IMG/VR virus record: IMGVR_UViG_3300020429_000529
Coordinates: 326,762-390,761 of that record
Reading direction: 5' to 3' (one strand)
DNA: 64,000 bases
From: a virus
Part shown: piece after piece, positions 1 through 64,000 of the stretch
Layout: every line of letters starts with the position of its first letter
How positions within the stretch are numbered: position 1 is the stretch's first letter
Program-made: the position numbers and the translations under genes
Notes under the pieces: model-generated
What the model saw: only the letters and a program-made list of their open reading frames with translations
Database searches by the model: none
Told to the model about the DNA's origin: nothing

Positions 1-330
1 CTCGATAACGACTTCAACACGGCGGAAGCCATCGGAGTTGTCAACAAGTACCTGTTCGAAATCAGCAAAGAAGATTGGGAAGAGATCGAACGGGTCTTTG
101 GCCTTGATGGGATGTTCCCCAAGATTCAAGTCCGAGGCAATGTCGAGTATCGAGAGATGAGCGACGAGATGATCCATGTCGTTGAACCTCTGGTTGTTCT
201 GAGACACAAAGCTCGACAGGACAAGAACTTCGAGGAATCAGACCGGCTTCGGAGCAGAATCGCTGCCGAGGGCTTTGAGATCGAGGATCGATCGTTAGGA
301 CGATATTTGGTCCAGCCAATTCTCGGTTGA
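1..330 (+). CDS. cysS: cysteinyl-tRNA synthetase, C-terminal part (5' partial, continues upstream of window)
   Basis: Frame 1 is open from nt 1 and reads DNDFNTAEAIGV...SDRLRSRIAAEGFEIED, like the CysRS C-terminal DDFNTPEALAVLFDL / ADRLRDxLxxxGVxLED region. Confidence 0.55.
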   Translation, partial: LDNDFNTAEAIGVVNKYLFEISKEDWEEIERVFGLDGMFPKIQVRGNVEYREMSDEMIHVVEPLVVLRHKARQDKNFEESDRLRSRIAAEGFEIEDRSLGRYLVQPILG

Positions 331-387
331 GCCGCTTGCAGGTGAGCGGGATCTTGTCTACAATGGCCTCTCAACGGAGATCAAGCC

Positions 388-909
388 ATGGAAGTGACAG
401 GATATCAGCTTCGGGAGGCGCTCAAGCGCTGGCAACTCAAACTGGACACCTCTGCGAAGCAGTTCAAGGAGTCCCTGTACCAGTTCGATGAAGATCAAGG
501 CGCGCAGGGCGAGAACTTCAACCCTGCTGCTCTGAGCGAACAGTTTCAGACGGCTGATACCGCTATCGCTACGCTCGAAGCGGCGCAGCAGCGGTACAAT
601 CAGCAGGTCGAGGTCAACATCCTTGGCGAGAAGATGCCGCTTGCGGTCGCTATCAAGCGAGTCGGCGGCGCTGGACGCCTTGAGAAGATGTGGAGAGGCG
701 TTGCCTCGGACACGGGTCGAGATCGTTACTCGTATCGAGAGATGACGAGGGACAAGGATCAGATCCGGGCCAAGAGGACGATCAGCGTTCAGGACTCGAT
801 CAAGTTCGCAGACGAGGCCGCTCGCAAGGCTGGGGCGCTGCGCTCCGCCATTGCGACGGCAAACAACACGAAAGTTGACCTCTCTGAGGTCACCGACGAC
901 CTGCTGTAA
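388..909 (+). CDS. hypothetical protein
   Basis: 173-aa ORF, GGAGA 8 nt upstream of the ATG, no stronger overlapping ORF. Confidence 0.55.
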   Translation: MEVTGYQLREALKRWQLKLDTSAKQFKESLYQFDEDQGAQGENFNPAALSEQFQTADTAIATLEAAQQRYNQQVEVNILGEKMPLAVAIKRVGGAGRLEKMWRGVASDTGRDRYSYREMTRDKDQIRAKRTISVQDSIKFADEAARKAGALRSAIATANNTKVDLSEVTDDLL

Positions 910-1093
910 AAGGCGGCGTCGGCAGCGGGGGCTAATTCCGTTTGGCCCAGAGATGGGAAGGCCCGTTGGACAATGAGGATGCCAGGAAGCTCGCAGCTTG
1001 CCTGAATGGTCAGGGGCATTGACCCTACCCCAATGATGGCTACATTCTGGTTCCCTCATGTCAAGACAATGCTCGTAGCTGTTCCCCGCTGTA

Positions 1094-1162
1094 GAGGATG
1101 TAGCTTAACTGGTAGAGCGCCCAAATTAATGGGTTGTGCAGGTTCGAAGCCCGCCGTCCTCT
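1094..1162 (+). tRNA. tRNA-like gene, only 69 nt, anticodon loop appears to be 6 nt (AAUUAA); possibly degenerate
   Basis: Acceptor gaggatg/cgtcctc, D-stem gctt/gagc, T-arm gcaggTTCGAAGcccgc; 4-bp anticodon stem with a 6-nt loop. Confidence 0.4.
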
Positions 1163-1408
1163 TTTGAACATCAAGGACAACCGAGATCGACACAAAGAAC
1201 TGGTCCTCAAGAAATTCAGAGGTCCAGGTCTGACAGATGACGAGCAGAAGGAGTTGGTTGAGATCGAGACGGCGATCAGAGAAGCGGTCATGAAGGAGTT
1301 TCCGCCGCTCAAAGATGCCGAACAGAATCCCAATCAGACGGGCCACTGACAAAAATCTGTCCCTTCTGCGTGGAATCTTGGCCGATTTGGAAGAAAAAGA
1401 CGAAGAGA

Positions 1409-1439
1409 GGGAGGAAGTGACGCCGCAAGGCGGTATACT
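1409..1439 (+). repeat. conserved 31-nt element GGGAGGAAGTGACGCCGCAAGGCGGTATACT, copy 1
   Basis: 30/31 identity with 11180-11210; GGAGG plus a GCAA-loop hairpin plus TATACT; about 220 nt upstream of the terminator at 1658. Confidence 0.6.
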
Positions 1440-1657
1440 CACCCACCAAGAGCCGCGAGTTGCGGCGGAGATTGAAGCAATGATGTCAGTAAGGTCCAAA
1501 GCCAGAACCAACGTCAACCAGCGCAAGCAGGCATGGCGTCAGTTCGCGTATGCGGGTTTTGCAGCCCGTAATGCGAAGGGGCTTGGACCTCGCGGACCTC
1601 AACAGGAGATCGAGAACATCTGATCTTCTGAAGACAGGTCAAGCAGAGAGGATTCCA

Positions 1658-1686
1658 AGCCCCGAGCAGAAGCTCGGGGTTTTTTC
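1658..1686 (+). terminator. rho-independent terminator
   Basis: gccccgagcagaagctcgggg hairpin followed by TTTTTT. Confidence 0.7.
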
Positions 1687-1696
1687 GTGCAAATAT

Positions 1697-1769
1697 GGGG
1701 CTATAGCGTAACTGGTAACGCGTCTCGATGGCATTGAGAAGAGTAGGGGTTCGAGTCCCCTTAGCTCCA
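1697..1769 (+). tRNA. tRNA-Ala(GGC)
   Basis: Full cloverleaf, G3:U70 pair, anticodon loop aUGGCAu, T-loop TTCGAGT. Confidence 0.85.
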
Positions 1770-1812
1770 CTTATGAGAGTTCGCAAGTTCTCTCAAGAAC
1801 GTAGTTCGCTTC

Positions 1813-1836
1813 GTTCGACTTCTTTGACAAGTGAAT
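1813..1836 (+). promoter_or_regulatory. recurrent motif TTCGACTTCTTTGACAAGTGAATA (contains TTGACA), copy 1
   Basis: 23/24 identical to 11544-11567; related CTCTTTGAC(A/T)A motifs at 5246, 26157 and 34750; 10 nt upstream of tRNA-Phe. Confidence 0.4.
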
Positions 1837-1845
1837 ACCTGCTAT

Positions 1846-1918
1846 TGGGTCAGTAGCTCAGTTGGTAGAGCAGTGGATTGAAGATCCGCGTGTCGTTGGT
1901 TCGAATCCGACCTGGCCC
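1846..1918 (+). tRNA. tRNA-Phe(GAA)
   Basis: gggtcag/ctggccc acceptor, tagctcagttggtagagca D-arm, anticodon loop uUGAAGa. Confidence 0.85.
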
Positions 1919-1925
1919 ACTTTAT

Positions 1926-1998
1926 AGCCTCGTAGCATAATTGGTAATGCAGGAGCCTCTGAAGCTCTGTATTGGGGGTTCGAGTCCCTCCGAGGCTG
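1926..1998 (+). tRNA. tRNA-Gln(CUG)
   Basis: agcctcg/cgaggct acceptor, anticodon stem ggagc/gctct, loop cUCUGaa. Confidence 0.8.
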
Positions 1999-2091
1999 TT
2001 TGATCTGGCGTGGGAATAGACGACCGAAACAGGTAATGCTGAACTGGTCACCCTTTGCGTATGGGCGAGTAGTCCTGAGAGTCAGATCGTT

Positions 2092-2165
2092 ATCCCGGTA
2101 GCTCAACTGGACAGAGTACCTGACTACGAATCAGGCGGTTGGGGGTTCGAATCCCTCTCGGGATG
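2092..2165 (+). tRNA. tRNA-Arg(ACG)
   Basis: atcccgg/tcgggat acceptor, anticodon stem cctga/tcagg, loop cUACGaa, T-loop TTCGAAT. Confidence 0.8.
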
Positions 2166-2203
2166 TTAGGCAAAGGTCGAAGGTTCGATTCCTTCTGCAT
2201 CAT
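2166..2203 (+). other. tRNA 3' half fragment (anticodon-loop UUA + 3' anticodon stem ggcaa + T-arm + 3' acceptor), matches the 5' half at 2239-2272
   Basis: ggcaa pairs with ttgcc of the downstream 5' half; T-arm gaaggTTCGATTccttc; acceptor tgcatca. Confidence 0.45.
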
Positions 2204-2238
2204 CACGGATCCTGAGACTGTTCGCGCAAACAGTCAAG

Positions 2239-2272
2239 AGATGTATAGCTCAATGGTGGAGCATTGCCATTT
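2239..2272 (+). other. tRNA 5' half fragment (acceptor agatgta, D-arm, 5' anticodon stem ttgcc, loop AUUU)
   Basis: tagctcaatggtggagca D-arm; ends exactly where tRNA-Ala(CGC) begins. Confidence 0.45.
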
Positions 2273-2345
2273 GGGGACGCATGTTCCAACGGCGGCGAAC
2301 TTCCCTCGCAAGGAAGTTGGGAGGGTTCGATTCCCTTCGTCTCCA
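2273..2345 (+). tRNA. tRNA-Ala(CGC)
   Basis: ggggacg/cgtctcc acceptor with G3:U70, anticodon stem cttcc/ggaag with loop cUCGCaa, T-arm gagggTTCGATTccctt; weak G-U rich D-stem. Confidence 0.6.
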
Positions 2346-2351
2346 CTTTAC

Positions 2352-2424
2352 GGGGTCGTAGCTCAACTGGTAGAGCATCTGCTTTGCAAGCAGAGGGTTA
2401 GGGGTTCGAGTCCCCTCGATTCCA
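2352..2424 (+). tRNA. tRNA-Ala(UGC)
   Basis: ggggtcg/cgattcc acceptor with G3:U70, anticodon stem tctgc/gcaga, loop uUUGCaa. Confidence 0.8.
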
Positions 2425-2546
2425 CTTACGGTATTGCCAACACGCCATTGCAGGTCTTTCCATGGACTGCAAGAAAGAGGGCTGGTTCCCTGAACCAATA
2501 CAGTCATTTGTTGAAGGCCTCTTCAAATGACTCAATCAGGATTTTC

Positions 2547-2626
2547 GGGTAGGCTATCCTGGGAGAGACAAGCTGGCTGTAAACCAGTGGCATTTTGCTG
2601 AGCAGGTTCGAATCCTGTCCTACCCA
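2547..2626 (+). tRNA. tRNA-Tyr(GUA), class II with long variable arm
   Basis: gggtagg/cctaccc acceptor, anticodon arm gctgg-CUGUAAA-ccagt (loop identical to E. coli Tyr), T-arm gcaggTTCGAATcctgt; D-arm unusual. Confidence 0.6.
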
Positions 2627-2637
2627 CTTTCTTTGTT

Positions 2638-2722
2638 AGGCGATAATGGGCAGTAGGTTTGCCCCGAGGGGAGTCATGACCCCAGTGTCAAAACGAAACA
2701 GGTTCGATTCCTGTATTGCCTG
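2638..2722 (+). tRNA. tRNA-like gene, 85 nt, anticodon arm not resolvable (gggg-AGUCAUGA-cccc)
   Basis: aggcgat/attgcct acceptor, gggc/gccc D-stem, acaggTTCGATTcctgt T-arm. Confidence 0.4.
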
Positions 2723-2726
2723 CCTT

Positions 2727-2811
2727 GGGAGATGATCTTGCCGGGTGACTGTAAATCACTTGACTTGTATATGGCAAGTGGCGTCAAGGGGTTCGATTCC
2801 TCCATCTCTCA
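2727..2811 (+). tRNA. tRNA-Tyr(GUA)-like with a shortened D region (possible pseudogene)
   Basis: gggagat/atctctc acceptor, ggtga-CUGUAAA-tcact anticodon arm, long variable hairpin, T-arm aggggTTCGATTcctcc. Confidence 0.45.
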
Positions 2812-3110
2812 TTCGTTTGTTTCAGGAGGGGATGCAATGCTTGAGTTCAAGAAAACAGCAGAATGCTCCCTCAATCAGGAAGGCATCAATCAGGTCAAAC
2901 AACTCAGCACCGATATGATGCTGGGCAATGTAGTCGAACGAATCGTTCGTATCGGATCGCATGACTACAACCTGAAGAGGGAAGGAAACAAAGTCGTCGT
3001 CTATCGTATGAAGATGACTCTCGAACAGAACGACCGTAATGTTCATGGCATGAACAGGAGAAAGTAATGACTGCTCTACGAAAACACAAACCGACCTGCA
3101 AGACAACCTT

Positions 3111-3194
3111 GGGTCGGTGACTGAGAGGCCGAAAGTATCCGCCTTTTAAGCGGGCAGCGAAAGCTCATCGCGGGTTCGAATCCTGCCCGGCCCA
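3111..3194 (+). tRNA. class II-like tRNA with anticodon UUU; variable arm carries a GCGAAAGC hairpin
   Basis: gggtcgg/ccggccc acceptor, 3-bp D-stem with 11-nt loop, anticodon arm tccgc-CUUUUAA-gcggg, variable cagcgaaagctcatc, T-arm gcgggTTCGAATcctgc. Confidence 0.5.
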
Positions 3195-3201
3195 CTTCAC
3201 T

Positions 3202-3274
3202 GGGGGCGTAGCTCAGTTGGTAGAGCATCGGACTTTTAATCCGAGGCGCGCAGGTTCGAGTCCTGTCGCCCTCA
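3202..3274 (+). tRNA. tRNA-Lys(UUU)
   Basis: gggggcg/cgccctc acceptor, anticodon arm tcgga-CUUUUAA-tccga, canonical class I structure. Confidence 0.85.
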
Positions 3275-3278
3275 TTTA

Positions 3279-3351
3279 GGAACGATGGTGTAGTTGGTCT
3301 GCACGCTTGTCTGAAGAACAAGAGGTCACGGCTCGAAACCGTGTCGTTCCA
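3279..3351 (+). tRNA. tRNA-Phe(GAA), atypical T-loop CTCGAAA
   Basis: ggaacga/tcgttcc acceptor, anticodon arm cttgt-CUGAAGA-acaag. Confidence 0.7.
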
Positions 3352-3358
3352 TTTTCAT

Positions 3359-3430
3359 ACCTCGGTAGCTCAATTGGCAGAGCAGCAGACTCTTAATCTG
3401 TGGGTTGTGGGTTCGACTCCCTCCCGGGGT
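3359..3430 (+). tRNA. tRNA-Lys(CUU)
   Basis: acctcgg/ccggggt acceptor, tagctcaattggcagagca D-arm, anticodon arm gcaga-CUCUUAA-tctgt. Confidence 0.8.
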
Positions 3431-3437
3431 ACTTTGA

Positions 3438-3509
3438 CGGGTCCGAAGCATAGGAGGAGATGCACCTGGCTCTTAACCAGGAGAAGAGGGTTCGAATCCC
3501 TACGGACTC
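3438..3509 (+). tRNA. tRNA-Lys(CUU), second copy
   Basis: gggtccg/cggactc acceptor, anticodon arm cctgg-CUCUUAA-ccagg, T-loop TTCGAAT. Confidence 0.75.
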
Positions 3510-3600
3510 ATTTGAAACAGGTCGAAAGCAATCAGTTAACAAGTTCAAATCCTGTATTCCCCACTTCAACAACTCTTGGGGAATTGCCTATTGGAGGCAC
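3510..3600 (+). other. degenerate tRNA-like region (T-arm-like acaagTTCAAATcctgt + attcccc upstream of a GGGGAAT acceptor-like 5' piece)
   Basis: The pieces resemble tRNA parts in the wrong order; no complete cloverleaf found. Confidence 0.25.
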
Positions 3601-3628
3601 CTGAAAGCACCAACATACCTGTTTTGTT

Positions 3629-3702
3629 TCCTCAGTAGCTCAGTTGGTAGTAGCGAATGGCTGTTAACCATTAGGTCGCTGGTTCGAGCCCAGCCTGAGG
3701 AG
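3629..3702 (+). tRNA. tRNA-Asn(GUU)
   Basis: tcctcag/ctgagga acceptor, anticodon arm aatgg-CUGUUAA-ccatt, T-arm gctggTTCGAGCccagc. Confidence 0.85.
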
Positions 3703-3832
3703 TTTAGAGAACGAGTCGAAGAGGCTTCGGTTATCACTTTGATTTTGATTCAAAATGCCCAAAGCGCCTGCCTGTAAAGCAGGAAATGCTGGGGGTAAAA
3801 ACACCGATCTTCACCCCATATTCGTTCTTGTT

Positions 3833-3920
3833 TCTGAGGTAGCCGAGTGGTAGCAGGCGTCTGACTGTTAATCAGAAGGGAGTCACATCCCCGTCGTTGG
3901 TTCGAATCCAACCCTCAGAG
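3833..3920 (+). tRNA. Ser-like class II tRNA body with anticodon GUU (Asn codons)
   Basis: tctgagg/cctcaga acceptor, Ser-type D-arm gcc-gagtggtagca-ggc, anticodon arm tctga-CUGUUAA-tcaga, 19-nt variable arm, T-arm gttggTTCGAATccaac. Confidence 0.6.
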
Positions 3921-4042
3921 TTTTTGATCTACGAAAGGTCTTTCGTTCCGAGTATCTCACAAAATACGGAGGGCCTTGTCTTGAATGTCTGAATCCGTGA
4001 CTTGTGCTTCGCATCCGAAGCGCTAACGGAGAGGACAGAGAC

Positions 4043-5122
4043 ATGAAGAAGGTCACGGTCAAGCCAACGCTTGTAGCATCTGCTGGATACGCAAAACCAG
4101 TAAACGTTGGTCAGAATGACGATATATTGAGCGAAAAAGAACAGCAGATCAAGAATCTTGCTGATCGACTCATCGCCGCAGTTCCTTGCGCTTCATCGAA
4201 CTGGGCAGAGGACAACCCTCACCATATGGGCTACGGACTCAAGTCCGAGGGCGGCTGGATGAGGTTCATGCAAGGTCACATCTGGCGCTGCGTTAGCGAG
4301 CTTGGATACAGACGAGTCTTCTTCCATCTTCCGTTCGGCAAAACAACGGGTCAGTCTCCTTACGAAGTTCAGAAGCGAGCTTTTGAAGCTGAGTATGGGC
4401 AGCCTTACTCAGAATGGACAGACGAGCAGAAAGCCGTTCTCGAAGACATGGACCTCAAGAGATGGCATATGAGTATCGATCATATGCACGACCTCGAACG
4501 AACAGGTAACGAGTTTATCGCAACTGGCTTCTATGAGGCGCTCGATTGGATTCATGAACAGGATCCGGGCGTTGAGATCATCTGCTACATCGGTTCGTAT
4601 GATTCGGAAGACAAGGGTCGCATCGACAACGGCGAGTACGGCGCAGTCTTCTTTGATTGGTGGAGATCAGTTTATCCGTTGATCGATCGAGACTGGGTTT
4701 CGATCGTCTACGATGCTGCGGTCGGTAAAGAACCTGACCACATCAACGCAAGGCTTGCTCAGCTAACGCAAGACGCAAAGAACCGTCAGCCTGGACGCTT
4801 TGTAGGGGTTGAGGCTCGCATCCAGAAGGGTCGTCCTTGGCCGAACGATTTGGGTATGACATGCGTTGCTTGGGCGGCGACATGGAGACGACAGGCTCAT
4901 TCGGGGAACATTCCTCGGGAGTTCTTGACTGTTCCGCCGATCGTTGTTTACGACGGGCACGCAAAGAGTCAGGTCAACAACAGCTACAATGGCGACTGGT
5001 TCGCATACATGGCTGAAGACTTGGCGCAAAACTGTCAGATCGCTCCTTCTCCGCTTGGAGGCGAGTTTGCGACCCTGACAACGACAGAGGTAGCCGCCAG
5101 ATTGTTAGATCTGGTTTCGTAG
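4043..5122 (+). CDS. hypothetical protein, paralog family A (with 19743, 38401, 39861)
   Basis: GGAGAGGA RBS before the ATG at 4043; shares RVFFHLPFG / IICYIGSYD-type motifs with three other ORFs in the window. Confidence 0.65.
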   Translation: MKKVTVKPTLVASAGYAKPVNVGQNDDILSEKEQQIKNLADRLIAAVPCASSNWAEDNPHHMGYGLKSEGGWMRFMQGHIWRCVSELGYRRVFFHLPFGKTTGQSPYEVQKRAFEAEYGQPYSEWTDEQKAVLEDMDLKRWHMSIDHMHDLERTGNEFIATGFYEALDWIHEQDPGVEIICYIGSYDSEDKGRIDNGEYGAVFFDWWRSVYPLIDRDWVSIVYDAAVGKEPDHINARLAQLTQDAKNRQPGRFVGVEARIQKGRPWPNDLGMTCVAWAATWRRQAHSGNIPREFLTVPPIVVYDGHAKSQVNNSYNGDWFAYMAEDLAQNCQIAPSPLGGEFATLTTTEVAARLLDLVS

Positions 5123-5245
5123 GAGAATGACATGTTGTTTCACACTTGTTTACAGATGAAGGTGTGGGTTCGCCCATCTCTGGTCGATTGAGATCAAGTT
5201 TCTGCTTCATCCGAAAGCCTGGCCTCATGGAAACGGAACGCTTTA

Positions 5246-5258
5246 CTCTTTGACTAAG
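5246..5258 (+). promoter_or_regulatory. CTCTTTGACTAAG motif copy
   Basis: Variant of the recurring CTCTTTGACAAG motif, in a 260-nt noncoding stretch. Confidence 0.25.
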
Positions 5259-5388
5259 GGTAAATCTCCGCTCTGGTCTTATTGGATTGAAATCCATGTA
5301 GGACCGATTTGGCTCAAGATCTACAAGCGGACGCTGAAGATGTGGAAGCAAGATCAGGAGTCGATCAAGAGGGCCAAGAAAAAATCAT

Positions 5389-5460
5389 GACTCGGTAGCT
5401 CAGCGGTAGAGCGGTCGCCTGTTAAGCGACTTGTCGAGGGTTCGATCCCCTCCCGAGTCT
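5389..5460 (+). tRNA. tRNA-Asn(GUU), second copy
   Basis: gactcgg/ccgagtc acceptor, anticodon arm gtcgc-CUGUUAA-gcgac. Confidence 0.85.
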
Positions 5461-5487
5461 TTTTGCTTCCTTGGGAAGGGTTGCAGT

Positions 5488-5560
5488 GCGCCGATAGCTC
5501 AATTGGTAGAGTCCTGGATTCCAAATCCAGTTGTTGGGAGTTCGAATCTCTCTCGGCGTG
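5488..5560 (+). tRNA. tRNA-Trp(CCA)
   Basis: gcgccga/tcggcgt acceptor, anticodon arm ctgga-UUCCAAA-tccag. Confidence 0.85.
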
Positions 5561-5561
5561 T

Positions 5562-5632
5562 TGAGGAGTCGTCTAAAGGTAGGACGCTGGATTTTGGTTC
5601 CGGAGATGCTGGTTCGAGTCCAGCCTCCTCAG
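5562..5632 (+). tRNA. tRNA-Gln(UUG)
   Basis: tgaggag/ctcctca acceptor, anticodon arm ctgga-UUUUGGU-tccgg, T-arm gctggTTCGAGTccagc. Confidence 0.75.
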
Positions 5633-5637
5633 TTCTT

Positions 5638-5709
5638 TGAAAGGTCGTCTAATTGGTAGGACGCTGGGTTCTGATCCCGGAAATGCTGGTTCGAGTCCAG
5701 CCCTTTCAG
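5638..5709 (+). tRNA. tRNA-Gln(CUG)
   Basis: tgaaagg/cctttca acceptor, anticodon arm ctggg-UUCUGAU-cccgg. Confidence 0.8.
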
Positions 5710-5713
5710 TTTC

Positions 5714-5815
5714 GGTTACAACTTGCAGAGGTCTGGTACATCTGCGGCGCGTCGCGATTCCGTAAGCTCAGCGCGAGGGTCATTCGGCCCCTCAAGTCGG
5801 TTCGAATCCGAGACG
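5714..5815 (+). other. elongated tRNA-like element (acceptor ggttaca/cgtaacc, T-arm tcggTTCGAATccga) with about 30 extra nt
   Basis: Ends pair but the internal cloverleaf is not resolvable; possible intron-containing or decayed tRNA. Confidence 0.3.
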
Positions 5816-5861
5816 TAACCAAGCAGTATCGAGGGACGCTTCGATGTCTGCTTTTTGATTG

Positions 5862-5983
5862 CCCTGTGGCGGAATGGTAGACGCACGGAAGACATTCCGA
5901 TTCGCCGTTCGAGTCGGCAAAGTAGGCGGATGCGCTGAAATCAAAGGTAGAATGTAGGTTCGAATCCTACCAGGGCAACTTGT
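5862..5983 (+). other. elongated tRNA-like element with Leu-type D-arm (tggcggaatggtagacgc) and two T-arm-like hairpins
   Basis: Acceptor tgccctg/cagggca pairs across 122 nt; internal gccgTTCGAGTcggc and gtaggTTCGAATcctac. Confidence 0.3.
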
Positions 5984-5990
5984 TCGAGTA

Positions 5991-6067
5991 GCGGCGGAAG
6001 CTGCATTGGTTCAGCGGTCGGATTCCAAATCCGATGTCTATGTGGGGTTCGAGTCCTCCCCGTCGCG
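5991..6067 (+). tRNA. tRNA-Trp(CCA), second copy, 8-nt variable region
   Basis: gcggcgg/ccgtcgc acceptor, anticodon arm tcgga-UUCCAAA-tccga. Confidence 0.6.
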
Positions 6068-6074
6068 TTTTGTT

Positions 6075-6146
6075 TGCCCCATGGTGTAACTGGCAACACG
6101 ACTGATTCTGATTCAGTTATTCCTGGTTCAAATCCAGGTGGGGTAG
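6075..6146 (+). tRNA. tRNA-Gln(CUG)
   Basis: tgcccca/tggggta acceptor, anticodon arm actga-UUCUGAU-tcagt, T-arm cctggTTCAAATccagg. Confidence 0.8.
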
Positions 6147-6150
6147 TTTA

Positions 6151-6287
6151 GTCAACGTGGTGTAACTGGCAACACACTTAAACGCCTTTCGCCATACCAT
6201 ACCTGTCTCGGGATCCCCGACAGGTCGAAGGATGGAAGGTTAACCTCTTGCAAAGGAGAGCTTCAGGTTCGAATCCTGACGTTGGCA
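6151..6287 (+). tRNA. insert-containing tRNA-like gene (137 nt); anticodon arm atypical (ctct-UUGCAAAGG-agag)
   Basis: Acceptor gtcaacg/cgttggc, D-arm same as the tRNA at 6075, then an insert of about 65 nt sharing aacgcctttcgccataccata...gtcgaaggatggaaggttaac with 6291-6421, T-arm tcaggTTCGAATcctga. Confidence 0.45.
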
Positions 6288-6290
6288 TTT

Positions 6291-6421
6291 CTCAGCGTGG
6301 TGTAATGGTAGCACAGTAACAAACGCCTTTCGCCATACCATATTTCGTAAGAAGTCGAAGGATGGAAGGTTAACATTCCTCTGTAAAAGGAAAGGTTCGG
6401 GTTCGAATCCCGACGCTGGGT
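6291..6421 (+). tRNA. insert-containing tRNA-Tyr(GUA)-like gene (131 nt)
   Basis: Acceptor ctcagcg/cgctggg, D-arm, about 55-nt insert paralogous to the one in 6151-6287, anticodon arm ttcct-CUGUAAA-aggaa, T-arm tcgggTTCGAATcccga. Confidence 0.5.
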
Positions 6422-6425
6422 TTTT

Positions 6426-6537
6426 GGTGCCGCACGAGGAATGATCCCAGAAGCGCGCGATCCCAAGATGAAGGAGAGGCCTCTCTTGATTCGAGGGTGA
6501 TCATGGGATGGAGGTTCGATGCCTCCCGGCGCTGTTT
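6426..6537 (+). other. elongated tRNA-like element (acceptor ggtgccg/cggcgct, T-arm ggaggTTCGATGcctcc; possible anticodon loop UUGAUUC)
   Basis: 112 nt with an internal palindrome gagaggcctctc; structure only partly resolvable. Confidence 0.3.
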
Positions 6538-6540
6538 GAT

Positions 6541-6617
6541 AGTCCCGTAGCTCAGACTGGTTAGAGCGCTATCCCGACACGATAGGACATGCGGAGGTTC
6601 GAATCCTCTCGGGACTA
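6541..6617 (+). tRNA. tRNA-Val(GAC), unusual C33 and 7-nt variable loop
   Basis: agtcccg/cgggact acceptor, anticodon arm ctatc-CCGACAC-gatag. Confidence 0.6.
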
Positions 6618-6623
6618 TTTGTT

Positions 6624-6699
6624 ACCGCCAAGGTGTAATGGAATTATGCACGCTACCCTGCGAAGGTAGAGGCTCTTGGTTCGATTCCAAGTGGCGGTG
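6624..6699 (+). tRNA. tRNA-Arg(GCG)
   Basis: accgcca/tggcggt acceptor, anticodon arm ctacc-CUGCGAA-ggtag, T-arm cttggTTCGATTccaag. Confidence 0.75.
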
Positions 6700-6787
6700 T
6701 TCAAACCTGGAGTTAGCTAAACTCCCTCATCAAATGAGTACCGACAGTTTTGACCCGTATCCAATCGGGGAGGTCTGTCAGCTTTAT

Positions 6788-6861
6788 GGGCGGCTGGGAA
6801 AACTGGCTAATCCGCTTGTGTTACATACAAGAGACTCTCGGTTCGAGTCCGAGGCTGCCTA
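6788..6861 (+). tRNA. tRNA-Val(UAC)
   Basis: gggcggc/gctgcct acceptor, anticodon arm cttgt-GUUACAU-acaag, T-arm ctcggTTCGAGTccgag. Confidence 0.75.
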
Positions 6862-6882
6862 CTTTTGAAAGGAGGAGATGCA

Positions 6883-7041
6883 ATGGAACATCTCTATGAT
6901 CGGAACGGTCTCGTCTTCTGGACCGAAGATGAGATTCTCGCCAGAGAGGATATGGCGAGCCGTTTGAGTCGCACGGTCCAATCGAATCTGCGGGAGCAAA
7001 ACCCGGGTTTCGGTTCGCTCGGGTCGAGGCACCTCAGCTAA
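6883..7041 (+). CDS. small hypothetical protein (52 aa)
   Basis: AAGGAGGAG RBS 6 nt upstream of the ATG; below the ORF-track size cutoff. Confidence 0.4.
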   Translation: MEHLYDRNGLVFWTEDEILAREDMASRLSRTVQSNLREQNPGFGSLGSRHLS

Positions 7042-7124
7042 CCCCTCTTGATCGGATTAATCCGAACTACTCGGAAGATGACTACTTCCGAACAGATGAG
7101 TTAGCGCTTCGACCCGAGACCACC

Positions 7125-7550
7125 ATGGGCTCATACGCCTACGCTCGACACCTTCTGACTTCGCAGAAGAAGATCAGACTGCCGCTCGTCATCTGGCAGC
7201 ACGGTAAGAGCTTCCGCAGGGAGCAAGATCAAGTCACCAAGAACATGAGACTCAAGGAGTTCTATCAGCTTGAGTTTCAGATCATGTTTGCGCCGACCAC
7301 GGCAAACGACTACTCGATCAAGCTCATTCCTGCGATTCGGCGTATCATCGAGTTGTTCATCGGTCCCTGCCGAGTCGAGCCGTCCGACAGACTGCCCGAC
7401 TACGCAGAATGGACTCAAGACATTGTGAGAGAAGCGAACGACATGGAAGTCTGTTCAGTTTCTCTCCGTCACGACTTTGATCTTGCAAAGGTCTTGGAGG
7501 TGGCGATCGGAACTGATAGACTTGTTTACAACCACTTTGATTGGCTGTAA
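7125..7550 (+). CDS. class II aminoacyl-tRNA synthetase motif-2 fragment (GlyRS/HisRS-like), 141 aa
   Basis: GKSFRREQDQVTKNMRLKEFYQLEFQIMF resembles class IIa motif 2 (GKxFRNE...REFxQxExE); no in-frame ATG upstream. Confidence 0.45.
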   Translation: MGSYAYARHLLTSQKKIRLPLVIWQHGKSFRREQDQVTKNMRLKEFYQLEFQIMFAPTTANDYSIKLIPAIRRIIELFIGPCRVEPSDRLPDYAEWTQDIVREANDMEVCSVSLRHDFDLAKVLEVAIGTDRLVYNHFDWL

Positions 7551-7554
7551 GCTG

Positions 7555-7932
7555 GTGAAGATTTGCAGAGGAACCAACAGAATCGTCTTTCTTGTTTCTC
7601 GCTGGGCGATCAAAATCCCAGCGTTCATTCCTCATGGCTGGTCTTTGGGAATCTATGGCATTCTGGCATCGCTGCGAGAAGCCGGATCCTGGGAGGCCGT
7701 CTGCTGCGAAGGCGCTGCAAATGAGGACTGCAAGCCAATGCTTGTTCCTGTCCGTTGGAGCTTTGCGGGATTGATACTGGTTCAGCCCCGAGGTACAGAG
7801 GTATCAACGCAGGAATGGAATGATTGGGATGGCTTCGATAGAATGACAAAGTTCTGCGGAGACATCAAGCAGGAGAACACTGTTTGGTTGAACGGCAAAA
7901 TACGAGTATGCGACTATGGATCGGTCGCATAA
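7555..7932 (+). CDS. hypothetical protein with a protein-kinase-like catalytic-loop/DFG segment (GTG start)
   Basis: CGDIKQENTVWLNGKIRVCDYG resembles HGDLKPENILL...IKIxDFG; start chosen at the first in-frame GTG after the upstream stop. Confidence 0.35.
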   Translation: MKICRGTNRIVFLVSRWAIKIPAFIPHGWSLGIYGILASLREAGSWEAVCCEGAANEDCKPMLVPVRWSFAGLILVQPRGTEVSTQEWNDWDGFDRMTKFCGDIKQENTVWLNGKIRVCDYGSVA

Positions 7933-7935
7933 CTT

Positions 7936-8017
7936 GCGGGCGTAGTCTAACGGTAAGGCACTGGCCTTCGAAGCCAGCGGTGAAAATCCATTGGGGGTTC
8001 GAATCCCTCCGCCCGTG
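7936..8017 (+). tRNA. tRNA-Arg(UCG) with an enlarged 15-nt variable region
   Basis: gcgggcg/cgcccgt acceptor, anticodon arm ctggc-CUUCGAA-gccag, T-arm gggggTTCGAATccctc. Confidence 0.65.
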
Positions 8018-8031
8018 TTTAGGAGAATCAG

Positions 8032-8604
8032 ATGGCAACCATTGAAGACGGACGCTACATCGAAGCCCCTCAAACACTGCCCATTCGGGCGCTGATTGCT
8101 GACCATATCAGGACGGTCTTCCTGGCTGGCGGCATATCGGGCACCGAAGACTGGCAGATACATGCCGCTCAACGCTTCATCGATGAAAGCCGTCTGACGG
8201 TCATCAATCCTCGTCGTCCTGGCGGCTTGTCCAAGACAGGAGATGAAGCTGCTCGACAGATCCAATGGGAGTTTGAGTCTCTGCGGCATTCGCAGTTCGT
8301 TCTTTTCTGGTTCCCTCCTGAAACTGTCTGCCCCATCGCTCTCTTTGAGTTGGGGACATTCCTCGGAAGAGGTCGAAACTACCGCTTCGAGGGGAAGAGA
8401 CCGATCGACGGAGGAGAGGGATACAACGGCACTCCGTGGCCGTACATCTATGTCGGATGCCATCCAGACTACTCTCGTCGTTTCGATCTCGAACAGCAGA
8501 TTCCGCTGTACGATGAAAGAGTTACTCTCAGGTACGATCTTGATGAGGTCATCGATGCGATCATCGAGGACAGCAAGATTCTCGCCGAGAGACGAGATTC
8601 GTAA
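8032..8604 (+). CDS. nucleoside 2-deoxyribosyltransferase-like protein (tentative)
   Basis: AGGAGA RBS; VFLAGGISGTEDWQ...NPRRPGG pattern. Confidence 0.55.
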   Translation: MATIEDGRYIEAPQTLPIRALIADHIRTVFLAGGISGTEDWQIHAAQRFIDESRLTVINPRRPGGLSKTGDEAARQIQWEFESLRHSQFVLFWFPPETVCPIALFELGTFLGRGRNYRFEGKRPIDGGEGYNGTPWPYIYVGCHPDYSRRFDLEQQIPLYDERVTLRYDLDEVIDAIIEDSKILAERRDS

Positions 8605-8858
8605 TGGCAAAGAAAAAGGTCATCCATGTCAACCGTCAGTTCATTGCGATGAACGCCAAAGACGGAAGAAACCGACCTGTCTTCACGATCAAAGAAGGCG
8701 GCAAGGTTACTTACGCTCGCAACGTTGAGATCCTTGGGCCATGCAAGCTGCTTGGTACGGCGGATCAACTCAGTTGCGGCGCAAGAGCTTGGATCGAAAC
8801 AACATCAGACGTTGCTTTGGATGACCCGATGACTTTTGCCGAGGCAAAGGCATCGTAG
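8604..8858 (+). CDS. hypothetical protein
   Basis: ATG overlaps the upstream stop (TAATG); 84 aa, basic N-terminus. Confidence 0.5.
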   Translation: MAKKKVIHVNRQFIAMNAKDGRNRPVFTIKEGGKVTYARNVEILGPCKLLGTADQLSCGARAWIETTSDVALDDPMTFAEAKAS

Positions 8859-8866
8859 CAAACATT

Positions 8867-8957
8867 GCCCCCGTAGCTCAATTGGAAGAGCGGCCGGCTT
8901 CTATCCGGTTTAGACCAACTAAGGTCGAGGTTGAGGGTTCGAGTCCTTCCGGGGGTG
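8867..8957 (+). tRNA. tRNA-Arg(UCU)-like with class I D-arm and a 23-nt variable arm
   Basis: gcccccg/cgggggt acceptor, anticodon arm gccgg-CUUCUAU-ccggt, variable hairpin gacc...ggtc, T-arm gagggTTCGAGTccttc. Confidence 0.55.
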
Positions 8958-8976
8958 CTTTGAAAGGAGAGTCGCT

Positions 8977-9342
8977 ATGGGATGGGATATTGACCTGACT
9001 CGCAATGACGAGACCCTCGAAGTATCGCCTCATCAGACCGGCTCGATTCAGCAAGCCGAAATGATCGATGGCGTTTTGGTCGCCGTTGATCGATCGGAAG
9101 CGTCTTGCTGTATCACTTACAACTACTCGAAACTTTACGGCATGGTTGGTTTCTCGATGAGAGACCTGGATGGCAAGACCGCCAGCGAAACCGCCGAATC
9201 GCTCCGCTCCGCTGTCGAGAAGCTTGGCACGGACAAGTACGACGACTATTGGGCTCCGACGCCTGGTAACGCAGGAGCGGCGCTTCAGACGCTTCTGAGT
9301 TGGGCTGAAGAGCATCCTGATGGCGTTTGGAAAGTCACCTAA
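8977..9342 (+). CDS. hypothetical protein
   Basis: AAGGAGAG RBS; 121 aa. Confidence 0.55.
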   Translation: MGWDIDLTRNDETLEVSPHQTGSIQQAEMIDGVLVAVDRSEASCCITYNYSKLYGMVGFSMRDLDGKTASETAESLRSAVEKLGTDKYDDYWAPTPGNAGAALQTLLSWAEEHPDGVWKVT

Positions 9343-9352
9343 CAGGTGCCTC

Positions 9353-9368
9353 GTTTGTGATGTATAAT
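9353..9368 (+). promoter_or_regulatory. sigma70-like -10 (TGTATAAT) only 7 nt upstream of the ATG at 9376 (leaderless candidate)
   Basis: Perfect TATAAT at 9363-9368 immediately preceded by TG; weak -35. Confidence 0.4.
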
Positions 9369-9375
9369 CTCGCGC

Positions 9376-9807
9376 ATGAGTAACAAAACATCACGGCTAA
9401 AACGCGCCATCGAAAAAGGAGACGATTGGTCATGCGCCATTCGTCAAGTCATGCTGCCCCGAGACACGAACATGTACGGGACAGTCTTCGGCGGCATCAT
9501 TCTCAGCATGATTGACCAGGCCGCCCTTGTTGAGGCAAGGCTGCATGGCATCCACAAATGGGTGACCGCTTCTTTCGATCGAGTCGATTTCAAGTCGCCA
9601 ATTCGGGTCGGAGACACGGTTAGTCTTTACACTCGAACGGAAAAGCTTGGAACCTCAAGCGTGACTGTTGAGATCAGCGTAGAGGTTCATCGTTATGATT
9701 CAAACGCCATTCATGAGGTCACGAAGGCTGTTGTGACTATGGTTTCTGTTGGTCATGACGGACGACCGATCCCGTTTACCGAGCCATCGACGCTATTAGA
9801 ACAGTAG
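9376..9807 (+). CDS. acyl-CoA thioesterase (hotdog fold, YciA-like)
   Basis: PRDTNMYGTVFGGIILSMIDQAA matches the YciA-type DTNANGxIFGG motif. Confidence 0.75.
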   Translation: MSNKTSRLKRAIEKGDDWSCAIRQVMLPRDTNMYGTVFGGIILSMIDQAALVEARLHGIHKWVTASFDRVDFKSPIRVGDTVSLYTRTEKLGTSSVTVEISVEVHRYDSNAIHEVTKAVVTMVSVGHDGRPIPFTEPSTLLEQ

Positions 9808-9879
9808 GATGTCTTGAAGGACATTTGGCTTCAGGTATGAAAATGTGAAGTATCGCACGACATACTTGGAGTCAACAAA

Positions 9880-10194
9880 ATGAAGAAACTACTGGCATGT
9901 GTCGCAATCCTCGGTATGAACGCTGTTTCTCTCGGATTCGCCGCTCATTTTGCGGTGAATAGCGAGCTAAACGCCGCAGATGAACTGGTCCCGCTTGCTG
10001 ATCGCCGTCCCGCTGAACTAACATGGGAACATGTAGAAAGCGAAGACGGAGGCGTTCTTGCTTGGATCGAGACCGATGAAGATGGCGAGCGTCATCAATA
10101 CGAAACCCGTATTCCCGCTTCTGATCCCGAAGCAGATGAAAACATCAACGAATGGGACAAGCAGAATGCGGAAGATTGGAAGCCTGGCGAATAG
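9880..10194 (+). CDS. secreted acidic protein with signal peptide
   Basis: N-terminal MKKLLACVAILGMNAVSLGFAA signal-like segment. Confidence 0.55.
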   Translation: MKKLLACVAILGMNAVSLGFAAHFAVNSELNAADELVPLADRRPAELTWEHVESEDGGVLAWIETDEDGERHQYETRIPASDPEADENINEWDKQNAEDWKPGE

Positions 10195-10381
10195 GAGGTT
10201 GTCATATGTCGAGGCGTAACGCATAACAGAAACGTTTAGGGAGAACTATGAGTTCTACCTGCGTTTCAAGAATGATCTTTCCAGTCAAACTGGCTGGTAC
10301 AGCAAGGATCAGTACCCATACGATAAGGACGGGCACGATCCGATCGAAGTATTCGAGAGCATCGAAAGCAGAGGCAAGATT

Positions 10382-10690
10382 TTGCCCTGCAACGATGTAG
10401 AAACCCTCGTCAAAGCTCTCGATGGCAAACGGAGCATCAACCTTCATATCAAGATGTGGGCTGAAGGCATCGCCGAGGGCTCGTTCTTCAAGTGGGAGAT
10501 TCAAGAGTCGTTTCCATATCTGCCGAAGTGGGTATGGGAGAGCCTGAATAACCAGATCTGGAAGAAAGATCCAGACGGCAAGAGATTCGAGATGACGGGC
10601 TTTCTGTATCTCGAAAGATTGACAAGACCTGATGGACGAGAAGATCAAGCAACTCGGAGACACACTCGCAAGCCTCAAGACAGCGGGTGA
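10382..10690 (+). CDS. hypothetical protein (TTG start per ORF track)
   Basis: 102-aa ORF with no in-frame ATG upstream. Confidence 0.35.
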   Translation: MPCNDVETLVKALDGKRSINLHIKMWAEGIAEGSFFKWEIQESFPYLPKWVWESLNNQIWKKDPDGKRFEMTGFLYLERLTRPDGREDQATRRHTRKPQDSG

Positions 10691-10826
10691 GGCGAAGGCT
10701 GTCGGCGAGGCGCTGGCGGCTTCTCTTGGCGGGCACGAGCCTCCCTCAGCGGGAGGAGCGGTTCAGTCGAGTCCGAAGCCGTCGCCCACGCCGTTGGCCG
10801 CAGCAGCAAGCACAGAGACCCCGTAG
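10632..10826 (+). CDS. hypothetical small Ala/Pro-rich protein
   Basis: 64-aa ORF; its TAG stop is formed by U8-A9-G10 of the downstream tRNA. Confidence 0.3.
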   Translation: MDEKIKQLGDTLASLKTAGEAKAVGEALAASLGGHEPPSAGGAVQSSPKPSPTPLAAAASTETP

Positions 10827-10891
10827 CATAATATGGACAATGCATCTGCCTCCTAAGCAGACGATTAGAGGTTCGAATCCTCTCGGGGTCG
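10817..10891 (+). tRNA. tRNA-Arg(CCU)
   Basis: gaccccg/cggggtc acceptor, anticodon arm tctgc-CUCCUAA-gcaga, T-arm agaggTTCGAATcctct. Confidence 0.85.
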
Positions 10892-10914
10892 TTCAGAACA
10901 TAGCAGGTATTCAC

Positions 10915-11154
10915 ATGGAATCTCATTGCACAGGACCAAAGGTTTCTCAAATGTCTGACGAGGAAGCTCATGCAGTTCTCGCAGAGATGGACCTGCCGCC
11001 CAAGCGTATCGAATCGCTGACCGAATACAATCTCGGTTGGCTGAGGCGAAACGTCTGGATCAGAAACGGCAACCATCCTCGCTGCGCTGCGCTAATGATG
11101 TGGCTTCGGGAGAGGATGGCTGATTTTTCTGCCACTGACGGCGTGGAATCCTAA
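10915..11154 (+). CDS. hypothetical protein
   Basis: First ATG downstream of the tRNA within ORF 10687-11154, whose N-terminal part is a tRNA read-through artefact. Confidence 0.35.
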   Translation: MESHCTGPKVSQMSDEEAHAVLAEMDLPPKRIESLTEYNLGWLRRNVWIRNGNHPRCAALMMWLRERMADFSATDGVES

Positions 11155-11179
11155 GCATTTTCGAGATTTTCTTCCGATG

Positions 11180-11210
11180 AGGGAGGAAGTGACGCCGTAA
11201 GGCGGTATAC
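11180..11210 (+). repeat. conserved 31-nt element, copy 2 (GGGAGGAAGTGACGCCGTAAGGCGGTATACT)
   Basis: 30/31 identical to 1409-1439; about 210 nt upstream of the terminator at 11389. Confidence 0.6.
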
Positions 11211-11388
11211 TGAGGAACCGCAAGGGCGGAGATTGTACGAACCATGAAGACCATGACCTCAACAACCGGGCATATGACAACGACCCAAAGCGGCGGAAGC
11301 TGCGGCGGTACGTCGTCTTGCGCCATGGCTGGGTCTGGCCCTTCTGGTCCGTAATACTGCACGGACAAGCACGGAAGAGGATACCAGA

Positions 11389-11418
11389 GCCCCAGCCTAC
11401 GAAGGTTGGGGCTTTTTT
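11389..11418 (+). terminator. rho-independent terminator
   Basis: gccccagcctacgaaggttggggc hairpin followed by TTTTTT. Confidence 0.7.
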
Positions 11419-11434
11419 CATTGACAGACATTTT

Positions 11435-11518
11435 GAGGGTGAAGTCTATTCGGCATGACGCCTGCCTTCCAAGCAGGAGAGCGAAAGCTCATTGCGGGTT
11501 CGAATCCCGTCACCCTCT
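11435..11518 (+). tRNA. class II-like tRNA with anticodon UCC; variable arm carries a GCGAAAGC hairpin
   Basis: gagggtg/caccctc acceptor, 3-bp D-stem, anticodon arm cctgc-CUUCCAA-gcagg, variable agagcgaaagctcatt, T-arm gcgggTTCGAATcccgt. Confidence 0.55.
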
Positions 11519-11543
11519 TTAGACAAACCAGAAGACTTCGGTC

Positions 11544-11567
11544 TTCGACCTCTTTGACAAGTGAATA
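11544..11567 (+). promoter_or_regulatory. recurrent motif TTCGACCTCTTTGACAAGTGAATA, copy 2
   Basis: 23/24 identical to 1813-1836; immediately upstream of the RNase P RNA-like element. Confidence 0.4.
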
Positions 11568-11593
11568 GAGACGATTTGAAAGACTTCTCTTAA

Positions 11594-11841
11594 CGAGAGA
11601 AAGGCAGCCGATCCATCGCTCTATCCGCCCCTGCATTCTGCATGCGGACGAGAGGAAGGTCGGGGCACCACTGCTAACAAGGTAGGAGACGGACCTGCGC
11701 AATGCGGGCGAGTTGCTTGGACTACCGAGGGTGCAACCTCATGCAGGCTGAGCGGGTGAGCAGCGCTATGAAGCCGGGTCGAGGGCCATTAGAGAAATGA
11801 TGGAATAGAACAGAACCCCGCCTACGGGCACTTTTCTCTCG
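11594..11841 (+). ncRNA. rnpB: RNase P RNA (rnpB)-like element, reduced size (about 250 nt)
   Basis: gagaggaaggtcggggcacc resembles P4 5' strand GAGGAAAGUCCGGGCUCC; acagaaccccgcc resembles P4 3' strand ACAGAACCCGGCU; terminal P1-like pairing cgagagaaag/cttttctctcg; no ORF. Confidence 0.45.
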
Positions 11842-11846
11842 TTTTT

Positions 11847-11919
11847 GCAGGTATCGTATAGTTGGTTATTACATCACGTTGCCAACGTGAATACGTCGGT
11901 TCGAATCCGGCTACCTGCA
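11847..11919 (+). tRNA. tRNA-Gly(GCC)
   Basis: gcaggta/tacctgc acceptor, anticodon arm tcacg-UUGCCAA-cgtga, T-arm gtcggTTCGAATccggc. Confidence 0.8.
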
Positions 11920-11927
11920 TTTGATTC

Positions 11928-12260
11928 TTATCGATCGTGCAAATAGCGGAAATCTACAAGCTCCGCAAACGGAACCGTAAACTCTGTTTGGTTGTCTGTT
12001 AGATTCCCGCTCATTATTTGCGACGGATCGAATCGGTATTTTCCCAAGACTTCTTGAGGGTCTTCTGGATCATCAGATCCATGGGAGTAATACTCGATAA
12101 CGTAGTTTGGATCAAGACTCAAATATAGGCCTCCTGGCTTTCTGTGAACAGAGCCAGCCTGAAGAGGAAAGCCATCGAGCGTTTGCCCTTGTTCATTGAG
12201 GGTCATGACTCTGTAGCCTATATTCTGCTGCGATTGTTTGAGCAGTTTGTACCAGTTCAT
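11928..12260 (-). CDS. hypothetical protein
   Basis: 110-aa minus-strand ORF convergent with 12339-12614; no conflict with tRNAs. Confidence 0.4.
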   Translation of the reverse strand: MNWYKLLKQSQQNIGYRVMTLNEQGQTLDGFPLQAGSVHRKPGGLYLSLDPNYVIEYYSHGSDDPEDPQEVLGKYRFDPSQIMSGNLTDNQTEFTVPFAELVDFRYLHDR

Positions 12261-12338
12261 ATGTCTTTATATCGTCTTGGCCTGATGAATCCTTTCAGAG
12301 TGAACCTGAATGTTCGCAACGAAAGAAAGGAGAACATC

Positions 12339-12614
12339 ATGGTTAAGAGACGATTTGGCGTTGATTTCTACAGCGACGGAGGTGCGTTGACCCTCTCTCC
12401 TGGAGAGATCGGCGAGAACGAGTCCGGTTGGACCATTGTTGGAGAAGTTCATGAAGACTACTACGAATGGGTGAACTACTTTGAAGCCTCTCATCCTGAC
12501 TTCGGTTGGGTAAAGGGAGACTTCGAGGATGAGGTGAAAGCTTCATCCAAGAAGGCGTTCGACCATTTCTGGAAGCATCATGAACCTTCGGCTTGGGACT
12601 ATCAGGACATCTAA
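12339..12614 (+). CDS. hypothetical protein
   Basis: Internal ATG with a strong AAGGAGA RBS within ORF 12144-12614. Confidence 0.5.
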   Translation: MVKRRFGVDFYSDGGALTLSPGEIGENESGWTIVGEVHEDYYEWVNYFEASHPDFGWVKGDFEDEVKASSKKAFDHFWKHHEPSAWDYQDI

Positions 12615-12641
12615 CCAGCAGCCGCCTTCGGGCGGCCCTAT

Positions 12642-12712
12642 GCTCCCATGTTGTAGTGGTAGCCTCCTTTCTTGGTACGAAAGTGGCGTCGGTTCGATTC
12701 CGACTGGGAGCT
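12642..12712 (+). tRNA. tRNA-Thr(GGU)
   Basis: gctccca/tgggagc acceptor, anticodon arm ctttc-UUGGUAC-gaaag, T-arm gtcggTTCGATTccgac. Confidence 0.85.
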
Positions 12713-12729
12713 TTGTCGATAAGAGAAGC

Positions 12730-13101
12730 ATGGAACTCAACACAAACATCAAGAGAGGCAAAGTCTGGGGCAATACTTCTTGTCTCTTCGCAAAGAACAA
12801 TGTCGAACTGCATCGGATCGAGGCAAAGAAGGGCGGCTTCTGCTCCAAGCATTGTCACAGATCTAAGTTCAATATGTTCTTTGTCGAAAACGGCGCTCTC
12901 AAGATCACGATTTACCGTCCTGATGCTGGTCAAATCCTTGAAGATGAGACTATTATCAAGACTGGCGAATCAACGCTGGTCGAACCTGGTTTGTATCACA
13001 AGTTTGAGGCTCTTGAAGATTCGGTTGCCCTTGAGGTTTACTGGGTCGAGCTTGAACACGATGATATAGAGAGGGAGTCGGTTGGCGGCATGAAGCAGTA
13101 A
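12730..13101 (+). CDS. cupin domain protein
   Basis: First ATG after the tRNA; HRIEAKKGGFCSKHCH...LVEPGLYHKFEA cupin-like beta-barrel motifs. Confidence 0.55.
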   Translation: MELNTNIKRGKVWGNTSCLFAKNNVELHRIEAKKGGFCSKHCHRSKFNMFFVENGALKITIYRPDAGQILEDETIIKTGESTLVEPGLYHKFEALEDSVALEVYWVELEHDDIERESVGGMKQ

Positions 13102-13183
13102 GCCCATGTGTCTTCGAGCATGGTCGAAGCGTGAATAGTCGGGCGGGACGAGAGACCGTCGCCGTAAGCGTAAACGGCTTCTC

Positions 13184-13211
13184 TTCAATGTGAGGATGTT
13201 TGTGATACAAT
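13184..13211 (+). promoter_or_regulatory. promoter TTCAAT-16-TGaTACAAT (extended -10), ATG 6 nt downstream (leaderless candidate)
   Basis: -10 TACAAT at 13206-13211 preceded by TG at 13203-13204; start codon at 13218. Confidence 0.45.
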
Positions 13212-13217
13212 GCGATC

Positions 13218-14009
13218 ATGCCTCGCATCACAAGAGATTGGGCATACCTCGATAGCCTCTTCCAAGACCCGAGCGAAGAGTCGCAGAATCTCCTCATTGA
13301 GGAGTTCTTTGATTCTGCAGTTCAAATCGGGTTATCTCTTTATCCTCAACTAAGAAGGCGCGTTTCCAATGCTGCTGCCTTTGACAGAGATGAGGCAGTA
13401 TCTCTGGCTTTGACTTGTCTCGTAATAGAGATCAAGAAAAAGACTGGCATGTCTTCGGTTGAGTTTCATATGCGGCTAAAGTCGATGATTCGCTGCTACA
13501 TGCTGAGCTTTTGCGCTGACAACTGTAATGATTTCCCCTCAAGGGGCTATACTCATACAAAGCAGTATGTCGAGAAGGTCAATGAGGCGCACTTCAAGAG
13601 AAAGGGCGTCAAAGTAAGCTCAGACCAGTTGCTTTCAATCTGCGAAAAAGAAAGAAAGCTTCGGAAGTCTCACAGGAGAAAACTTCGGAAGAAGATACGA
13701 TCTCCGATTCCGGTTGTTGACAACTCGCTGCTGTCAATAATACAGCTTCCTCGTTTCTCGGCTTTTCAGGGATTACCTATCAAGCATAGCGGGTTCGATG
13801 AGGTTGATACTCAGGAGATTATCGACATCATCAAGGGAAAGCTCACAAAAAGAGAATGCATGGTCCTTGATATGAGGCTCAAGTATTCTTCAAACAAGAT
13901 GATAGCTGACGCTCTCGGGTTGACTCAATCGCCTGCTAATACGGTGATTGCTTTCGTCAAAAAGACAGCAGAGAGAGTTCTGAGAAGTCAGCATTTGATT
14001 CCGGCGTAG
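13218..14009 (+). CDS. putative transcription regulator / sigma-factor-like protein (C-terminal HTH)
   Basis: The C-terminus ECMVLDMRLKYSSNKMIADALGLTQSPANTV resembles sigma-70 region 4 / LuxR HTH. Confidence 0.55.
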   Translation: MPRITRDWAYLDSLFQDPSEESQNLLIEEFFDSAVQIGLSLYPQLRRRVSNAAAFDRDEAVSLALTCLVIEIKKKTGMSSVEFHMRLKSMIRCYMLSFCADNCNDFPSRGYTHTKQYVEKVNEAHFKRKGVKVSSDQLLSICEKERKLRKSHRRKLRKKIRSPIPVVDNSLLSIIQLPRFSAFQGLPIKHSGFDEVDTQEIIDIIKGKLTKRECMVLDMRLKYSSNKMIADALGLTQSPANTVIAFVKKTAERVLRSQHLIPA

Positions 14010-14072
14010 CTCAATTGGCAGAGCAGCGTACTCGTAATACGCAGGTTGCAGGTTCAACCCCTGTCGTCGGAT
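14000..14072 (+). tRNA. tRNA-Thr(CGU)
   Basis: tccggcg/cgtcgga acceptor, anticodon arm gcgta-CUCGUAA-tacgc, T-arm gcaggTTCAACCcctgt. Confidence 0.85.
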
Positions 14073-14075
14073 TTA

Positions 14076-14149
14076 TGCCTGCTTAGCTCAGTTGGTAGAG
14101 CATTGGTTTTGTAAACCAACGGTCGTCGGTTCGAGTCCGACAGTAGGCT
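14076..14149 (+). tRNA. tRNA-Thr(UGU)
   Basis: gcctgct/agtaggc acceptor, anticodon arm ttggt-UUUGUAA-accaa, T-arm gtcggTTCGAGTccgac. Confidence 0.85.
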
Positions 14150-14176
14150 TTGTTAGAGAAGTTGAAAGGACATACT

Positions 14177-14500
14177 ATGAAGCCATCTGATCTCCTTGAA
14201 TGCGCCTTTGAACAGAGGGGCCTGAGAGAAGAGGACTTGGTTCGAAAAGATTTGTTTGATAAGCAGATCTTCATGGGCGCAGGTCATCCATCAGATCCAA
14301 AACGCAACTTCAGCGGACAAGATGTTGCGCTACTTCATGCAAAAGTTGACCAGGTTTGTAGTTTGATATCTGGCTTACAGCAAGCTCCAAGGCCGGGCAC
14401 CGACGATAACTTCGAAGGATATGCTCAAGAGCTTGCAGACGGAGAAAAGGCCATCGATCTTGCCGTTCAAGATATTGTTCGGGCACTCAAGGGAAGCTGA
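14177..14500 (+). CDS. hypothetical protein
   Basis: ATG with AAAGGA RBS, downstream of the TTG start used by the ORF track. Confidence 0.5.
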   Translation: MKPSDLLECAFEQRGLREEDLVRKDLFDKQIFMGAGHPSDPKRNFSGQDVALLHAKVDQVCSLISGLQQAPRPGTDDNFEGYAQELADGEKAIDLAVQDIVRALKGS

Positions 14501-14501
14501 T

Positions 14502-15041
14502 ATGCTGAATGAAAACGATGACTGGTACGAGCAGATTCGTCTTCATTATGGGGATCGAACAGCCGAACGCTCAGGCGTTCCTCTGATCTCTCATATCGAC
14601 GAAGGACTGATCGTTCTTGGTCTGCTGGGCGCAACCGAGAGGGCCAAGAAAGCCTACTGCATCCATCCCGTGATGCAAGGCGACTCGGACCTTGTTGAAT
14701 GGTTCAGCGGCCCAGATTGGCTTGAGCGACTCTACGGCCCTGATAACAACGCCGAAGTCATTGTCCTCGCCATGGAATACCGTTCGGTTGCCAACGAGTA
14801 TCTTTCAACCCGAGAAATCGAAGACATCAGCGAGATTCGCTTGAGTCCGCTGAATGAAGTCAACATCATGTTGGCTGCTGACAAGATACAGAACAGGAAG
14901 GATTTCGAGAAATACCACAAGGGAACGCATCCTCGATCGGATGCTCTCGATCGGTACTTCAAGAACTGGTTGAGAAGGCTTGGTATCTCTGAAGAGAGGT
15001 ATGAAGTAATCTGCAAGGACATCAAACTTCGCACAGCATAA
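14502..15041 (+). CDS. hypothetical protein
   Basis: Internal ATG with AAGGGAAG RBS placed right after the upstream stop; 179 aa. Confidence 0.55.
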   Translation: MLNENDDWYEQIRLHYGDRTAERSGVPLISHIDEGLIVLGLLGATERAKKAYCIHPVMQGDSDLVEWFSGPDWLERLYGPDNNAEVIVLAMEYRSVANEYLSTREIEDISEIRLSPLNEVNIMLAADKIQNRKDFEKYHKGTHPRSDALDRYFKNWLRRLGISEERYEVICKDIKLRTA

Positions 15042-15053
15042 CAGGAAATAGCC

Positions 15054-15389
15054 ATGGAGCCTCATGTATTTGAAGCCGAGAAGCATCTTCGCAGACACGG
15101 CCTTAGCTACAGTCAGAACCTCTATGGCTATTCAGAGCGGTCGAACGCTTACCTCAATCTGTTGACGGCTCCGAGCCTGCAAGCCTCCAACTACAGGTCC
15201 AAGTTTGGGTACTACGATCGTTTGATCGTTACTCAGGGGACGATCGAGTTCGAGGACGGGAAGATCAAGAACGAAGTCGATTCGCTGAACTGCCGTGAAT
15301 CACTGAGCGCGCATCCACTGAACGCCGACTCAGTGAGAGACATAGCGGCAGTAGCCGAGGGGTCAGAGGTAGATCCCAAGGGCGGTTGA
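15054..15389 (+). CDS. hypothetical protein
   Basis: 111-aa ORF, weak RBS. Confidence 0.4.
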   Translation: MEPHVFEAEKHLRRHGLSYSQNLYGYSERSNAYLNLLTAPSLQASNYRSKFGYYDRLIVTQGTIEFEDGKIKNEVDSLNCRESLSAHPLNADSVRDIAAVAEGSEVDPKGG

Positions 15390-15683
15390 GGGGCGTCTCA
15401 TTCCTCTCAAACTTGTTCTCTCGCCATCATCTCTGTTGACCATCGTGTACGGCAGAGTTACTTGAAGGGTTGAGGCGTGCGTCATCTTTAGATGACGGGT
15501 GAGAGATTCTTTCACGCTGGTAGATAGGAACCTCTGCGCGTAGTCAATGCCAAAGCGCAAAGCTTCACAACCCAACTGATAAGCGACGGGCGTAAGACCG
15601 TCGCAAATGCCGAGCGAAGCGAGGCATGACAGGGCGCGCAGAAGCGCACTGAAGCGCGCAGGTGCGGGCCAAGAGCCAAACAT
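15363..15683 (-). CDS. hypothetical protein (low confidence)
   Basis: Minus ORF trimmed to an internal Met to avoid overlapping tRNA-Met; Ala/Leu/Arg-rich, possibly a GC-frame artefact. Confidence 0.25.
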   Translation of the reverse strand: MFGSWPAPARFSALLRALSCLASLGICDGLTPVAYQLGCEALRFGIDYAQRFLSTSVKESLTRHLKMTHASTLQVTLPYTMVNRDDGERTSLRGMRRPSTALGIYL

Positions 15684-15724
15684 GAAGTGGTTTGCAAAGT
15701 CTTCGAAGAGAAGTGGAAAACGAT

Positions 15725-15796
15725 TGCCGATATGGTGTAACAGGTAGCACAGCGCTCTCATAAGGCGTTAGTCCCAGTTCAAATCTGGGTATCGGT
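15725..15796 (+). tRNA. tRNA-Met(CAU) (initiator, elongator or Ile2-type not resolved)
   Basis: gccgata/tatcggt acceptor, anticodon arm gcgct-CUCAUAA-ggcgt, T-arm cccagTTCAAATctggg. Confidence 0.8.
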
Positions 15797-15798
15797 AT

Positions 15799-15873
15799 TG
15801 TGGCTGAAACCGAAGTGGCCGAGGTACTTGCCTGTGAAGCAAGTTATTAGCGGGTTCGAGTCCCGTCAGTCAC
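15799..15873 (+). tRNA. tRNA-His(GUG)-like (no encoded G-1; -1 is T)
   Basis: gtggctg/cagtcac acceptor, 3-bp D-stem with 11-nt loop, anticodon arm cttgc-CUGUGAA-gcaag. Confidence 0.65.
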
Positions 15874-15878
15874 CCTTT

Positions 15879-15950
15879 TAGGGCGGTAGTGTAATTGGCA
15901 ACACTACAGATTTTGATTCTGTCATTCTGGGTTCGAGTCCCGGTCGCCCT
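15879..15950 (+). tRNA. tRNA-Gln(UUG), second copy
   Basis: agggcgg/tcgccct acceptor, anticodon arm acaga-UUUUGAU-tctgt, T-arm ctgggTTCGAGTcccgg. Confidence 0.7.
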
Positions 15951-16230
15951 GTTAAAACCAAGAGACCCTGCTGCTCGTCAGCAACAGGGTCTTCAAACGG
16001 CGGGATGAACTCTACGGACCTTGGACACTATTAACCAGGCTGGTCGCCCCAAGGTCATGTTTCTCCTGCTTACGCAGGCAATCCCTTGGTTTGACGAAGG
16101 CTGCTTTCAAGCCTTCATGATCACTGCCTTCGGCCTTCACCGACTCCGTTGAGCAGCTTGGTCTGCTCTACCGTCCTGCTCCTTGGTACGGACGGCGCAC
16201 GTGGATTGTAGCAGATTTTGTTTCACCTGT

Positions 16231-16301
16231 TGGGGGTGTGATGTAATGGAAGCATCTGAGGCGTTGAACCTCGGCGCGGGAGTTCGATTCTCTCCGCCCC
16301 T
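16231..16301 (+). tRNA. tRNA, anticodon uncertain (loop CGUUGAA with G33; UUG if canonical)
   Basis: gggggtg/cgcccct acceptor, atgt/gcat D-stem, T-arm gggagTTCGATTctctc. Confidence 0.5.
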
Positions 16302-16324
16302 ATTTCTGACGAAGGAGACCCGAG

Positions 16325-17068
16325 ATGATAGACTTTGAACGAGGCGCAAAAGCCACAGGTACAAAGTTCTACTTTCTGACAGGCAACGATGCCCTCAGAG
16401 AGTTGCAACTCTGTATGAAGATGATCGAGTTTCATGCCGAACGAGGATACGAGCCGGTCATTCCGCCGTATCTCGTCAACAAGAAGACATGCGAGATGGC
16501 TGGTATCCTTCCTCGCTTCGAGGGAGACTTCTACGAGACGCAGGACGGGTTCGTTCTGATTCCGACCGCAGAAACGCCCCTCGTCGGTTTTCGCGCCAAC
16601 GAGATCATCCCCGAAGAAGAACTCCCGCTCAAGTATGTCGCCTTCTCGCCCTGTTTCCGCAGAGAGGCTGGCGCAGCGGGGAAGAAGGACAAGGGCCTCA
16701 AGAGGGTCCACCAGTTCCACAAGATCGAACTGTTCGTCATCTGCAAGCCCGAAGACTCGGAGCGGCTCCATGAGGAGATGACGGCTCAGGTCGAAGAGCT
16801 TCTTGATGAACTGGGCGTCGAGCATCGAAGGATCGAGCTTGACGAGAACGATCGTCCCCCAACGTCGGCCAAGACGTATGACATCGAGGTTCGAGCAGGA
16901 GAAGAATGGCTTGAAGTCTCTTCGATCTCGAACACGCTGGATCGGCAGGCAAAGCCCGCTCAGATCCGTTATCGGCCACGACCGCAGGCGAAACCCGTCA
17001 AGTGTCATATCTTGAACGGTTCGGGTGTCGCGCTGCCTCGGCTGACTCTTGCGATGTTGGGTGGATGA
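16325..17068 (+). CDS. seryl-tRNA synthetase catalytic core (class II), lacking the N-terminal tRNA-binding arm
   Basis: GAAGGAGAC RBS; GTKFYFLTG...GYEPVIPPYLV, FSPCFRREAGAAGKKDKGLKRVHQFHKIELF (motif 2) and the GSG motif region; the ORF starts about 25 nt after a tRNA. Confidence 0.75.
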   Translation: MIDFERGAKATGTKFYFLTGNDALRELQLCMKMIEFHAERGYEPVIPPYLVNKKTCEMAGILPRFEGDFYETQDGFVLIPTAETPLVGFRANEIIPEEELPLKYVAFSPCFRREAGAAGKKDKGLKRVHQFHKIELFVICKPEDSERLHEEMTAQVEELLDELGVEHRRIELDENDRPPTSAKTYDIEVRAGEEWLEVSSISNTLDRQAKPAQIRYRPRPQAKPVKCHILNGSGVALPRLTLAMLGG

Positions 17069-17098
17069 ATGGCAAGATCAGGGCCAGGTGGCCGATAC

Positions 17099-17170
17099 GC
17101 TCCCTAAGCATAGTAGGAGATGCACTCGCCTCGTAAGCGAGAGAAACCAGTTCGAATCTGGTAGGGAGCT
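17099..17170 (+). tRNA. tRNA-Thr(CGU), second copy
   Basis: gctccct/agggagc acceptor, anticodon arm ctcgc-CUCGUAA-gcgag. Confidence 0.8.
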
Positions 17171-17174
17171 TTCT

Positions 17175-17375
17175 ATGGCGCGCAAACTTACAATCGCAGA
17201 GGCGAAAGAGATCGTGCCAGAAAGCGAGATCATGGGCAAGCTTCCTTTGTTCCCTCTCAAGAAGGGCGGAGGCAAGCTCACAGAAGAAGAACTTGACAAT
17301 CTGATCGAGCATGTTTGGATCTCGGTCGCTGAAGAAAAGCTGGCAAAACAGCAGAATACAAATGGGAAGAATTGA
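17175..17375 (+). CDS. hypothetical small protein
   Basis: ATG just after the tRNA 3' end (whose sequence supplies a GGGAG RBS); 66 aa. Confidence 0.45.
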   Translation: MARKLTIAEAKEIVPESEIMGKLPLFPLKKGGGKLTEEELDNLIEHVWISVAEEKLAKQQNTNGKN

Positions 17376-17712
17376 TTCCACACTCGACTTCGAGATAGCA
17401 AATGTCTGGATCTCTCTTCATGAGGTGGTCGGCGACATTGCTTACGAAGAAAACGCCGATAAGAGAAAGAACCTGTTCGACAAGTATCTTTACCTGGATC
17501 GGCGTCTGCATCTGATGATGTGTGCCCTTAAGGACGGATGGGAAAAGTTCTCGTTCGAGAGGATGCACGAAGAGCGAAAGAACCTTTGCGCCGCAGACTA
17601 CTGGCGGTTCAAGGAGCTTTGGGATTTGCCGATGCCCGAAATCTTCAAGAGACATGAAGAGAAGCGGGTTGCGGAGATAGAGAAGAGAAGGAAGGGCGGC
17701 GAACATTGGTGA
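17362..17712 (+). CDS. hypothetical protein
   Basis: ATG...TGA overlap with the upstream gene; C-terminus overlaps tRNA-Ser by about 23 nt. Confidence 0.4.
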   Translation: MGRIDSTLDFEIANVWISLHEVVGDIAYEENADKRKNLFDKYLYLDRRLHLMMCALKDGWEKFSFERMHEERKNLCAADYWRFKELWDLPMPEIFKRHEEKRVAEIEKRRKGGEHW

Positions 17713-17780
17713 GTCGCATCCGCTTGGAAAGCGGACGGTCCTCGCGAGAGGGCCTGAGGGTTCGATTCCCTTCCCTTCCG
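17690..17780 (+). tRNA. tRNA-Ser(GGA)
   Basis: ggaaggg/cccttcc acceptor, anticodon arm tccgc-UUGGAAA-gcgga, 20-nt variable arm, T-arm gagggTTCGATTccctt. Confidence 0.8.
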
Positions 17781-17796
17781 CTTTGATAGAGATTCC

Positions 17797-18129
17797 ATGC
17801 CCAAGCAAACTTACATAACTCCAAAGTGTTGTAAGGAGGCAGACAACAACGCAGTTGTTCTCTCGGGCAGGGAATGGGAGTCAGACGAAGACGCCGTAAG
17901 CATCAAGCCGAAATGGGTTGTCCCTGTTTTCAAGGGAGAGTATTACGGGTTGATGGAGGTAAGCTTCTGTCCGTTTTGCGGCAAAGACCTGCCTGATGTA
18001 GAACTTGATCCGACAATTGATTCGAGCAAGATCTACAAGTTTGACGATGACTACTGCGGGAACTGCGGCGAGCGAAACAGGACATGCTCTTGTTTGCAAC
18101 CCGAGTTTCGATGGAAACCGATTGGATAG
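17797..18129 (+). CDS. Cys-rich (zinc-binding?) hypothetical protein
   Basis: CPFCG...CGNCG...CSC motifs; the stop codon is the tRNA's U8-A9-G10. Confidence 0.5.
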   Translation: MPKQTYITPKCCKEADNNAVVLSGREWESDEDAVSIKPKWVVPVFKGEYYGLMEVSFCPFCGKDLPDVELDPTIDSSKIYKFDDDYCGNCGERNRTCSCLQPEFRWKPIG

Positions 18130-18217
18130 GAGGCAACTGATGGTTCGTTGCATCTGCCTGCTAAGCAGACGTGCCCTGTAAACCAGGGCACCGAGGGTTC
18201 GAGTCCCTTCCTATCCG
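18124..18217 (+). tRNA. tRNA-Ser(GCU)
   Basis: ggatagg/cctatcc acceptor, anticodon arm tctgc-CUGCUAA-gcaga, long variable arm gtgccctgtaaaccagggcac. Confidence 0.8.
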
Positions 18218-18333
18218 CTTTGATTTACCTGTTGGGCATATCGCTTGGATTCTTGGCGTTAGCTGTCGTGATTTACGCCATCGTTAGCGCCATGTCTGGC
18301 CGATATGCAAGCAGCGTACCAGAGGGAGAAGTC

Positions 18334-18534
18334 ATGTCAGAAGATCAGAACACTCCGAAAGAGTTCGAACTGTACCGAGACAACGATGGAGAGTTCCGTT
18401 GGAGGCTTCGAGCCCGAAACGGTCGAGTCATCGCTTCCTCGGGAGAAGGCTACAAGAACAAGGCTGACGCCGAACATGCGATCGGCCTGGTCAAGAACGC
18501 TTCAGCAGCAACAGTAGTAGAGGATCTGACATGA
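18334..18534 (+). CDS. DUF1508/YegP-like protein
   Basis: GAGGGAGAAG RBS; FELYRDNDGEFRWRLRARNGRVIASSGEGYKNKADAEHAI matches the YegP repeat; an upstream in-frame TM-like segment would require a non-ATG start. Confidence 0.55.
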   Translation: MSEDQNTPKEFELYRDNDGEFRWRLRARNGRVIASSGEGYKNKADAEHAIGLVKNASAATVVEDLT

Positions 18535-18734
18535 ACAACGACATCACAAGAGATGAAAACGGCGAACCTGTTGTATACGAAGGCGACATGGTTTCCAAGC
18601 CTGTCGAGGGATCAAAGGGCCGAGCCTTTACGATGGAAGATGCCATCAAGTATCTCAACAGACCGAGAGGCACTCGTAAGAATGCCATAGAGAACAAGCG
18701 CCGCTACAAGCAGCGCCCTAAGAAGTCTCGATAA
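18531..18734 (+). CDS. hypothetical basic protein
   Basis: ATGA overlap with the upstream stop; 67 aa. Confidence 0.5.
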   Translation: MNNDITRDENGEPVVYEGDMVSKPVEGSKGRAFTMEDAIKYLNRPRGTRKNAIENKRRYKQRPKKSR

Positions 18735-18737
18735 CAT

Positions 18738-18822
18738 TTGGATGGGCCAACATTGGCGTGTGAAGCTGTCTTGAAAACAGTCATGGGTTCATAGCCCTTG
18801 AGGGTTCGACTCCCTCCCCATC
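18738..18822 (+). tRNA. tRNA-Ser(UGA)
   Basis: ggatggg/cccatcc acceptor, anticodon arm gctgt-CUUGAAA-acagt, long variable arm. Confidence 0.8.
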
Positions 18823-18860
18823 CGCTTATATTGAAAACCCGCTCTAATCGGAGGATGCGT

Positions 18861-19250
18861 ATGAAGTCTCTCAAGTATCTCTCGCCAGAAAAACGCGCCA
18901 TCAAGATCAGTAACGGAGCCTTTCGAGGGCTCACAGTTGACCTGGAAGCCTTCCCAAACAGCAGCTTCCAAGACGATCTCCAAGAAGGCAAATGCTCTGA
19001 AGTCTCCTTGGTCTTCCTAAGACCAGACATTCAGAAAGACGACGAGGGATACGTCACGGTCCCGATCGACAGAGAGACGCAGCGAGCCTACAACCGAGCG
19101 GCTCAGACAAGAGCAGATGTCTGCGGAAGATGCAGGCACAAAACAAAGGGCCTGATCGAAGCCTACAAGTTCGATCGCAAGACGGGCGAGTTCGTAGAGA
19201 GTACGAGCGCAACCCCTTACTCCGAGAGACCATTTCTTCTGGTCGCATGA
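18861..19250 (+). CDS. hypothetical protein
   Basis: First ATG with a GGAGGA RBS after the tRNA, within ORF 18798-19250. Confidence 0.5.
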   Translation: MKSLKYLSPEKRAIKISNGAFRGLTVDLEAFPNSSFQDDLQEGKCSEVSLVFLRPDIQKDDEGYVTVPIDRETQRAYNRAAQTRADVCGRCRHKTKGLIEAYKFDRKTGEFVESTSATPYSERPFLLVA

Positions 19251-19579
19251 AGATCTACTGCGACATCGATGGAACGCTCACAGATGAGCCGTTCAAGAAA
19301 TGGGGCAAGCCCAAGCAGGAGCGGATCGATAAGCTGAAGCAGCTTATCCAAGAAGGCCATCAGGTCATTCTTTGGTCGGGCGGAGGAACGAGATATGCCC
19401 GACAGTTTGCCAAGAAGTATGGCATCAGGGCGACGGCTGCTGTTGGTAAGCCAGATGTCATCATTGATGACAACCCCAAGATCCGCCCAACGAAGAGAAC
19501 GACATATCTGTCTCCCGAGCAGTTTGAATCGCAGGACATCGATTCGGGAGACAGATGGATAGATCACATTGGAAGGTAG
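19247..19579 (+). CDS. HAD-superfamily hydrolase-like protein
   Basis: ATGA overlap; MKIYCDIDGTLTD...ILWSGGG...GKPDVIIDDN. Confidence 0.65.
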   Translation: MKIYCDIDGTLTDEPFKKWGKPKQERIDKLKQLIQEGHQVILWSGGGTRYARQFAKKYGIRATAAVGKPDVIIDDNPKIRPTKRTTYLSPEQFESQDIDSGDRWIDHIGR

Positions 19580-19664
19580 GCGACTGCCGGTTCGTCGCAC
19601 CTGTTTCGAAAACAGACGTGCCCTGTAGCCCAGGGCACCGGGGGTTCGACTCCCCCACCTTCCG
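19571..19664 (+). tRNA. tRNA-Ser(CGA)
   Basis: ggaaggt/accttcc acceptor, anticodon arm ctgt-UUCGAAA-acag, long variable arm gtgccctgtagcccagggcac. Confidence 0.75.
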
Positions 19665-19742
19665 CTTTCTGAGAAGGATTTTATCGAAACCTGAAGTATA
19701 GATTGTCCTCGCAGTTCAAATCCGCTGCGATTTGGAGGATAG

Positions 19743-20705
19743 ATGCTTGGGGAAAATGTTCGAAAGATTCCTTTCCACCCTATACCTACAAACCCCATCG
19801 CAACAAACGCCAACACCAAAAACCTGTTCGATAGCGATCCGACAGCCGAGAAAAAGCCAACCCTTAGAAAGACAACAGAAGGCAAACAGCCCTTTGTTGC
19901 GTATTGGCTCATCGGAGGAGCCTCAAACAATGCCAGCCTGAGGCGCATTGGTTGGGGAGTCGCAACAAGAGGTTGGAACGAGTTCATACAAGAGAAAATC
20001 GTTCCTCAAATTCAGGTCGGAGTTCGCAGATTCCATCTTCACAACCCATTTGGCCTTGACGCATCAGGCCCTATGCCAGCCGATCAATACATCAAAGCTG
20101 TTGAGCAGGGACTTGATCTTGTCTATGGCAACTTTGTTGAAGCGTGGAAGCCAATCGCCGACAATCCGAACTTTGAAGTTACAGCCTACCTTGGCAAGTT
20201 GCCTGATTCGGCTATCTTCAATGAACTGATCGGGTTGAAAGATTCATCAGGCTGGATGAAGAGACTGACCGAATCATATCAGGCTGTCATGGAAGCGGGA
20301 ATGTCTATTGGCTTTGACGCTATGGCAATTGCAGAAGACAGCGATGAATCGTATCTCGCTTACGACTTGATTGACAAGCTTTGTCAGCTAACGGGTCGCA
20401 GAACGTACATCGAGGCGACTCCGAAGAAGAGAGATGAGCATCTGACGGGCAGAAACATCTTTGTCATTGATAGCACATGGAGAACTCGCCTGACTCTCCC
20501 CGCTTTTGCGCATGACGAGGATCTATCAGGCGAGATCGTAAGACTTGCTGTCAAGCCGAGATCAGAAACAAGGACTACGCTTGAGTGGTGTCTTGGTATC
20601 GGAGAAGAGATTCTTGCCGATGGTCACACCTTCTGCCCCTCTCAAGGGTGGCAGCTTTCGATGGATGAGTTGGCGCATCTGCTTCGGATGTTGAGGATTC
20701 TTTAG
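19743..20705 (+). CDS. hypothetical protein, paralog family A
   Basis: GGAGGA RBS; RRFHLHNPFGLDASGPM / VTAYLGKLPD motifs shared with 4043, 38401 and 39861. Confidence 0.7.
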   Translation: MLGENVRKIPFHPIPTNPIATNANTKNLFDSDPTAEKKPTLRKTTEGKQPFVAYWLIGGASNNASLRRIGWGVATRGWNEFIQEKIVPQIQVGVRRFHLHNPFGLDASGPMPADQYIKAVEQGLDLVYGNFVEAWKPIADNPNFEVTAYLGKLPDSAIFNELIGLKDSSGWMKRLTESYQAVMEAGMSIGFDAMAIAEDSDESYLAYDLIDKLCQLTGRRTYIEATPKKRDEHLTGRNIFVIDSTWRTRLTLPAFAHDEDLSGEIVRLAVKPRSETRTTLEWCLGIGEEILADGHTFCPSQGWQLSMDELAHLLRMLRIL

Positions 20706-21046
20706 TCAAGGTCAGGCCAAGTTTGAAACGGCAAATCATGTTCGGTGCGAAGTTCGTTGATCCAGTCTCTATGAGTGCCGGTGATTCGCCAGAACTTGCG
20801 TAGCTGAGCATCTTGCGATGCGTCTTTTTCTGTGTTGTCTACAATGGCATCGAGCGTTTGTTGCATGAGGGCCATGTCGGTACGAAGATCAGCCGCATCA
20901 TCGTTGAGGTCGTTGATTCTGGTGAGGGACCATGTAAAGAGTCCGCTGAGAATGAGAATAAGCAGCCCGAGCAAGGACTGGATGACTTGATCTGGTTTCA
21001 TTGCCATTTGAGAGACGCCTCCGTATGAGTTATTGGGATCACTCAT
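20702..21046 (-). CDS. hypothetical membrane/coiled-coil protein
   Basis: 114-aa minus ORF with one hydrophobic segment; weak RBS. Confidence 0.4.
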   Translation of the reverse strand: MSDPNNSYGGVSQMAMKPDQVIQSLLGLLILILSGLFTWSLTRINDLNDDAADLRTDMALMQQTLDAIVDNTEKDASQDAQLRKFWRITGTHRDWINELRTEHDLPFQTWPDLD

Positions 21047-21081
21047 ACTTGGGCAGGAAAACTGAGAATCCCTTCTGATAA

Positions 21082-21106
21082 GGCCGGGTGCCCGAGCGGT
21101 TAGGGG
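21082..21106 (+). other. tRNA 5' fragment (acceptor ggccggg + Tyr-type D-arm cccgagcggttagggg)
   Basis: Acceptor strand pairs with the 3' fragment at 21974-21980 (cccggtc); no anticodon or T-arm follows. Confidence 0.45.
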
Positions 21107-21181
21107 TTGGATGAAGGAATGATAGTCAACTAATCGAATACCTATAAATCGTCGATATACACGATAGATAGGAGTTCGATT

Positions 21182-21859
21182 ATGAGACAGAAAACCAAGG
21201 AGCGAAGTCAGGCTATCGATCTTCGCAAGCAGGGTAAATCGCTATCAGAGATTCAAGAAAAGCTTGGCGTTGCTCGCAGCACCGTTAGCGTTTGGGTTAG
21301 AGATGTTGAGCTTTCTGATGAACAGAGAAACAGGCTCGATAGCAGAAAACCAGCAAAGCCCGAGGCTTTTTATCAGCAAAGATCTGAAGCATATAGAGCC
21401 AAGCGACAAGAGTATCAACAGCGAGGTAGGGATCTTGCTCGCAAATTTGCATCTGATCGATTGTTCATAGCAGGATGCATGCTTTATTGGGCAGAAGGGT
21501 CAAAGGCAAAGAACTCCGTCATATTCTGTAACTCAGATGCAGACATGATGAGAATGTTCATTCGGTTTCTCTTGAAATACTTCGATGTCACAAAACATGA
21601 CATTCGAGCAAGATGCAACTTCTATACGGATATTCATTCTCAGGATGAGGTAGAGTCTTATTGGCAATCGAACCTTTCATTGCCTGAAAGTTCTTTCACC
21701 AAAAGCGTTGTTGATTACAACAATCGATACAGCAAGAGACAGGGCAAGCTTGAGTACGGAACCTGTTCAATTTCAATACATAGTACCGAGCTTGTTCAGA
21801 TTATCTTTGGTTCTATTTCTGAGATCGCTGAAATAGAAGGCGAGAAATGGTTAGACTGA
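21182..21859 (+). CDS. HTH + LAGLIDADG-like homing endonuclease (tentative)
   Basis: N-terminal helix-turn-helix (SLSEIQEKLGVARSTVSVW); IAGCMLYWAEGSK resembles a single LAGLIDADG motif; lies between the two tRNA fragments. Confidence 0.45.
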   Translation: MRQKTKERSQAIDLRKQGKSLSEIQEKLGVARSTVSVWVRDVELSDEQRNRLDSRKPAKPEAFYQQRSEAYRAKRQEYQQRGRDLARKFASDRLFIAGCMLYWAEGSKAKNSVIFCNSDADMMRMFIRFLLKYFDVTKHDIRARCNFYTDIHSQDEVESYWQSNLSLPESSFTKSVVDYNNRYSKRQGKLEYGTCSISIHSTELVQIIFGSISEIAEIEGEKWLD

Positions 21860-21860
21860 T

Positions 21861-21945
21861 GCCCGTATGGCCGAGTGGCGAAGGCGGCGGATTGCAAATC
21901 CGCTGAGGCTTGACCTCCACGTTGGTTCGAATCCAACTGCGGGCT
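21861..21945 (+). tRNA. Ser-like class II tRNA body with anticodon GCA (Cys codons)
   Basis: gcccgta/tgcgggc acceptor, Ser-type D-arm ggccgagtggcgaaggc, anticodon arm gcgga-UUGCAAA-tccgc, 17-nt variable arm, T-arm gttggTTCGAATccaac. Confidence 0.6.
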
Positions 21946-21981
21946 TTGAAGACTACGAGGGTTCGAATCCCTCCCCGGTCT
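21946..21981 (+). other. tRNA 3' fragment (T-arm gagggTTCGAATccctc + acceptor cccggtc)
   Basis: Pairs with the 5' fragment at 21082; no anticodon arm upstream. Confidence 0.45.
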
Positions 21982-21988
21982 TTTGAAT

Positions 21989-22062
21989 GGCCTCTGGTCC
22001 GCTTGGAGCGGGACTCGGTTGCAACCCGAGTTGAATATCTGGTTCGAATCCAGCAGGGGTCT
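21989..22062 (+). tRNA. tRNA-Cys(GCA)
   Basis: ggcctct/aggggtc acceptor, anticodon arm ctcgg-UUGCAAC-ccgag, T-loop TTCGAAT. Confidence 0.7.
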
Positions 22063-22064
22063 TT

Positions 22065-22340
22065 ATGAGCGAAGTTCCAGAAGAATATCGTATCTCGCCT
22101 GAAAAGGCGGAAGAGATGGTCGATGACGCCATCCGAGAGGGCGACCTTGAGGGCTTTTACGAGGCAGTTTGCCCATGCGGAGAGATTTGCGGCATGCATT
22201 TTCACTCTGTCATTGGCGGCGAGCCTCCGAAGCCGAGCAAATACATCGCTTGCCCTTCTTGTCATCGGGTAGGCTTCAAGGATGGCATCGAGTGGAAGTA
22301 TGTCCCTCCGATCTTGGAGCAGGACGATGAGGTTGCATGA
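22065..22340 (+). CDS. Cys-rich hypothetical protein
   Basis: CPCGEICGMH...CPSCH motifs; starts 3 nt after tRNA-Cys. Confidence 0.5.
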   Translation: MSEVPEEYRISPEKAEEMVDDAIREGDLEGFYEAVCPCGEICGMHFHSVIGGEPPKPSKYIACPSCHRVGFKDGIEWKYVPPILEQDDEVA

Positions 22341-22615
22341 ACAGCGTCATCTACGAGACCTCTGAGGGCTACAGGACGCACGTTGGCATTCAGGACGGCA
22401 CAGAGTATGGCGGTCCCTTTCCGACGCTCACAGAGGCTCAGGACGACTGCTGGAAGACAGAGAAGATCATGAACGGAAACGACATCGACGTTGATGCGAT
22501 TCCGATTATGCGCGGGTCTCTTGGAGATAAAGGCCCCGACAGAATCCCGGGAGAACTGTCGGACGCCAAACGAGAGGGTTCGAATCCCTTGACCCGCTTT
22601 ATGAGACCGATTTGA
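22337..22615 (+). CDS. hypothetical protein (3' end contains a tRNA-like T-arm/acceptor sequence)
   Basis: ATGA overlap; the C-terminal EGSNPLTRF is coded by gagggTTCGAATcccttgacccgc, which pairs with gcgggtc at 22512. Confidence 0.3.
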   Translation: MNSVIYETSEGYRTHVGIQDGTEYGGPFPTLTEAQDDCWKTEKIMNGNDIDVDAIPIMRGSLGDKGPDRIPGELSDAKREGSNPLTRFMRPI

Positions 22616-22616
22616 T

Positions 22617-22688
22617 GTGGGTGTAGCTCAGCGGTAGAGCGCCAGCTTGCCAAGTTGGATGTCGAGGGTTCAAATCCCTTTACCCACT
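22617..22688 (+). tRNA. tRNA-Gly(GCC), second copy
   Basis: gtgggtg/tacccac acceptor, anticodon arm ccagc-UUGCCAA-gttgg, T-arm gagggTTCAAATccctt. Confidence 0.8.
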
Positions 22689-22692
22689 TTTC

Positions 22693-23091
22693 ATGGACAA
22701 ATGCGAATGTCAAGAACCTGATGCTTGCTACTATCCTGCAATCAACGAGGATGGTTGGAAGTGTTTGAACTGCATGAAAACCTTGGGTTTTCGACCAGAC
22801 CTTGATCGAGAGTTCATTCACGAGAAGGTCGAGGGCATCATGCAGGATATGCAGATGTCTAAGCTTGCATACTTCTCAAACAGTACCGAAGGGCATATGA
22901 TCGCAGCGCAGGTTGCGAGCGAATGTTCTCGTCAGAATCTCTACGATCAGGCGACGATCATTCTTGAGATCATGCGGGTCATTCAGCCAGATAAATCCCT
23001 GTTTTGGCAGTCAAAGGCCTCTGGCGCTATGGCGGAAACTTTAGATGTTGCAAAACGGGAGGAAGTTTGCGCTGATTGGTGGGAGAACTGA
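22693..23091 (+). CDS. hypothetical Cys-rich protein
   Basis: 132 aa; CECQEPDACYYP...CLNC. Confidence 0.55.
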   Translation: MDKCECQEPDACYYPAINEDGWKCLNCMKTLGFRPDLDREFIHEKVEGIMQDMQMSKLAYFSNSTEGHMIAAQVASECSRQNLYDQATIILEIMRVIQPDKSLFWQSKASGAMAETLDVAKREEVCADWWEN

Positions 23092-23118
23092 TTAGCCCTC
23101 AAAATAAGGAGCTAATCA

Positions 23119-23907
23119 ATGAGAGTATCAAATGGATTAGTAGTCCTGTTCGATGAAAACGGACAGGACATCGGCGGCGTTGGAGATCCAATGAATCTCA
23201 CGCCCTCTGGTTCGGCCTTTCTAACGGACGGTCCCGCCACCAAAGTCATCAGCGCTTGTAAGGCGACGAATGAGGTTACGATCGAGGCTTGGGCCACTCC
23301 GGTAAACCTGACTGACTCTGGCCCCGCTCGTATCATCACGTTGTCCAAAGATGCAGGCGCTCGAAACTTCACGATAGGTCAAGAAGCAACCGTTTATGAA
23401 TGGCGTCTGCGAACGCAGGATACGCAGTCTAACGGACAGCCGTATGTAGAGCTTGGAGCCGTTCGTCTTCAGACTCAGCATCTCGTGTTGGTCAACGACA
23501 ACAATGCAAATGTCATTCTGTACGTTGATGGTCAAGAGATTCATCGAGAGATTCGTCCCGGCGGTCTTTCAACATGGGACAATAGTTACCGACTGGCGAT
23601 AGGCGATGAGATTTCTCGCGACAGACCTTGGGCGGGCACGTTTCATCTCGGAGGCGTTTACAACAGAGCGCTGACTGAGGCTGAAGTTCAGCAGAACTTT
23701 GCTGCGGGGCCCGATGGCGAACAAGAACCGCCCGAGCCGCCAGAGCCGCCTCATGACTATCTGGTACAGAATGTTGGAGCAGAGTGTTCTCTTTACATGC
23801 CGTCGTCAGCCAGCGGCGCAAGACGTAGAACGGCAAAAGGAAGAACCTACCCGGCGTATGCTGATAGCTGTATCTATTCGTATGGGACGCTATACGGAAG
23901 ATCGTAA
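23119..23907 (+). CDS. LamG/concanavalin A-like lectin domain protein
   Basis: AAGGAG RBS; LVLVNDNNANVILYVDGQEI...WAGTFHLGGVYNRALTEAEVQQNF is a LamG-type signature. Confidence 0.7.
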   Translation: MRVSNGLVVLFDENGQDIGGVGDPMNLTPSGSAFLTDGPATKVISACKATNEVTIEAWATPVNLTDSGPARIITLSKDAGARNFTIGQEATVYEWRLRTQDTQSNGQPYVELGAVRLQTQHLVLVNDNNANVILYVDGQEIHREIRPGGLSTWDNSYRLAIGDEISRDRPWAGTFHLGGVYNRALTEAEVQQNFAAGPDGEQEPPEPPEPPHDYLVQNVGAECSLYMPSSASGARRRTAKGRTYPAYADSCIYSYGTLYGRS

Positions 23908-23942
23908 AGGATTCGGGCTTTACTGCTTTGTATAGAGAGCGA

Positions 23943-24101
23943 TGAAGATCGCTGTCACTCTACAACTTCAGGCTTGCATCGAGTTCGCTCACGAAGACGA
24001 ATACTCAGAGACCCTGTTCCACATGATACAGCATCTTGAGGAACACGGGTTTTCTGTTAATATCGTTTCCGAAGAGAAGGTCGAGTCTCAGGACTCGTAA
24101 C
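23943..24101 (+). CDS. small hypothetical protein (52 aa)
   Basis: Short ORF in an otherwise noncoding gap; weak RBS. Confidence 0.25.
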
Positions 24102-24297
24102 TCCCTGCTTGCAATCTGAGACTGCAATTCAGGCATTGCTGACCGCTATCGGTCTTTTCTCTATTCTACCAGAATAGTTTCAGAAAAAAGACGAGGATGT
24201 ATCCTTGTCGCCCTGAATAGGTTGGATGGTAACTCGCTGGTAGCGTGCATATCCATTCGGCCAAAGAAGCAACATATGCTTTTCAGGGAGATCGTAC

Positions 24298-25320
24298 ATG
24301 GCTAATCCATCATTCGATCAAATTTCTGCGCTTCTGCAGAACATCAGTATACTGTCAGGAACATCGTCGTCGCTTCATTCTGAGCTTTCATCCATAGCTT
24401 CGGAACTTAAAGGGCGAGAAGATAGTCGTCAGCCTCGTATCGGAAAACCATACAAGTCAGACATTGATTTGACGAGCGCTATTGAGAAGGCCCAATCGTT
24501 GCTAATCGAATCTGGTAGTCTTAGTAGCAACTTTGTAGATCTCATCAAGATCATTCAAGATAGGCCTGATGAGCCAGTAGTTTCAGGTTGGACACTTGAA
24601 CCGTCAACAAGAGTTTGGATGTCGGTCAACATGCCGTTGTATTACGGGGACCGACCGGGCTTTCCGTTGCTCAGAGAGCATATCGATCTTGCGAACCAAC
24701 TGAATGCAGGTTTGTTGCTCAACAATCTGTATGGGCAAAGAACTGGTCATCATTACGATGCGGGGTGGCCCGAGAGCAAGATCGAAGAGATCGAAGCCGA
24801 GTTTTCTCGGTACTCTGGCGCAGCAATACAGCTTTACTTGTGCATCAAAGAACGTCTCGAAGACGGATCGCTGATTGACGTAGATGATGATCGAGTAAGG
24901 GATCACTGGATCCCGTTGGTTGAGCAGCTACGGGGCTGGATAGGAGAGGAGCCCGCTATCGATATTGGAATCGATGTTGGTTCTGCGAATCCTTCGAGAT
25001 GGAAAGATGTGCATGAGAGATTGCTTGCTCCGAACGGTGTCATGAGAACTGTTCTTGAGGCATCTGTAAGAGACAGCAACGGATTGCCTGCTCTCGACGT
25101 TCCTCAAGAGTTCCTTCATCAGCACATATTGGCGAGATGGGGTTCCGTTGATCCGTTGCCAACTCTTGAGACGCCTGGTTCGGTATTGCTGTGGATGACG
25201 AATCATGCATGGCAGAATGAGGCCAACAAGCAGGGCGTCATCGAGCAGTCTTGGGAAAAGGGATATGCTCTTGCTCTCGAAGCGGAAGATCTTGAGCAGT
25301 TCTCTCACCTGTTGATTTGA
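24298..25320 (+). CDS. hypothetical protein
   Basis: GGGAGA RBS; 340 aa. Confidence 0.65.
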   Translation: MANPSFDQISALLQNISILSGTSSSLHSELSSIASELKGREDSRQPRIGKPYKSDIDLTSAIEKAQSLLIESGSLSSNFVDLIKIIQDRPDEPVVSGWTLEPSTRVWMSVNMPLYYGDRPGFPLLREHIDLANQLNAGLLLNNLYGQRTGHHYDAGWPESKIEEIEAEFSRYSGAAIQLYLCIKERLEDGSLIDVDDDRVRDHWIPLVEQLRGWIGEEPAIDIGIDVGSANPSRWKDVHERLLAPNGVMRTVLEASVRDSNGLPALDVPQEFLHQHILARWGSVDPLPTLETPGSVLLWMTNHAWQNEANKQGVIEQSWEKGYALALEAEDLEQFSHLLI

Positions 25321-25411
25321 GTTTCGGAGCCTCAAGGCGGAAACCTTTGGGCTCCATTGCGGTGTATTGGTAGATGCCAGGTGGCTTTTCTGCCGATACA
25401 ATGCGCATCGA

Positions 25412-25482
25412 GCGAGATTGATGTAGTGGTAACATGCCTGCCTTCCAAGCAGATCTCAGGGGTTCGAGTCCCCTATCTCGCA
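25412..25482 (+). tRNA. tRNA-Gly(UCC)
   Basis: gcgagat/atctcgc acceptor, anticodon arm ctgc-CUUCCAA-gcag, T-arm aggggTTCGAGTcccct. Confidence 0.75.
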
Positions 25483-25484
25483 TT

Positions 25485-25904
25485 ATGACAAAACCAATGA
25501 AATGCATCATCTGCGAAAAAGAACTGGAACCAGTTTCAGAGACTTCTCATATGCAGCCTTACGGAGGGGGAGAGGTCAAGGTCTCTTTCCACTATGGGAG
25601 CCGTTTCGATTGGCTCGGATCTCAGAGAGGAATCGAAGACCCCAACGCTCCCGTTCAACCTGATCCTATCGCAAAGATCTTCGGCAAGAAGAGCGACAAG
25701 ATGGTTCGGGTTATATCCGAAGAGCATCCGGGCACAACCGAGCCTGTTGATGGCGCTCTCAATCATGAGAAGCGGGCCATTCAACTGACAAGCTGCTCTC
25801 ACATCTACGGCGTCATGTGCGATGACTGTTTCGAGGCGAAGGCTCATCTTTTCCAGGGTTTCGTCAGACCGCCAACTCCCAAACTCAAGTTGACCGTCGA
25901 ATGA
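25485..25904 (+). CDS. hypothetical Cys-containing protein
   Basis: First ATG after the tRNA within ORF 25434-25904. Confidence 0.45.
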   Translation: MTKPMKCIICEKELEPVSETSHMQPYGGGEVKVSFHYGSRFDWLGSQRGIEDPNAPVQPDPIAKIFGKKSDKMVRVISEEHPGTTEPVDGALNHEKRAIQLTSCSHIYGVMCDDCFEAKAHLFQGFVRPPTPKLKLTVE

Positions 25905-26050
25905 CAGAAGAACAGCTACATGACAAGATCAAAGAATGGCATAACTCCAATTCAGAGTTGACCATTTATGAGTATCTTGGTTGGACCCGAGAAGAGTATG
26001 CTCGTTGGATAGAAACCTGCGAGATGCCAGATCGTATTACGCCTCCTTAG
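25901..26050 (+). CDS. small hypothetical protein (49 aa)
   Basis: ATGA overlap with the upstream stop; its TAG stop is the tRNA's U8-A9-G10. Confidence 0.35.
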   Translation: MTEEQLHDKIKEWHNSNSELTIYEYLGWTREEYARWIETCEMPDRITPP

Positions 26051-26111
26051 TGTCAACGCAGCACGCTCCCCTTGTAAGGAAGTAGTGTCGGTTCAAGTCC
26101 GGCAGGAGGCT
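26041..26111 (+). tRNA. tRNA, anticodon tentatively UGU (loop CUUGUAA; anticodon stem has a mismatch)
   Basis: gcctcct/aggaggc acceptor, T-arm gtcggTTCAAGTccggc. Confidence 0.55.
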
Positions 26112-26130
26112 TTTACAAATCGTCTCTATT

Positions 26131-26157
26131 CACGAAAAAGGCCCCCTTTCGGGGCCT
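26131..26157 (-). terminator. rho-independent terminator for the minus-strand gene 26182-26391
   Basis: ggccccctttcggggcc hairpin with an A-run on the + strand (U-run on the - strand). Confidence 0.6.
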
Positions 26158-26181
26158 TACTTCTTTGACAAGTTACTGTCG

Positions 26182-26391
26182 TTAGTCGATGTCGTGAACG
26201 TTGCGGACTGTCAGGCATTGCCAGACAAAGCTGCTACGTTCTTGGGTGTAGGGGCTATCCCCAAACTCCTTGAGCGCATCGTTGTGGGCGTTGATAACGA
26301 TTGCTGAACCAGCAATACAGACGCCGATACCGAGAAAGAAACCAACCAGACCCCCAATGAATCGGGGGCTCTCCTTGCTGCTCTGGGCCAT
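26182..26391 (-). CDS. small membrane protein
   Basis: AGGAGAT RBS on the minus strand; hydrophobic core GGLVGFFLGIGVCIAGSAIVI. Confidence 0.55.
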   Translation of the reverse strand: MAQSSKESPRFIGGLVGFFLGIGVCIAGSAIVINAHNDALKEFGDSPYTQERSSFVWQCLTVRNVHDID

Positions 26392-26572
26392 GTATGTATC
26401 TCCTGTCTAAGGCTTGAAGCTCACTTGCCTCAGGGATTCGATCTCTTCTCTCGCTTTCCTTCTGATTACCAGGAAACTCTTGGAGATTTTAGGGAGGAGG
26501 ATTGAAGCTGAGACTGCATGTAATACACAGAGCCGAAAGAGTTCAACTCAACAGCTATTAGGAGAGAGAATC

Positions 26573-26872
26573 ATGCCTCAGTGCGTAAAATTCCCAAGTC
26601 AGGAAGGCAAGCCAACAACGCTTCCAGGAAACTTTGAAACCTACCTGAGTGCGGATGGCCGCAATGCTTGGATGGAATACATTCGAGACAAGGTAGAATG
26701 GGGATCCTGGCGTCAGGCAGAGCAGAAGCTCTATGCCATTCAGCTTCGCCAGAACGGAACAAACACAGACCTTGCTTCGGCATTCCTCGCCCGCGAGCGT
26801 CCTTTCCGCAGAGCGGAAGAGGATATGTTTGATCTTGCGAAGGCATGGGTCGCCGCAGGTCCGATTGAATAA
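26573..26872 (+). CDS. hypothetical protein
   Basis: Internal ATG with TAGGAGAGAGAA RBS in ORF 26414-26872. Confidence 0.5.
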   Translation: MPQCVKFPSQEGKPTTLPGNFETYLSADGRNAWMEYIRDKVEWGSWRQAEQKLYAIQLRQNGTNTDLASAFLARERPFRRAEEDMFDLAKAWVAAGPIE

Positions 26873-26984
26873 CGCTTCGCGTTGTCTGCGCCAACTGGTA
26901 CTTGGCCCCCGCTGTCCATTCTGACCGAGTGGACAGCGGTTTTCATTCCGGTGCATCGAGACGATAGTAGAATAGGTATGAATC

Positions 26985-27212
26985 ATGATGCGCCCAAGTT
27001 GGACAGCACAGACAGACGAAGCGCGGTTTCTATTTTCGCGCGCAGAACGAATCATCGAGGACTCTCGAATCGATGAGTTCGTTGGTCCAGCATTGTCCGA
27101 CGAGGAGATTGAGTTAGCGCACAAGGCCATTCGGATGCTCGCTCAAGCGAGATTGATCGAAGCCAATCACCGACACAGATGCAGACGAGAAAGCGATGAC
27201 GCGAGCGACTGA
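26985..27212 (+). CDS. hypothetical protein
   Basis: 75-aa ORF. Confidence 0.4.
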   Translation: MMRPSWTAQTDEARFLFSRAERIIEDSRIDEFVGPALSDEEIELAHKAIRMLAQARLIEANHRHRCRRESDDASD

Positions 27213-27972
27213 TCTGATCTATGGGAACTACAAAGTTCTCTCGCCTGAAAACCAAGTCATGTTCAGGTGCAACAAGAAGCGATACAACTGGTATCTGCAA
27301 AGAGGTCTGGCCGAGGAGATCGGGGACAAGACTATCCGTCTGACGTTCACTCCGAACGGCGGAGGTTACGCCAAGAACTCGTTCTACACGCAGGACCGAG
27401 AGAATCGTTGCGTGATCTGCGGGACGAGAGAATCCCTAACCAGGCACCATGTTGTTCCTCATTGCTATCGCAAGCACTTCCCGGAAGATCTCAAGCGCAA
27501 TAACTTTCATGACATCTTGCCTGTTTGTCTTGATTGCCATGAAGAATACGAGAGCAACTATTCGCTTCAGATGCGCAAGCGTTTGGAGAAGAAGTATGAT
27601 GCGCCGTTGCAGGGCAGGGGCTACACCGAAGCGGATGATGACTATCTGCATGCTATCCGTTTGGCTGGATGCTTGATCGATTATGGAGATCGCATACCAG
27701 AAAAGCGACAAGAAGAGATGAGAGAGATCATCCGAGGCGCTACAGGCAAGGAAGTTGACGAACGTCTTCTGATTGAGTTGGCAAATGACAAAGTGAAGAA
27801 GCTCTCACGAAGCGAGCATTTCTGTTCGCATGGCGAGCTTGTTATGGATCAGGTCGAAGATATTCAATCATTCGTGGAGGAATGGCGGCTCGATTTTCTG
27901 GAGAATATGGAGCCGAAGTACCTTCCGAAAGGCTGGAAGGTCGATATGCCTGTAGACCATCACCTTGTATGA
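27196..27972 (+). CDS. HNH endonuclease domain protein
   Basis: CVICGTRESLTRHHVVPHCYRKHF...CLDCHEEYE is an HNH/zinc-finger nuclease signature. Confidence 0.6.
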   Translation: MTRATDLIYGNYKVLSPENQVMFRCNKKRYNWYLQRGLAEEIGDKTIRLTFTPNGGGYAKNSFYTQDRENRCVICGTRESLTRHHVVPHCYRKHFPEDLKRNNFHDILPVCLDCHEEYESNYSLQMRKRLEKKYDAPLQGRGYTEADDDYLHAIRLAGCLIDYGDRIPEKRQEEMREIIRGATGKEVDERLLIELANDKVKKLSRSEHFCSHGELVMDQVEDIQSFVEEWRLDFLENMEPKYLPKGWKVDMPVDHHLV

Positions 27973-29468
27973 CGAACATCGACTACAAAGATGACGAGCT
28001 ATTCGAAAGCTCTTTCATGTTCTCCAAGATTGGCAAGTGTCTTGTCTCTCTTGAGGGACGTTTTCTCAAGGTAAATCCTGCGCTCTGTTCTATTCTCGGG
28101 TATTCTGAGAAAGAACTGCTTTCGATTACGTTTCAAGAGATCACGCATCCAGACGATCTTGACATAGATGTAAAGCAGGTAAAAAGATGTATAGCAGGAG
28201 AGATATCAACTTATTCTCTTGACAAGAGATACATCAAGAAGAATGGCAAGGTCGTTTGGGCTGAGTTGAATGTTGCAATCACGAAGAGTCCGTCACGGGA
28301 TGACTTCTTTATCGTTGAAGTTGTCAACATTCAAGACAGAAAGACTCAAGAGAAGCTGCTTCTCAAGCATGAGGCATCTCTAAGAGACTACAGAGATAGG
28401 TTGGAGATTGCGCTTGATGCAAGTCAGATAGGTATTTGGCGATGGTATCCCGAAGAGGACAAGCTCGAATGGGATGACCGTATGTTTGAGATCTTTGGAG
28501 TTGAACGAAATGAGTTCACTGGTAAAGTTAATGATTGGCGTCTGACTGTTATCGAAGAAGACAGAGCCAAAGCGTTTTCGTATGTATTGGAAAGCGTACA
28601 GAAGGGTTTGCCATTCGAGACCGAGTTTCGTATCTATCGCAAAGGCGAGGTTCGCTATATCGCTGCCTATGGCCTTCATGACATAGACAGCACGGGCGAA
28701 GTAATCAGCATGATCGGCGCAAACTACGATATTACTGATCTGCGAATCGCTGAACAAAACCTGATACGATCAAACGTAGAACTTGAGAAGTTTGCGTATG
28801 CTGCCTCTCATGATCTCAAAGAACCGCTTCGGACAATCGGCGGTTTTGCTACGTTGTTGAACAGCAATCATAGGGAGAAGCTTGATGAGCAAGGACAGAA
28901 GTTCCTTGACTTCATTCTGCAAGGCTGTCAGAAGATGCAGTCTCTCATTGATAGTCTGTTGAACTACTCGAAGGTTGATAGGAGGCTTACTGAAGGTTTC
29001 CAAGAAGTCGATATGAGGGCAAAAGCAAAGAAGGCTTGCGAGTACCTGATTGCAAAGATTAGCGAGGTTGATGCAGATGTTGTTTGGGAGGAAGATCTAC
29101 CTGTTGTTTGGGCTCATCCCGATCTCATGCTACAAGTTGTTTTGAACCTTGTTCACAACGCTCTCAAGTTCCGTCATCCTGATCGCAAATGCAAGATCAG
29201 CATCAACTGGGAAGATTTGGGGCACTTGTACCGATTCAATATCACAGACAATGGGATCGGCATCGAAGAAGAGTATCAGGAGCAGATTTTCAGCCTGTTC
29301 CAAAGGCTTCATGACAGGTCTATGGAGGGATCAGGTATGGGGCTTGCTCTTTGCAAGAAGATCATAGGAAGCTTCGGCGGTCAGATATGGGTCGAATCCG
29401 AATACGGGAAGGGTTCGAAGTTTAGCTTCACGATTCCAAAGGGGAGGGGAGAAAATGAGGGTAGCTGA
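27969..29468 (+). CDS. PAS-domain sensor histidine kinase
   Basis: ATGA overlap; PAS repeats, H-box HDLKEPLRTIGGFATLL, HATPase_c region with GSGMGLALCKKI. Confidence 0.8.
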   Translation: MTNIDYKDDELFESSFMFSKIGKCLVSLEGRFLKVNPALCSILGYSEKELLSITFQEITHPDDLDIDVKQVKRCIAGEISTYSLDKRYIKKNGKVVWAELNVAITKSPSRDDFFIVEVVNIQDRKTQEKLLLKHEASLRDYRDRLEIALDASQIGIWRWYPEEDKLEWDDRMFEIFGVERNEFTGKVNDWRLTVIEEDRAKAFSYVLESVQKGLPFETEFRIYRKGEVRYIAAYGLHDIDSTGEVISMIGANYDITDLRIAEQNLIRSNVELEKFAYAASHDLKEPLRTIGGFATLLNSNHREKLDEQGQKFLDFILQGCQKMQSLIDSLLNYSKVDRRLTEGFQEVDMRAKAKKACEYLIAKISEVDADVVWEEDLPVVWAHPDLMLQVVLNLVHNALKFRHPDRKCKISINWEDLGHLYRFNITDNGIGIEEEYQEQIFSLFQRLHDRSMEGSGMGLALCKKIIGSFGGQIWVESEYGKGSKFSFTIPKGRGENEGS

Positions 29469-29889
29469 GATTCTCCTTGTTGAAGACAACCCTGCAGACA
29501 TTGAGCTTACAAAAGAAGCTCTGTTCGCTGAACGTTTTCAAGTCAACTTGCATGTCGTTACAGATGGCGTTGAGGCTATACGCTTTCTAAACAGAGAAGG
29601 AGAGTATGCTCACGCCATTCGGCCTGACATCATTTTTCTGGATCTCAATCTCCCTAAGAAAGACGGCAGGGAGGTACTTTCTGACATAAAATCGAACGAT
29701 AAGTTCAAGAGTATACCCATTGTTGTGCTTACAACTTCTGACAATGCCAGCGATGTCAATGATAGCTACCAGAAATACGCAAACTGCTACATACAGAAGC
29801 CCATGGACTTTGTGGCCTTCAGAAGAGCCATACAATCCACAAAGAGTTTCTGGTTTACAGTTGTAAAGCTACCAGAGGGAGGAGGATGA
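29455..29889 (+). CDS. response regulator receiver protein (CheY-like, single domain)
   Basis: ILLVEDNPADIELTKEA...IIFLDLNLPKKDG...KSIPIVVLTTS. Confidence 0.8.
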   Translation: MRVAEILLVEDNPADIELTKEALFAERFQVNLHVVTDGVEAIRFLNREGEYAHAIRPDIIFLDLNLPKKDGREVLSDIKSNDKFKSIPIVVLTTSDNASDVNDSYQKYANCYIQKPMDFVAFRRAIQSTKSFWFTVVKLPEGGG

Positions 29890-30311
29890 TGGAAACAGTC
29901 AAGATCTTGCTGATAGATGATGACATCGCCTTCTGCGAACTGTTCAAAGCAAATCTTTCGCAGTTTGACTCTGGCGTGGAAGTCGAACTATCGGTTGCAT
30001 CAACCGCCGATGATCCGCTTGTAGATGCCAATAATCAGGACATTTACCTTGTTGATCACAGATTCTATGGAAGGCCCATGGCTCCTGAGATCGTCAAGAG
30101 GATCAAGAGGAATGGAGAGGGCAGGATATTCGTCATCTCGAAGTTTGGAGATTTCGATCTGCTCAAAGAGCTTCTAAACCTCGGCATTAGTGGATTCATC
30201 GATAAGGACGAGATAGACTACGCAGAGTTTTTGAAGTTCTGTGAGAGCATTTCTCAGACCAAGACTTCGCTTGAAGCGATTACGATGAAGTTGAACAGAC
30301 TCGGAGATTGA
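29886..30311 (+). CDS. receiver-like domain protein
   Basis: ATGA overlap; KILLIDDDIAFCELF...IYLVDHRF divergent receiver fold. Confidence 0.55.
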   Translation: MMETVKILLIDDDIAFCELFKANLSQFDSGVEVELSVASTADDPLVDANNQDIYLVDHRFYGRPMAPEIVKRIKRNGEGRIFVISKFGDFDLLKELLNLGISGFIDKDEIDYAEFLKFCESISQTKTSLEAITMKLNRLGD

Positions 30312-30372
30312 GTCATGAGTATTGAAAGGCTGGTTCCCTTGTAGTTAGTCCATAACTGCAAGGAGAATCAGA

Positions 30373-30714
30373 ATGAACAGAGCAGAACGTCGCAGAAGAA
30401 CCCGTAAGGTTCAACTCCGTCGATACCGGCTCATCCGTTACAGAAATGATACGGACGGTCACTACTCTTGGAGAGGGGAGTGGCAAGAGCCTATGTGGTG
30501 GTTCGACCACGAGAAAGATTTCGGACAGCTTCGCAACGACCAGAACTCAGATTATGCCTGTTGGTTCAAGGCTCATGAGAGAGATCTCTGGGCAATGGGC
30601 AAGCGAGTCAAGGCTATTCGTGCCAACCTGGATTTTGCAGAGGCGCTCGAAGAGCAGGGCTTCACTCATAAGTTGAGGATGAGTATTTACGCAGGCACCG
30701 GCCTTTGGGATTAG
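30373..30714 (+). CDS. hypothetical protein
   Basis: AAGGAGAA RBS; 113 aa, basic N-terminus. Confidence 0.6.
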   Translation: MNRAERRRRTRKVQLRRYRLIRYRNDTDGHYSWRGEWQEPMWWFDHEKDFGQLRNDQNSDYACWFKAHERDLWAMGKRVKAIRANLDFAEALEEQGFTHKLRMSIYAGTGLWD

Positions 30715-30796
30715 CAGGTGCAGGCGTTTCTGCGTACAATATAGGTGCGCCGCTGTATCGGACAGCGACCGATGAAACATCTGACGGAGATCGCCC

Positions 30797-33544
30797 ATGC
30801 AAGGTCACGATGACAGCGGAAGGGGCGGAACTCGCGGGGATCTACTGATCCCTCCGGGCTCGTATGCCTATTTCCAGTCAACGCAGAACGGTTCGATTTC
30901 GACGAAAGTCGGACCAACCAATGTCCCCTCGTCGGGTAACGAAAACCCGATCAAGTTCGATCCTCAATCGAGGAGATTCACTTCCTGTACGCCAGACCAG
31001 GCGATGCAGACAACAATTCGCGCAGGCGAGAATGATTACATCATCCTCGAAAATCCCTGTCTTCAGGGCGGCGAACTCGTCTTCCCCGGCACCAACAAAG
31101 ACAAGCTGCCCGAAAACGGCTTGGAGATGGGACGGCGAGTTGTTGTTCATGGACCTGTCTCTTTCGCGCTGTGGCCGGGCCAAGTCGCAACGGTTGTCGA
31201 GGGCCACGCTCTTCGGACCAACGAATACCTCGAACTGCGGGTCTACGACGCCGAAGCTGCGAAGAAGAACTGGTCCGAGGCCTCGGTAGTCGCTGCCTCG
31301 GCAACGACCGATACGGGAGGACAGGGCGGAGGACAGGGCGGTTCAGGCGGGGAGGATGACCAAAACGCTGGCTCTGCGGACGCTACTTCTGCTGACAAGG
31401 CTGGCGCTGCGGTGGTAAGCGGAGAAGTTCCTGACCTTAGAGTCGGTCAGCGGCTCATCATCAAGGGCACGGATGTCAGCTTCTACATGCCTCCGAGCGG
31501 TATCCAGGTTGTTTCCAGCGATGGAGACCGAACCTATGTTCGCAGCGCTGTCTCTCTCGAACTGCTCGAATACACGATCCTTGTTGATGAGTCGGGCGAC
31601 AAGCGATTCGTCCAAGGCCCTGCCGTTGTCTTCCCCGAGCCCACGGAGACTTTCTTCACGAAGAACGACACTCGGAAGTTCCGAGCGATCGAGCTTCAGG
31701 AGCAGGCTGGTCTTCATCTGAAGGCGCTCAAGGATTTCACCGACGAGGGAGGCAAGCAGCGCAAGGCTGGCGATGAATACTTCGTCACGGGCAAGGAACG
31801 ACCCATCTACTACCCGAGAGAAGAGGAAGCGATCGTTCCTTACGCCGAGGGCGAGCGAGTCCACTATGCCGTTGCGGTTCCCAAGGGAGAGGGCCGCTAT
31901 GTCATGGAGAAGGACTCGGGCGAGATCGATACTCGTACCGGACCCGAGATGCTTCTCTGCGACCCGACCGATGAAGTCATCGTTCGCAGGATCCTGACCG
32001 ATCGACAGTGCGAAGATTGGTATCCCGGCAACGATGCCGCTCGACGCTATAACGCCAGTCTGCGATCGATTCAGGAAGCTGCTGGTTCTGCTCGGAGCGA
32101 TGTTGTTTCCGATTCGGTCACTCGGAGAGCGGCAACTAAGGGCGTCAGTTCGTTGAGGTCTATCGCTCGTCGGGGCGAGGGCCTTGAGTCGCTGGCGTAT
32201 GCCGCTGCGGGCGAAGAATCCTTTGGGGCTGCGGAAGAGGCGGGTTCTGCCGTTCTCGAAGAGTTCGAGCGTAGGGGGAACTTCACTCAGCCCAAGAGTA
32301 TTACGCTCGACACCAAGTTCGAGGGCGTGCCGACGATCGAGCTTTGGACCGGCTACGCCGTTATGGTCGTCAACAAGAGCGGCGACCGTCGCATCGAGGT
32401 TGGTCCGACCACTCTTCTTCTCGACTACGACGAATCGTTGGAGATCATGGAGCTTTCGACCGGCAAGCCCAAGTCTACCGACACTCTGCTGCGAACCGTT
32501 TACCTCCGAGTTCAGAACAACAAGGTCTCGGATGTCATCGAAGTCGAGACAAGCGATCATGTTCGAGTCAAGGTCAAGGTTTCGTTCCGAGTCAACTTCG
32601 CTGAGAGCAACCCGAACAACGCTGAAGACAAGACTGACTACAAGACCCGTTGGTTCGCTACCGAGAACTATGTCAAGCTGCTCTGCGACCATGTTCGTTC
32701 TGTTCTCAAGGGCGAGGTCAAGAAGCACTCGATCTCGGAGTTCTACGCCACGGCGACGGCGACGATTCGAGATATCCTTCTCGGCAAGAGAGCGGAAGGA
32801 ACGGGTCGTCCTGGTATGTTCTTCGACGAGAACGGCATGCACGTCGTTGATGTCGAAGTTCTCGCCACCGACATCGAAGATCGAGAGATCAGCGCTTTAC
32901 TGATCGGCGCTCAGCGAGAAGCTGTCGAATCCAACATCAAGGTCGCTGCTGCCAAGCGTCAGCTTGAAACGACGACCAGCATGGAGGATATGGCTCGTCA
33001 AGAGGCCACGGCTCGCGAAGCGACGAAGAAGCATGCTCATGATCTGCAACTCGCTGAGTTCCAGCGAGATCTCACTCGTTCGCTCGATCGGATCAGGTCC
33101 GAACTCGAAACCCATCAATCGAACAAGGAAGTCATCGAGGCTCGCATCGCCAACGGCGACATCGAGGCTCAGGCGGAGCTTGTTCGCGAGAAGGCTCGAC
33201 ACGACCAGTTGATCGAGCAGAAGAAGGCGGAGCAGGAAATCGAACTCGCCAAGCTCAAGGCCGAGGTCGATGCTGTCAAGGAACGCTTCGGCGCTCTCGA
33301 CGACAGCAACCTGCCCGAGATGTTGGCGGTTCTCAGCAGAGAGGACATGCTGACTCGTATCGCTACGGCCTCGTCTTGGCAGACTGTCATCGGCGGTCAG
33401 AGCCTCGACGACGCTCTCGGCGGTATCTTCGGACCTGACTCGCCTGTCGCCAAGATGCTCGCCACGCTCAAGGCTGGCTCCTCGATCGCTCCTGCGGTCA
33501 TCGGCAGCAGTCGAACGGCGGCAAGGGCTGGCAGCGAGGACTGA
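30797..33544 (+). CDS. major vault protein (MVP) homolog
   Basis: 915 aa. The N-terminal LLIPPGSYAYFQSTQNGSISTKVGPTNVP matches the MVP repeat VIRIPPYHYIHVLDQN...VEVGPKTYI; there are several further MVP-type repeats; an SPFH/shoulder-like segment RTVYLRVQNNKVSDVIEVETSDHVRVKVKVSFRVNF; and a long C-terminal coiled coil like the cap helix. Confidence 0.8.
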   Translation: MQGHDDSGRGGTRGDLLIPPGSYAYFQSTQNGSISTKVGPTNVPSSGNENPIKFDPQSRRFTSCTPDQAMQTTIRAGENDYIILENPCLQGGELVFPGTNKDKLPENGLEMGRRVVVHGPVSFALWPGQVATVVEGHALRTNEYLELRVYDAEAAKKNWSEASVVAASATTDTGGQGGGQGGSGGEDDQNAGSADATSADKAGAAVVSGEVPDLRVGQRLIIKGTDVSFYMPPSGIQVVSSDGDRTYVRSAVSLELLEYTILVDESGDKRFVQGPAVVFPEPTETFFTKNDTRKFRAIELQEQAGLHLKALKDFTDEGGKQRKAGDEYFVTGKERPIYYPREEEAIVPYAEGERVHYAVAVPKGEGRYVMEKDSGEIDTRTGPEMLLCDPTDEVIVRRILTDRQCEDWYPGNDAARRYNASLRSIQEAAGSARSDVVSDSVTRRAATKGVSSLRSIARRGEGLESLAYAAAGEESFGAAEEAGSAVLEEFERRGNFTQPKSITLDTKFEGVPTIELWTGYAVMVVNKSGDRRIEVGPTTLLLDYDESLEIMELSTGKPKSTDTLLRTVYLRVQNNKVSDVIEVETSDHVRVKVKVSFRVNFAESNPNNAEDKTDYKTRWFATENYVKLLCDHVRSVLKGEVKKHSISEFYATATATIRDILLGKRAEGTGRPGMFFDENGMHVVDVEVLATDIEDREISALLIGAQREAVESNIKVAAAKRQLETTTSMEDMARQEATAREATKKHAHDLQLAEFQRDLTRSLDRIRSELETHQSNKEVIEARIANGDIEAQAELVREKARHDQLIEQKKAEQEIELAKLKAEVDAVKERFGALDDSNLPEMLAVLSREDMLTRIATASSWQTVIGGQSLDDALGGIFGPDSPVAKMLATLKAGSSIAPAVIGSSRTAARAGSED

Positions 33545-33575
33545 CCCACTCCGAGAGCCTTGTCTCTCCTCTACG

Positions 33576-33606
33576 CCCCTCGGGGATTCGTTCCCGAGGG
33601 GTTTTC
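33576..33606 (+). terminator. rho-independent terminator after the MVP gene
   Basis: cccctcggggattcgttcccgagggg hairpin followed by TTTT. Confidence 0.65.
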
Positions 33607-33622
33607 TTTCGCGGGCACGGCA

Positions 33623-33650
33623 TTGCCGGTGAAAGACTGAATGGTATAAT
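33623..33650 (+). promoter_or_regulatory. promoter TTGCCG-16-TGgTATAAT (extended -10)
   Basis: Perfect TATAAT at 33645-33650 preceded by TG; about 125 nt upstream of the ATG at 33775. Confidence 0.5.
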
Positions 33651-33774
33651 GGGCTTCGGTCGATAAGACCGCAGACAACTGAAGATTCCCAGGAGCGGTT
33701 CCTGGAAACTCCAACCGGCTGAAAACAAACCTGATAGGCGGTTAGCCGGTACGCCTACTGTAGGAGGTACATCA

Positions 33775-34596
33775 ATGATGTATACCGCTCATTTTGTGTG
33801 CGCCATCAAAGTCGATGGCAAGACGATGCGAGAGTTCAATTCTGAGGGCAGCAAGGATATTTACCTGCCCTTCGGTTCTGATTACTCGCTCTACCTTAAG
33901 AACATGGATTCGCGCCGAGCCGTTGTATCGATCTCGATCGATGGCGAGGATGTCCTTGACGGCACTCAGATCGTCATCGATGGTAACGACTCCATGGAAC
34001 TTGAAGGCTTCCTGAACTCGTCGTCTAACCTTGTCAAGAACAAGTTCAGGTTCATCGAGAAAAGCGACAAGGTTCGAGAGCATCGGGGCGAGGAGCCTGA
34101 GGATGGTCTGATTCGGGTTGAGTTCCAGTTCGAGGAGCCTGCTCCTCCGCCTCCTCCCGTTACTCCTTGGCCTCGTCGCAGAGATCGCTACCCTGATGAT
34201 CGCCCTTGGCGTCCTGATGGGCCGTACTTTGCTTCTCATACCAAGGGTATCGATGGGGCTCCGCAGTCGAGCATCCTTCGAGGCGTTGGCGGATCGAGCG
34301 AGGTTTCTGTTCAGTCGTTCAACTGTACGCATACGCCCTGCTCGCATACTCCCGTCAATGATGAGGGTATTACGGTTGCGGGCGCTCAGACGCATCAGAA
34401 GTTCGGCACGACCTGGGTTCGTCGTCTCGATCCTCAGAAGCATGTCATGGTCTTCAAGCTGCGAGGCGAGACCGGACAGCAGAAGCCTGTTTCTCGTCCT
34501 GTGACGGCTCGGAGAAAGGTCAAGTGTCCGACCTGCGGCACGCCGAGTCGTTCTGACGCTCGCTTCTGCGGCGAATGCGCTACGGCGCTCGTCTAA
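33775..34596 (+). CDS. hypothetical protein with Pro-rich linker and C-terminal zinc ribbon
   Basis: GTAGGAGG RBS; C-terminal KCPTCGTPSRSDARFCGECA. Confidence 0.7.
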   Translation: MMYTAHFVCAIKVDGKTMREFNSEGSKDIYLPFGSDYSLYLKNMDSRRAVVSISIDGEDVLDGTQIVIDGNDSMELEGFLNSSSNLVKNKFRFIEKSDKVREHRGEEPEDGLIRVEFQFEEPAPPPPPVTPWPRRRDRYPDDRPWRPDGPYFASHTKGIDGAPQSSILRGVGGSSEVSVQSFNCTHTPCSHTPVNDEGITVAGAQTHQKFGTTWVRRLDPQKHVMVFKLRGETGQQKPVSRPVTARRKVKCPTCGTPSRSDARFCGECATALV

Positions 34597-34604
34597 GGCA
34601 CTAA

Positions 34605-34640
34605 CCCTCTCAGGGGGCGCGAAAAAATCGCCCCTGAGGG
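34605..34640 (+). terminator. strong hairpin (13-bp stem) without a clear U-tract; terminator-like or regulatory
   Basis: ccctctcagggggcg...cgcccctgaggg inverted repeat just after the stop at 34596. Confidence 0.35.
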
Positions 34641-34749
34641 CTTGCAGGTGAATCGGAAAGGGCCTATACTCCGTGGACCTCTGGCGGACTAAGGCCGAAA
34701 AAGCCGACCACTGACAGAGGAATCGTCCTGACTACGCATGTATAGGGAC

Positions 34750-34761
34750 AAGCCTCTTTGA
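34750..34761 (+). promoter_or_regulatory. CTCTTTGACAAC motif copy immediately upstream of the tmRNA 5' end
   Basis: Related to the motif copies at 1817, 11548 and 26157. Confidence 0.3.
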
Positions 34762-34767
34762 CAACCT

Positions 34768-35118
34768 GGGGGTGATATGGAATCGACCGAATGATGTAGG
34801 TTGATGATCGCGAGTCGGGGATGCATGCTCAGGCCCCGTTATCAAGGTATGCACAAATTAGTTGCCAACAGCAACACCCTCCGCATGGCTGCTTAATCAG
34901 CCTGCTCGCAACCCGAAGACACCGATATTCGGGAAGCGAAAGACCATCGGGTTAGGCATCGTCTTCAACGCCTGAGGATTCGATGACCGAAACTAAAAGG
35001 GCTGCTCCGAAGGTCATGCTGTCGCTGGCAGGACTGAGGCTAAGATAAATCAGCGAATACACTCGTAGAGGTCTCTGCTGACCCATTCGACACCGGGGTT
35101 CGAGTCCCCGCACCTCCA
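34768..35118 (+). ncRNA. ssrA: tmRNA (ssrA), tag reading frame ANSNTLRMAA*
   Basis: The 5' end GGGGGUGAUAUGGAAUCGACCG resembles the tmRNA consensus GGGGCUGAUUCUGGAUUCGACGGG. The 3' end ccgggguucgaguccccgcaccucca pairs with the 5' acceptor with G3:U70. The internal ORF gcc aac agc aac acc ctc cgc atg gct gct taa gives the tag. Confidence 0.8.
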
Positions 35119-35126
35119 CTTCAGAA

Positions 35127-35151
35127 AGGCCCGCCGCAAGGCGGGTTTTTC
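35127..35151 (+). terminator. rho-independent terminator (GCAA tetraloop) after the tmRNA; shared with the convergent minus gene
   Basis: gcccgccgcaaggcggg hairpin followed by TTTTT. Confidence 0.7.
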
Positions 35152-35654
35152 TATGCGCCCTGCTCATTGAGCCAAGCATCGTGCCTGGCTTGTATTGCCT
35201 CGCAAGCAGCATCGGCTCTCTTCTGCGCCTGCTCTCGACCCTCAGGGCCTTGGTAGATCTTCGAATCAGGAGCGTTCTCAATAGAGAACGTGTTTGATCC
35301 GTCGATGGGGAAACGAGAAGGCCCATCGGGGCCGAGCATGGTGGGAATGCCATCAGCGATACGCATGCCAGTTTCAGCAGCAACCTGCTCCGCTACTTCT
35401 CTCTTGTCTGCGGGGATTGAAATGACAAACCATGTCATCTCTTCCCATTTGATCTGAAAGAACTGGAACTCATCGTTGTCAGGCGTGCCTGGTACAAAGT
35501 TTTCGTACTCAAGCTTCATGCAGAACCAGTTTACGCATGGTCTGTTCGCCATGACAATGATATTGAACCGATTTTCGCTGTTGCAGAACTCGGTGATTTC
35601 AGCGAGCGTTGTCGGTTGAAACTGAACAGGCGAATCTTCAGGTACAGAAACCAT
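35151..35654 (-). CDS. hypothetical protein
   Basis: Start set at an internal Met with AGGAGA RBS; the longer ORF-track version would overlap the AAA+ gene by 106 nt. Confidence 0.6.
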   Translation of the reverse strand: MVSVPEDSPVQFQPTTLAEITEFCNSENRFNIIVMANRPCVNWFCMKLEYENFVPGTPDNDEFQFFQIKWEEMTWFVISIPADKREVAEQVAAETGMRIADGIPTMLGPDGPSRFPIDGSNTFSIENAPDSKIYQGPEGREQAQKRADAACEAIQARHDAWLNEQGA

Positions 35655-35661
35655 GGTATCT

Positions 35662-35700
35662 CCTAAGAGGAAAAAAGGCCGCCCGCCGCAGAACGACGGA
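35662..35700 (-). terminator. putative terminator downstream of the AAA+ gene (minus strand)
   Basis: GC-rich imperfect hairpin followed by TTTTTT on the minus strand. Confidence 0.35.
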
Positions 35701-35733
35701 CGGCCCGGGTATGCCCGGCAATGCCGGAGCAGA

Positions 35734-37407
35734 TCAGGAGGTAGCATCGTCGGCGGTGGTTCCAGCGCCGACAAGCGTATCCTTGCTACCCGCAGTGACT
35801 TCCTTGACGACCACCTCGACCTGATCGGGGTGGATGCCAAGTTCCTTGACGGCGGCTTCGGCTCGCTCGGCCATTTCCTTCTGAGCCTCCTCAGAGGAAA
35901 GGGGTCCGCTGCCGTCCTGAGTCATGGCAAGACCGACCTTGCCAGCGATGAGCCCCATGATGGGCGGAGGAATGATGCCTCCGAGGGGCGAGCGAGCGGC
36001 GATGACCGAACCGATGCCAGCGCCGAGCGAAGCCAGTCCGACTTCCATGGCCGAAGGACCATCGCCCTTCGCGCCATCCATCAGGTCGAGGTGAGGCTTC
36101 ATGCCGTCGAAGGCATCTCGCAGATGCTTCGCATTGACATTGCCCTCGATCTCGTCGTACTCTTCGAGAGCGATGAGCTTGGCTCGCTCGACGCACTCTC
36201 GAATCGTCGCAGGGATCTGCCCCTGCAGAGCCTCGGCAGCAGCATCGATATCGATGTTCTCGGTCAGCAGGGAGCCGCCGTACTGCTTGATGAGGCGAGC
36301 CGCAGCCGCCTGGTCCGGCGGTTCGATCGGAACGACCGCATCGAGACGACCGGGACGGACCATCGCCTTGTTGATCTGCTCGGGATGGTTGGTCGAGACA
36401 ACGGTGATGATCTCGCTGTTCTTGAACTCAACGCCATCGATCGTGTTGAGGATCTTGTTGAGTTCGTCGGTGCGGCCCTGGTTCGTCGCCTTGTCAACAT
36501 CTTCGGCGAAGATGACGCAGGGAGCGTACAGCTTGGCGTAGCGGAGAGCAAGCGCCAGATCGTTGACATCTTCCAGGTACAGGAAGGTCCAGCCGTTGTC
36601 CACGCACTTGCGAGCGGTGACCTTGGCCGTCAGCGTCTTGCCGCAGCCGTATGGACCCTTGAGCAGAACGCCTCGCTTGAGCGGAATGCGAGCCTTGCGG
36701 CAGCGATCCGTATGCTCGATCGGCGTGAAGAGGCCCTGGCGGATCAGCTTCTCTGCCATCTCGGGCAGAATAAGCTGGTTGACATCGGTGTCGTCGGTGT
36801 CCATGAACTCGGGGGAATCGATGTTCGGGTCGAACGCTCGATCCTCTCGGATCCAGTCGAACTTGACGCGGATGGCCTTGCCCTTGTAGATCGAATGCTC
36901 GCGGAGCATCTGCTGTGTCAGCAGACCGATGTGCTGCGCCTCGGCTTCATCCTTTTTCTTGATGTTGCCAGAGATGACGAAGGCAGGATCAGCCTTTTTG
37001 CGGTGCGGAATGTCGGTTTCGAACATGCCGTCGATGCCCGGAACCTTGAACGAGCCCCACGGAACCTGCATGCGGTCCTCGTCCCTGGGGCCTGTGGGGA
37101 CGGTGATGAGGACCGGCGGACTCCCAGAGTCGAAGAAGTGCTTCGGCGGAGTACGAGTTCCGATCGAATGGCCGTAGCGTTCGAGCAAAGCTCGCTGCAT
37201 AGCGACAGCGCCGTCGAGAGGGAAGCAGGGAATCTCGTGGCTGACGCCGACCATCGTCTCCTGCTCTTCCTGGATCATGTAGAGCGCATCAATTGCTTCT
37301 TGCGTCTCCATTTTCCGAGGTTGATTGGGAAGAACGATCTTCGACCCGTGATGCGCGAGCGCAACACTCTTGAACGGATTCTTCTTTTCCTTTGGCATAG
37401 TGGACAT
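35734..37407 (-). CDS. AAA+ ATPase (single AAA domain, CDC48/FtsH-type fold)
   Basis: Walker A GPYGCGKT, Walker B CVIFAEDVD, sensor and arginine finger region ...VSTNHPEQINKAMVRPGRLD. Confidence 0.8.
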   Translation of the reverse strand: MSTMPKEKKNPFKSVALAHHGSKIVLPNQPRKMETQEAIDALYMIQEEQETMVGVSHEIPCFPLDGAVAMQRALLERYGHSIGTRTPPKHFFDSGSPPVLITVPTGPRDEDRMQVPWGSFKVPGIDGMFETDIPHRKKADPAFVISGNIKKKDEAEAQHIGLLTQQMLREHSIYKGKAIRVKFDWIREDRAFDPNIDSPEFMDTDDTDVNQLILPEMAEKLIRQGLFTPIEHTDRCRKARIPLKRGVLLKGPYGCGKTLTAKVTARKCVDNGWTFLYLEDVNDLALALRYAKLYAPCVIFAEDVDKATNQGRTDELNKILNTIDGVEFKNSEIITVVSTNHPEQINKAMVRPGRLDAVVPIEPPDQAAAARLIKQYGGSLLTENIDIDAAAEALQGQIPATIRECVERAKLIALEEYDEIEGNVNAKHLRDAFDGMKPHLDLMDGAKGDGPSAMEVGLASLGAGIGSVIAARSPLGGIIPPPIMGLIAGKVGLAMTQDGSGPLSSEEAQKEMAERAEAAVKELGIHPDQVEVVVKEVTAGSKDTLVGAGTTADDATS

Positions 37408-37577
37408 ACCCTTAGTCGTTCCCGAGGTTTCTTGCTTCGATCCGTTCGAAGCGATCTGCCTCGCTGATTACTGAATGTCATTATGGCGGTTTCGCTGTCA
37501 CCTGCAAGTCGAGAAACAAGGTGCAAGGAGAATCCTTTACAATAGGCTTCGTAAACGAAAGATCGGAGACAGGTGAA

Positions 37578-38048
37578 ATGGATCGAGAGAGCGTTCTGAA
37601 TCTACCCGATGATGAGAAGCGAGAGAAGCTTTATGACGGGGCAGGAGCGGTCGAGGGCAGCTTTCTGGCAGAACTGTTTGATGCCAAAGGCGAAAGAGTT
37701 TATCTCTATGACATTTACGGGTATGAACACTCGACTATTTATGTTTCTCGACAGAAGGTATCGCAAGCGGAGCTAAACGATCTGCTTGCAGGATTCTATC
37801 TTGACCAGAACAAGGCTCGCAAGTTCGATCAAGAATGGGAGAAACAGCCTCGTATTGAAGCGCTTTATGAGGCTCAGAACTTTGACGAGATATACCGCCT
37901 CAAGGAAGTAGAAGGCGTTGATGCGGAGCGGGACAGAATCGAAGGCGTTGATCTGCCCGAGCGTTTGTTCGCAGAGTTTGGCATGTTGCGGATCTCTTGC
38001 GAGCAGAAGATTTTCGAAGACGATTTCAGGTTGAGAAACTATGCTTGA
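37578..38048 (+). CDS. hypothetical protein
   Basis: ATG with GGAGACAGG RBS; the ORF-track version starts earlier at GTG. Confidence 0.5.
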   Translation: MDRESVLNLPDDEKREKLYDGAGAVEGSFLAELFDAKGERVYLYDIYGYEHSTIYVSRQKVSQAELNDLLAGFYLDQNKARKFDQEWEKQPRIEALYEAQNFDEIYRLKEVEGVDAERDRIEGVDLPERLFAEFGMLRISCEQKIFEDDFRLRNYA

Positions 38049-38289
38049 ATGGTTTAGTGCTGATACGCTGTCTTGGGCGTCTGCGGTCGTTCTGATTGTG
38101 GCATATATCCTTGTAGGGCAGCGCAAGAGTTACGGATGGGGTATCAACTTGATCGGTAGCGGCGGCTTCGTTGCGACCGGCATTTGGATCGAGAACTACG
38201 GTATCTCTTTCTTCAACGCATTCATGATGCTCGTATCTGCATTCAACTGGTGGCTTTGGTCTCGGCCAAAATCTCCTGAGAAAACCTGA
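38041..38289 (+). CDS. small membrane protein (2-3 TM helices)
   Basis: Overlaps the upstream stop; hydrophobic segments WASAVVLIVAYILV and FNAFMMLVSAFNWWLW. Confidence 0.5.
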   Translation: MLEWFSADTLSWASAVVLIVAYILVGQRKSYGWGINLIGSGGFVATGIWIENYGISFFNAFMMLVSAFNWWLWSRPKSPEKT

Positions 38290-38400
38290 CTCAAATCTCC
38301 TACGGCGATTTTCTAACCCCAAAGAGGGTATTCGCATGAGGGGGCGTAGTAGCTTCTATAGCCCCTTTGGCGCATAATCGCCGTATAGGAGAACACAGAC

Positions 38401-39780
38401 ATGGAAAGGGTAACAAACCTGAGCAGACGCTCGGGCGGTATCGCTCCGCCAACTTCTAAAGTTCCTTCCAAAACCCTACAAGCGGCTACTTCACCGTTCT
38501 CCGCGAAACTCACAGAAGTCGATGCAGATAAGATTGTCAAGCCCATCGATGTCAAGCCCGTTGATCCGCCGGTAAGCGTTCTGCCGCCAGGCGGAACTCT
38601 GGTCATTCAGCTTCTTCTGAAGTTTGGCTTCGAGCAGGCTAAGGCATATGCTCTGGTCAAGGAACTCGGAACAGATGACCCAGAACTTTGGCGCGCAGAG
38701 TTCGAGGTCATGGGTCTCGACGAGAAGCTTTACATTGCTATTCGGGACTTGCTGAACGAGATCAACGACACCAACCCGGTCGATCCCACCGATCATCCAG
38801 ACTTTACCTACGCCCACTTCGTTGACAACTTCTACTCGATGTGGTTGACGGGCGCAAGCGGCAATCTTGATCTGTATGGCATGGGATGGGGTATCCCAAC
38901 AAGAGGGTACAGCAACTTCTTTGATACCTACATCGCTGAAAGTATTGAGAAGGGAGTCAAGAAGACGCATATCCACCTTCCTCATGGAACCTCGGGCGGG
39001 CCGATGCAGTTTGACATGCTCCTTGAGGCGCAGGATTCAGGAAAGACCTTCGCATACGAAGGGTTCTATGAGAATCTTGAGTCTGTTTACCAGAATCATC
39101 CAGATCACAGATTCTTGCTCTACTTTGGTTCAATTCGTCTTGATGCGTACTTCAAGGATGCGCTAACCGATGGAAGAGCAAGAGACTGGTTCAAGCGAGC
39201 AGTAGACAGTATTGCTCCCGCTCTTGCGGCTCGTAATGTTGACATTGGTTTCGATGCCCCAATGGGAGCCCCTGCTACTTACGATCAAGAGGGACCAGTT
39301 CTTCAGTTTATTCGAACGGTTCGAGCCCTAAAGAAGACGCAGGGTTGCGAAGTCTATGTTGAACCTCGACAGCACTTCGACGCTCCGATGTGGCATGACT
39401 TCAATGTCTTGAGTATTGAATCATTCTGGAATCGGTCGAACCCCGATCGTTATGCTGATTCTGCTCGTTGGGCCATCCGTAATCAGGATATTCGCGCCAA
39501 GGTTATCCGCATGGAGGCAAGTCGCCCTCCTGTTGATAGCAACAATCGTCCTCTTGATTGGAGAGCATATATCCCGCAAAGAATCACCAATGTCATGATT
39601 GATAATCAAGACGGACAGTTCCCATACCAGTATTCTCATGGACTGGTGAGAAGCATGATCTTCCCTGATGGTAGCACTGGCGCAACCTACGGACCTCTTG
39701 CGGAAAACATGAGAGAGATCTACGACGAAACTATTGCATACGCTCAGAGCGTCGGTTCTTTGTCAACCGCTTCAGGCTGA
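38401..39780 (+). CDS. hypothetical protein, paralog family A
   Basis: TAGGAGAACA RBS; KTHIHLPHGTSGGPM / FLLYFGSIRLD motifs. Confidence 0.75.
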   Translation: MERVTNLSRRSGGIAPPTSKVPSKTLQAATSPFSAKLTEVDADKIVKPIDVKPVDPPVSVLPPGGTLVIQLLLKFGFEQAKAYALVKELGTDDPELWRAEFEVMGLDEKLYIAIRDLLNEINDTNPVDPTDHPDFTYAHFVDNFYSMWLTGASGNLDLYGMGWGIPTRGYSNFFDTYIAESIEKGVKKTHIHLPHGTSGGPMQFDMLLEAQDSGKTFAYEGFYENLESVYQNHPDHRFLLYFGSIRLDAYFKDALTDGRARDWFKRAVDSIAPALAARNVDIGFDAPMGAPATYDQEGPVLQFIRTVRALKKTQGCEVYVEPRQHFDAPMWHDFNVLSIESFWNRSNPDRYADSARWAIRNQDIRAKVIRMEASRPPVDSNNRPLDWRAYIPQRITNVMIDNQDGQFPYQYSHGLVRSMIFPDGSTGATYGPLAENMREIYDETIAYAQSVGSLSTASG

Positions 39781-39810
39781 TAGTCCAAGACATCAAGACC
39801 GTCTACAAAA

Positions 39811-39839
39811 GTAGCCCCGAAATGGGGGCTACTTCTTTA
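39811..39839 (+). terminator. bidirectional rho-independent terminator
   Basis: gtagccccgaaatgggggctac hairpin flanked by an A-run upstream and a T-run downstream, between convergent genes. Confidence 0.7.
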
Positions 39840-39860
39840 ATCAGGTTCGTCTGCAAGAGC

Positions 39861-49053: not shown

Positions 49054-49980
49054 ATGTTCAATTGGACAAAGCCGTTTATCGGTCTGGTATTTGTCTTGTT
49101 GTCGGGTTGTTCGACAATGCAGGCATCGGATCGGCAGCAAACATCAACTGAGCGATACGCAATCCGAACCAGGATTATCGTTGAAGAAATGGGCGATCGT
49201 TCTGCTCGGTCCTATGGCGACATCGTTCGAGACATTGAAAGAACCGAGCAGATCTATAACGGACTTGGAATGGAGTTCATTGTCGTTGAGATGGCGCTCG
49301 CTCGACCGAATCAAGAGTGGTATGCCTACGCAGCGCAAGATGCAGCGAAGTACGAAGACACGCTGAGTATCTACTACACTTTTTGGCGTCCTGCGACAGG
49401 TCGATCGATGTCTCCGATTATTGGCATGGGATCGTTACCATTTGGCACGCCTTCTCTTGGCGTTTTCATTTATGGCCCCGCCATGGATAACAACTCACTG
49501 GCCCATGAGATCGGGCACTACTTCGGTCTACTTCACACATTTGAGGGCGGAATCAACGGAGACTTCGTGAATGATACGCAATCCCGAGAAGAGTATGCCG
49601 ATCAGAATGGAGAAGAAGCAGATTACTACAGGTATGGAAATGTGATGAACTATCACTACCCGAACCTGTTGCCTTCAGTAACGGCAGGGCAAGAGGAAAG
49701 GATGCGATTCTATCTCGGAAAGCATCGTAAGAATCACGTTCTTGCCGATAGTGAAATCAGGCAAAAGCCGCAGCAATCCCCTGAGATTGTGATAATCTTT
49801 GAAGAAGCGGAGTCAGATGATGTCAAAGAAGATACGGATTTGGACAATCGGGTCGGAGACAAAGCCAGCATCGGAGGAGGACGTTCAGGACTTCGAGAGC
49901 CGACTGAAAGAGGCGTTCAAGACGCCTTCACCAGACGGTTCTTTCGATGTGACTGTTCCCTATCCTGTTCATCTGACTGA
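49054..49980 (+). CDS. zinc metallopeptidase (M43/pappalysin-like HExxHxxGxxH) lipoprotein
   Basis: CGAGGAGG RBS; signal peptide + lipobox LLSGC; AHEIGHYFGLLHTF zinc-binding motif. Confidence 0.75.
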   Translation: MFNWTKPFIGLVFVLLSGCSTMQASDRQQTSTERYAIRTRIIVEEMGDRSARSYGDIVRDIERTEQIYNGLGMEFIVVEMALARPNQEWYAYAAQDAAKYEDTLSIYYTFWRPATGRSMSPIIGMGSLPFGTPSLGVFIYGPAMDNNSLAHEIGHYFGLLHTFEGGINGDFVNDTQSREEYADQNGEEADYYRYGNVMNYHYPNLLPSVTAGQEERMRFYLGKHRKNHVLADSEIRQKPQQSPEIVIIFEEAESDDVKEDTDLDNRVGDKASIGGGRSGLREPTERGVQDAFTRRFFRCDCSLSCSSD

Positions 49981-50206
49981 GGCATCGTCAGATGTTTTCT
50001 GCTCAGGTTCGTTTGATATAACAGGCGATTTGTCGAACACAACAAACGCCATGATCTCTTATGGATCAGTCAGCATGAACGGTTCGGGAGCGGGTACTTG
50101 GACAACCAACTCGGGCGCACCAGGTGGCATCTTCATCAGCGGTATACAGCAGGTTGTTGAAGACAAGAAGGATGAGCCCGAAGATCCAAGGATGAGACCT
50201 CTGTGA
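49817..50206 (+). CDS. hypothetical protein (overlaps the protease 3' end in another frame)
   Basis: ATGATG with AAGCGGAG RBS; the 164-nt overlap makes this uncertain. Confidence 0.3.
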   Translation: MMSKKIRIWTIGSETKPASEEDVQDFESRLKEAFKTPSPDGSFDVTVPYPVHLTEASSDVFCSGSFDITGDLSNTTNAMISYGSVSMNGSGAGTWTTNSGAPGGIFISGIQQVVEDKKDEPEDPRMRPL

Positions 50207-50517
50207 TTCCGGATCCAGTTCTTCCAATCTTCGATCAACCATTGATTCCTCAGCTTGAGTTCGTTGAACTTCCGCCGAGAGAATGGCAACTGCCCAAAGA
50301 AGGCGAATGGGCCAGGTTCCTCTTTCCTCATGCAGGACAAGACGATCCTCAAAGAGAAGTTGTCGGAAAGATACTCAAGTATCAATGGATAGGCTCAACA
50401 AGCATGGGCGTTGTCCGTATGTTCTTTCGCGAACAAAACACAACCCACTACCAGTTGACTGTTGTCAATCCGGCAGACGGCTATGAGCGAGTTTCTGCAC
50501 CTGAGGAGGACGTATGA
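50203..50517 (+). CDS. hypothetical protein
   Basis: ATGA overlap; 104 aa. Confidence 0.45.
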   Translation: MIPDPVLPIFDQPLIPQLEFVELPPREWQLPKEGEWARFLFPHAGQDDPQREVVGKILKYQWIGSTSMGVVRMFFREQNTTHYQLTVVNPADGYERVSAPEEDV

Positions 50518-50822
50518 GCGCGGTACAATGTCAGACGAATGGACAGCCCTATACTCCAACAGCGGACGAGTTGCTTGCAAGACGAATCGCAAGTGAGCGA
50601 GTTCGGGTCGTTGATGGCAAGGGAGTCTATGGCGTCTATATTCTCAACAAGAACCACGGCGAAGCTGAATGGCAAGAAGTAGCAACGTACAAGTATGGCG
50701 ATGCAGCAGATGATTTGGAGATTGAGCTACGGCAGACGATCAAGGAAGCCGTGTTTGATACTCTGACAGAGATGAGAAATGGGAATACGAATCAAGAAGG
50801 CGCTGGTTTGGGCTCTGCCTGA
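50514..50822 (+). CDS. hypothetical protein
   Basis: ATGA overlap; 102 aa. Confidence 0.45.
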   Translation: MSAVQCQTNGQPYTPTADELLARRIASERVRVVDGKGVYGVYILNKNHGEAEWQEVATYKYGDAADDLEIELRQTIKEAVFDTLTEMRNGNTNQEGAGLGSA

Positions 50823-51567
50823 TGTTCAGGTTGAAAATCTGCGCATCGTTGATCCTCGATTCAGCGAGAGCTTTCTCGCGGACGAACAAAGCAACGACGA
50901 TCGCCACGAATGGAGAAATCGAGCAACCTTTGCTCAGTTCCTTGACTGGTTGAAGAGCAACAAGGACGAAGCGGTAGCGGTTCTTGGTTCTCAGGATCCC
51001 AGCAAGTTTGGACACAGCGCTCAGATCTCGTTCATCCTTCATAGTCATGGTAAAGATGGACCTGTTGAAAGAACAGCAAACGATTTCATCTTTGAGCCTG
51101 TCTATGATACGGAGTTCGGTATCCCAGAAGTCTTCGGCTTCGTTGCCGGTCTTGAGAAGAACTACATCCGAAGAGACGACACTCTCGATTACTACACTGA
51201 GGCGAAGTTTACGCCCAAGCATGAATCTCCGCCAAACTGGATCGATTGGCAACCATGCGGCATCTATCCCTGGTTAGGGATGGTTCATATGCCGATTGGC
51301 GAACAACCGGCGTTCGCAAATGAAGAGCAAGGTCGAGACTGGCAAATGCTAATGCCTGCCGAGTATCAGATGATGGTCGGCGAGTTTGCTGAAAAGCACA
51401 GCCCCTCCATGGGGTACGAAATTGCTGAATACCTGAAAATCCATTATCGCCCCATTATCCCGCCTGCGATCGTCCTTTGGACGCATTGGCTCGGCGATCG
51501 ACTATGGGCTGATTGGAACTCTACAGTCAACCAGCTACGACCTGCTATGTATACCTATTGGAGTTAG
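50779..51567 (+). CDS. hypothetical protein
   Basis: 262 aa; overlaps the upstream gene by 44 nt. Confidence 0.5.
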   Translation: MGIRIKKALVWALPDVQVENLRIVDPRFSESFLADEQSNDDRHEWRNRATFAQFLDWLKSNKDEAVAVLGSQDPSKFGHSAQISFILHSHGKDGPVERTANDFIFEPVYDTEFGIPEVFGFVAGLEKNYIRRDDTLDYYTEAKFTPKHESPPNWIDWQPCGIYPWLGMVHMPIGEQPAFANEEQGRDWQMLMPAEYQMMVGEFAEKHSPSMGYEIAEYLKIHYRPIIPPAIVLWTHWLGDRLWADWNSTVNQLRPAMYTYWS

Positions 51568-51786
51568 CGCTGACAGAAGTTAGAAACATCAGGATTTGTA
51601 AGCTTCCATACCAGAAGCATCCGTTCGTTCACGGAGAACGAAACGGCAAAGATGTCTGGTTATTGGATGATGGAACGTGGACAGAAGAAGACGGACATCC
51701 AAGAGCGTCGATACCTCTCTATGCAGATACCGATCTAATGCCTCGCTCTACAAGTTCTACACGAGAAAAAGAGGAATGAAAGACTC

Positions 51787-52419
51787 ATGGATTATTTTAC
51801 CGCAGACCCGCATTTCGGGCACGCAAACATCATCAAGTTTTTGAATCGCCCATTCGCCTCGGTTGAGGAAATGGACGCAACGATTCTTGAGAACATCAAC
51901 AAGCAAGTAGGAGTCGATGACCGATTGTTTGTCATCGGAGATTTCTGCTGGCACAACAGACAAAACGAGTACCTGAATCGGTTGACTTGTCGGAACGTTG
52001 TTCTGATTCGAGGCAATCACGATTTCAAGGGCAACTACGATCTCCGCAAGAGCCACAAGATACAGGGCTATGAACAGTTTGCGGGCGTCTATGACCATTA
52101 CGAACTCAAAGTAACGGTCAAGGGGCAGCCGCAGTTCATTGTCATGTATCATTACCCGACTCTTGAATGGAACCGTTGGCATCATGGAAGCTGGCATCTC
52201 TTTGGTCATGTTCATGGCAAGCGATGTGGAGACTTCGAGAATGAGCTTGCGATCGATGCCGGCGTTGATGTTCATGACTTCAAGCCGCTCAGCGTCAATG
52301 ACGTTGCGAGAATCATGTCTGAGAAAGACTGGGAGAGTCCGAAGGTTCGGTGGGCCAAGTCGAACGATCTTTGGGTCAAAGACGGCGAGGTCGAGAACCG
52401 AGCGATGACTGATCGATAA
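51787..52419 (+). CDS. metallophosphoesterase (calcineurin-like)
   Basis: AGAGGAA RBS; FTADPHFGH...VIGDFCWHN...GNHD...GHVH motifs. Confidence 0.8.
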   Translation: MDYFTADPHFGHANIIKFLNRPFASVEEMDATILENINKQVGVDDRLFVIGDFCWHNRQNEYLNRLTCRNVVLIRGNHDFKGNYDLRKSHKIQGYEQFAGVYDHYELKVTVKGQPQFIVMYHYPTLEWNRWHHGSWHLFGHVHGKRCGDFENELAIDAGVDVHDFKPLSVNDVARIMSEKDWESPKVRWAKSNDLWVKDGEVENRAMTDR

Positions 52420-52535
52420 TCGCTGTTTGCGGGCACCTCCCGATTGCTGGTGACGCTTGAATAGGCTATCATGAGTCTGCGGATAAATCGCGCAGATTCA
52501 TGTTTTACCTGCGCACTTGACAAGGCGATACTCAG

Positions 52536-52826
52536 ATGAGGGAAACGATTGTTGTCAGCGGCGAACCTGATGCAGAGCAGAAGCGCTGTTACGATTGTTT
52601 CTACATGCGAGGGGCCTGTTCTTGGTGGTGCAAAAACGAAGAAGCCATCAAGTTCAGAGGAACCAGAATCCCTGGAGTGAGGGAATGCAAGTTCTGGAAA
52701 CCGGCTCGAAAAGTGTCTGATCTCAGCATGGGCGAACGGTTAGCCTTCCATCTTGACGTACTTGGGCTTGGTTTTGTGCCACTGACGATCGAAGCGTCGG
52801 AGCAAACAGAGACAACGCCTCAATAG
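52536..52826 (+). CDS. Cys-rich hypothetical protein
   Basis: 96 aa with CYDCFYMRGACSWWC; its TAG stop is the U8-A9-G10 of the suppressor tRNA. Confidence 0.4.
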   Translation: MRETIVVSGEPDAEQKRCYDCFYMRGACSWWCKNEEAIKFRGTRIPGVRECKFWKPARKVSDLSMGERLAFHLDVLGLGFVPLTIEASEQTETTPQ

Positions 52827-52888
52827 CTCAATTGGCAGAGCAGCGGGCTCTAACCCCGCGGTTGGGGGTTCAAGTCCCCCTTGAGGCA
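52817..52888 (+). tRNA. amber suppressor tRNA (anticodon CUA, reads UAG)
   Basis: gcctcaa/ttgaggc acceptor, D-arm tagctcaattggcagagca (same as tRNA-Lys(CUU) at 3359), anticodon arm gcggg-CUCUAAC-cccgc, T-arm gggggTTCAAGTccccc. Confidence 0.8.
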
Positions 52889-52892
52889 TTCG

Positions 52893-53060
52893 ATGAAGAA
52901 GACAGTTGTCAAAGTCGAAGTTGAGATCTGCTACGATCCTGATGCAGATGCTCCGATTGAGTTCGAAAACGAACGAGACATCGTGGAGCATTTCGCTTCT
53001 TGCGTCATCGGCAATGATTTTGCGTCAGTTTCAATTCTCTACGAGGGCGAGGAGTTTTAG
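52893..53060 (+). CDS. small hypothetical protein (55 aa)
   Basis: ATG 5 nt after the tRNA; acidic sequence that reads better than the overlapping ORF-track ORF 52906-53151. Confidence 0.4.
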   Translation: MKKTVVKVEVEICYDPDADAPIEFENERDIVEHFASCVIGNDFASVSILYEGEEF

Positions 53061-53062
53061 TT

Positions 53063-53419
53063 ATGGGCTTCAGCTATTCAGTTTACTGCGGACCTGCGAT
53101 CGTCATTCTCGACAATGGCGAAAAAGGGCCGAGTTGGTACGATGTCTCTGAAGCTACAGATGAACGCCTGTCTGAAAGCAGGATTGAAATCCGCAAAGAC
53201 AACGAGCCTCGCTACTTCATCCCGAACATCGGAGGCTACGGGAAAGACATCGACCCGAGAGAAAACACCGATGTCTCTGTCGTTGAGATCGATAAGATCG
53301 AAAAAGACATCAACAAGTTCGAATCAGAGTTCAGCGCTGATATCGAGAAGGTCAAGAGCATGTTCCCAGGAGAAGGTCGGGTCGCCATCAAGTGGGTGAT
53401 CCTCAGTGATGCGAGATGA
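53063..53419 (+). CDS. hypothetical protein
   Basis: GAGGAG RBS; 118 aa. Confidence 0.55.
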   Translation: MGFSYSVYCGPAIVILDNGEKGPSWYDVSEATDERLSESRIEIRKDNEPRYFIPNIGGYGKDIDPRENTDVSVVEIDKIEKDINKFESEFSADIEKVKSMFPGEGRVAIKWVILSDAR

Positions 53420-53826
53420 CATACGACCCGACCCAACCTGCGGACATCCATAATCCTCTGCCTCAGTCGCAATGGCCGATCAGAGAGGGGAAGGCGGTTG
53501 TTTGTATCGATCCTCGTTCGGATGATCGACTGACTATTGTTGACGAGGCAAAAGTCAGGTTCTACAATCCTGCAACGCATGGCAGTATGGTGGTTACAAA
53601 GGGTAGGCCCTTTTTTACCATTGAGTTTGGTGGAACTGCTCAGGTTGTTGACGCCAACAATGTCTTTCCTGACAACCAGACAGGTCGCAAGCAGTTGTTG
53701 AGCCGCCGAGCCCATTTGCTGAGAGATCTCGCCCAGAGGAAGCGAGAGGCTGCGCAGCGCATGCTGGATAGGGCGGACGAGTTGGACAGAGAAGCAATCC
53801 TCAATGAGAAATCGAGCCGAGCATGA
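53416..53826 (+). CDS. hypothetical protein
   Basis: ATGA overlap; 136 aa. Confidence 0.5.
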   Translation: MTYDPTQPADIHNPLPQSQWPIREGKAVVCIDPRSDDRLTIVDEAKVRFYNPATHGSMVVTKGRPFFTIEFGGTAQVVDANNVFPDNQTGRKQLLSRRAHLLRDLAQRKREAAQRMLDRADELDREAILNEKSSRA

Positions 53827-54233
53827 GCGACCAGATCAACTTCCGTATGCCTCGCGTCTTTGTTGGAGGCCCTTGGACCAAACCTGATCCTTTGGCGAAT
53901 GTCAATGCAACGCTCAAGTTGCGATCCGATATTCAAGCCGCAGGCACGGTCCATACGGTTTGCTCGATGTGCGATACCTTCCTTTGGGGGACGGTCTACC
54001 CGAGCAACTACGAAGAGCAAACGATGTTCTGCTTGCATGAACTGGCAAGCTGCGACATCGCCGTTTTCCGTCGAGGCGAATCTTCGGGTAGGGATCGAGA
54101 GATTCAGATCTGCAACGACCTCGGTATTCCAGTTTTCTGGGAGGGCGAACTGCGGGGCTTTTGGGATCTGGTCAAGGAGTACCAGAACGGCGAGAAGACG
54201 CCCAAGTGGGCAATGCAACTGCAAAGGGTCTAA
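53823..54233 (+). CDS. hypothetical protein (possible nucleoside 2-deoxyribosyltransferase-like fold)
   Basis: ATGA overlap; PRVFVGGPW...DIAVFRRGESSGRDREI. Confidence 0.45.
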   Translation: MSDQINFRMPRVFVGGPWTKPDPLANVNATLKLRSDIQAAGTVHTVCSMCDTFLWGTVYPSNYEEQTMFCLHELASCDIAVFRRGESSGRDREIQICNDLGIPVFWEGELRGFWDLVKEYQNGEKTPKWAMQLQRV

Positions 54234-54236
54234 ACG

Positions 54237-54920
54237 ATGGGAGCCACAGCCGTAGCCAGTTCGAACGATGTCAAGAGCGTCATGGTCGGAAAGAACATGG
54301 CTCCTGTTGGCGTGGCTCCGTCCATTGTCCTCGAAGACCCCAAGTACGCCCGCAACGTTTCGCAGATCGTCCGTCTGGCGTCTGGATATGACATCAATCA
54401 GGTCTTTTTCACGGGCAATCGAGTCAGCTTGACAGACCCGACAAAGAACCTTGATGGGCGAAGCGGTTCTCGCACGAAGAAGGGAGCGGGCAAGGCTCGT
54501 TTGCCTCGCGAGGAGCGGATGAAGGGTTATCAGAAGGTTGACATCTGTCATCATGACAGGCCCTTTGATTGTTTCTCATCAGGTATTCCTGTCATTGGCA
54601 TCGAGCTTCGAGAAGGCGCTCTGCCTCTGCATCAGTTTGAGCATCCCGAAGAAGCCATCTATGTCTTTGGACCCGAAGACGGCAGCATCAATCGACTGTC
54701 TCGACAGGTTCATCAGTTTGTCGTTATCCCGGTTGCGCATTGTTTGAATCTTGCCACAGCGGTTTCGACAATTCTTTGGGATCGCAAGCGTCAGCTTATC
54801 GAGCGAGGTTTGCTACCTGATCTTACGATGGATGAACTGCTTGTTGGAGACCGAGCAAGTCTTCGCATGCAGGACTTTGAGTCTGATGACATGCTGTTTG
54901 ATGGAGGGGGCAAGCGTTGA
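54237..54920 (+). CDS. SpoU/TrmH-family RNA 2'-O-methyltransferase (SPOUT)
   Basis: YVFGPEDGSINRLSRQVHQFVVIPVAHCLNLATAVSTILWD matches the SpoU C-terminal knot motifs. Confidence 0.7.
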   Translation: MGATAVASSNDVKSVMVGKNMAPVGVAPSIVLEDPKYARNVSQIVRLASGYDINQVFFTGNRVSLTDPTKNLDGRSGSRTKKGAGKARLPREERMKGYQKVDICHHDRPFDCFSSGIPVIGIELREGALPLHQFEHPEEAIYVFGPEDGSINRLSRQVHQFVVIPVAHCLNLATAVSTILWDRKRQLIERGLLPDLTMDELLVGDRASLRMQDFESDDMLFDGGGKR

Positions 54921-55633
54921 TTCTACATCTGGTACGACATGGAGAGTCGCAAGCCAATACGGGAGAAATCCCTCATGGCAGTATCGGCGACCACAAGGTT
55001 CCCCTGACCGAGAAGGGCAAACAGCAGGCTCGTTTCCGAGGCGCTGCGCTTCGAGATGCTGGTTTTGGTCTTGACGAAGATTACCTGATCTATTGTTCTC
55101 CGTATCGTCGGGCGAGAGAAACTCTTGCCTGCATACTTGAAGGTAACGGGATTGCCGATGCTTCGAAGGTCACGGTCTACGAAGATCCTCGACTACGAGA
55201 AGTTGACCATGGCTATAGCGATGTAGCAGCGCAAGATGCGATGCGCGCTGAACATGGTTGGTTCTATTATCGATTCAAGGAAGGCGAATCGCCTGCTGAT
55301 TGTTTCGATCGTTGCTGCACGTTCCTTGAGAGTCTAAAACGTCAGGTCTATCGTAAGTTTCCTCCTGTTCCGGCAAGTTTGCGTTTGAGTCTTAGCGGCC
55401 CCGATCGTCCTCGGCGAGTCCTGATTGTCTCTCATGGGCTTACGCTTCGGTGCTTTGTTACTCGCTACATGCACTTGACTGTTGAACAGTTCGAGACTTT
55501 GGCAAACCCGCATAACTGCGATCTGATTACTATTACTCCTCATGAAGGAATGAAAGACCCGCAGTTTATAAGCGGTCGATGGGGTATTGAAGGTCTTCGA
55601 TTTAGGGGCTCTTCGAACAGGAGCGAAGCATGA
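54917..55633 (+). CDS. histidine phosphatase (phosphoglycerate mutase family)
   Basis: TTGA-overlap TTG start; LVRHGESQAN...SPYRRARET...IVSHG motifs. Confidence 0.8.
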   Translation: MILHLVRHGESQANTGEIPHGSIGDHKVPLTEKGKQQARFRGAALRDAGFGLDEDYLIYCSPYRRARETLACILEGNGIADASKVTVYEDPRLREVDHGYSDVAAQDAMRAEHGWFYYRFKEGESPADCFDRCCTFLESLKRQVYRKFPPVPASLRLSLSGPDRPRRVLIVSHGLTLRCFVTRYMHLTVEQFETLANPHNCDLITITPHEGMKDPQFISGRWGIEGLRFRGSSNRSEA

Positions 55634-56028
55634 AGCTCTTTGTCCCTCCTCTTAAGACCGAACTCAAGCTAACGTCTGCATGGACGTTTGACCTGCATCA
55701 CGAACATCGCAACAAGAAGATGTTCGAATTCATGAACCTCGATTACACTAACCCTTGGCAATGGAGAAGGGGGCATGACGATCGTTGGGGTCGTTTGCCT
55801 GATCCTGTTTCTATCAAGTTGCCGAAGGGTACTGTTCTGGTTGTTGATCGAATCTACATTCGTCAGCAAGCGGAGGACTTCGACAGCATCACGTTCCGAA
55901 TCAAGAGTTTTCCGGGCAAATCTCCGAGCGGCAAGAAGACTGCTCGTTTCTGGGCAAAGCTCGATGACTGTAATGGTATAAACGTTCAAGTTCTTACCGG
56001 CGAAGAATCGCCCAAGGAGAAGGTATAA
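55630..56028 (+). CDS. hypothetical protein
   Basis: ATGA overlap; 132 aa. Confidence 0.5.
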   Translation: MKLFVPPLKTELKLTSAWTFDLHHEHRNKKMFEFMNLDYTNPWQWRRGHDDRWGRLPDPVSIKLPKGTVLVVDRIYIRQQAEDFDSITFRIKSFPGKSPSGKKTARFWAKLDDCNGINVQVLTGEESPKEKV

Positions 56029-56032
56029 GCCC

Positions 56033-56323
56033 ATGAAAATTCAAGCCGCTAATGCCAAGACTCTTCTTGACCTGCAAACAGAGAAGAGTGTTGTAGAGGG
56101 CTATGTCAAGAAGCTGCAAGAGCTTCTTGATTCTGATGGAGAGTTCTCTATCTGCGTCAGACACGACAGATACTACGGCAGCGAGCGCGATTGCAGTTTT
56201 GACCACTACAACTACGGCATGACATTCCCGAGAGAATCTCGCTTCATTCAGCCTATGATCGAACACTGGAAGGCAAAGCTTCGGGAGGTCGAACAGAAGA
56301 TTGATCGATTGGCGGTGGTTTGA
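56033..56323 (+). CDS. hypothetical protein
   Basis: 96 aa. Confidence 0.5.
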   Translation: MKIQAANAKTLLDLQTEKSVVEGYVKKLQELLDSDGEFSICVRHDRYYGSERDCSFDHYNYGMTFPRESRFIQPMIEHWKAKLREVEQKIDRLAVV

Positions 56324-56916
56324 TGGCGGTCTTGACTGAACAACGGCTCAAGGAGCTTCGTCTGGTTTCTAATCGAGTTGTACGAGCGAAGGACTTTGCT
56401 CGTACAGCCCATCAGGGGCAGACAAGAGATGACGGCGCGGAATACTTCTCTCATCCGTCGAGAGTTGTTGATCGAGTTCGAGGTTACTCGGGCGACGAGA
56501 ACACCATCTGCGCCGCATGGTTGCATGATACGATCGAGGATTGCGAGGGCGTTACTTCGGAGATGCTGCAGGATCTCTTCGGTTCTCAGGTTACGAGCAT
56601 CGTTGAAGAACTGACGCTCCCTGAGATTCCTTCTAAGATCAGTCCTCCTCATCGGTGGCAATACAAGACGGATCTGCTCGTCAAAAAGGCAGGCACGATG
56701 TCTAATGAGGCGAAGCTGGTCAAGATTTGCGACCGCATTGACAACTTGAATTCTGCGATGACGGATTGGAAGCCCCGTCGTCTTGTCCGTTACGCTATTC
56801 AGGGCTGCAAGATGCTGGAAGCTATGCGCCCTCTCGATCCGATGCATCAGCAAGCTGCAAACGACCTGCTCTTTCTGATCGCTCAGATCTTGATCGAAAA
56901 CCAACAGTCCTCGTAG
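56323..56916 (+). CDS. HD-domain phosphohydrolase (RelA/SpoT-type HD)
   Basis: ARTAHQGQTRDDGAEYFSHPSRVV...AAWLHDTIED motifs; its TAG stop is the tRNA's U8-A9-G10. Confidence 0.7.
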   Translation: MAVLTEQRLKELRLVSNRVVRAKDFARTAHQGQTRDDGAEYFSHPSRVVDRVRGYSGDENTICAAWLHDTIEDCEGVTSEMLQDLFGSQVTSIVEELTLPEIPSKISPPHRWQYKTDLLVKKAGTMSNEAKLVKICDRIDNLNSAMTDWKPRRLVRYAIQGCKMLEAMRPLDPMHQQAANDLLFLIAQILIENQQSS

Positions 56917-56982
56917 CTCAGTATGGCCAGAGCCGCCGACTCTAAATCGGTGTGAGCGCGGGTTCGAGTCCCGCCGAGGACG
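56907..56982 (+). tRNA. amber suppressor tRNA (anticodon CUA), second copy with a different body
   Basis: gtcctcg/cgaggac acceptor, D-stem gctc/gagc, anticodon arm gccga-CUCUAAA-tcggt, T-arm gcgggTTCGAGTcccgc. Confidence 0.75.
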
Positions 56983-56998
56983 TTCATGGAGGAACAAC

Positions 56999-57508
56999 AT
57001 GCTGTCTGTTTTGGCTGAACTTGAAGATGAGACTTTGCCTCGTTTGTTGATGGACCCGAACTGGTCAAGTCTCGATATCAATCATGAAAACCCTCGGGTA
57101 GAGAGGGTTTGGCGACAGTGGGGCGATTATCGCATTTGTCTGCATCGTATTCATCAATGCGCTGAAGACGAGGCTCATTTCCATCCTCATCCTTGGCCGT
57201 CCGCTATGCGGATTATCTCCGGTCATTACGAGATGGGTATCGGTTATTCCGAAACCGATCAGCCTCCTCCATGCGCTGCTGTCGTTCGAGGTTCGGACGG
57301 CATGACATACGAGATGACTGACCCGAATGGATGGCATTATGTCCGTCCTTTGAGCCGAGAGGTTATCTCGCTGATGATTACCGGCAAAAGATGGGGTCGA
57401 ACGGATCTGCTCAAGCCGCAGGGTCTCAAGCCTCTGTCGGAAGATCGATTGCATGAGATCATCGATATCTTTGCTCGGATCTATGTCAGCGAGGATATGA
57501 TGGAGTGA
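56999..57508 (+). CDS. hypothetical protein
   Basis: TGGAGGAAC RBS; 169 aa. Confidence 0.55.
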   Translation: MLSVLAELEDETLPRLLMDPNWSSLDINHENPRVERVWRQWGDYRICLHRIHQCAEDEAHFHPHPWPSAMRIISGHYEMGIGYSETDQPPPCAAVVRGSDGMTYEMTDPNGWHYVRPLSREVISLMITGKRWGRTDLLKPQGLKPLSEDRLHEIIDIFARIYVSEDMME

Positions 57509-57518
57509 CGGGAGCCTT

Positions 57519-57911
57519 ATGGATGACCTGCCAGATCTTGTTGCTAATCGCTATTCGGAAGGAGAGATCCAGGCTTTCCTGTGGTTCTTGTTTGGCTGTC
57601 TCATCCTCGTTATCGTTGCGTATGTCATAGCCGCTTTCATTAGAGCGTCTACCGAGAGTCCTTTTCAGTTTCTCGTTCGACCGATCAAGAAGACCAGACT
57701 AAGAAGAGTCAGCGAAGACGAACTCAAGAGACCGTTTACAGCAGGAACAAGGAAGAGCATTCGTTCGGTTGTCTGGGGATTCATTAAGCAGGTTTGGCCT
57801 CGGCGTCAAAAGAAATCGCGCCGACCGAAGAAGATCAGCAAGACAGAGTATCCTCGTTGCATAAACCAATCGTTTCCAGAAGAGAAAAGGGCAGATGATG
57901 ACAGGTCATGA
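57519..57911 (+). CDS. membrane protein (one TM helix, basic C-terminus)
   Basis: FLWFLFGCLILVIVAYVIAAFI. Confidence 0.45.
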   Translation: MDDLPDLVANRYSEGEIQAFLWFLFGCLILVIVAYVIAAFIRASTESPFQFLVRPIKKTRLRRVSEDELKRPFTAGTRKSIRSVVWGFIKQVWPRRQKKSRRPKKISKTEYPRCINQSFPEEKRADDDRS

Positions 57912-58455
57912 AGAAGGCACAAGGGTTGTGGCTGTTAGAAACGGCAACAAGGATGCGGTCTATATTTTCGGGTACGGTACTTATGTTGGCAATCGCCGAC
58001 TCCCTCCTGAAATGCCTTCTATCTTCGGGACCAATGAAGAGTCCATGCGCAAGATCATGACGCAGGAATATCTCGGCAAGCCAAAGCAAAGCATCTCTGA
58101 GATACTTGATCGTTCCAGGATGACCGAACCTGCTCATATCGCTGAATATGATGCGGCGATCGAGAGAGAAGAAACAGAAAAGGCCGCAGGCACGTTTGTC
58201 TACAGCGAGAAAGATATCGAGACCATGATTGATAGGTCTCGTCGAAACCCCTGCATCGAACTGGACAGCGGAGAGATTGTTTGGGGCTGCGAATGCTGGT
58301 GGGGTCCAGAAGAGGATTTCAAGAAGTCCATCGGCGACAAGCCTGTTGAAGTGGTCAGTTTGCAGGATTTCCGCCGTGAAGTTAGAGAAGCTGCCGCAAC
58401 CAGGCAACTCGAACCAGAGCAGGATGACGATCAGCAACCGAAAACCGAATCCTGA
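57895..58455 (+). CDS. hypothetical protein
   Basis: 186 aa; start overlaps the upstream gene end. Confidence 0.5.
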   Translation: MMTGHEEGTRVVAVRNGNKDAVYIFGYGTYVGNRRLPPEMPSIFGTNEESMRKIMTQEYLGKPKQSISEILDRSRMTEPAHIAEYDAAIEREETEKAAGTFVYSEKDIETMIDRSRRNPCIELDSGEIVWGCECWWGPEEDFKKSIGDKPVEVVSLQDFRREVREAAATRQLEPEQDDDQQPKTES

Positions 58456-58549
58456 AATCTGTCTTGCCACTGACGCTCCGAGCGCTACAGTAAGAGCATG
58501 TAGGCTATAAGCCTTTTGTGTTCCGAGACATAGATGAAGGAGAGATACG

Positions 58550-64000: not shown

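Follow-up and report, generated by a model that had tools for sequence, protein, structure and literature searches.

Ribonuclease P is, as far as we know, regarded as an enzyme of all cells, to which phages contribute substrates. Engineered minimal bacterial RNase P RNAs (Micro P, or the isolated C-domain together with the protein) measure ~200-260 nt, and some activity is left in constructs without P12-P14, P16-17 or P18, so that reduction of this kind is compatible with catalysis; contacts to the tRNA elbow normally come from the specificity domain. Bacterial P RNAs are typically 340-420 nt long, and the GGU of their L15 loop pairs with the 3' RCCA of the tRNA (PMC4919922). Among natural reduced forms, the minimal RNase P RNA of Pyrobaculum (type T/P; Lai et al. 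2010, via PMC4919922) is described as roughly 200 nt long. The only viral precedent that we found is the RNase P-like RNA of camelpox, a eukaryotic virus; it is related to the nuclear H1 RNA and is discussed in a review as a possible decoy. In phage T4 the tRNA cluster has very short spacers and CCA-less genes, and its precursors need RNase P; CCA-less dimeric precursors are cut efficiently only once CCA is present (PMC11143913). In the full-text literature open without subscription, no report of a bacteriophage-encoded RNase P RNA was found, and the RNase P reviews of 2016 and 2024 do not mention a phage-encoded version.

Here we analyse a 64,000-nt window, part of a 498,610-bp contig, which carries an RNase P RNA-like element next to tRNA genes. 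From its sequence and predicted fold, the element is probably a reduced bacterial type-A RNase P RNA gene of a very large phage-like genome, catalytic on the phage pre-tRNAs. Like bacterial type A (RF00010; E. coli M1 RNA), it has the order P1-P6, P15-P17 with the same two pseudoknots, the bulged U of P4, the AA of J5/15, the GGU of L15/16 and the conserved regions CR-I, CR-IV and CR-V. Unlike bacterial type A, it is ~250 nt long, is devoid of P8, P9, P13, P14 and P18 and lies in a tRNA array of a phage-like genome. The Pyrobaculum form is likewise natural and keeps the catalytic domain while most of the specificity domain is gone, but it comes from archaea and has several archaeal proteins as partners; the phage RNA differs from it in being plainly a bacterial type-A RNA, which has P6, P15-P17 and the GGU loop, and in retaining a stem, an internal loop and a P12 remnant. 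Archaeal type A is also without P13/P14 and P18 (PMC4919922), and the phage layout, in which a short strand, P12 and a longer strand are enclosed by the stem, is similar to the P10/11-P12 core of archaeal and eukaryal RNAs. However, archaeal type A has P7-P9, and archaeal type M is without P6, P8, P16 and the L15 loop, whereas P6, P16 and the GGU loop are kept in the phage RNA. The engineered minimal RNAs are laboratory constructs, while the phage form is natural, widespread and maintained and shows another deletion pattern. The camelpox RNA, although virus-encoded, shares neither sequence class nor context with a bacterial-type phage RNA embedded in a tRNA array. Finally, T4 uses the host enzyme, in contrast to the phage with this element, which carries its own RNase P RNA gene.

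Results

Identification of a reduced RNase P RNA gene

A sequence-only reading of the segment had proposed a reduced RNase P RNA-like element, perhaps a minimal or novel variant or else a decoy, and had named beforehand what would refute it, namely the lack of a covariance-model match and of a consistent P4 pseudoknot. In a 401-nt search of positions 11500-11900 at a permissive threshold, the bacterial class A model RF00010 aligned over its full length (model 1-367) with 11599-11840 (55.5 bits, E 1.8e-16). The score is below the RF00010 gathering score of 100 bits, and the gathering-mode Rfam scan of the window gave no RNase P match. This shortfall is explained by 110 model positions being represented by 25 nt and 23 positions by 1 nt, and by a 12-nt gap before CR-V. 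Thus, judged from the alignment, the resemblance to RNase P RNA is real and the RNA is strongly reduced. In cmscan with clan competition RF00010 was the best model for the element, ahead of RF02357 (Pyrobaculum-type minimal) and RF00011 (type B). The element has the type-A features P6, P15-P17 and GGU; the helices specific for type B are P5.1, P10.1 and P15.1. Covariance model R1 located the element at 143.5 bits. A leave-one-out model (R2), built from other phage members only with the window copy excluded, returned it as the sole match in the 64-kb window (130.6 bits, E 7e-37, model 1-199); since the window copy was found by a model built without it, the identification is not circular.

The details given in the sequence-only reading were largely borne out. 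Both quoted P4-like strands, GAGAGGAAGGUCGGGGCACC (11650-11669) and ACAGAACCCCGCC (11810-11822), lie where it had placed them, and the terminal P1-like pairing comprises 11 bp between C11594-G11604 and C11831-G11841, or 13 with A11592/A11593 and U11842/U11843. The segment is GC-rich (59.3% G+C versus 51.5% for the window) and ORF-free in that it holds just mechanical ORFs, a 94-aa TTG ORF on the minus strand overlapping a tRNA gene and a 32-aa ORF. The P4 bulged U (U11660) and the AGGA of J3/4, for which it had suggested a check, are both there. Together with the full-length RF00010 match, the consistent, covarying P4 pseudoknot described below supports the proposed element. The TTGACA motif, described as conserved and located at 11544, is actually at 11554-11559 and has no -10 partner. 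Its reading as a promoter was dropped, as a promoter scan of 11300-12000 yielded no sigma-70 site; TTGACA occurs 30 times on the plus strand of the window against ~16 expected. A single-sequence minimum free energy (MFE) fold (z = -1.89) mis-paired the specificity-domain region and was set aside in favour of comparative analysis. The spacer between tRNA-Gly(UCC) and the ribozyme contains a hairpin, GAAGAC-UUCG-GUCUUC (11531-11546), which was flagged by the terminator scan on the minus strand only; on the plus strand it lacks a U tract.

Anatomy of the window copy

Coordinates of the element, its parts and the flanking tRNA genes in the 64,000-nt window
Feature	Position	Strand	Description
tRNA-Gly(UCC), upstream	11435..11518	+	84 nt, long variable arm; 75-nt spacer to P1
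Reduced RNase P RNA gene	11592..11843	+	~250 nt, out to the outer limit of P1
Covariance-model core	11602-11835		Part matched by model R1
P1 5' strand	11594..11609	+	Outer 11 bp 11594-11604; internal loop C11605/A11606; inner 3 bp 11607-11609
P2	11612..11617 with 11799-11804	+	UCCAUC with GAUGGA
P3 hairpin	11619..11652	+	CUC/GAG base, UCCGC/GCGGA, UGCA/UGCA tip; length varies in the family
CR-I	11652..11665	+	GAGGAAG, J3/4 AGGA, P4 5' strand AGG[U]CGGGG, bulged U11660
P5	11666..11669 with 11730-11733	+	CACC with GGUG
P6 pseudoknot	11671..11675 with 11759-11763	+	CUGCU (J5/7) with AGCAG (P17 loop)
Vestigial specificity domain	11681..11726	+	5-bp stem 11681-11685 with 11722-11726
Inside the specificity-domain stem	11686-11721		GA 11686-11687; P12-like hairpin 11688-11714; 7-nt strand GCUUGGA 11715-11721
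J5/15	11734..11736	+	CAA
P15-P16-P17 arm	11737..11784	+
P15	11737-11741 with 11779-11784
P16	11746-11749 with 11772-11775
P17	11751-11754 with 11764-11767
J16/15	11776-11779		GGGU, predicted CCA-binding loop of L15/16
P18 position	11785-11789	+	GCCAU only, no P18
CR-IV	11790-11799	+	UAGAGAAAUG
J2/4 and CR-V	11805..11815	+	AUAGAACAGAA; CR-V itself 11810-11815
P4 3' strand	11816..11823	+	CCCCGCCU; pseudoknot with 11657-11665, 8/8 pairs canonical
P1 3' strand	11827..11841	+	Inner segment 11827-11829 pairs with 11607-11609; then U11842-U11846
tRNA-Gly(GCC), downstream	11847..11919	+	Starts 5 nt past the end of P1; spacer of five U

All catalytic-domain helices (P1, P2, P3, P5, P15, P16 and P17) and the P6 pseudoknot are present in the window copy, in which every pair is canonical apart from the internal loop of P1. 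As in the RF00010 class, the P4 pseudoknot with its bulged U forms between CR-I and CR-V (ACAGAA). According to both the RF00010 and the family alignment, P8, P9, P13 and P14 are absent from the element. Of the full specificity domain (the P7-P10 four-way junction with P8 and P9, P11, J11/12 and P12-P14) only the 5-bp stem, GA, the P12-like hairpin and the 7-nt strand are left; it is here that 25 nt stand for 110 model positions, and J11/12 is cut down to GA. At the place of the P18 hairpin, between P15 and CR-IV, 1 nt stands for 23 model positions. Because the full specificity domain, P18 and a score above the curated threshold are all lacking, we file the element as a reduced variant and not as a plain RF00010 member. 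Its CR-I reads GAGGAAG(U/G)UC instead of GAGGAAAGUC, the third A usual in bacteria being a G; since GAGGAAG(U/G)UC is also found in some cellular RNase P RNAs, the change is unlikely to be disabling.

Covariation supports the fold

The structure was drawn on one member and projected onto a 26-sequence MAFFT alignment, in which 91.9% of cells are paired, compared with 65.1% after shuffling and 30-49% when the partners are slid, and both-sided changes occur at 49 of the 58 pairs. Pairing was 93.7% in a 44-sequence model-guided alignment and 93.6% in an independent set of 67 sequences, chosen neither by the model seed nor by the CR-IV/CR-V pattern, against 64% in shuffles. Across the three alignments, compensatory changes were found at 45-49 of 55-58 pairs. 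P1 covaries at 8/8 pairs, P2 is 97-100% paired with 4-6 covarying pairs, and P5 is 99% paired. The long-range P4, the fold of which the sequence-only reading had singled out for checking, is 97.9-99% paired with compensatory changes at 5-6 of its 8 pairs, and P6 is 82-92% paired with covariation at 4-5 of 5 pairs; both pseudoknots were left out of the covariance models. The specificity-domain stem (90-92%) and P12 (91-97%) are likewise paired throughout, and P15, P16 and P17 all covary. RNAalifold, given the alignment alone, recovered P1, P3, the long-range P4, P5, the specificity-domain stem and P15-P17, with compensatory changes at 34 of 39 pairs.

GAGGAAG and the P4 bulged U are invariant in alignment A1; in alignment A5 both were fixed by its search pattern, so that A5 is not independent for them. 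J5/15 is CAA in 40/44 members, with the AA invariant in alignments A1 and A4. J16/15 reads GGG in 34 of the 44 members, AGG in five and UGG in three, and GG is kept in 43/44. The CR-IV core, once freed of search-pattern bias, is AGAnnnAUG, and in the set retrieved without CR-V this region is, among the matches listed, ACAGAA in 44, ACAAAA in 18 and ACAGGA in 6. The comparison of more than 110 distinct relatives shows strong selection for the fold.

Relatives in phages and metagenomic viruses

Relatives of 187-330 nt were found at at least 136 loci on viral contigs. When deposited phage genomes were searched with blastn, matches to part of the element were obtained in two huge, curated phages, LR756502 (642 kb) and LR756511 (595 kb), whose P4 strands are unlike those of the window yet still complementary. 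A first IMG/VR pattern scan, keyed on CR-IV and CR-V, retrieved 78 loci, 58 of them full-length elements and many on 200-500-kb contigs. BLAST with a compact member led in addition to the likewise curated 735-kb phage LR756501 and to the cultured T4-like Stenotrophomonas phage DLP6, in which the match (KU682439.2 105776-106017) lies in an unannotated 258-nt gap within the tRNA cluster; RNase P is not mentioned in the DLP6 paper. BLAST with the copies of L021 (described below), DLP6 and the 735-kb phage gave self-matches or nothing, as the method is too insensitive for this RNA. A second IMG/VR scan, which relied on CR-I, J5/15 and the GGGU loop alone, added at least 78 full-length members, at least 67 of them distinct, of 187-275 nt (median 221 nt).

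The reduced family as a whole spans the same 187-275 nt, and its members differ in size mainly through P3 and P12 and through small hairpins where P18 would lie (L044, L057, L007, L020, L068, L081 and L082). One locus, L021, is a true RF00010 match (191 bits, 330 nt) with P8, P9, P10-12 and P18; as this near-complete type A RNA shares the signature motifs of the family, the members form a graded series from near-complete to minimal. Another, L001, scored best against RF00373 (32.4 bits), a point in common with archaeal RNase P RNAs. Most members fall below Rfam thresholds or go undetected, and hence are missing from phage annotations, including those of a cultured phage and of the largest published phage genomes. 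In the cellular-genome collection, the matches listed were mostly chance matches or ordinary cellular RNase P RNAs, such as the type-A RNA of a Bacteriovoracaceae locus (229 bits), and among them only three short, phage-like contigs scored as members. Family matches on contigs binned as bacterial MAGs are L094, L105 and L191. The element belongs to a large and apparently undescribed family of reduced RNase P RNAs inside the tRNA gene clusters of big bacteriophages.

Other structured RNAs were noticed at two of these loci. L191 carries GOLLD RNAs at 2318-2764 and 3423-3902 (182 and 155 bits), within a few kb of tRNAs and of a 5'-truncated family RNase P RNA (L191 1-136). An unannotated permuted tmRNA (RF04321, 136.8 bits; RF01850, 103.7 bits) lies in the same tRNA region of DLP6 as the element (KU682439.2 ~102792-103065; L081 2822-3095).

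The element is embedded in same-strand tRNA arrays

The window contains 45 tRNA genes, all on the plus strand, at 1093-26111 and 52817-56982; at Rfam gathering thresholds 42 tRNAs and a tmRNA are found. Redundancy is heavy, for example 5 Gln, 6 Thr and 6 Arg. Across 60 family loci, 567 tRNA genes lie on the same strand as the element and none on the opposite one, and at the 78 further loci the numbers are 820 and 1 among the matches listed, giving 1,387 versus 1 for both sets among those matches. A tRNA starts no more than 30 nt downstream of the element at 16 of the 60 loci and at at least 29 of the further 78. None of the 42 window tRNA genes matched by Rfam encodes CCA, and in each of them UU or CUU comes after the discriminator base; these uniform U-rich trailers suggest RNase Z-type 3' processing followed by CCA addition.

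Several further features of the arrays were recorded. Oversized tRNAs in the window are Gly-UCC (84 nt), Lys (85), Asn (90), Arg (84 and 92) and Cys (85), and ARAGORN assigns a two-base anticodon to the tRNA at 1093-1163. The tmRNA gene (34768-35121; RF00023, 119 bits) encodes the tag peptide ANSNTLRMAA, and tmRNAs occur near the element also in L021, L039/L079 and L072. Two amber suppressors, tRNA(CUA), are present at 52817-52888 and 56907-56982, and suppressor tRNAs were found in many family loci. An in-frame TAG (59649) breaks a reading frame at ~59523-59888, which by eye is peptidyl-tRNA hydrolase-like and has tblastx matches in loci from 370-494-kb viral contigs; this suggests TAG read-through, at least locally. 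HNH-type endonuclease genes, recognised by eye from their motifs, lie in the tRNA arrays of 6/44 loci (for instance L066 1465-2128, L057 6464-7298 and L020 4547-5102), and L020, L058 and L068 have in common a protein that by eye resembles the RNA 2'-phosphotransferase Tpt1/KptA.

Discussion

Proposed function and protein partner

The data show homology to RNase P RNA, a P1-P6 and P15-P17 fold with both pseudoknots and a same-strand position in tRNA arrays. For the family as a whole we favour, with somewhat less assurance than for the window copy, the reading that an active RNase P RNA of bacterial type, miniaturised to 187-275 nt, is encoded by large bacteriophages themselves and would mature their tRNA arrays, probably with host RnpA or protein-free. 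The element would be co-transcribed with the neighbouring tRNAs. Since tRNA-Gly(GCC) starts 5 nt past P1, cleavage by RNase P at the 5' end of this downstream tRNA would set, and free, the 3' end of the ribozyme. As the catalytic subunit, the RNA would then remove the 5' leaders from phage tRNA and tmRNA precursors, with P4, J3/4, J5/15, CR-IV and CR-V as the predicted active site and the GGGU loop as the predicted holder of the tRNA 3' end. The retention of GGGU beside CCA-less tRNA genes parallels the situation in T4 and implies either that CCA is added before cleavage or that the loop may form G-U pairs with the UU trailers. The likely benefit would be an extra or host-independent maturation capacity for dozens of phage tRNAs during infection. 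The presence of the family in the tRNA clusters of big phages suggests that these supply part of their tRNA-processing machinery themselves.

A gene for the protein subunit was not found. In tblastn searches, which have limited sensitivity for the small, divergent RnpA, the E. coli and B. subtilis proteins gave nothing below E 0.6 in the window, and E. coli RnpA matched only contaminant- or prophage-like entries among 50,697 phage records, with neither huge phages nor DLP6 among them. Furthermore, no conserved neighbouring protein that might serve as a phage cofactor was seen at 44 loci. As neither a phage rnpA nor a conserved neighbour was found, host RnpA is assumed to be the likeliest partner. 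Because P8, P9, P13 and P14 are gone and J11/12 is reduced, the tRNA-elbow module is probably missing; contacts to the elbow would be mostly lost, and substrate binding may be weak unless extra factors assist it.

Alternative readings

This near-loss of the specificity domain, which implies that elbow recognition is weak or supplied otherwise, is the main reason for keeping a rival explanation, namely that the RNA is a non-catalytic decoy or regulator, an RNase P RNA mimic that captures host RnpA or pre-tRNAs and so shuts down or redirects host tRNA processing. The low RF00010 score and the lack of a detected phage rnpA would fit such a role as well. However, a protein sponge needs no full active-site set, whereas P4 with its bulged U, J3/4, the CAA of J5/15, CR-IV, CR-V, P6 and GGGU are conserved or covary across more than 110 sequences. 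Moreover, the same family includes a near-complete type-A form (L021), and the strict same-strand embedding in tRNA arrays fits a role in processing. Since the RNA still has every one of its active-site and substrate-binding elements, the decoy is disfavoured and we consider it unlikely.

A second alternative concerns the carrier, which might be a small cellular genome or a large extrachromosomal element with this RNA as its only, streamlined RNase P RNA. Capsid, terminase and other phage structural genes were not found in the window, nor was a hallmark gene in the 10 kb past its right edge, and 10 window ORFs had no matches in PHROGs. The contig is 499 kb long, and a few family matches are on MAG-binned contigs (L094, L105 and L191). 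On the other hand, complete, curated phage genomes and a cultured T4-like phage carry members of the same family, and the MAG contigs have a phage-like look, being short tRNA arrays or lying beside GOLLD RNAs. The window itself combines 45 redundant same-strand tRNAs with two tRNA(CUA) suppressors, an in-frame TAG and fragmentary aminoacyl-tRNA synthetase (aaRS) genes, and neither ribosomal genes nor any other housekeeping genes were found in ~84 kb. From this gene content we infer that a huge phage is the best reading of the window; a non-viral origin appears very improbable.

Finally, that the RNA is a decaying, non-functional remnant of an rnpB gene which the phage acquired from a host, as its large internal deletions relative to type A and an MFE z-score of only -1.89 might suggest, is scarcely credible, since all helices of the window copy are intact, the same modules are deleted across lineages no more than ~71% identical, and compensatory changes at 45-49 pairs speak for long-term selection for the fold.

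Significance

If the favoured reading, an active phage-borne RNase P RNA, is true, bacterial viruses would for the first time be known to have an RNase P ribozyme, which would also be smaller than any other natural RNase P RNA of bacterial type. It would add a ribozyme to the translation genes of huge phages (tRNAs, tmRNA, aaRS). The family would also be a natural experiment on the limits of size reduction in bacterial RNase P RNA and on substrate recognition without tRNA-elbow contacts. The cultured phage DLP6 offers a direct experimental route to the likely catalytic function.

Other genes of the window

The window also encodes a 915-aa homologue of the eukaryotic Major Vault Protein (30797-33544) with MVP shoulder and Vault repeat domains, which has no relative in IMG/VR; 11 contigs of 0.2-1 Mb carry the same protein. 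A SpoU-family RNA methyltransferase (54237-54920) and a class II aaRS core fragment (16325-17068) are present, and a HisRS-like fragment lies just past the window edge (L204 18359-19042). Unusual cargo for a phage-like genome includes a protein with a PARP catalytic domain and WGR (44620-46278) and a PAS histidine kinase with two response regulators after it (27882-29468).

Follow-up and report, generated by a model that had tools for sequence, protein, structure and literature searches.

The window, by which we mean the whole 64-kb stretch of DNA analysed here, belongs to a phage-like genome of ~500 kb and carries 47 tRNA genes called by ARAGORN together with a tmRNA, all on the + strand; GC skew is positive across its entire length. 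Inside this array lies a gene for a short protein related to seryl-tRNA synthetase (SerRS), referred to below as the mini SerRS. Its coordinates and those of neighbouring and synthetase-related features are given in Table 1.

Table 1. The mini SerRS gene, its neighbours and other synthetase-related features of the window.
Feature	Position	Strand	Remarks
3′ end of probable cysS, cut by the window edge	1..327	+	weak match
GlyRS-like mini class II core, 5′ part	6826..7011	+	frame 1, first 44 family-profile positions
GlyRS-like mini core, 3′ part	7011..7550	+	frame 3, reached by −1 shift
tRNA-Gln(UUG)-like gene, G33 for U33	16232..16302	+	Rfam tRNA 42.1 bits
Shine-Dalgarno AAGGAG	16312..16317	+	7 nt 5′ of ATG, read from sequence
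Mini seryl-tRNA synthetase gene	16325..17068	+	247 aa, ATG 16325, TGA 17066-17068
tRNA-Thr(CGU)	17099..17170	+	30 nt 3′ of mini SerRS stop codon
tRNA-Ser(GGA)	17690..17781	+	long variable arm, GGA... acceptor stem, G at position read as discriminator
tRNA-Ser(GCU)	18124..18218	+	
tRNA-Ser(UGA)	18740..18825	+	
tRNA-Ser(CGA)	19571..19665	+	

The reading frame of the mini SerRS gene is closed on its 5′ side by an in-frame TGA at 16307. The tRNA gene just upstream was missed by ARAGORN and recovered in a focused Rfam search; an earlier note on this DNA had placed the start of the ORF about 25 nt after a tRNA, and the tRNA is indeed there, with a gap to the ATG of 22 nt. Four tRNA-Ser genes lie within 2.6 kb 3′ of the gene; the acceptor stems of the phage tRNA-Ser genes are of the canonical GGA... 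type, and the base taken to be the discriminator is G. Two tRNA(CUA) genes, considered as possible substrates for an enzyme without a tRNA-binding arm, were set aside because their acceptor stems are not Ser-like. Several phage tRNAs outside the Ser, Leu and Tyr classes (Lys, Gly, Asn, Cys and Arg) have a hairpin in the variable region. A scan for promoters and terminators around the mini SerRS gene gave nothing above background. Recoding of the TGA stop was rejected as a way of extending the protein, since read-through adds 14 codons that run into the start of the tRNA-Thr gene and contain no SerRS-like tail; there is no sign of TAG recoding in the window.

The 247-aa ORF is the catalytic core of a bacterial-type (type-1) SerRS that has lost both of its ends. 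It matches the NCBIfam serS model TIGR00414 at E=6.7e-76 over model positions 151–398 of 418, and its score of 255.9 bits lies under the curated equivalog cut-off of 301.65 because both ends of the protein are missing; the methanogen-type serS models give 33–37 bits only. Pfam tRNA-synt_2b is matched at E=3e-27, and PDB chains of type-1 SerRS at E=1e-55, with query residues 1–243 falling on residues 149–395 of 449. Class II motifs 2 and 3, which the earlier note had recognised, are both present, and so is motif 1. An AlphaFold2 model based on 62 family members has a mean pLDDT of 88, with low confidence in the motif-2 loop alone; in a Foldseek search of the PDB the best 50 matches to this model are all type-1 SerRS (query-normalised TM ~0.87–0.94, and 0.90–0.94 for ranks 1–26). 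Set against 105 full-length SerRS representatives, the mini SerRS is shorter by a median of 147 residues at the N terminus, made up of the coiled-coil arm and ~50 residues of the arm base (E. coli 98–148), and by a median of 27 aa of C-terminal tail, ending 8 residues past the motif-3 Arg. The tail residue E404 (in ENYQ), which all 106 cellular sequences have, is absent because the mini protein stops earlier. The earlier proposal of a SerRS catalytic core without its N-terminal coiled-coil arm is borne out by the serS alignment, which begins at position 151, and profile comparison, aimed at possible membership of another class II family, places the protein firmly in type-1 SerRS. On the loss of the ~27-residue C-terminal tail that note was silent.

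To look for the missing pieces, we translated the 64-kb window and 20 related loci in all six frames and scanned them with an HMM of the 105 SerRS N-domains and an HMM of the C-tails. Neither profile gave an arm or tail homologue anywhere in these translations (best E=0.12), and the window and the flanks of those loci yielded no arm-bearing partner paralogue. A split gene with the arm encoded elsewhere nearby is rejected on this result, and so is an upstream exon or frame supplying the N-domain, which the earlier note had named as a possible objection. Its description of the protein as a stripped-down synthetase fits a type-1 SerRS core for which no frame of the window provides an arm.

The catalytic site is preserved in full, with every invariant residue that binds ATP, Mg or serine. 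When 111 family members were aligned together with 105 full-length SerRS and E. coli SerS, all cellular-invariant positions within E. coli 149–403 are 98–100% conserved in the 111 mini SerRS members (T237, E239, R268, E270, G280, R283, F287, K289, E291, D342, E344, E355, S358, N389 and R397), and the same range applies to the near-invariant H285, Q286, S357, S360, Q366, R373, H386, G390 and S391. The SerRS serine and ATP ligand motifs TxE, FRxE, RxHQF.K.E, D.E, E.SS.S and NGSG..R are all present, and the motif-2 loop is of canonical length; its G116, G119 and G124 are invariant, and K123 is conserved at 92%. L172, Y323, Y341 and W346, conserved in cellular SerRS, are relaxed in the family, and six further residues are switched: F335→P, F365→N, R368→K, R369→P, R174→W and E192→F. 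R174 and E192 are motif-1 region residues conserved in cellular SerRS, R368 and R369 are at least 91% conserved there, and the cellular segment GDMGFGAC has become xDRSPVSN in the mini family. From the alignment we infer that the relaxed positions probably once formed packing contacts with the N- and C-terminal pieces that are now missing. There is no compensating gain of basic RNA-binding surface: the median net charge of the mini cores is −4, versus −1 for cellular cores.

The serine site bears on a second suggestion of the earlier note, that the protein resembles the SerRS-like amino acid:carrier-protein (aa:CP) ligases. Such ligases likewise lack a tRNA-binding domain. They derive from the zinc-dependent methanogen-type SerRS and adjoin carrier-protein genes. 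The lineage is the wrong one for such an assignment, given 255.9 bits for bacterial serS versus 33–37 for the methanogen-type models; in a PDB search with a profile of the family, type-1 SerRS chains scored 1e-71 to 1e-32 and none of the chains up to E=10 bore the name of an aa:CP ligase, and all of the best 50 Foldseek matches belong to type-1 SerRS. The serine site is the type-1 set T-A-E / E / N-G-S: T81-A82-E83, E135 and S233 are invariant in the family at the places used by type-1 SerRS for zinc-free serine binding, and the motif-3 position holds Ser, not Cys. These are presumably the columns that hold the zinc ligands (Cys/Glu/Cys) of aa:CP ligases. A search for an adjacent carrier protein gave no PP-binding match in the ORFs scanned between ~12.6 and 20.7 kb and at 8.0–9.8 kb. 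The ligase reading is thus largely refuted, and we regard it as very improbable.

The double truncation is shared by a large family. In the 90%-identity protein database we found >120 clusters of 245–260 aa, at 60–89% identity, with the same two ends: all open with M-x-DFERGAK and finish shortly past LNGSGVALPRL, and a handful of longer entries owe their length to unrelated extensions or to miscalled starts. Identical copies of the 247-aa protein were seen on 18 contigs drawn from several samples; one, a 498,610-bp ENA contig, matches the window at 100% identity across the 6.4 kb that was compared. Relative to a 98%-identical strain, dN/dS is 0.026 (11 synonymous differences and 1 non-synonymous); relative to orthologues of 83–89% identity, pN is 0.08–0.11 and synonymous sites are saturated. 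The mini SerRS is under strong purifying selection. The tRNA genes on either side could suggest that tRNA insertion or truncation has left a fragment or a pseudogene here, but the same ends in >120 clusters, the dN/dS of ~0.03, the strong Shine-Dalgarno site and the recurrence of the exact protein on 18 contigs make that explanation almost certainly wrong. Judged from these patterns, the mini SerRS appears to be a functional gene of a huge-phage lineage.

The family is also narrowly distributed. A 50%-identity library contains about three representatives; the next matches after them, full-length cellular SerRS at <=51% identity, start at 218 bits, down from 273; one apparently chimeric canonical SerRS fragment, at 245 bits, sits inside the gap. 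This drop in score marks the mini SerRS family as a tight clade. In GTDB, with one genome per species, none of the matches listed exceeds 49% identity, the best of them coming from an Ignavibacteria genome, and the closest full-length relative examined lies in an ordinary bacterial chromosome context. Among INPHARED phage genomes all matches are below 45% identity and the family is absent; in IMG/VR it is carried by three contigs. The family is apparently virus-specific. Its contigs measure 281, 293, 296, 377, 502, 533 (an IMG/VR viral contig), 622 and 673 kb and encode mostly small one-strand genes of unknown function along with tRNA arrays, RRF and TnpB. No phage hallmark proteins were recognised in the window, and its viral assignment therefore rests on this context and on the IMG/VR relative.

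Comparison of related loci shows which features of the neighbourhood are constant. The mini SerRS gene has tRNA-Ser genes immediately next to it in L012 and L013. In L004/L005, in the related strain L001 and in the window itself they are among its nearest tRNA genes, but L006, L018 and a subclade marked by a cpYpsA (SLOG) gene have none flanking it. In that one subclade, which accounts for 7 of 18 loci, the cpYpsA gene overlaps the start codon of the mini SerRS gene (Pfam E-values 1e-34 to 1e-42 in the four members scanned). The SLOG family of cpYpsA binds nucleotides. An all-against-all comparison of flanking ORFs in the 18 loci returned cpYpsA as the sole conserved neighbour and no conserved small neighbour; cpYpsA is absent from the window. 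At locus L002 the mini SerRS gene stands beside class I synthetases of the IleRS, GluRS and MetRS types with their anticodon-binding domains. Genome-size pressure is therefore not simply the reason for the stripped SerRS.

The mini SerRS is not the only reduced class II core in this phage group. A HisRS-like mini core of 190 aa and a GlyRS-like mini core represented by >1000 clusters both occur without an anticodon-binding domain, and the latter is encoded in the window. The earlier note had described 7125–7550 as a motif-2-like block only; this ORF in fact supplies the 3′ three-quarters of a GlyRS-like class II core that is complete at 222 aa. Members of its family are 220–230 aa long, are annotated by some sources as glycyl-tRNA synthetase, and find their best matches in dimeric GlyRS (E=3.5e-12 in NCBIfam, ~1e-6 in the PDB). 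Homologues of the gene are intact single ORFs. In the window, family HMM positions 1–44 fall in frame 1 (segment 6811–7038) and positions 41–222 in frame 3 (6933–7547). The junction is a slippery heptamer, G_GGT_TTC, at 7005–7011, and a −1 shift at the heptamer yields ..QNPGFRF.., exactly as in intact homologues, for example P0124. L093, with 92% aa identity, has the same heptamer and the same frame break; dN/dS relative to L093 is 0.036 upstream and 0.043 downstream of the break (dS 0.8–1.1), and RNAfold predicts a hairpin 3′ of the heptamer in both genes. A sequencing error was rejected as the cause, since the break and the downstream ORF are reproduced on 24 contigs and the break recurs in the 92% relative. 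The heptamer, its conserved break and the dN/dS values on both sides point to a putative programmed −1 frameshift rather than to decay or error. At the start of the window, the 3′ end of cysS reported earlier corresponds to TIGR00435 positions 354–461, an identification that stands with the reservation that the match is weak (E=1.3e-5).

Of the roles that can be proposed for the mini SerRS, the one we favour, tentatively and by analogy, is that of a seryl-adenylate-forming catalytic subunit that serylates tRNA-Ser while the tRNA is docked in trans. The coiled-coil arm of SerRS reads the long variable arm of tRNA-Ser, and SerRS heterodimers with a single arm were reportedly found active by Vincent and colleagues in 1995. 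The mini SerRS would dimerise through motif 1, form seryl-adenylate and pass the serine to the 3′ end of tRNA-Ser, which the phage itself encodes in four genes a short way downstream. Lacking any docking element, it would need an arm supplied in trans to position the tRNA. The arm could come from a full-length SerRS subunit, either the host's or that of an unseen phage paralogue, in a heterodimer with the mini subunit; this would be the most economical source, since tRNA-Ser lies across the SerRS dimer, its acceptor end being brought by one subunit's arm to the other subunit's active site (PMC10817482). In a natural precedent, arm-less DmSerRS2alpha is inactive alone and active with the arm-bearing SLIMP (PMC10570016).

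Docking in trans is favoured by that precedent and by cross-subunit tRNA binding, by the complete and conserved seryl-adenylate site with its conserved motif-2 loop, by the strength of the serS core match and of the fold match (TM 0.90–0.94), and by purifying selection on >120 clusters with the same ends. It also agrees with the setting of the gene inside a 47-tRNA array with four tRNA-Ser genes nearby, with the proximity of tRNA-Ser in L012, L013 and L004/L005, and with the class I synthetases of L002. Several observations count against it, however. No arm homologue is present in the window or ~20 related loci; R174→W and E192→F would disfavour pairing with a host subunit if these residues lie in the dimer interface; R368 and R369 have been replaced in the family, and the core has gained no positive charge. 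Adjacency to tRNA-Ser is limited to some lineages, the parallel GlyRS-like and HisRS-like mini cores hint at a shared function, perhaps one in which tRNA has no part, and a heterodimer with the host enzyme brings no obvious extra charging capacity.

Nearly as likely as docking in trans, and possible in our estimate, is a tRNA-independent, adenylate-forming enzyme whose seryl-adenylate would serve something besides tRNA charging. Candidate products are Ap4A, another dinucleoside polyphosphate or nucleotide signal, or serine transferred to a non-tRNA acceptor; Ap4A synthesis is a side reaction of SerRS and GlyRS cores. Such a role would suit a protein from which every known tRNA-binding appendage is gone, for which no arm was found in cis or nearby, which has no compensating basic surface and which has lost the canonical R368 and R369. 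The GlyRS-like and HisRS-like cores, equally without RNA-binding domains, and the translational coupling to cpYpsA in 7 of the 18 loci point the same way. In contrast, the motif-2 loop is canonical in length and conservation, and in SerRS this loop touches the acceptor stem. The gene lies in tRNA arrays and beside tRNA-Ser in several lineages; moreover, neither a carrier protein nor any other acceptor gene is conserved alongside, and the window lacks cpYpsA.

Charging could in principle also proceed with no arm at all. The mini SerRS would then act as a stand-alone homodimer that charges tRNA-Ser, or tRNAs more loosely, via the acceptor end, helped by a high local supply of phage tRNA-Ser. The intact catalytic site and motif-2 loop are compatible with this, as are the canonical GGA... 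acceptor stems and presumed discriminator G of the phage tRNA-Ser. E. coli SerRS without its arm is said, in work by Borel and colleagues in 1994, to retain serine activation, a point in favour, but its aminoacylation efficiency reportedly fell by orders of magnitude and its specificity was lost. An arm-deleted E. coli SerRS has been crystallised with a seryl-adenylate analogue (PDB 9QOF), although the phage protein is smaller still than this engineered deletion and has gained no basic surface, and DmSerRS2alpha is inactive alone (PMC10570016). We consider a stand-alone enzyme unlikely.

Two further proposals start from the partners that such a core might have. As a regulatory or dominant-negative subunit, the mini SerRS would pair with host SerRS and throttle or redirect host serylation, its own catalysis being beside the point. 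Motif 1, the dimerisation element of class II cores, is retained, and an arm-less partner would disable one of the two tRNA sites, since arm and active site lie on different subunits. The catalytic residues are nonetheless strictly conserved, which would be needless in a pure binder, and the motif-1 region is remodelled; SLIMP and HisZ have lost their catalytic residues. This regulatory role has, in our judgement, a slim chance of being correct. The other proposal, a long shot, is that the huge-phage lineage runs a partly private, re-wired aminoacylation system in which Ser, Gly-like and His-like cores, having shed their RNA-binding modules, share a docking factor. That factor would read a tRNA feature such as the variable-region hairpin. 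We know of no cellular synthetase architecture built in this modular way from a catalytic core and a trans-acting tRNA adaptor.

SerRS is the classic example of a synthetase whose tRNA recognition depends on an appended arm and not on the anticodon. A large conserved family without that arm is a natural experiment in what a class II core does alone or when helped in trans. If charging does proceed through the arm of a host subunit, this would be the first viral hijack of a host synthetase by heterodimerisation; if the protein works without tRNA, it would be a new phage-encoded adenylate or nucleotide-signal enzyme. In either case the 247-aa protein offers a compact, predicted serine-activating module for synthetic biology, and ‘seryl-tRNA synthetase’ labels in huge phages should not be tallied as complete synthetases.

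Among known systems, the closest in structure are the type-1 SerRS themselves (TIGR00414; PDB 2DQ3, 2DQ0, 6R1N, 6R1M and 1SER), which share the catalytic fold (TM ~0.9), 40–51% identity over the core, motifs 1–3, the invariant ATP and serine ligands and the motif-2 loop; their Seryl_tRNA_N arm, arm base and C-terminal tail are what the mini SerRS lacks. The aa:CP ligases of Bradyrhizobium and Agrobacterium are, like the mini SerRS, SerRS-related class II cores without a tRNA-binding domain, but a methanogen-type origin and a carrier-protein neighbour are true of them and not of it. More distant parallels are HisZ, PoxA/EpmA, AsnA and YadB/GluQRS, catalytic cores without a tRNA-recognition module that have been repurposed or depend on partners (PMC9437257); these are cellular and come from other synthetases, and none is a type-1 SerRS core or phage-specific. 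The genomic context resembles the translation gene sets of huge phages described by Al-Shayeb et al. 2020, in which phages of >200 kb carry large tRNA arrays, tmRNA and up to 15 synthetases (PMC7162821); domain-stripped class II cores are apparently not described in that text. In the literature we found no description of arm-less phage SerRS cores. A truncated synthetase paralogue and an arm-less SerRS subunit are both already known kinds of protein, and it is the lineage, the double truncation and the viral distribution of the mini SerRS that appear to be new.

Two arm-less forms of SerRS bear the closest comparison. The engineered E. coli arm deletion of 368 aa (PDB 9QOF; Foldseek ranks 9–10, TM 0.93) still binds a seryl-adenylate analogue. 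It retains residues 98–148 and the C-terminal tail, whereas the mini SerRS has neither and is ~120 residues shorter; 9QOF is also an engineered protein, unlike the natural, conserved family of the phages. SerRS2alpha of insect and protostome mitochondria is, like the mini SerRS, a natural arm-less SerRS subunit that has kept its active site (PMC10570016). Its origin in animal mitochondria is unrelated to that of the phage protein, it retains its own C-tail, which the mini SerRS has lost, and its partner is a known paralogue, SLIMP, whereas none was found for the mini SerRS in the window or the 20 loci. With these differences, SerRS2alpha/SLIMP is the best functional analogue for charging with an arm supplied in trans.

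The tRNA array around the mini SerRS gene, which encodes a catalytic core lacking the coiled-coil arm, is larger than ARAGORN reported and differs in gene content between close relatives. Because two of its tRNAs, one probably tRNA-His and the other a Gln(UUG)-like tRNA directly upstream of the SerRS gene, were recovered only by Rfam, the ARAGORN count is too low for this genome. We compared the window with a closely related strain (L001, a 502,461-bp ENA contig) and found 97–98% identity, the main differences being kilobase-scale indels in the spacers that separate the tRNA genes. The strain carries ~1.9 kb of additional sequence ahead of the SerRS gene (window 15389-16325 versus 7185-10001 in L001), and it lacks a 338-bp zinc-ribbon ORF that lies between two tRNA-Ser genes in the window. 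On this comparison of sequences, the array looks like a hotspot of gene gain and loss.

Six tRNAs of the window, none of them a Ser, Leu or Tyr isoacceptor, are 84–92 nt long. In at least four of the six (Asn, Gly, Cys and Arg-UCU), RNAfold predicts that the extra bases form a 4-bp variable-region hairpin on a normal cloverleaf. The Lys-UUU and Gly-UCC genes share the insert GAGCGAAAGCUC; the Gly-UCC gene of L001, a 98% relative, has no hairpin, and its D and anticodon arms also diverge from those of the window. Comparable long tRNAs, for Asp and Lys, were found in two other related loci (L004 and L018). Two further tRNA genes carry the amber-reading CUA anticodon, and neither has a Ser-like acceptor stem. 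There was no sign of TAG recoding in the window, where TAG terminates 22 of 104 long reading frames. Other genes of the window are included in the table; Major Vault Protein domains are unusual in a phage-like genome.

Features of the window and of related loci (window coordinates unless a locus is named)
Feature	Position	Details
GlyRS-like mini class II core	6826-7550	222 aa; slippery site G_GGT_TTC, 7005-7011
Long non-Ser/Leu/Tyr tRNAs (six)	3111-3195, 3832-3921, 7935-8018, 8867-8958, 11435-11518, 21861-21945	Lys-UUU, Asn-GUU, Arg-UCG, Arg-UCU, Gly-UCC, Cys-GCA
tRNA, probably His	15800-15874	anticodon GUG; Rfam 45 bits, missed by ARAGORN
tRNA, Gln(UUG)-like	16232-16302	Rfam match, missed by ARAGORN
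Zinc-ribbon ORF	17784-18122	
Histidine kinase	27882-29468	PAS/HisKA/HATPase
Major Vault Protein-domain protein	30797-33544	915 aa; shoulder domain (Pfam MVP_shoulder E=1.7e-25) plus repeat domains
tmRNA, phage-encoded	34768-35121	Rfam 119 bits; tag peptide ANSNTLRMAA
WGR + PARP catalytic domain protein	44620-46278	E=1e-19
CUA-anticodon tRNAs (two)	52817-52888, 56907-56982	ARAGORN label Pyl
cpYpsA, immediately upstream of mini SerRS	L002 9502-10008	also L010, L016, L019, L020, L021, L023
HisRS-like class II core	L006 11541-12113	190 aa; no anticodon-binding domain; 0.7 kb from mini SerRS

The GlyRS-like core is divided by a -1 frame break at its slippery heptamer. Both heptamer and break are kept in a 92% relative (L093), the break recurs on 24 contigs, and each half of the gene has a dN/dS of ~0.04, indicating purifying selection; the gene probably uses a programmed -1 frameshift at this site. 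The L093 copy has an additional T5-versus-T6 break closer to its start.

In one subclade of the related loci, a gene for circularly permuted YpsA (cpYpsA, SLOG), absent from the window, overlaps the start codon of mini SerRS (ATGA/TGATG), an arrangement that suggests translational coupling of the two genes there. Together with the SerRS and GlyRS-like cores, the HisRS-like core of a related phage (L006) brings the types of mini synthetase core in this phage group to three, and a PHROGs family of 190 positions, phrog_4806, is already named 'histidyl tRNA synthetase'.

Follow-up and report, generated by a model that had tools for sequence, protein, structure and literature searches.

How did a tRNA gene of a large phage come to lie in two pieces on either side of a protein-coding gene and a second, complete tRNA gene, and can the outer tRNA still function? 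This question was raised by positions 21082 to 21981 of the window, the 64,000-nucleotide stretch of viral DNA analyzed here. The window belongs to a marine phage of about 500 kb, and the locus is situated inside a tRNA gene array, in which 47 tRNA/tmRNA genes were called around the ORF using ARAGORN. The presence of a tmRNA gene in the window indicates a bacterial setting. Permuted halves of a tRNA-Lys, both broken in the anticodon loop and bounded by complete tRNAs, were observed at 2166-2272, and other scrambled tRNA pieces were found in the window without such an ORF nearby.

In the preliminary description, two tRNA fragments had been noted with an ORF (21182-21859) and a tRNA (21861-21945) between them. 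All of these elements were recovered at those positions, and the locus was annotated as follows.

21082..21111, + strand: 5′ remnant of a class II tRNA gene (from the sequence and from alignment to the intact tRNA-Ser(cga) of contig L119 and tRNA-Leu(taa) of contig L033)
21082-21088: acceptor strand GGCCGGG of the 5′ remnant
21089-21090: U8/G9 of the 5′ remnant
21091-21105: D-arm of the 5′ remnant, CCC-GAGCGGTTA-GGG
21106-21111: end of the 5′ remnant, G26 followed by TTGGA (possible 5′ strand of the anticodon stem)
21112..21181, + strand: left end of the cassette and 5′ UTR of the ORF, overlapping the hairpin at 21131-21182
21182..21859, + strand: 225-aa ORF with an HTH and a LAGLIDADG-like domain, putative homing endonuclease
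21861..21945, + strand: nested complete class II tRNA (ARAGORN; Rfam tRNA, 59.5 bits)
21946..21981, + strand: 3′ remnant of the same class II tRNA gene (from the sequence; an orphan T-arm, uncalled by ARAGORN)
21946-21956: variable-arm end of the 3′ remnant (TTTGAAGACTAC)
21957-21973: T-arm of the 3′ remnant, GAGGG-TTCGAAT-CCCTC
21974-21980: acceptor strand CCCGGTC of the 3′ remnant, followed by the discriminator T at 21981

The 5′ remnant is broken at approximately tRNA position 32, and the outer tRNA is devoid of the 3′ strand of the anticodon stem, the anticodon loop, and most of the variable arm. The earlier statement that no anticodon arm remains was essentially correct, apart from TTGGA, which may be a leftover 5′ strand. 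The segment between the remnants, referred to as the cassette (21112-21945, approximately 840 bp), is tightly packed, with only about 75 nt being neither ORF nor tRNA. The nested tRNA begins 1 nt past the stop codon of the ORF, and the 3′ remnant begins directly at its end (21945/21946). It is a good tRNA, of class II as described previously; it has a long variable arm, anticodon GCA, and discriminator U, and represents the putative cargo or replacement tRNA of the cassette. The GC content of the ORF/cassette is 42.8%, compared with 51.5% for the window. Upstream of the ORF, a hairpin (21131-21182) with 22-nt arms, 82% complementary according to a repeat search, buries the Shine-Dalgarno sequence GGAG and the AUG. 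Its RNA fold was calculated at −23.3 kcal/mol (z = −4.35), and equally stable folds were obtained for 0/200 shuffled sequences. A GGxGTTCGAxT-like motif precedes the ATG in homologues too. A sigma-70 promoter scan yielded no + strand promoter for the cassette.

Whether the two remnants stem from a single gene was judged from their pairing and from intact relatives. The acceptor pairing, previously called perfect over 7 bp, does involve all seven positions (7/7), of which six are Watson-Crick pairs and one is a G-U pair. The chance of a 7-mer pairing with CCCGGTC at one fixed position is about 5e-4 (our own calculation), and the pairing 7-mer stands exactly before U8-R9 and the D-arm; upstream of the ORF, the 5′ remnant is the sole 7/7 partner having a D-arm. 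Intact tRNA-Leu(taa) genes in phage contigs L033, L118, and L120 have identical first 9 nt, T-arm, and acceptor, with the whole 24-nt 3′ stretch being identical. Similarly, the intact tRNA-Ser(cga) in phage contig L119 has identical first 9 nt, T-arm, and acceptor, and is identical over the 21 nt searched. The occurrence elsewhere of intact tRNAs with identical acceptor and T-arm indicates that both remnants derive from one gene. Under a strict partner test, consisting of 7/7 acceptor pairing, U8R9, and a D-arm, a same-locus partner was found for 3/10 orphan 3′ fragments versus 1/180 cross-locus controls. Hence, the view that both pieces once formed a single tRNA gene was supported, by intact tRNAs with the same ends and by pairing beyond chance. 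Also supported is the view that what disrupted this gene was an insertion containing a complete tRNA together with an ORF of homing-endonuclease type.

In the ORF product, an HTH at the N terminus (residues 4-42) is followed by a long helix and, at the C terminus, by a LAGLIDADG-like domain. The HTH reported earlier was borne out by a match to Pfam HTH_23 (32.8 bits). Residues 99-106 read C-M-L-Y-W-A-E-G (LYWAEG motif); L101, W103, E105, and G106 were invariant in 65/65 aligned sequences, and the ORF is intact, with every invariant residue. In the predicted model (pLDDT 93.8), helix 93-105 carries the motif at its C-terminal end and has the form of a LAGLIDADG-type helix ending in a conserved acidic residue and a glycine. 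WhiA has lost the acidic residue and the glycine at the end of its LAGLIDADG-like helix. When the family profile was compared with the PDB, the sole non-HTH matches were to the second LAGLIDADG motif of I-DmoI, at E-values of 0.24-0.65, below significance. Residues 90-225 were covered by no Pfam, NCBIfam, or PHROG model at E ≤ 1, only HTH models being returned for the protein, and significant sequence matches were limited to the HTH domains of transposases and regulators. With Foldseek, no significant structural match emerged in either the PDB or BFVD. The earlier designation of the ORF as LAGLIDADG is weakly supported, no curated model matching the C-terminal domain.

Compared with I-DmoI, I-CreI, I-CeuI, intein endonuclease domains, and the domesticated WhiA, the protein stands apart in having one LAGLIDADG-like domain together with a long linker helix and an HTH at the N terminus. 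It also differs from LAGLIDADG endonucleases and WhiA in its predicted non-canonical strand order, with sequence similarity below significance: the predicted order is alpha-beta-alpha-beta-alpha-beta-beta-alpha, whereas the textbook order is alpha-beta-beta-alpha-beta-beta-alpha. Pfam gave no GIY-YIG match in the ORF, tblastn no second copy in the window, and Pfam no other endonuclease gene among ten larger ORFs of the array. The putative homing endonuclease belongs to a new protein family without a curated model, and we infer that it is an active, probably homodimeric DNA endonuclease.

The nested design recurred in three other phages: a homologue, together with a complete tRNA for the same amino acid, was located between matching 5′ and 3′ tRNA fragments.

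L011: outer tRNA Gly(CCC), break following nt 34; contents, tRNA-Gly(ccc) plus the ORF
L017: outer tRNA Gly(GCC), break following nt 32; contents, tRNA-Gly(tcc) plus the ORF
L029: outer tRNA Val(xAC), 3′ part from nt 35; contents, the ORF plus tRNA-Val(tac)

In all four loci, the breaks lie at anticodon-loop nt 32-35. L011 and L017 retain an almost intact outer tRNA, whereas those of L029 and of the window have decayed, a gradation expected for pseudogenes of different ages. An ORF was thus found between matching tRNA halves in four independent loci, against 1/180 control pairings. The same design in unrelated phages points to a probably undescribed selfish element targeting tRNA genes and not to a spliced or split tRNA. 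Linkage to tRNA genes extends to the family at large: 19/19 homologue loci from IMG/VR were in or beside tRNA arrays, seven of them with the tRNAs on the opposite strand, and in 79/80 bacterial homologue loci a complete tRNA was found approximately 10-160 nt from the ORF. Association on either strand argues against co-transcription. The family numbers about 400 members, and homologues are patchily distributed across phyla and phages. In many Gaiellaceae, the gene occupies a conserved syntenic position adjoining tRNA-Gly(tcc), which could equally well fit a domesticated DNA-binding protein, like WhiA.

Two alternatives would leave the outer tRNA functional. The 840 bp could be a self-splicing (group I/II) or otherwise excised intron, as the terms intron-like and conditionally split had suggested. 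Bacterial tRNA genes have their group I introns in the anticodon loop, the site of the present break, and LAGLIDADG genes are found in some of these introns; one example is the cyanobacterial tRNA-Arg(CCU), with a group I intron in the anticodon loop and a LAGLIDADG gene of PF03161 (PMC13011429). The present locus resembles these introns in its insertion point and in the LAGLIDADG-type ORF inside, but has no ribozyme core, incomplete exons, and a full tRNA gene inside the insertion, and its ORF matches neither PF03161 nor any curated LAGLIDADG model. The group I intron core sought on the advice of the preliminary description was not detected: Rfam returned no group I/II core at E ≤ 10 in 20700-22800, no intron at gathering score in the whole window, and no intron at E ≤ 0.1 in L011, L017, and L029. 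The small part of the insert outside the ORF and the tRNA, and the different degrees of outer tRNA decay, unexpected under selection for splicing, also speak against an intron. An ARAGORN intron search did propose a tRNA-Arg(tcg) with an 813-nt intron. This model was rejected because it places the start of exon 2 within the T-loop of the nested tRNA, so that it borrows the T-arm from there, its variable arm being poor, and because the same option fuses neighboring tRNAs, producing six obvious chimeras and, for half of arbitrary joins, a tRNA of shifting identity. The two exons do not together encode a complete tRNA, and the joined remnants folded no better than shuffled sequences (z = 0.05), without a tRNA fold. 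Very little probability is therefore left to splicing, and the lack of an intron core, the missing anticodon arm, and the failure of the joined pieces to fold as a tRNA mark the outer tRNA as a dead remnant. The same observations bear on a functional split tRNA or tRNA-like RNA, whose halves would be freed by processing of the nested tRNA and, held together by acceptor-stem pairing, would act jointly like the split tRNAs of Archaea. Here, as in L029, the 3′ piece follows the nested tRNA without a gap, so that its 5′ end would be set by 3′ processing of the nested tRNA; the acceptor halves pair at all positions, and the permuted tRNA-Lys halves are similarly bounded by complete tRNAs. In the split and permuted tRNA genes of Archaea and of red and green algae, all nucleotides are encoded and bulge-helix-bulge splicing is used (PMC3218864, PMC3978253). 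The remnants share with them the separation of the 5′ and 3′ parts of one tRNA and the break at the anticodon loop; unlike them, they have no anticodon arm and no splicing motif, and the virus infects bacteria. The absence of the arm precludes any decoding function of the joined remnants. Beyond the acceptor stem, there is no complementary leader or trailer, and no inverted repeat connects the sequence downstream of 21111 with that upstream of 21946; nothing sets the 3′ end of the 5′ piece, and the equivalent outer tRNAs of other phages have decayed at different places. Like splicing, a split tRNA is judged very improbable.

The remaining alternatives concern the nature of the insert. The ORF may not encode a nuclease at all, being instead a WhiA-like, tRNA-gene-associated DNA-binding regulator, in which a domesticated LAGLIDADG fold is combined with an HTH, or a recombination-directionality/transposase-like factor, with the fragments resulting from ordinary recombination among paralogous tRNA genes of the dense array. 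Such a role would fit the restriction of significant matches to HTH domains, the Gaiellaceae synteny, and the scrambled tRNA pieces that occur elsewhere in the window without the ORF. The invariance of E105 and G106, the association with tRNA genes on either strand, the repeated position between matching halves relative to the controls, the GC content of the ORF, foreign to the window, and its patchy distribution all argue to the contrary, and we regard a non-nuclease as unlikely, at something like one chance in a handful. An integrase-type island or prophage-like insertion with duplication of an attachment site would accord with the classic role of tRNA genes as integration sites and with the partial tRNA at each end of the insert. 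However, no integrase or recombinase domain was detected in the insert using Pfam, neither a tyrosine or serine recombinase fold in the ORF nor direct att repeats bordering the insert were observed, the ends are complementary 5′ and 3′ parts of one tRNA instead of direct repeats, and the tRNA is not reconstituted, making this the least probable of the explanations considered.

Alleles free of the cassette were searched for in several ways. An exact 18-nt 5′ pattern matched only unrelated GC-rich coding DNA in IMG/VR, and a gapped pattern specific for the intact allele had no match in JGI metagenomes. Intact tRNAs for Leu and Ser that share the ends were retrieved with a looser pattern, yet these are different genes. 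Reconstructed empty-site patterns for L011 and L017 retrieved nothing new, the anticodon arm of the nested tRNA was absent from IMG/VR, and the flanking ORFs 19743-20705 and 22065-22340 identified no relatives of the phage in IMG/VR. The comparison with an uninterrupted allele in related genomes, proposed earlier, consequently returned no such allele for this phage in IMG/VR or JGI metagenomes. The absence from these searches of a cassette-free allele for this phage, L011, and L017 weighs against the reading favored below and leaves insertion polymorphism hypothetical. The phage occurs in the datasets ERZ17089788, ERR868458, and ERR2752162/3. Six other contigs of the same phage were identical over 20700-22700, except for three substitutions in L005. 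These fall outside the cassette, and all recovered copies are identical across it.

The reading favored here, which we consider probable though with considerable reserve, is that a free-standing homing-endonuclease cassette with its own tRNA occupies a broken class II tRNA gene and is functionally like T4 SegB. The protein would cut tRNA genes in the anticodon-loop region, and a class II tRNA gene of the phage array would have been cut in the DNA encoding the anticodon loop. The break would then have been filled by the mobile cassette of approximately 840 bp, comprising the 5′ UTR with its RBS-hiding hairpin, the endonuclease gene, and the complete tRNA. The enclosed tRNA may be a cleavage-resistant substitute, offsetting the loss of the target tRNA. 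Spread would proceed by double-strand-break repair (homing), in which the outer pseudogene remnants could provide the homology arms for copying the cassette to an intact allele.

SegB is a free-standing GIY-YIG homing endonuclease inside the T4 tRNA cluster (PMC2330249); it recognizes a tRNA-gene motif and drives co-inheritance of neighboring tRNA genes (PMC2330249; PMC8421152). As for SegB, the present putative endonuclease gene is free-standing in a phage tRNA array, outside an intron or intein, and neither Rfam nor Pfam detected an intron or intein signature at the ORF. The proposed working principle is the same. However, the GIY-YIG fold of SegB is unrelated to the HTH plus LAGLIDADG-like architecture, making the cassette protein an analogue and not a homologue. 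In addition, SegB recognizes a T-psi-C stem-loop motif, whereas the breakpoints here are in the anticodon loop. The location differs too: SegB is intergenic, while the cassette, its activity being predicted, is embedded in the remains of a destroyed tRNA gene and contains an entire tRNA.

More tentatively, and with doubts that outweigh our confidence, these HTH plus LAGLIDADG-like proteins may define an undescribed, widespread class of mobile elements in bacteria and huge phages, in which an endonuclease gene travels with a complete tRNA gene. Such an element would target a tRNA gene for the same amino acid, cleave it in the anticodon-loop DNA, insert itself there, and compensate for the lost gene with its own cleavage-resistant tRNA. 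It might be a major force duplicating, replacing, fragmenting, and even permuting tRNA genes in phage arrays, with the permuted tRNA-Lys halves as a possible by-product.

Large phages carry big tRNA arrays, the origin and turnover of which are poorly understood. Two recent reports indicate that phage tRNAs counter tRNA-cleaving host defenses and that SegB can amplify such loci (PMC10264068; PMC13096335). If the proposed reading is true, a second, unrelated endonuclease family, nearly always adjacent to a tRNA gene and moving with a tRNA, would provide a concrete mechanism for the exchange, replacement, and breakage of tRNA genes in phages and bacteria. It would also account for orphan tRNA halves, which annotation programs overlook or wrongly report as genes with introns. 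The family, if active, would be a source of new DNA endonucleases with long targets, the natural targets, tRNA genes, being highly conserved.

The window belongs to a contig of ~498.6 kb, and identical sequence was recovered from several marine metagenomes. ARAGORN detected 46 tRNA genes and one tmRNA gene in the window, all on the + strand and nearly all within the first 27 kb; most of the tRNA calls were backed by Rfam. With 46 tRNA genes and a tmRNA on one strand, the region resembles a tRNA array from a very large bacteriophage. Two tRNAs with a CTA anticodon (52817-52888 and 56907-56982; amber suppressors, labelled 'Pyl' by ARAGORN) and the tmRNA gene (34768-35121, tag ANSNTLRMAA) hint that TAG codons may be read or suppressed by the phage. 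Two ORFs within the array matched the class II aminoacyl-tRNA synthetase core (PF00587), 16325-17068 with E 3e-27 and 7125-7550 below threshold (E 1.8e-6, 28.6 bits vs a cut-off of 29.3).

The broken tRNA gene, referred to as the outer tRNA, and the elements enclosed by it were as follows.

Features of the split tRNA locus (window positions)
21082-21111, +, outer tRNA 5' piece: acceptor GGCCGGG, U8 G9, D-arm CCC/GAGCGGTTA/GGG, G, TTGGA
About 70 nt, leader between the 5' piece and the ORF
21182-21859, ORF of 225 aa
21861-21945, nested tRNA: 85 nt, class II, complete, anticodon GCA
21946-21981, +, outer tRNA 3' piece: TTTGAAGACTAC, T-arm GAGGG/TTCGAAT/CCCTC, acceptor CCCGGTC, discriminator T

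Sequence, ORF and tRNA calls confirmed the coordinates and layout of the split locus as given in the preliminary description. The acceptor strands of the outer pieces were paired at 7/7 positions (six Watson-Crick pairs and one G-U). A 318-kb IMG/VR contig carries an intact tRNA-Leu(taa) whose 3' end is identical to the 24-nt 3' end of the outer tRNA, and this Leu tRNA likewise begins with GGCCGGGTG. Using a gapped pattern search, the same Leu tRNA was found twice more in JGI metagenomes, and an intact tRNA-Ser(cga) was recovered from a 37-tRNA array (L119), its D-arm GCCGGAGCGGTTTAACGGC being closest to GCCCGAGCGGTTAGGGG of the window. As intact Leu and Ser tRNAs share the ends of the outer pieces, the outer gene was formerly a class II tRNA, Ser-, Leu- or Tyr-like. 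Alignment showed that it has lost the loop and the 3' stem strand of its anticodon arm, along with most of the variable arm. Very probably, the two fragments are the non-functional remains of a single tRNA gene that was disrupted when the cassette inserted.

The same design was looked for by scanning for T-arms outside called tRNAs, where the next 7-mer had to find a pairing partner of 7 nt on the upstream side of the ORF, and this partner in turn had to precede U8-R9 and a D-arm. Besides the window, the scan picked out three phage loci (L011, L017 and L029).

Order of elements in the three other phage loci
L011: tRNA-Gly(CCC) 5' part to nt 34, 20 nt, complete tRNA-Gly(ccc), promoter-like TTGACA/TATATA, ORF, 5 nt, 3' part from within the anticodon through CCA
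L017: tRNA-Gly(GCC) 5' part to nt 32, complete tRNA-Gly(tcc), ORF whose stop codon directly adjoins the next element, 3' part (GCC onward)
L029: acceptor and decayed D-arm, about 75 nt, ORF, complete tRNA-Val(tac), 3' part beginning ACAA-GGAGG (nt 35 onward of the Val anticodon)

The gene order of L029 is that of the window. The strict pairing test was positive for 3/10 within loci (4/10 if L011 is counted by eye) vs 1/180 cross-locus controls. Across the window and the three loci, breaks fell at anticodon-loop positions 32-35, the broken tRNA and the complete tRNA enclosed by it shared their amino-acid class, and the cassette edges fell where the ORF or the enclosed tRNA ends. Outer tRNAs ranged from nearly intact (L011, apart from the break; L017, lacking U33 only) to heavily decayed. 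TGAAG occurs at both cassette junctions of the window (21112-21116 and 21947-21951), and the junctions of L011 likewise share 5 nt, TTCAT (about 2819-2823 and about 3680-3684); these repeats could be microhomology, target duplication from insertion, or chance. Also in L011, 200 nt within the tRNA array (2403-2602) matched the bacterial RNase P RNA class A model end to end, at 61 bits and E 1e-16, below the gathering score of 100; this may be a minimised phage-encoded RNase P RNA.

The ORF family was nearly always linked to tRNA genes. Relatives lay in or beside tRNA genes in 19/19 IMG/VR loci, with the tRNAs on the opposite strand in seven of them, so the link is at the DNA level rather than through co-transcription. 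Three large-contig homologues, checked singly, had the same linkage. With each species represented by a single genome, relatives are encoded at 381 candidate loci; 80 of these were fetched, and a complete tRNA was situated within about 10-160 nt of the ORF in 79. The remaining locus (L104) is truncated by the end of its contig. We estimate that a randomly placed gene in a bacterial genome would lie this close to a tRNA well under 1% of the time.

Placement of tRNAs relative to the ORF by group
Gaiellaceae and other Actinomycetota: tRNA-Gly(tcc), 22-113 nt upstream, mostly 31-50
Chloroflexota: tRNA-Val(tac), 12-64 nt downstream
Armatimonadota: tRNA-Gly(tcc), 10-19 nt downstream
Thermoleophilia-type contigs: tRNA-Glu(ttc), on the strand opposite the ORF

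At one further locus (L025), an orphan 5' tRNA fragment, GCCCCCATAGTTTAGTTGGCTAGAACATCCGT, was located at about 2907-2940, ~70 nt upstream of the homologous ORF; a 3' partner was looked for and none was found. In a Thermoleophilaceae locus (L093, about 2225-2400), the ORF is followed by a tRNA 5' part up to the anticodon loop CTTCAA and then by structured sequence that is intron-like by eye, in which Rfam called no intron at E ≤ 0.1.

The only Pfam match in the ORF was HTH_23 (residues 4-42), and PHROGs and NCBIfam matched the HTH alone. Homologues formed >170 clusters of about 225 aa at 35-48% identity, and W38, G82, L101, W103, E105, G106, N117, W161, G193 and G210 were invariant in a 65-sequence alignment. 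The AlphaFold model was confident (pLDDT 93.8); Foldseek returned no significant match for it. Against PDB sequences, the sole non-HTH matches of the family profile were to the second LAGLIDADG motif of I-DmoI (E 0.24-0.65), and helix 93-105 ends in an invariant ...LYWAEG, which has the shape of a LAGLIDADG motif. We describe the domain as LAGLIDADG-like; membership of that family is plausible, the fold assignment is weak, and we infer nuclease activity. At 42.8%, the GC content of the ORF was below that of the window (51.5%) and of its neighbours (49-54%). A predicted hairpin with 22-nt arms (-23.3 kcal/mol, z -4.35) takes in the Shine-Dalgarno sequence and the AUG of the ORF, which would fit tight translational control of the kind known from other phage homing endonuclease genes. 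Many family members (window 21170-21184, L019, L021, L022, L025 and L031) carry GG(A/G)GTTCGA(T/A)T right before the ATG, i.e. a Shine-Dalgarno followed by a motif identical to the T-loop of a tRNA; within the window this stretch makes up the 3' arm of the RBS-burying hairpin.

Other unusual tRNA-like genes were noted in the window. A tRNA 3' half (2166-2203; TTA-GGCAA-AGGTC-GAAGG/TTCGATT/CCTTC-TGCATCA) starts directly after the tRNA-Arg(acg) discriminator, and ~35 nt past it a 5' half (2240-2272; GATGTA-TA-GCTCAATGGTGGAGC-A-TTGCC-ATTT) ends directly ahead of the first nucleotide of tRNA-Ala(cgc). Both halves are single-copy in the window, and joining them 5'+3' produces a canonical tRNA-Lys(UUU)-like cloverleaf; their order is circularly permuted, with the break in the anticodon loop. 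This could be a captured fragment, set free when tandem Lys genes were cut at two anticodon-loop sites in the DNA, or a genuine permuted gene, with processing of the tRNAs on either side generating its loop ends. Default ARAGORN missed tRNA-like genes at 5860-5979, 6153-6287, 6291-6421 and 6427-6535, with good acceptor, D and T arms and an extra hairpin of ~40-75 nt between D-arm and anticodon arm; the insert AACGCCTTTCGCCATACCATA...GTCGAAGGATGGAAGGTTAAC is common to two of them, whose anticodon loops contain GCA and GTA. They may be tRNAs with five arms, tRNAs interrupted by a non-canonical intron, or another kind of gene. Three unusual genes have anticodon GCA: 21861-21945, with U73 and the long variable arm of class II; 21989-22062, with tRNA-Sec as best Rfam match (29.8 bits, below threshold); and 6153-6287, with the extra arm. 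The tRNA-like sequence 22512-22597 has a good T-arm and a 7-bp acceptor but a 13-nt 'anticodon' loop; it falls within a mechanical ORF (22337-22615), its sole Rfam match is tRNA-Sec (16.5 bits), and it holds two of the three substitutions of contig L005 (22570, 22596).

The insertion had been proposed to be either intron-like or a conditional split of the tRNA, or else a disruptive homing event. The former was not supported: Rfam found no group I/II intron or other ribozyme in 20700-22800 (E ≤ 10), and no intron match in L011, L017 or L029 (E ≤ 0.1); the insert minus ORF and nested tRNA leaves only about 75 nt; and the outer pieces, directly joined, folded no better than shuffled sequence (z 0.05). 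With long introns allowed, ARAGORN called a 'tRNA-Arg(tcg) with an 813-nt intron', which was rejected, exon 2 beginning within the nested tRNA T-loop and the variable arm being badly paired; the same setting gave six obvious chimeras fusing adjacent tRNAs, and tRNAs of shifting identity in half of 540 arbitrary joins. The outer tRNA with its insert is therefore neither an intron-bearing nor a split tRNA, and the graded decay across loci is that of pseudogenes of different ages, not of a gene still needing splicing. The homing alternative gained support from the origin of the pieces in one gene, the recurrent nested design and the tRNA-linked ORF family.

An endonuclease gene in a tRNA cluster is an already known kind of element. 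Its closest known functional counterpart is SegB, a GIY-YIG enzyme whose gene lies in the tRNA cluster of phage T4. The 27-bp site of SegB includes the conserved T-psi-C motif of tRNA genes, and the enzyme causes its own gene and the tRNA genes around it to be inherited preferentially (PMC2330249; also PMC8421152 and PMC13096335). Endonuclease-bearing group I introns are rare in bacterial tRNAs (12/333 introns; PMC13011429) and need a ribozyme, whereas the cassette is without one. Because full-text literature searches yielded no description and the family has no curated model, the ORF protein family, its near-obligatory pairing with tRNAs across bacteria and huge phages, and the tRNA-inside-broken-tRNA design appear to be undescribed.

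The stable position of the ORF beside tRNA-Gly(tcc) in many Gaiellaceae is also compatible with a domesticated, WhiA-like DNA-binding role of its protein. The cassette was identical in all copies of this phage recovered, and pattern and relative searches of IMG/VR and JGI metagenomes found no empty-site allele for this or the analogous phages. Overall, we somewhat favour the cassette being a free-standing homing-endonuclease element that carries a tRNA. Its putative enzyme would recognise and cut tRNA-gene DNA around the anticodon loop, and the cassette, by occupying the cut site, would shield the carrier genome from recutting. Remnants of the target tRNA and flanking DNA would provide the homology by which, during co-infection, an intact allele receives a copy of the entire cassette. 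The tRNA inside the cassette would substitute for the one lost, possibly the reason why the element is tolerated.

Follow-up and report, generated by a model that had tools for sequence, protein, structure and literature searches.

A conserved tmRNA gene with a boxA-like leader motif on a tRNA-rich, phage-like element

The 64,000-nucleotide stretch of DNA analysed here, referred to below as the window, encodes an RNA with all structural hallmarks of a tmRNA, of which both the fold and the tag are maintained by selection. Comparison of sequences makes it probable that this ssrA gene is functional, that it resides on a huge phage-like element of about 0.5 Mb, and that it was acquired from a host of the Phycisphaerae type together with a short 5' leader. 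A phage-borne tmRNA is in itself already known, as in the mycobacteriophages of cluster C, and the gene described here is a further well-supported case, from a probable huge phage. The leader is the more useful lead, as it contains a motif that is most likely boxA. The features on which this account is built are collected in Table 1.

Table 1. Positions of the tmRNA gene, its parts and related features in the window
Feature	Position	Strand	Remarks
tRNA array, 44 genes, CCA-less, discriminator followed by a Y-U-U trailer like that of the tmRNA	1093..26111	+
Second boxA-like copy TTCTTTGACAA	1820..1830	+	16 nt before the tRNA-Phe that heads a six-tRNA run
Third boxA-like copy CTCTTTGACAA	11550..11560	+	after a tRNA-Gly and a terminator-like hairpin
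Fourth boxA-like copy TTCTTTGACAA	26161..26171	+	after the last tRNA of the array and a terminator hairpin
Candidate sigma70-like promoter TTGCAG-17-TATACT, weak, 8/12 positions	34642..34670	+	below promoter-scan threshold
Second promoter candidate, -10-like TATAGG	34741-34746	+	8 nt before the motif
boxA-like leader motif CCTCTTTGACAAC	34753..34765	+	invariant in relatives; boxA consensus match
tmRNA gene; mature RNA of 351 nt, counted to the discriminator A	34768..35118	+	ARAGORN, RF00023, covariation
Acceptor 5' strand GGGGGUG	34768..34774	+	pairs with CACCUCC 35111-35117
Pseudoknot PK1 (CGGGG/CCCCG + GCAUGC/GUAUGC)	34816..34852	+	helices 6 and 7 of the alignment
Tag ORF GCC AAC AGC AAC ACC CTC CGC ATG GCT GCT TAA	34864..34896	+
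Helix 5 hairpin, stop codon within loop	34883..34905	+	compensatory change A118G/U136C in L280
Pseudoknots PK2 (34907-34950), PK3 (34957-35002) and PK4 (35017-35055)	34907..35055	+	helices 9-15
T-arm 35094-35110 (loop UUCGAGU), acceptor 3' strand CACCUCC 35111-35117, discriminator A35118	35094..35118	+
Intrinsic terminator hairpin, A-tract 5', U-tract 3'	35123..35152	.	common to convergent minus-strand genes
AAA+ ATPase, phage family phrog_10440	35734..37407	-	conserved tmRNA neighbour in all relatives

An initial annotation, made from the sequence letters, had proposed a tmRNA at 34768-35118 with the tag ANSNTLRMAA, and two independent detectors agree with it. ARAGORN calls a tmRNA at 34768..35119 on the plus strand with the same tag (ANSNTLRMAA*), which is its sole tmRNA call in the window, and the Rfam model RF00023 matches 34768..35121 over its whole length (model positions 1-374 of 374) with 119.2 bits and an E value of 5.5e-46, the gathering score being 47. 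The tmRNAs of four relatives reach 101-116 bits with the same model. The tRNA-Ala-like domain comprises a 7-bp acceptor with G3:U70, the discriminator A and a T-arm whose loop is of the GUUCGA type. Its alanine identity pair (G34770:U35115), which the initial annotation had also read, is conserved in all 21 aligned tmRNAs, while acceptor pairs 5-7 are exchanged on both sides in relatives (GUG/CAC for CGC/GCG or ACG/CGU). Since the bases following A35118 are CUU, the CCA end is not encoded. The GCC resume codon at 34864 is situated downstream of PK1, and the UAA at 34894-34896 lies in the loop of helix 5. The terminator behind the gene is as strong as had been claimed: its hairpin folds with -22.6 kcal/mol (z -4.74), a value attained by none of 200 shuffles, and a gene called on the minus strand terminates at approximately 35152.

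Selection on the fold was assessed in an alignment of 21 sequences, consisting of five phage-type tmRNA copies and 16 Planctomycetota tmRNAs, against a hand-drawn structure (P1, P2, helix 5, T-arm, PK1-PK4), with controls in which the pairing partners were slid by 1-3 columns. The cells are paired in 81% of cases compared to 35-45% in the slid controls, 45 of the 80 pairs are altered on both sides and the covariation score amounts to 0.375 (controls, 0.07-0.12); none of 500 shuffles attains the observed values for pairing or covariation. Covariation backs P1, P2, helix 5, the T-arm and all four pseudoknots, so that the pseudoknot fold presupposed by the initial annotation is borne out. Pairing reaches 100% of cells in the T-arm helix, where three pairs covary, and pair G51-C69 of PK1 is replaced by A-U or C-G in relatives. 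The main stem of PK2 and both stems of PK4 are 87-93% paired with each pair covarying; the lowest value among the pseudoknot stems, 62% paired, belongs to the second stem of PK3 (helix 13).

The tag is conserved along with the fold. A degenerate DNA pattern for the tag retrieved one 488-kb IMG/VR contig and five metagenome contigs, and the tmRNAs of the relatives are 75-77% identical to the window copy. At this overall identity of about 75%, the DNA of the tag is identical in five relatives save for one synonymous change. Outside the AAA ATPase gene and a small number of further coding regions, the DNA flanking their tmRNAs cannot be aligned to the window. A strain with 98% identity differs at seven positions of the tmRNA; at least four of these differences keep the pairing, including A118G and U136C in helix 5. 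In the same strain the tag codon ATG is replaced by GCG (...RAAA), accompanied by a compensating U-to-C change in helix 5.

Upstream of the gene, the motif CTCTTTGACAAC occupies 34754-34765 and ends 2 nt upstream of the mature 5' end. In its 13-nt form, CCTCTTTGACAAC, it is invariant in every relative, while the remainder of the upstream region is unalignable. We scanned IMG/VR with the pattern TCTTTGACAA-NN-T-GGGG, and GTDB, represented by one genome per species, with the same pattern plus a minimal tmRNA 5' signature. In IMG/VR, five tmRNAs starting exactly at GGGG were recovered, with unrelated tags and very different base compositions. The GTDB scan gave 83 hits compared to an estimated nine or so expected by chance; 66 of them are ARAGORN tmRNAs and several more show a visible tmRNA 5' end. 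About 70 bacterial species, which represent at least eight phyla, carry the motif core directly before their tmRNA genes. Most hits belong to Phycisphaerae and other Planctomycetota, with the others distributed over Myxococcota, Omnitrophota, Acidobacteriota, Desulfobacterota, Bdellovibrionota, Zixibacteria and Gemmatimonadota, in addition to a single genome each of Peregrinibacteria and Erysipelotrichaceae. No such leader motif precedes ssrA of E. coli, so boxA is not a general feature of tmRNA genes.

The position of predicted promoters suggests that the motif is essentially the transcribed 5' leader of the pre-tmRNA. Four relatives (L002, L189, L192 and L193) have a clear TTGAC(A/T)-17-TA(A/G)ACT promoter 7-9 nt before the motif, and -10-like hexamers peak 7-14 nt upstream of it in the bacterial loci. 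Five matches to YTCTTTRANAA are present in the window, all on the plus strand and four of them intergenic, where 0.96 would be expected.

boxA elements have been described in rrn leaders, the nut sites of phage lambda, suhB and the leaders of CRISPR arrays, and the Nus factors bound to them shield the long untranslated transcripts of rRNA, suhB and CRISPR arrays from Rho; the authors of the boxA studies left non-coding RNAs outside their survey (PMC5725501, PMC7665894, PMC8632103). The window copy CCTCTTTGACA agrees in 9 of 11 positions with the gamma-proteobacterial consensus GYTCTTTAANA (PMC5725501), a consensus that varies by phylum and may not be that of the host; it departs by C for G at position 1 and by G for the gamma-proteobacterial A at position 8. 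The common form in bacterial tmRNA leaders, G-Y-TCTTTGACA, agrees with the same consensus in 10 of 11 positions. Although neither position was part of the search pattern, -15 is G in 46 and -14 is Y in 56 of 79 loci, followed by TCTTTGACAA. Rrn leaders were compared as well. That of E. coli carries TGCTCTTTAACAA 149 nt upstream of the 16S gene, in seven copies per genome. Across five phyla the rrn leaders show TTT(A/G)ANA(A/T) variants, among which GTTCTTTGAGAA is one nucleotide away from the motif: we found TGCTCTTTAAAAA in Burkholderia, GAACTTTGAAAAC in Priestia, GTTGTTTGAGAAC in Arthrobacter, GCTTTTTGACATT in Paracoccus and GTTCTTTGAGAAA in a Bacteroidota-like contig. As the rrn leaders of other phyla bear TTTGANAA variants, the TTTGA form is normal for boxA. 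The tag region downstream is C-rich and G-poor, with a C/G ratio of about 2 over about 100 nt, and such sequence is the kind on which Rho loads.

A rather unlikely alternative is that the motif is no boxA, and serves either as a determinant for RNase P in the 5' leader or as a promoter or operator element at the DNA level. In most loci 2-3 nt separate it from the site of cleavage, the positions -1 and -4/-5 being U and A, respectively. This would suit the former, but a fixed RNase P register is weakened by spacings of 0, 2, 3, 5, 6 and 8 nt to the mature 5' end in viral tmRNAs and by the tRNA leaders of the window, which lack the motif. The hexamer TTGACA inside it and the -10-like box that is often located 7-14 nt upstream recall a promoter. 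The initial annotation had correctly noticed the motif and its position. A function as -35 box for the tmRNA does not hold, and the motif is better described as a conserved leader element matching boxA. As a sigma70 -35 box it would end 4 nt before the mature 5' end with no -10 box at 16-18 nt, and transcription would start inside the tmRNA; the three other copies in the window likewise have no -10 box at this distance. The additional conserved G-Y at -15/-14 suits boxA rather than these alternatives. A Bacteroidetes-type TAnnTTTG -7 element was rejected since its TA is not conserved. Two pairing roles for the leader were discarded as well: pairing with the tmRNA body or trailer reaches -8.5 kcal/mol versus -8.7 for shuffled leaders, with scattered target positions, and pairing with the region of the resume codon fits the window and is not conserved elsewhere.

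The element carrying the gene is probably a huge phage, with a plasmid-like element as the chief alternative. The G+C content of the window is 49-57%, and one strand bears all of its RNA genes. ARAGORN predicts 46 tRNA genes, 44 of which lie in the plus-strand array, in agreement with the tRNA-rich setting initially annotated, and one further tRNA gene was found by Rfam only. All 47 are CCA-less with a Y-U-U trailer, as is the tmRNA, which suggests that all probably share one common processing route. Encoded proteins include a PAS histidine kinase, response regulators, a WGR-PARP protein, a phosphate-porin-like protein, an HD_4 hydrolase, a 915-aa protein similar to the major vault protein, three DXD glycosyltransferases and a seryl-tRNA-synthetase-like catalytic core. 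Capsid, portal, terminase or other virion and packaging genes were not found within the 64-kb window, and the designation as phage rests on the relatives and on shared genes. The best match of the AAA+ ATPase among phage records is in the uncultured 595-kb phage LR756511, and of 50,697 phage records, only the huge phages of 735 kb and 462 kb described by Al-Shayeb et al. have homologues of the vault-like protein. In ENA, contig ctg12106_378x_c of ERZ25074452 (502,461 bp) contains 21.5 kb with 97.9% identity to the window and encodes a protein 99% identical to the ATPase; remoter ATPase homologues are found on contigs of 502 and 495 kb. It is from these sizes, the viral classification of the 488-kb relative in IMG/VR and the genes shared with huge phages that we take the element as a huge phage. 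In the DNA comparison with the 50,697 phage records, neither the tmRNA nor the 24 kb around it had a match. Searching IMG/VR with peptide patterns confirmed no relatives of the AAA ATPase, and exact look-up of its 557-aa product returned no record, the start codon being called differently. The vault-like gene is absent beside the tmRNA of the relatives.

Huge phages have been reported to encode tmRNAs, SmpB, up to 67 tRNAs and many synthetases, and similar sets of translation genes are found on large putative plasmids (Al-Shayeb et al., 2020, PMC7162821). This latter observation, the cellular-type genes of the window (PAS histidine kinase, response regulators, porin, glycosyltransferases) and its lack of a structural phage gene would fit a megaplasmid, another extrachromosomal element or a mis-binned piece of chromosome, of which the tmRNA would then be the replicon's own ssrA. 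We regard this as improbable, because a relative is listed as viral contig in IMG/VR, the AAA ATPase and the vault-like protein match curated huge phages, and the contig size of about 0.5 Mb is seen again in three relatives. Moreover, the window holds 46 tRNA genes without a housekeeping gene, and the exact tag is encoded in none of 185,579 species genomes under the codon pattern searched (AGY for Ser, CTN for Leu, CGN for Arg, TAA as stop).

The tmRNA points to a host from the Planctomycetota, inferred to belong to the Phycisphaerae, for the clade of elements of about 0.5 Mb. The chromosomal tmRNAs of the motif scan, together with 81 unrelated tmRNAs of viruses, include full-length matches to the window copy from Phycisphaeraceae/Phycisphaerales only, at 64-67% identity; this assignment uses the tmRNA alone, and the comparison set behind it had been chosen for carrying the motif. 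Phycisphaerae-type tags read ANSNYALAA, ANSNYAMAA, ANSGYRLAA and ANTQFALAA, and in the alignment the phage tag equals a host-type tag in which TLR has taken the place of YA. Ahead of the resume codon, the sequence is near-identical between the two genomes with ANSNYAMAA (acaaattcagtt GCCAAYAGC) and the window (cacaaattagtt GCCAACAGC). The initial annotation had regarded the MAA ending as unusual; this view is not tenable, as ANSNYAMAA is present in Phycisphaerales and makes MAA a variant of the host lineage, no oddity, and as MAA is the ending of 9 out of 66 tags sampled from bacteria and of 4 out of 81 from viruses. The ending has the hydrophobic-Ala-Ala-COOH form of an ssrA-type degron, with AAA in the near-identical strain. 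Since the antepenultimate residue is M in one and A in the other, the degron reading is uncertain. To judge from these tags, the hydrophobic-Ala-Ala terminus came from the host lineage and is not strictly fixed, and the phage clade is set apart by the middle of the tag.

The altered tag (TLR for YA; M or A before the final AA) might also change the fate of tagged proteins or compete with the host tmRNA, which we consider distinctly improbable. Conceivable examples are phage products that are spared adaptor-mediated degradation, or a phage-specific unfoldase that is fed with tagged proteins, e.g., the neighbouring AAA+ ATPase. Strict conservation of the tag in the phage clade, with a middle part unlike the host-type ANSNYA(L/M)AA, speaks for such a role, and the AAA+ ATPase gene adjoins the tmRNA in all five relatives. 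Common descent alone can account for this adjacency, however; the AAA family is common in phages without tmRNA, no tmRNA being present within 20 kb of the homologues in LR756511 and LR756500, and the C-terminal hydrophobic-Ala-Ala is retained as in the host lineage.

tmRNA genes often serve as sites of integration. Mentioned as such in PMC9951164, they could leave a decaying relic or attachment-site fragment of a host tmRNA on an integrating phage, but this origin is hardly credible for a full-length gene with its own leader and terminator and no integrase detected beside it, and it is ruled out by the covariation among relatives together with the compensatory, pairing-preserving differences between strains.

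From what is established about trans-translation, the processing of tRNAs and antitermination by Nus factors, we propose the following mode of action for the gene as a functional ssrA. The tmRNA gene would be transcribed from its own nearby promoter, which can be clearly recognised in relatives but is weak or ill-defined in the window. The leader CCUCUUUGACAAC would act as a boxA that binds host NusB/NusE(S10), and the bound Nus factors would allow RNA polymerase to escape Rho on the 350-nt untranslated transcript. RNase P is predicted to cut after the leader, at G34768, and the 3' end would be trimmed and provided with CCA, as for the co-resident tRNAs. Host AlaRS would then charge the tmRNA via G3:U70 and host SmpB would carry it to stalled ribosomes; SmpB of the host is invoked because neither tblastn with the E. 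coli protein as query nor Pfam analysis of the adjacent ORF revealed a gene for it in the window. Rescued peptides would receive A-ANSNTLRMAA and probably be degraded by ClpXP, given that the hydrophobic-Ala-Ala end of the tag resembles the host ClpXP degron. For the phage, the likely benefit would be that ribosomes are kept free during the destruction of host mRNA. Possibly, rescue would also be of use when amber-suppressor tRNAs of the phage cause read-through: two tRNA(CUA) genes are present in the window and one in a relative, and amber read-through would leave more ribosomes stalled at mRNA ends, which speculatively makes a phage tmRNA useful. TAG terminates 16 of the 69 called genes, and there is no clear signal of TAG recoding in the window despite the two tRNA(CUA) genes.

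We found no literature linking boxA with ssrA or tmRNA in open-access text, and the occurrence of boxA before tmRNA genes in many phyla and beside phage tRNA clusters appears to be undescribed. If the motif is boxA, tmRNA joins rRNA, suhB and CRISPR arrays in the Nus-factor regulon, and does so in many phyla that are difficult to work with; giant phages would then also have a means to pass long tRNA-array transcripts by Rho. Whether Nus-factor antitermination is an unrecognised, widespread need for tmRNA synthesis, with huge phages having copied boxA and reused it beside their tRNA clusters, is in our judgement evenly balanced on the present sequence comparisons. Planctomycetota, Myxococcota, Acidobacteriota, Omnitrophota, Desulfobacterota, Bdellovibrionota and Zixibacteria are among the phyla to which this reading of boxA and tmRNA would apply.

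Compared to known boxA elements, the leader motif shares the linear 11-12-nt form (G)YTCTTT(A/G)ANAA, a position, here by prediction, within the transcribed 5' leader that precedes a long untranslated RNA, a single-stranded state and a flexible spacing, here both to the mature 5' end and to the -10 box. It differs in preceding a tmRNA and phage tRNA clusters, with no boxB or boxC evident, and in a leader of only about 13-20 nt that is predicted to be removed by RNase P and in which the NusB/NusE site is putative. With the tmRNAs of huge phages (Al-Shayeb et al., 2020, PMC7162821), the window tmRNA has in common that it is probably phage-borne and located beside large tRNA sets and aminoacyl-tRNA synthetase genes, and the published huge phages of 462-735 kb have AAA ATPase and vault-like genes in common with the window. 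The tmRNA itself is set apart from those of huge phages by its lack of a DNA match in phage records and of an accompanying SmpB gene in the window, and its inferred host phylum is Planctomycetota, whereas the largest published huge-phage genomes were assigned to Bacteroidetes (PMC7162821). The nearest system is the one-piece tmRNA of Phycisphaerae (RF00023). In contrast to this chromosomal counterpart, the window copy resides on a tRNA-rich extrachromosomal element of about 0.5 Mb, its tag is one residue longer (TLR for YA) and acceptor pairs 5-7 differ. Both share the acceptor with G3:U70, the T-arm, P2, PK1-PK4 and the stop codon in the loop of helix 5, and likewise the CCA-less end with a U-rich trailer, the same leader motif and a tag of the form ANSN...(L/M)AA.

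None of the tRNA genes in the window (1093-26111, 52817 and 56907) encodes CCA, and in nearly all of them, as in the tmRNA, the discriminator is directly followed by Y-T-T. This combination suggests that the window tRNAs and the tmRNA would share a common 3' processing route, e.g., one in which an RNase Z-type enzyme cuts the 3' end and CCA is then added. Two members of the tRNA array are unusual in other respects (see table); the anticodon of the one detected by Rfam only is probably GUG (His). The synthetase core of 247 amino acids is of the seryl type according to its phage matches (phrog_16140, E 5e-70), lacks the N-terminal arm and is encoded just upstream of one tRNA-Thr and four tRNA-Ser genes. 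Amber-suppressor-type tRNAs occur twice in the window and once in L189, a relative carrying a related tmRNA. ORF statistics give no clear sign of TAG recoding in the window, where 16 of the 69 called genes have a TAG stop.

Coordinates of the features discussed, in the window, in the relative L189 and in the IMG/VR locus L033
Locus	Positions	Strand	Feature	Remarks
Window	1093-1163		tRNA-like gene	anticodon loop not assignable by ARAGORN
Window	15800-15874		tRNA	detected by Rfam only
Window	16325-17068	+	class II aminoacyl-tRNA-synthetase catalytic core	247 aa
Window	27882-30311	+	PAS-PAS histidine kinase, then two small response-regulator genes	
Window	30797-33544	+	vault-like protein	915 aa; Vault repeat, Vault_3, MVP_shoulder
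Window	44620-46278	+	WGR-PARP protein	
Window	52817-52888		tRNA, anticodon CUA	ARAGORN label Pyl
Window	56907-56982		tRNA, anticodon CUA	ARAGORN label Pyl
L189	5005-5081		tRNA, anticodon CUA	
L033	3804-3835, 4405-4436		duplicated boxA-like motif and tmRNA 5' start	

The boxA-like motif that precedes the tmRNA recurs in the window, and the copies at 1820 and 11550 have 22 of 23 nucleotides in common (CGAC(T/C)TCTTTGACAAGTGAATA). Directly after the copy at 11550 starts one arm of an exact 18-nt inverted repeat, GTGAATAGAGACGATTTG (11561-11578, plus strand), whose reverse complement (26116-26133) lies just past the last tRNA of the array and 27 nt upstream of the boxA-like copy at 26161. Duplication of the motif is also seen in L033 (IMGVR_UViG_3300022723_000207, 153 kb), where it occurs together with the first ~30 nt of the tmRNA in two copies 600 nt apart; of the two, only the second extends into a full tmRNA, and a further boxA-like motif is located ~10 nt upstream of a ribosome-binding site at 3023.

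The tag itself varies between close relatives. A 98%-identical strain (locus L280, from ENA ERZ25074452 ctg12106_378x_c; tmRNA at 12279-12630 of the locus) encodes ANSNTLRAAA, compared to ...RMAA in the window, and this M->A difference results from two substitutions in the Met codon accompanied by a compensating change in helix 5. A generic 5' pattern was used to sample tmRNAs from IMG/VR (L069-L188); permuted, two-piece genes account for more than half of this sample and have in common a conserved ...(c/t)tt(c/t)tgat immediately 5' of the GGGG of the acceptor piece.

Beyond RNA genes, the element carries a complete two-component system, made up of the PAS-PAS histidine kinase and the two response-regulator genes behind it. 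The vault-like protein matches solved major vault proteins (MVPs) with an E-value of 7e-26, and among phage records its homologues are confined to huge phages of 735 and 462 kb. When the surroundings of the tmRNA were compared, the vault-like gene did not adjoin it in relatives. In the window the vault-like and WGR-PARP genes are 11 kb apart. In eukaryotic vault particles, MVP partners PARP.
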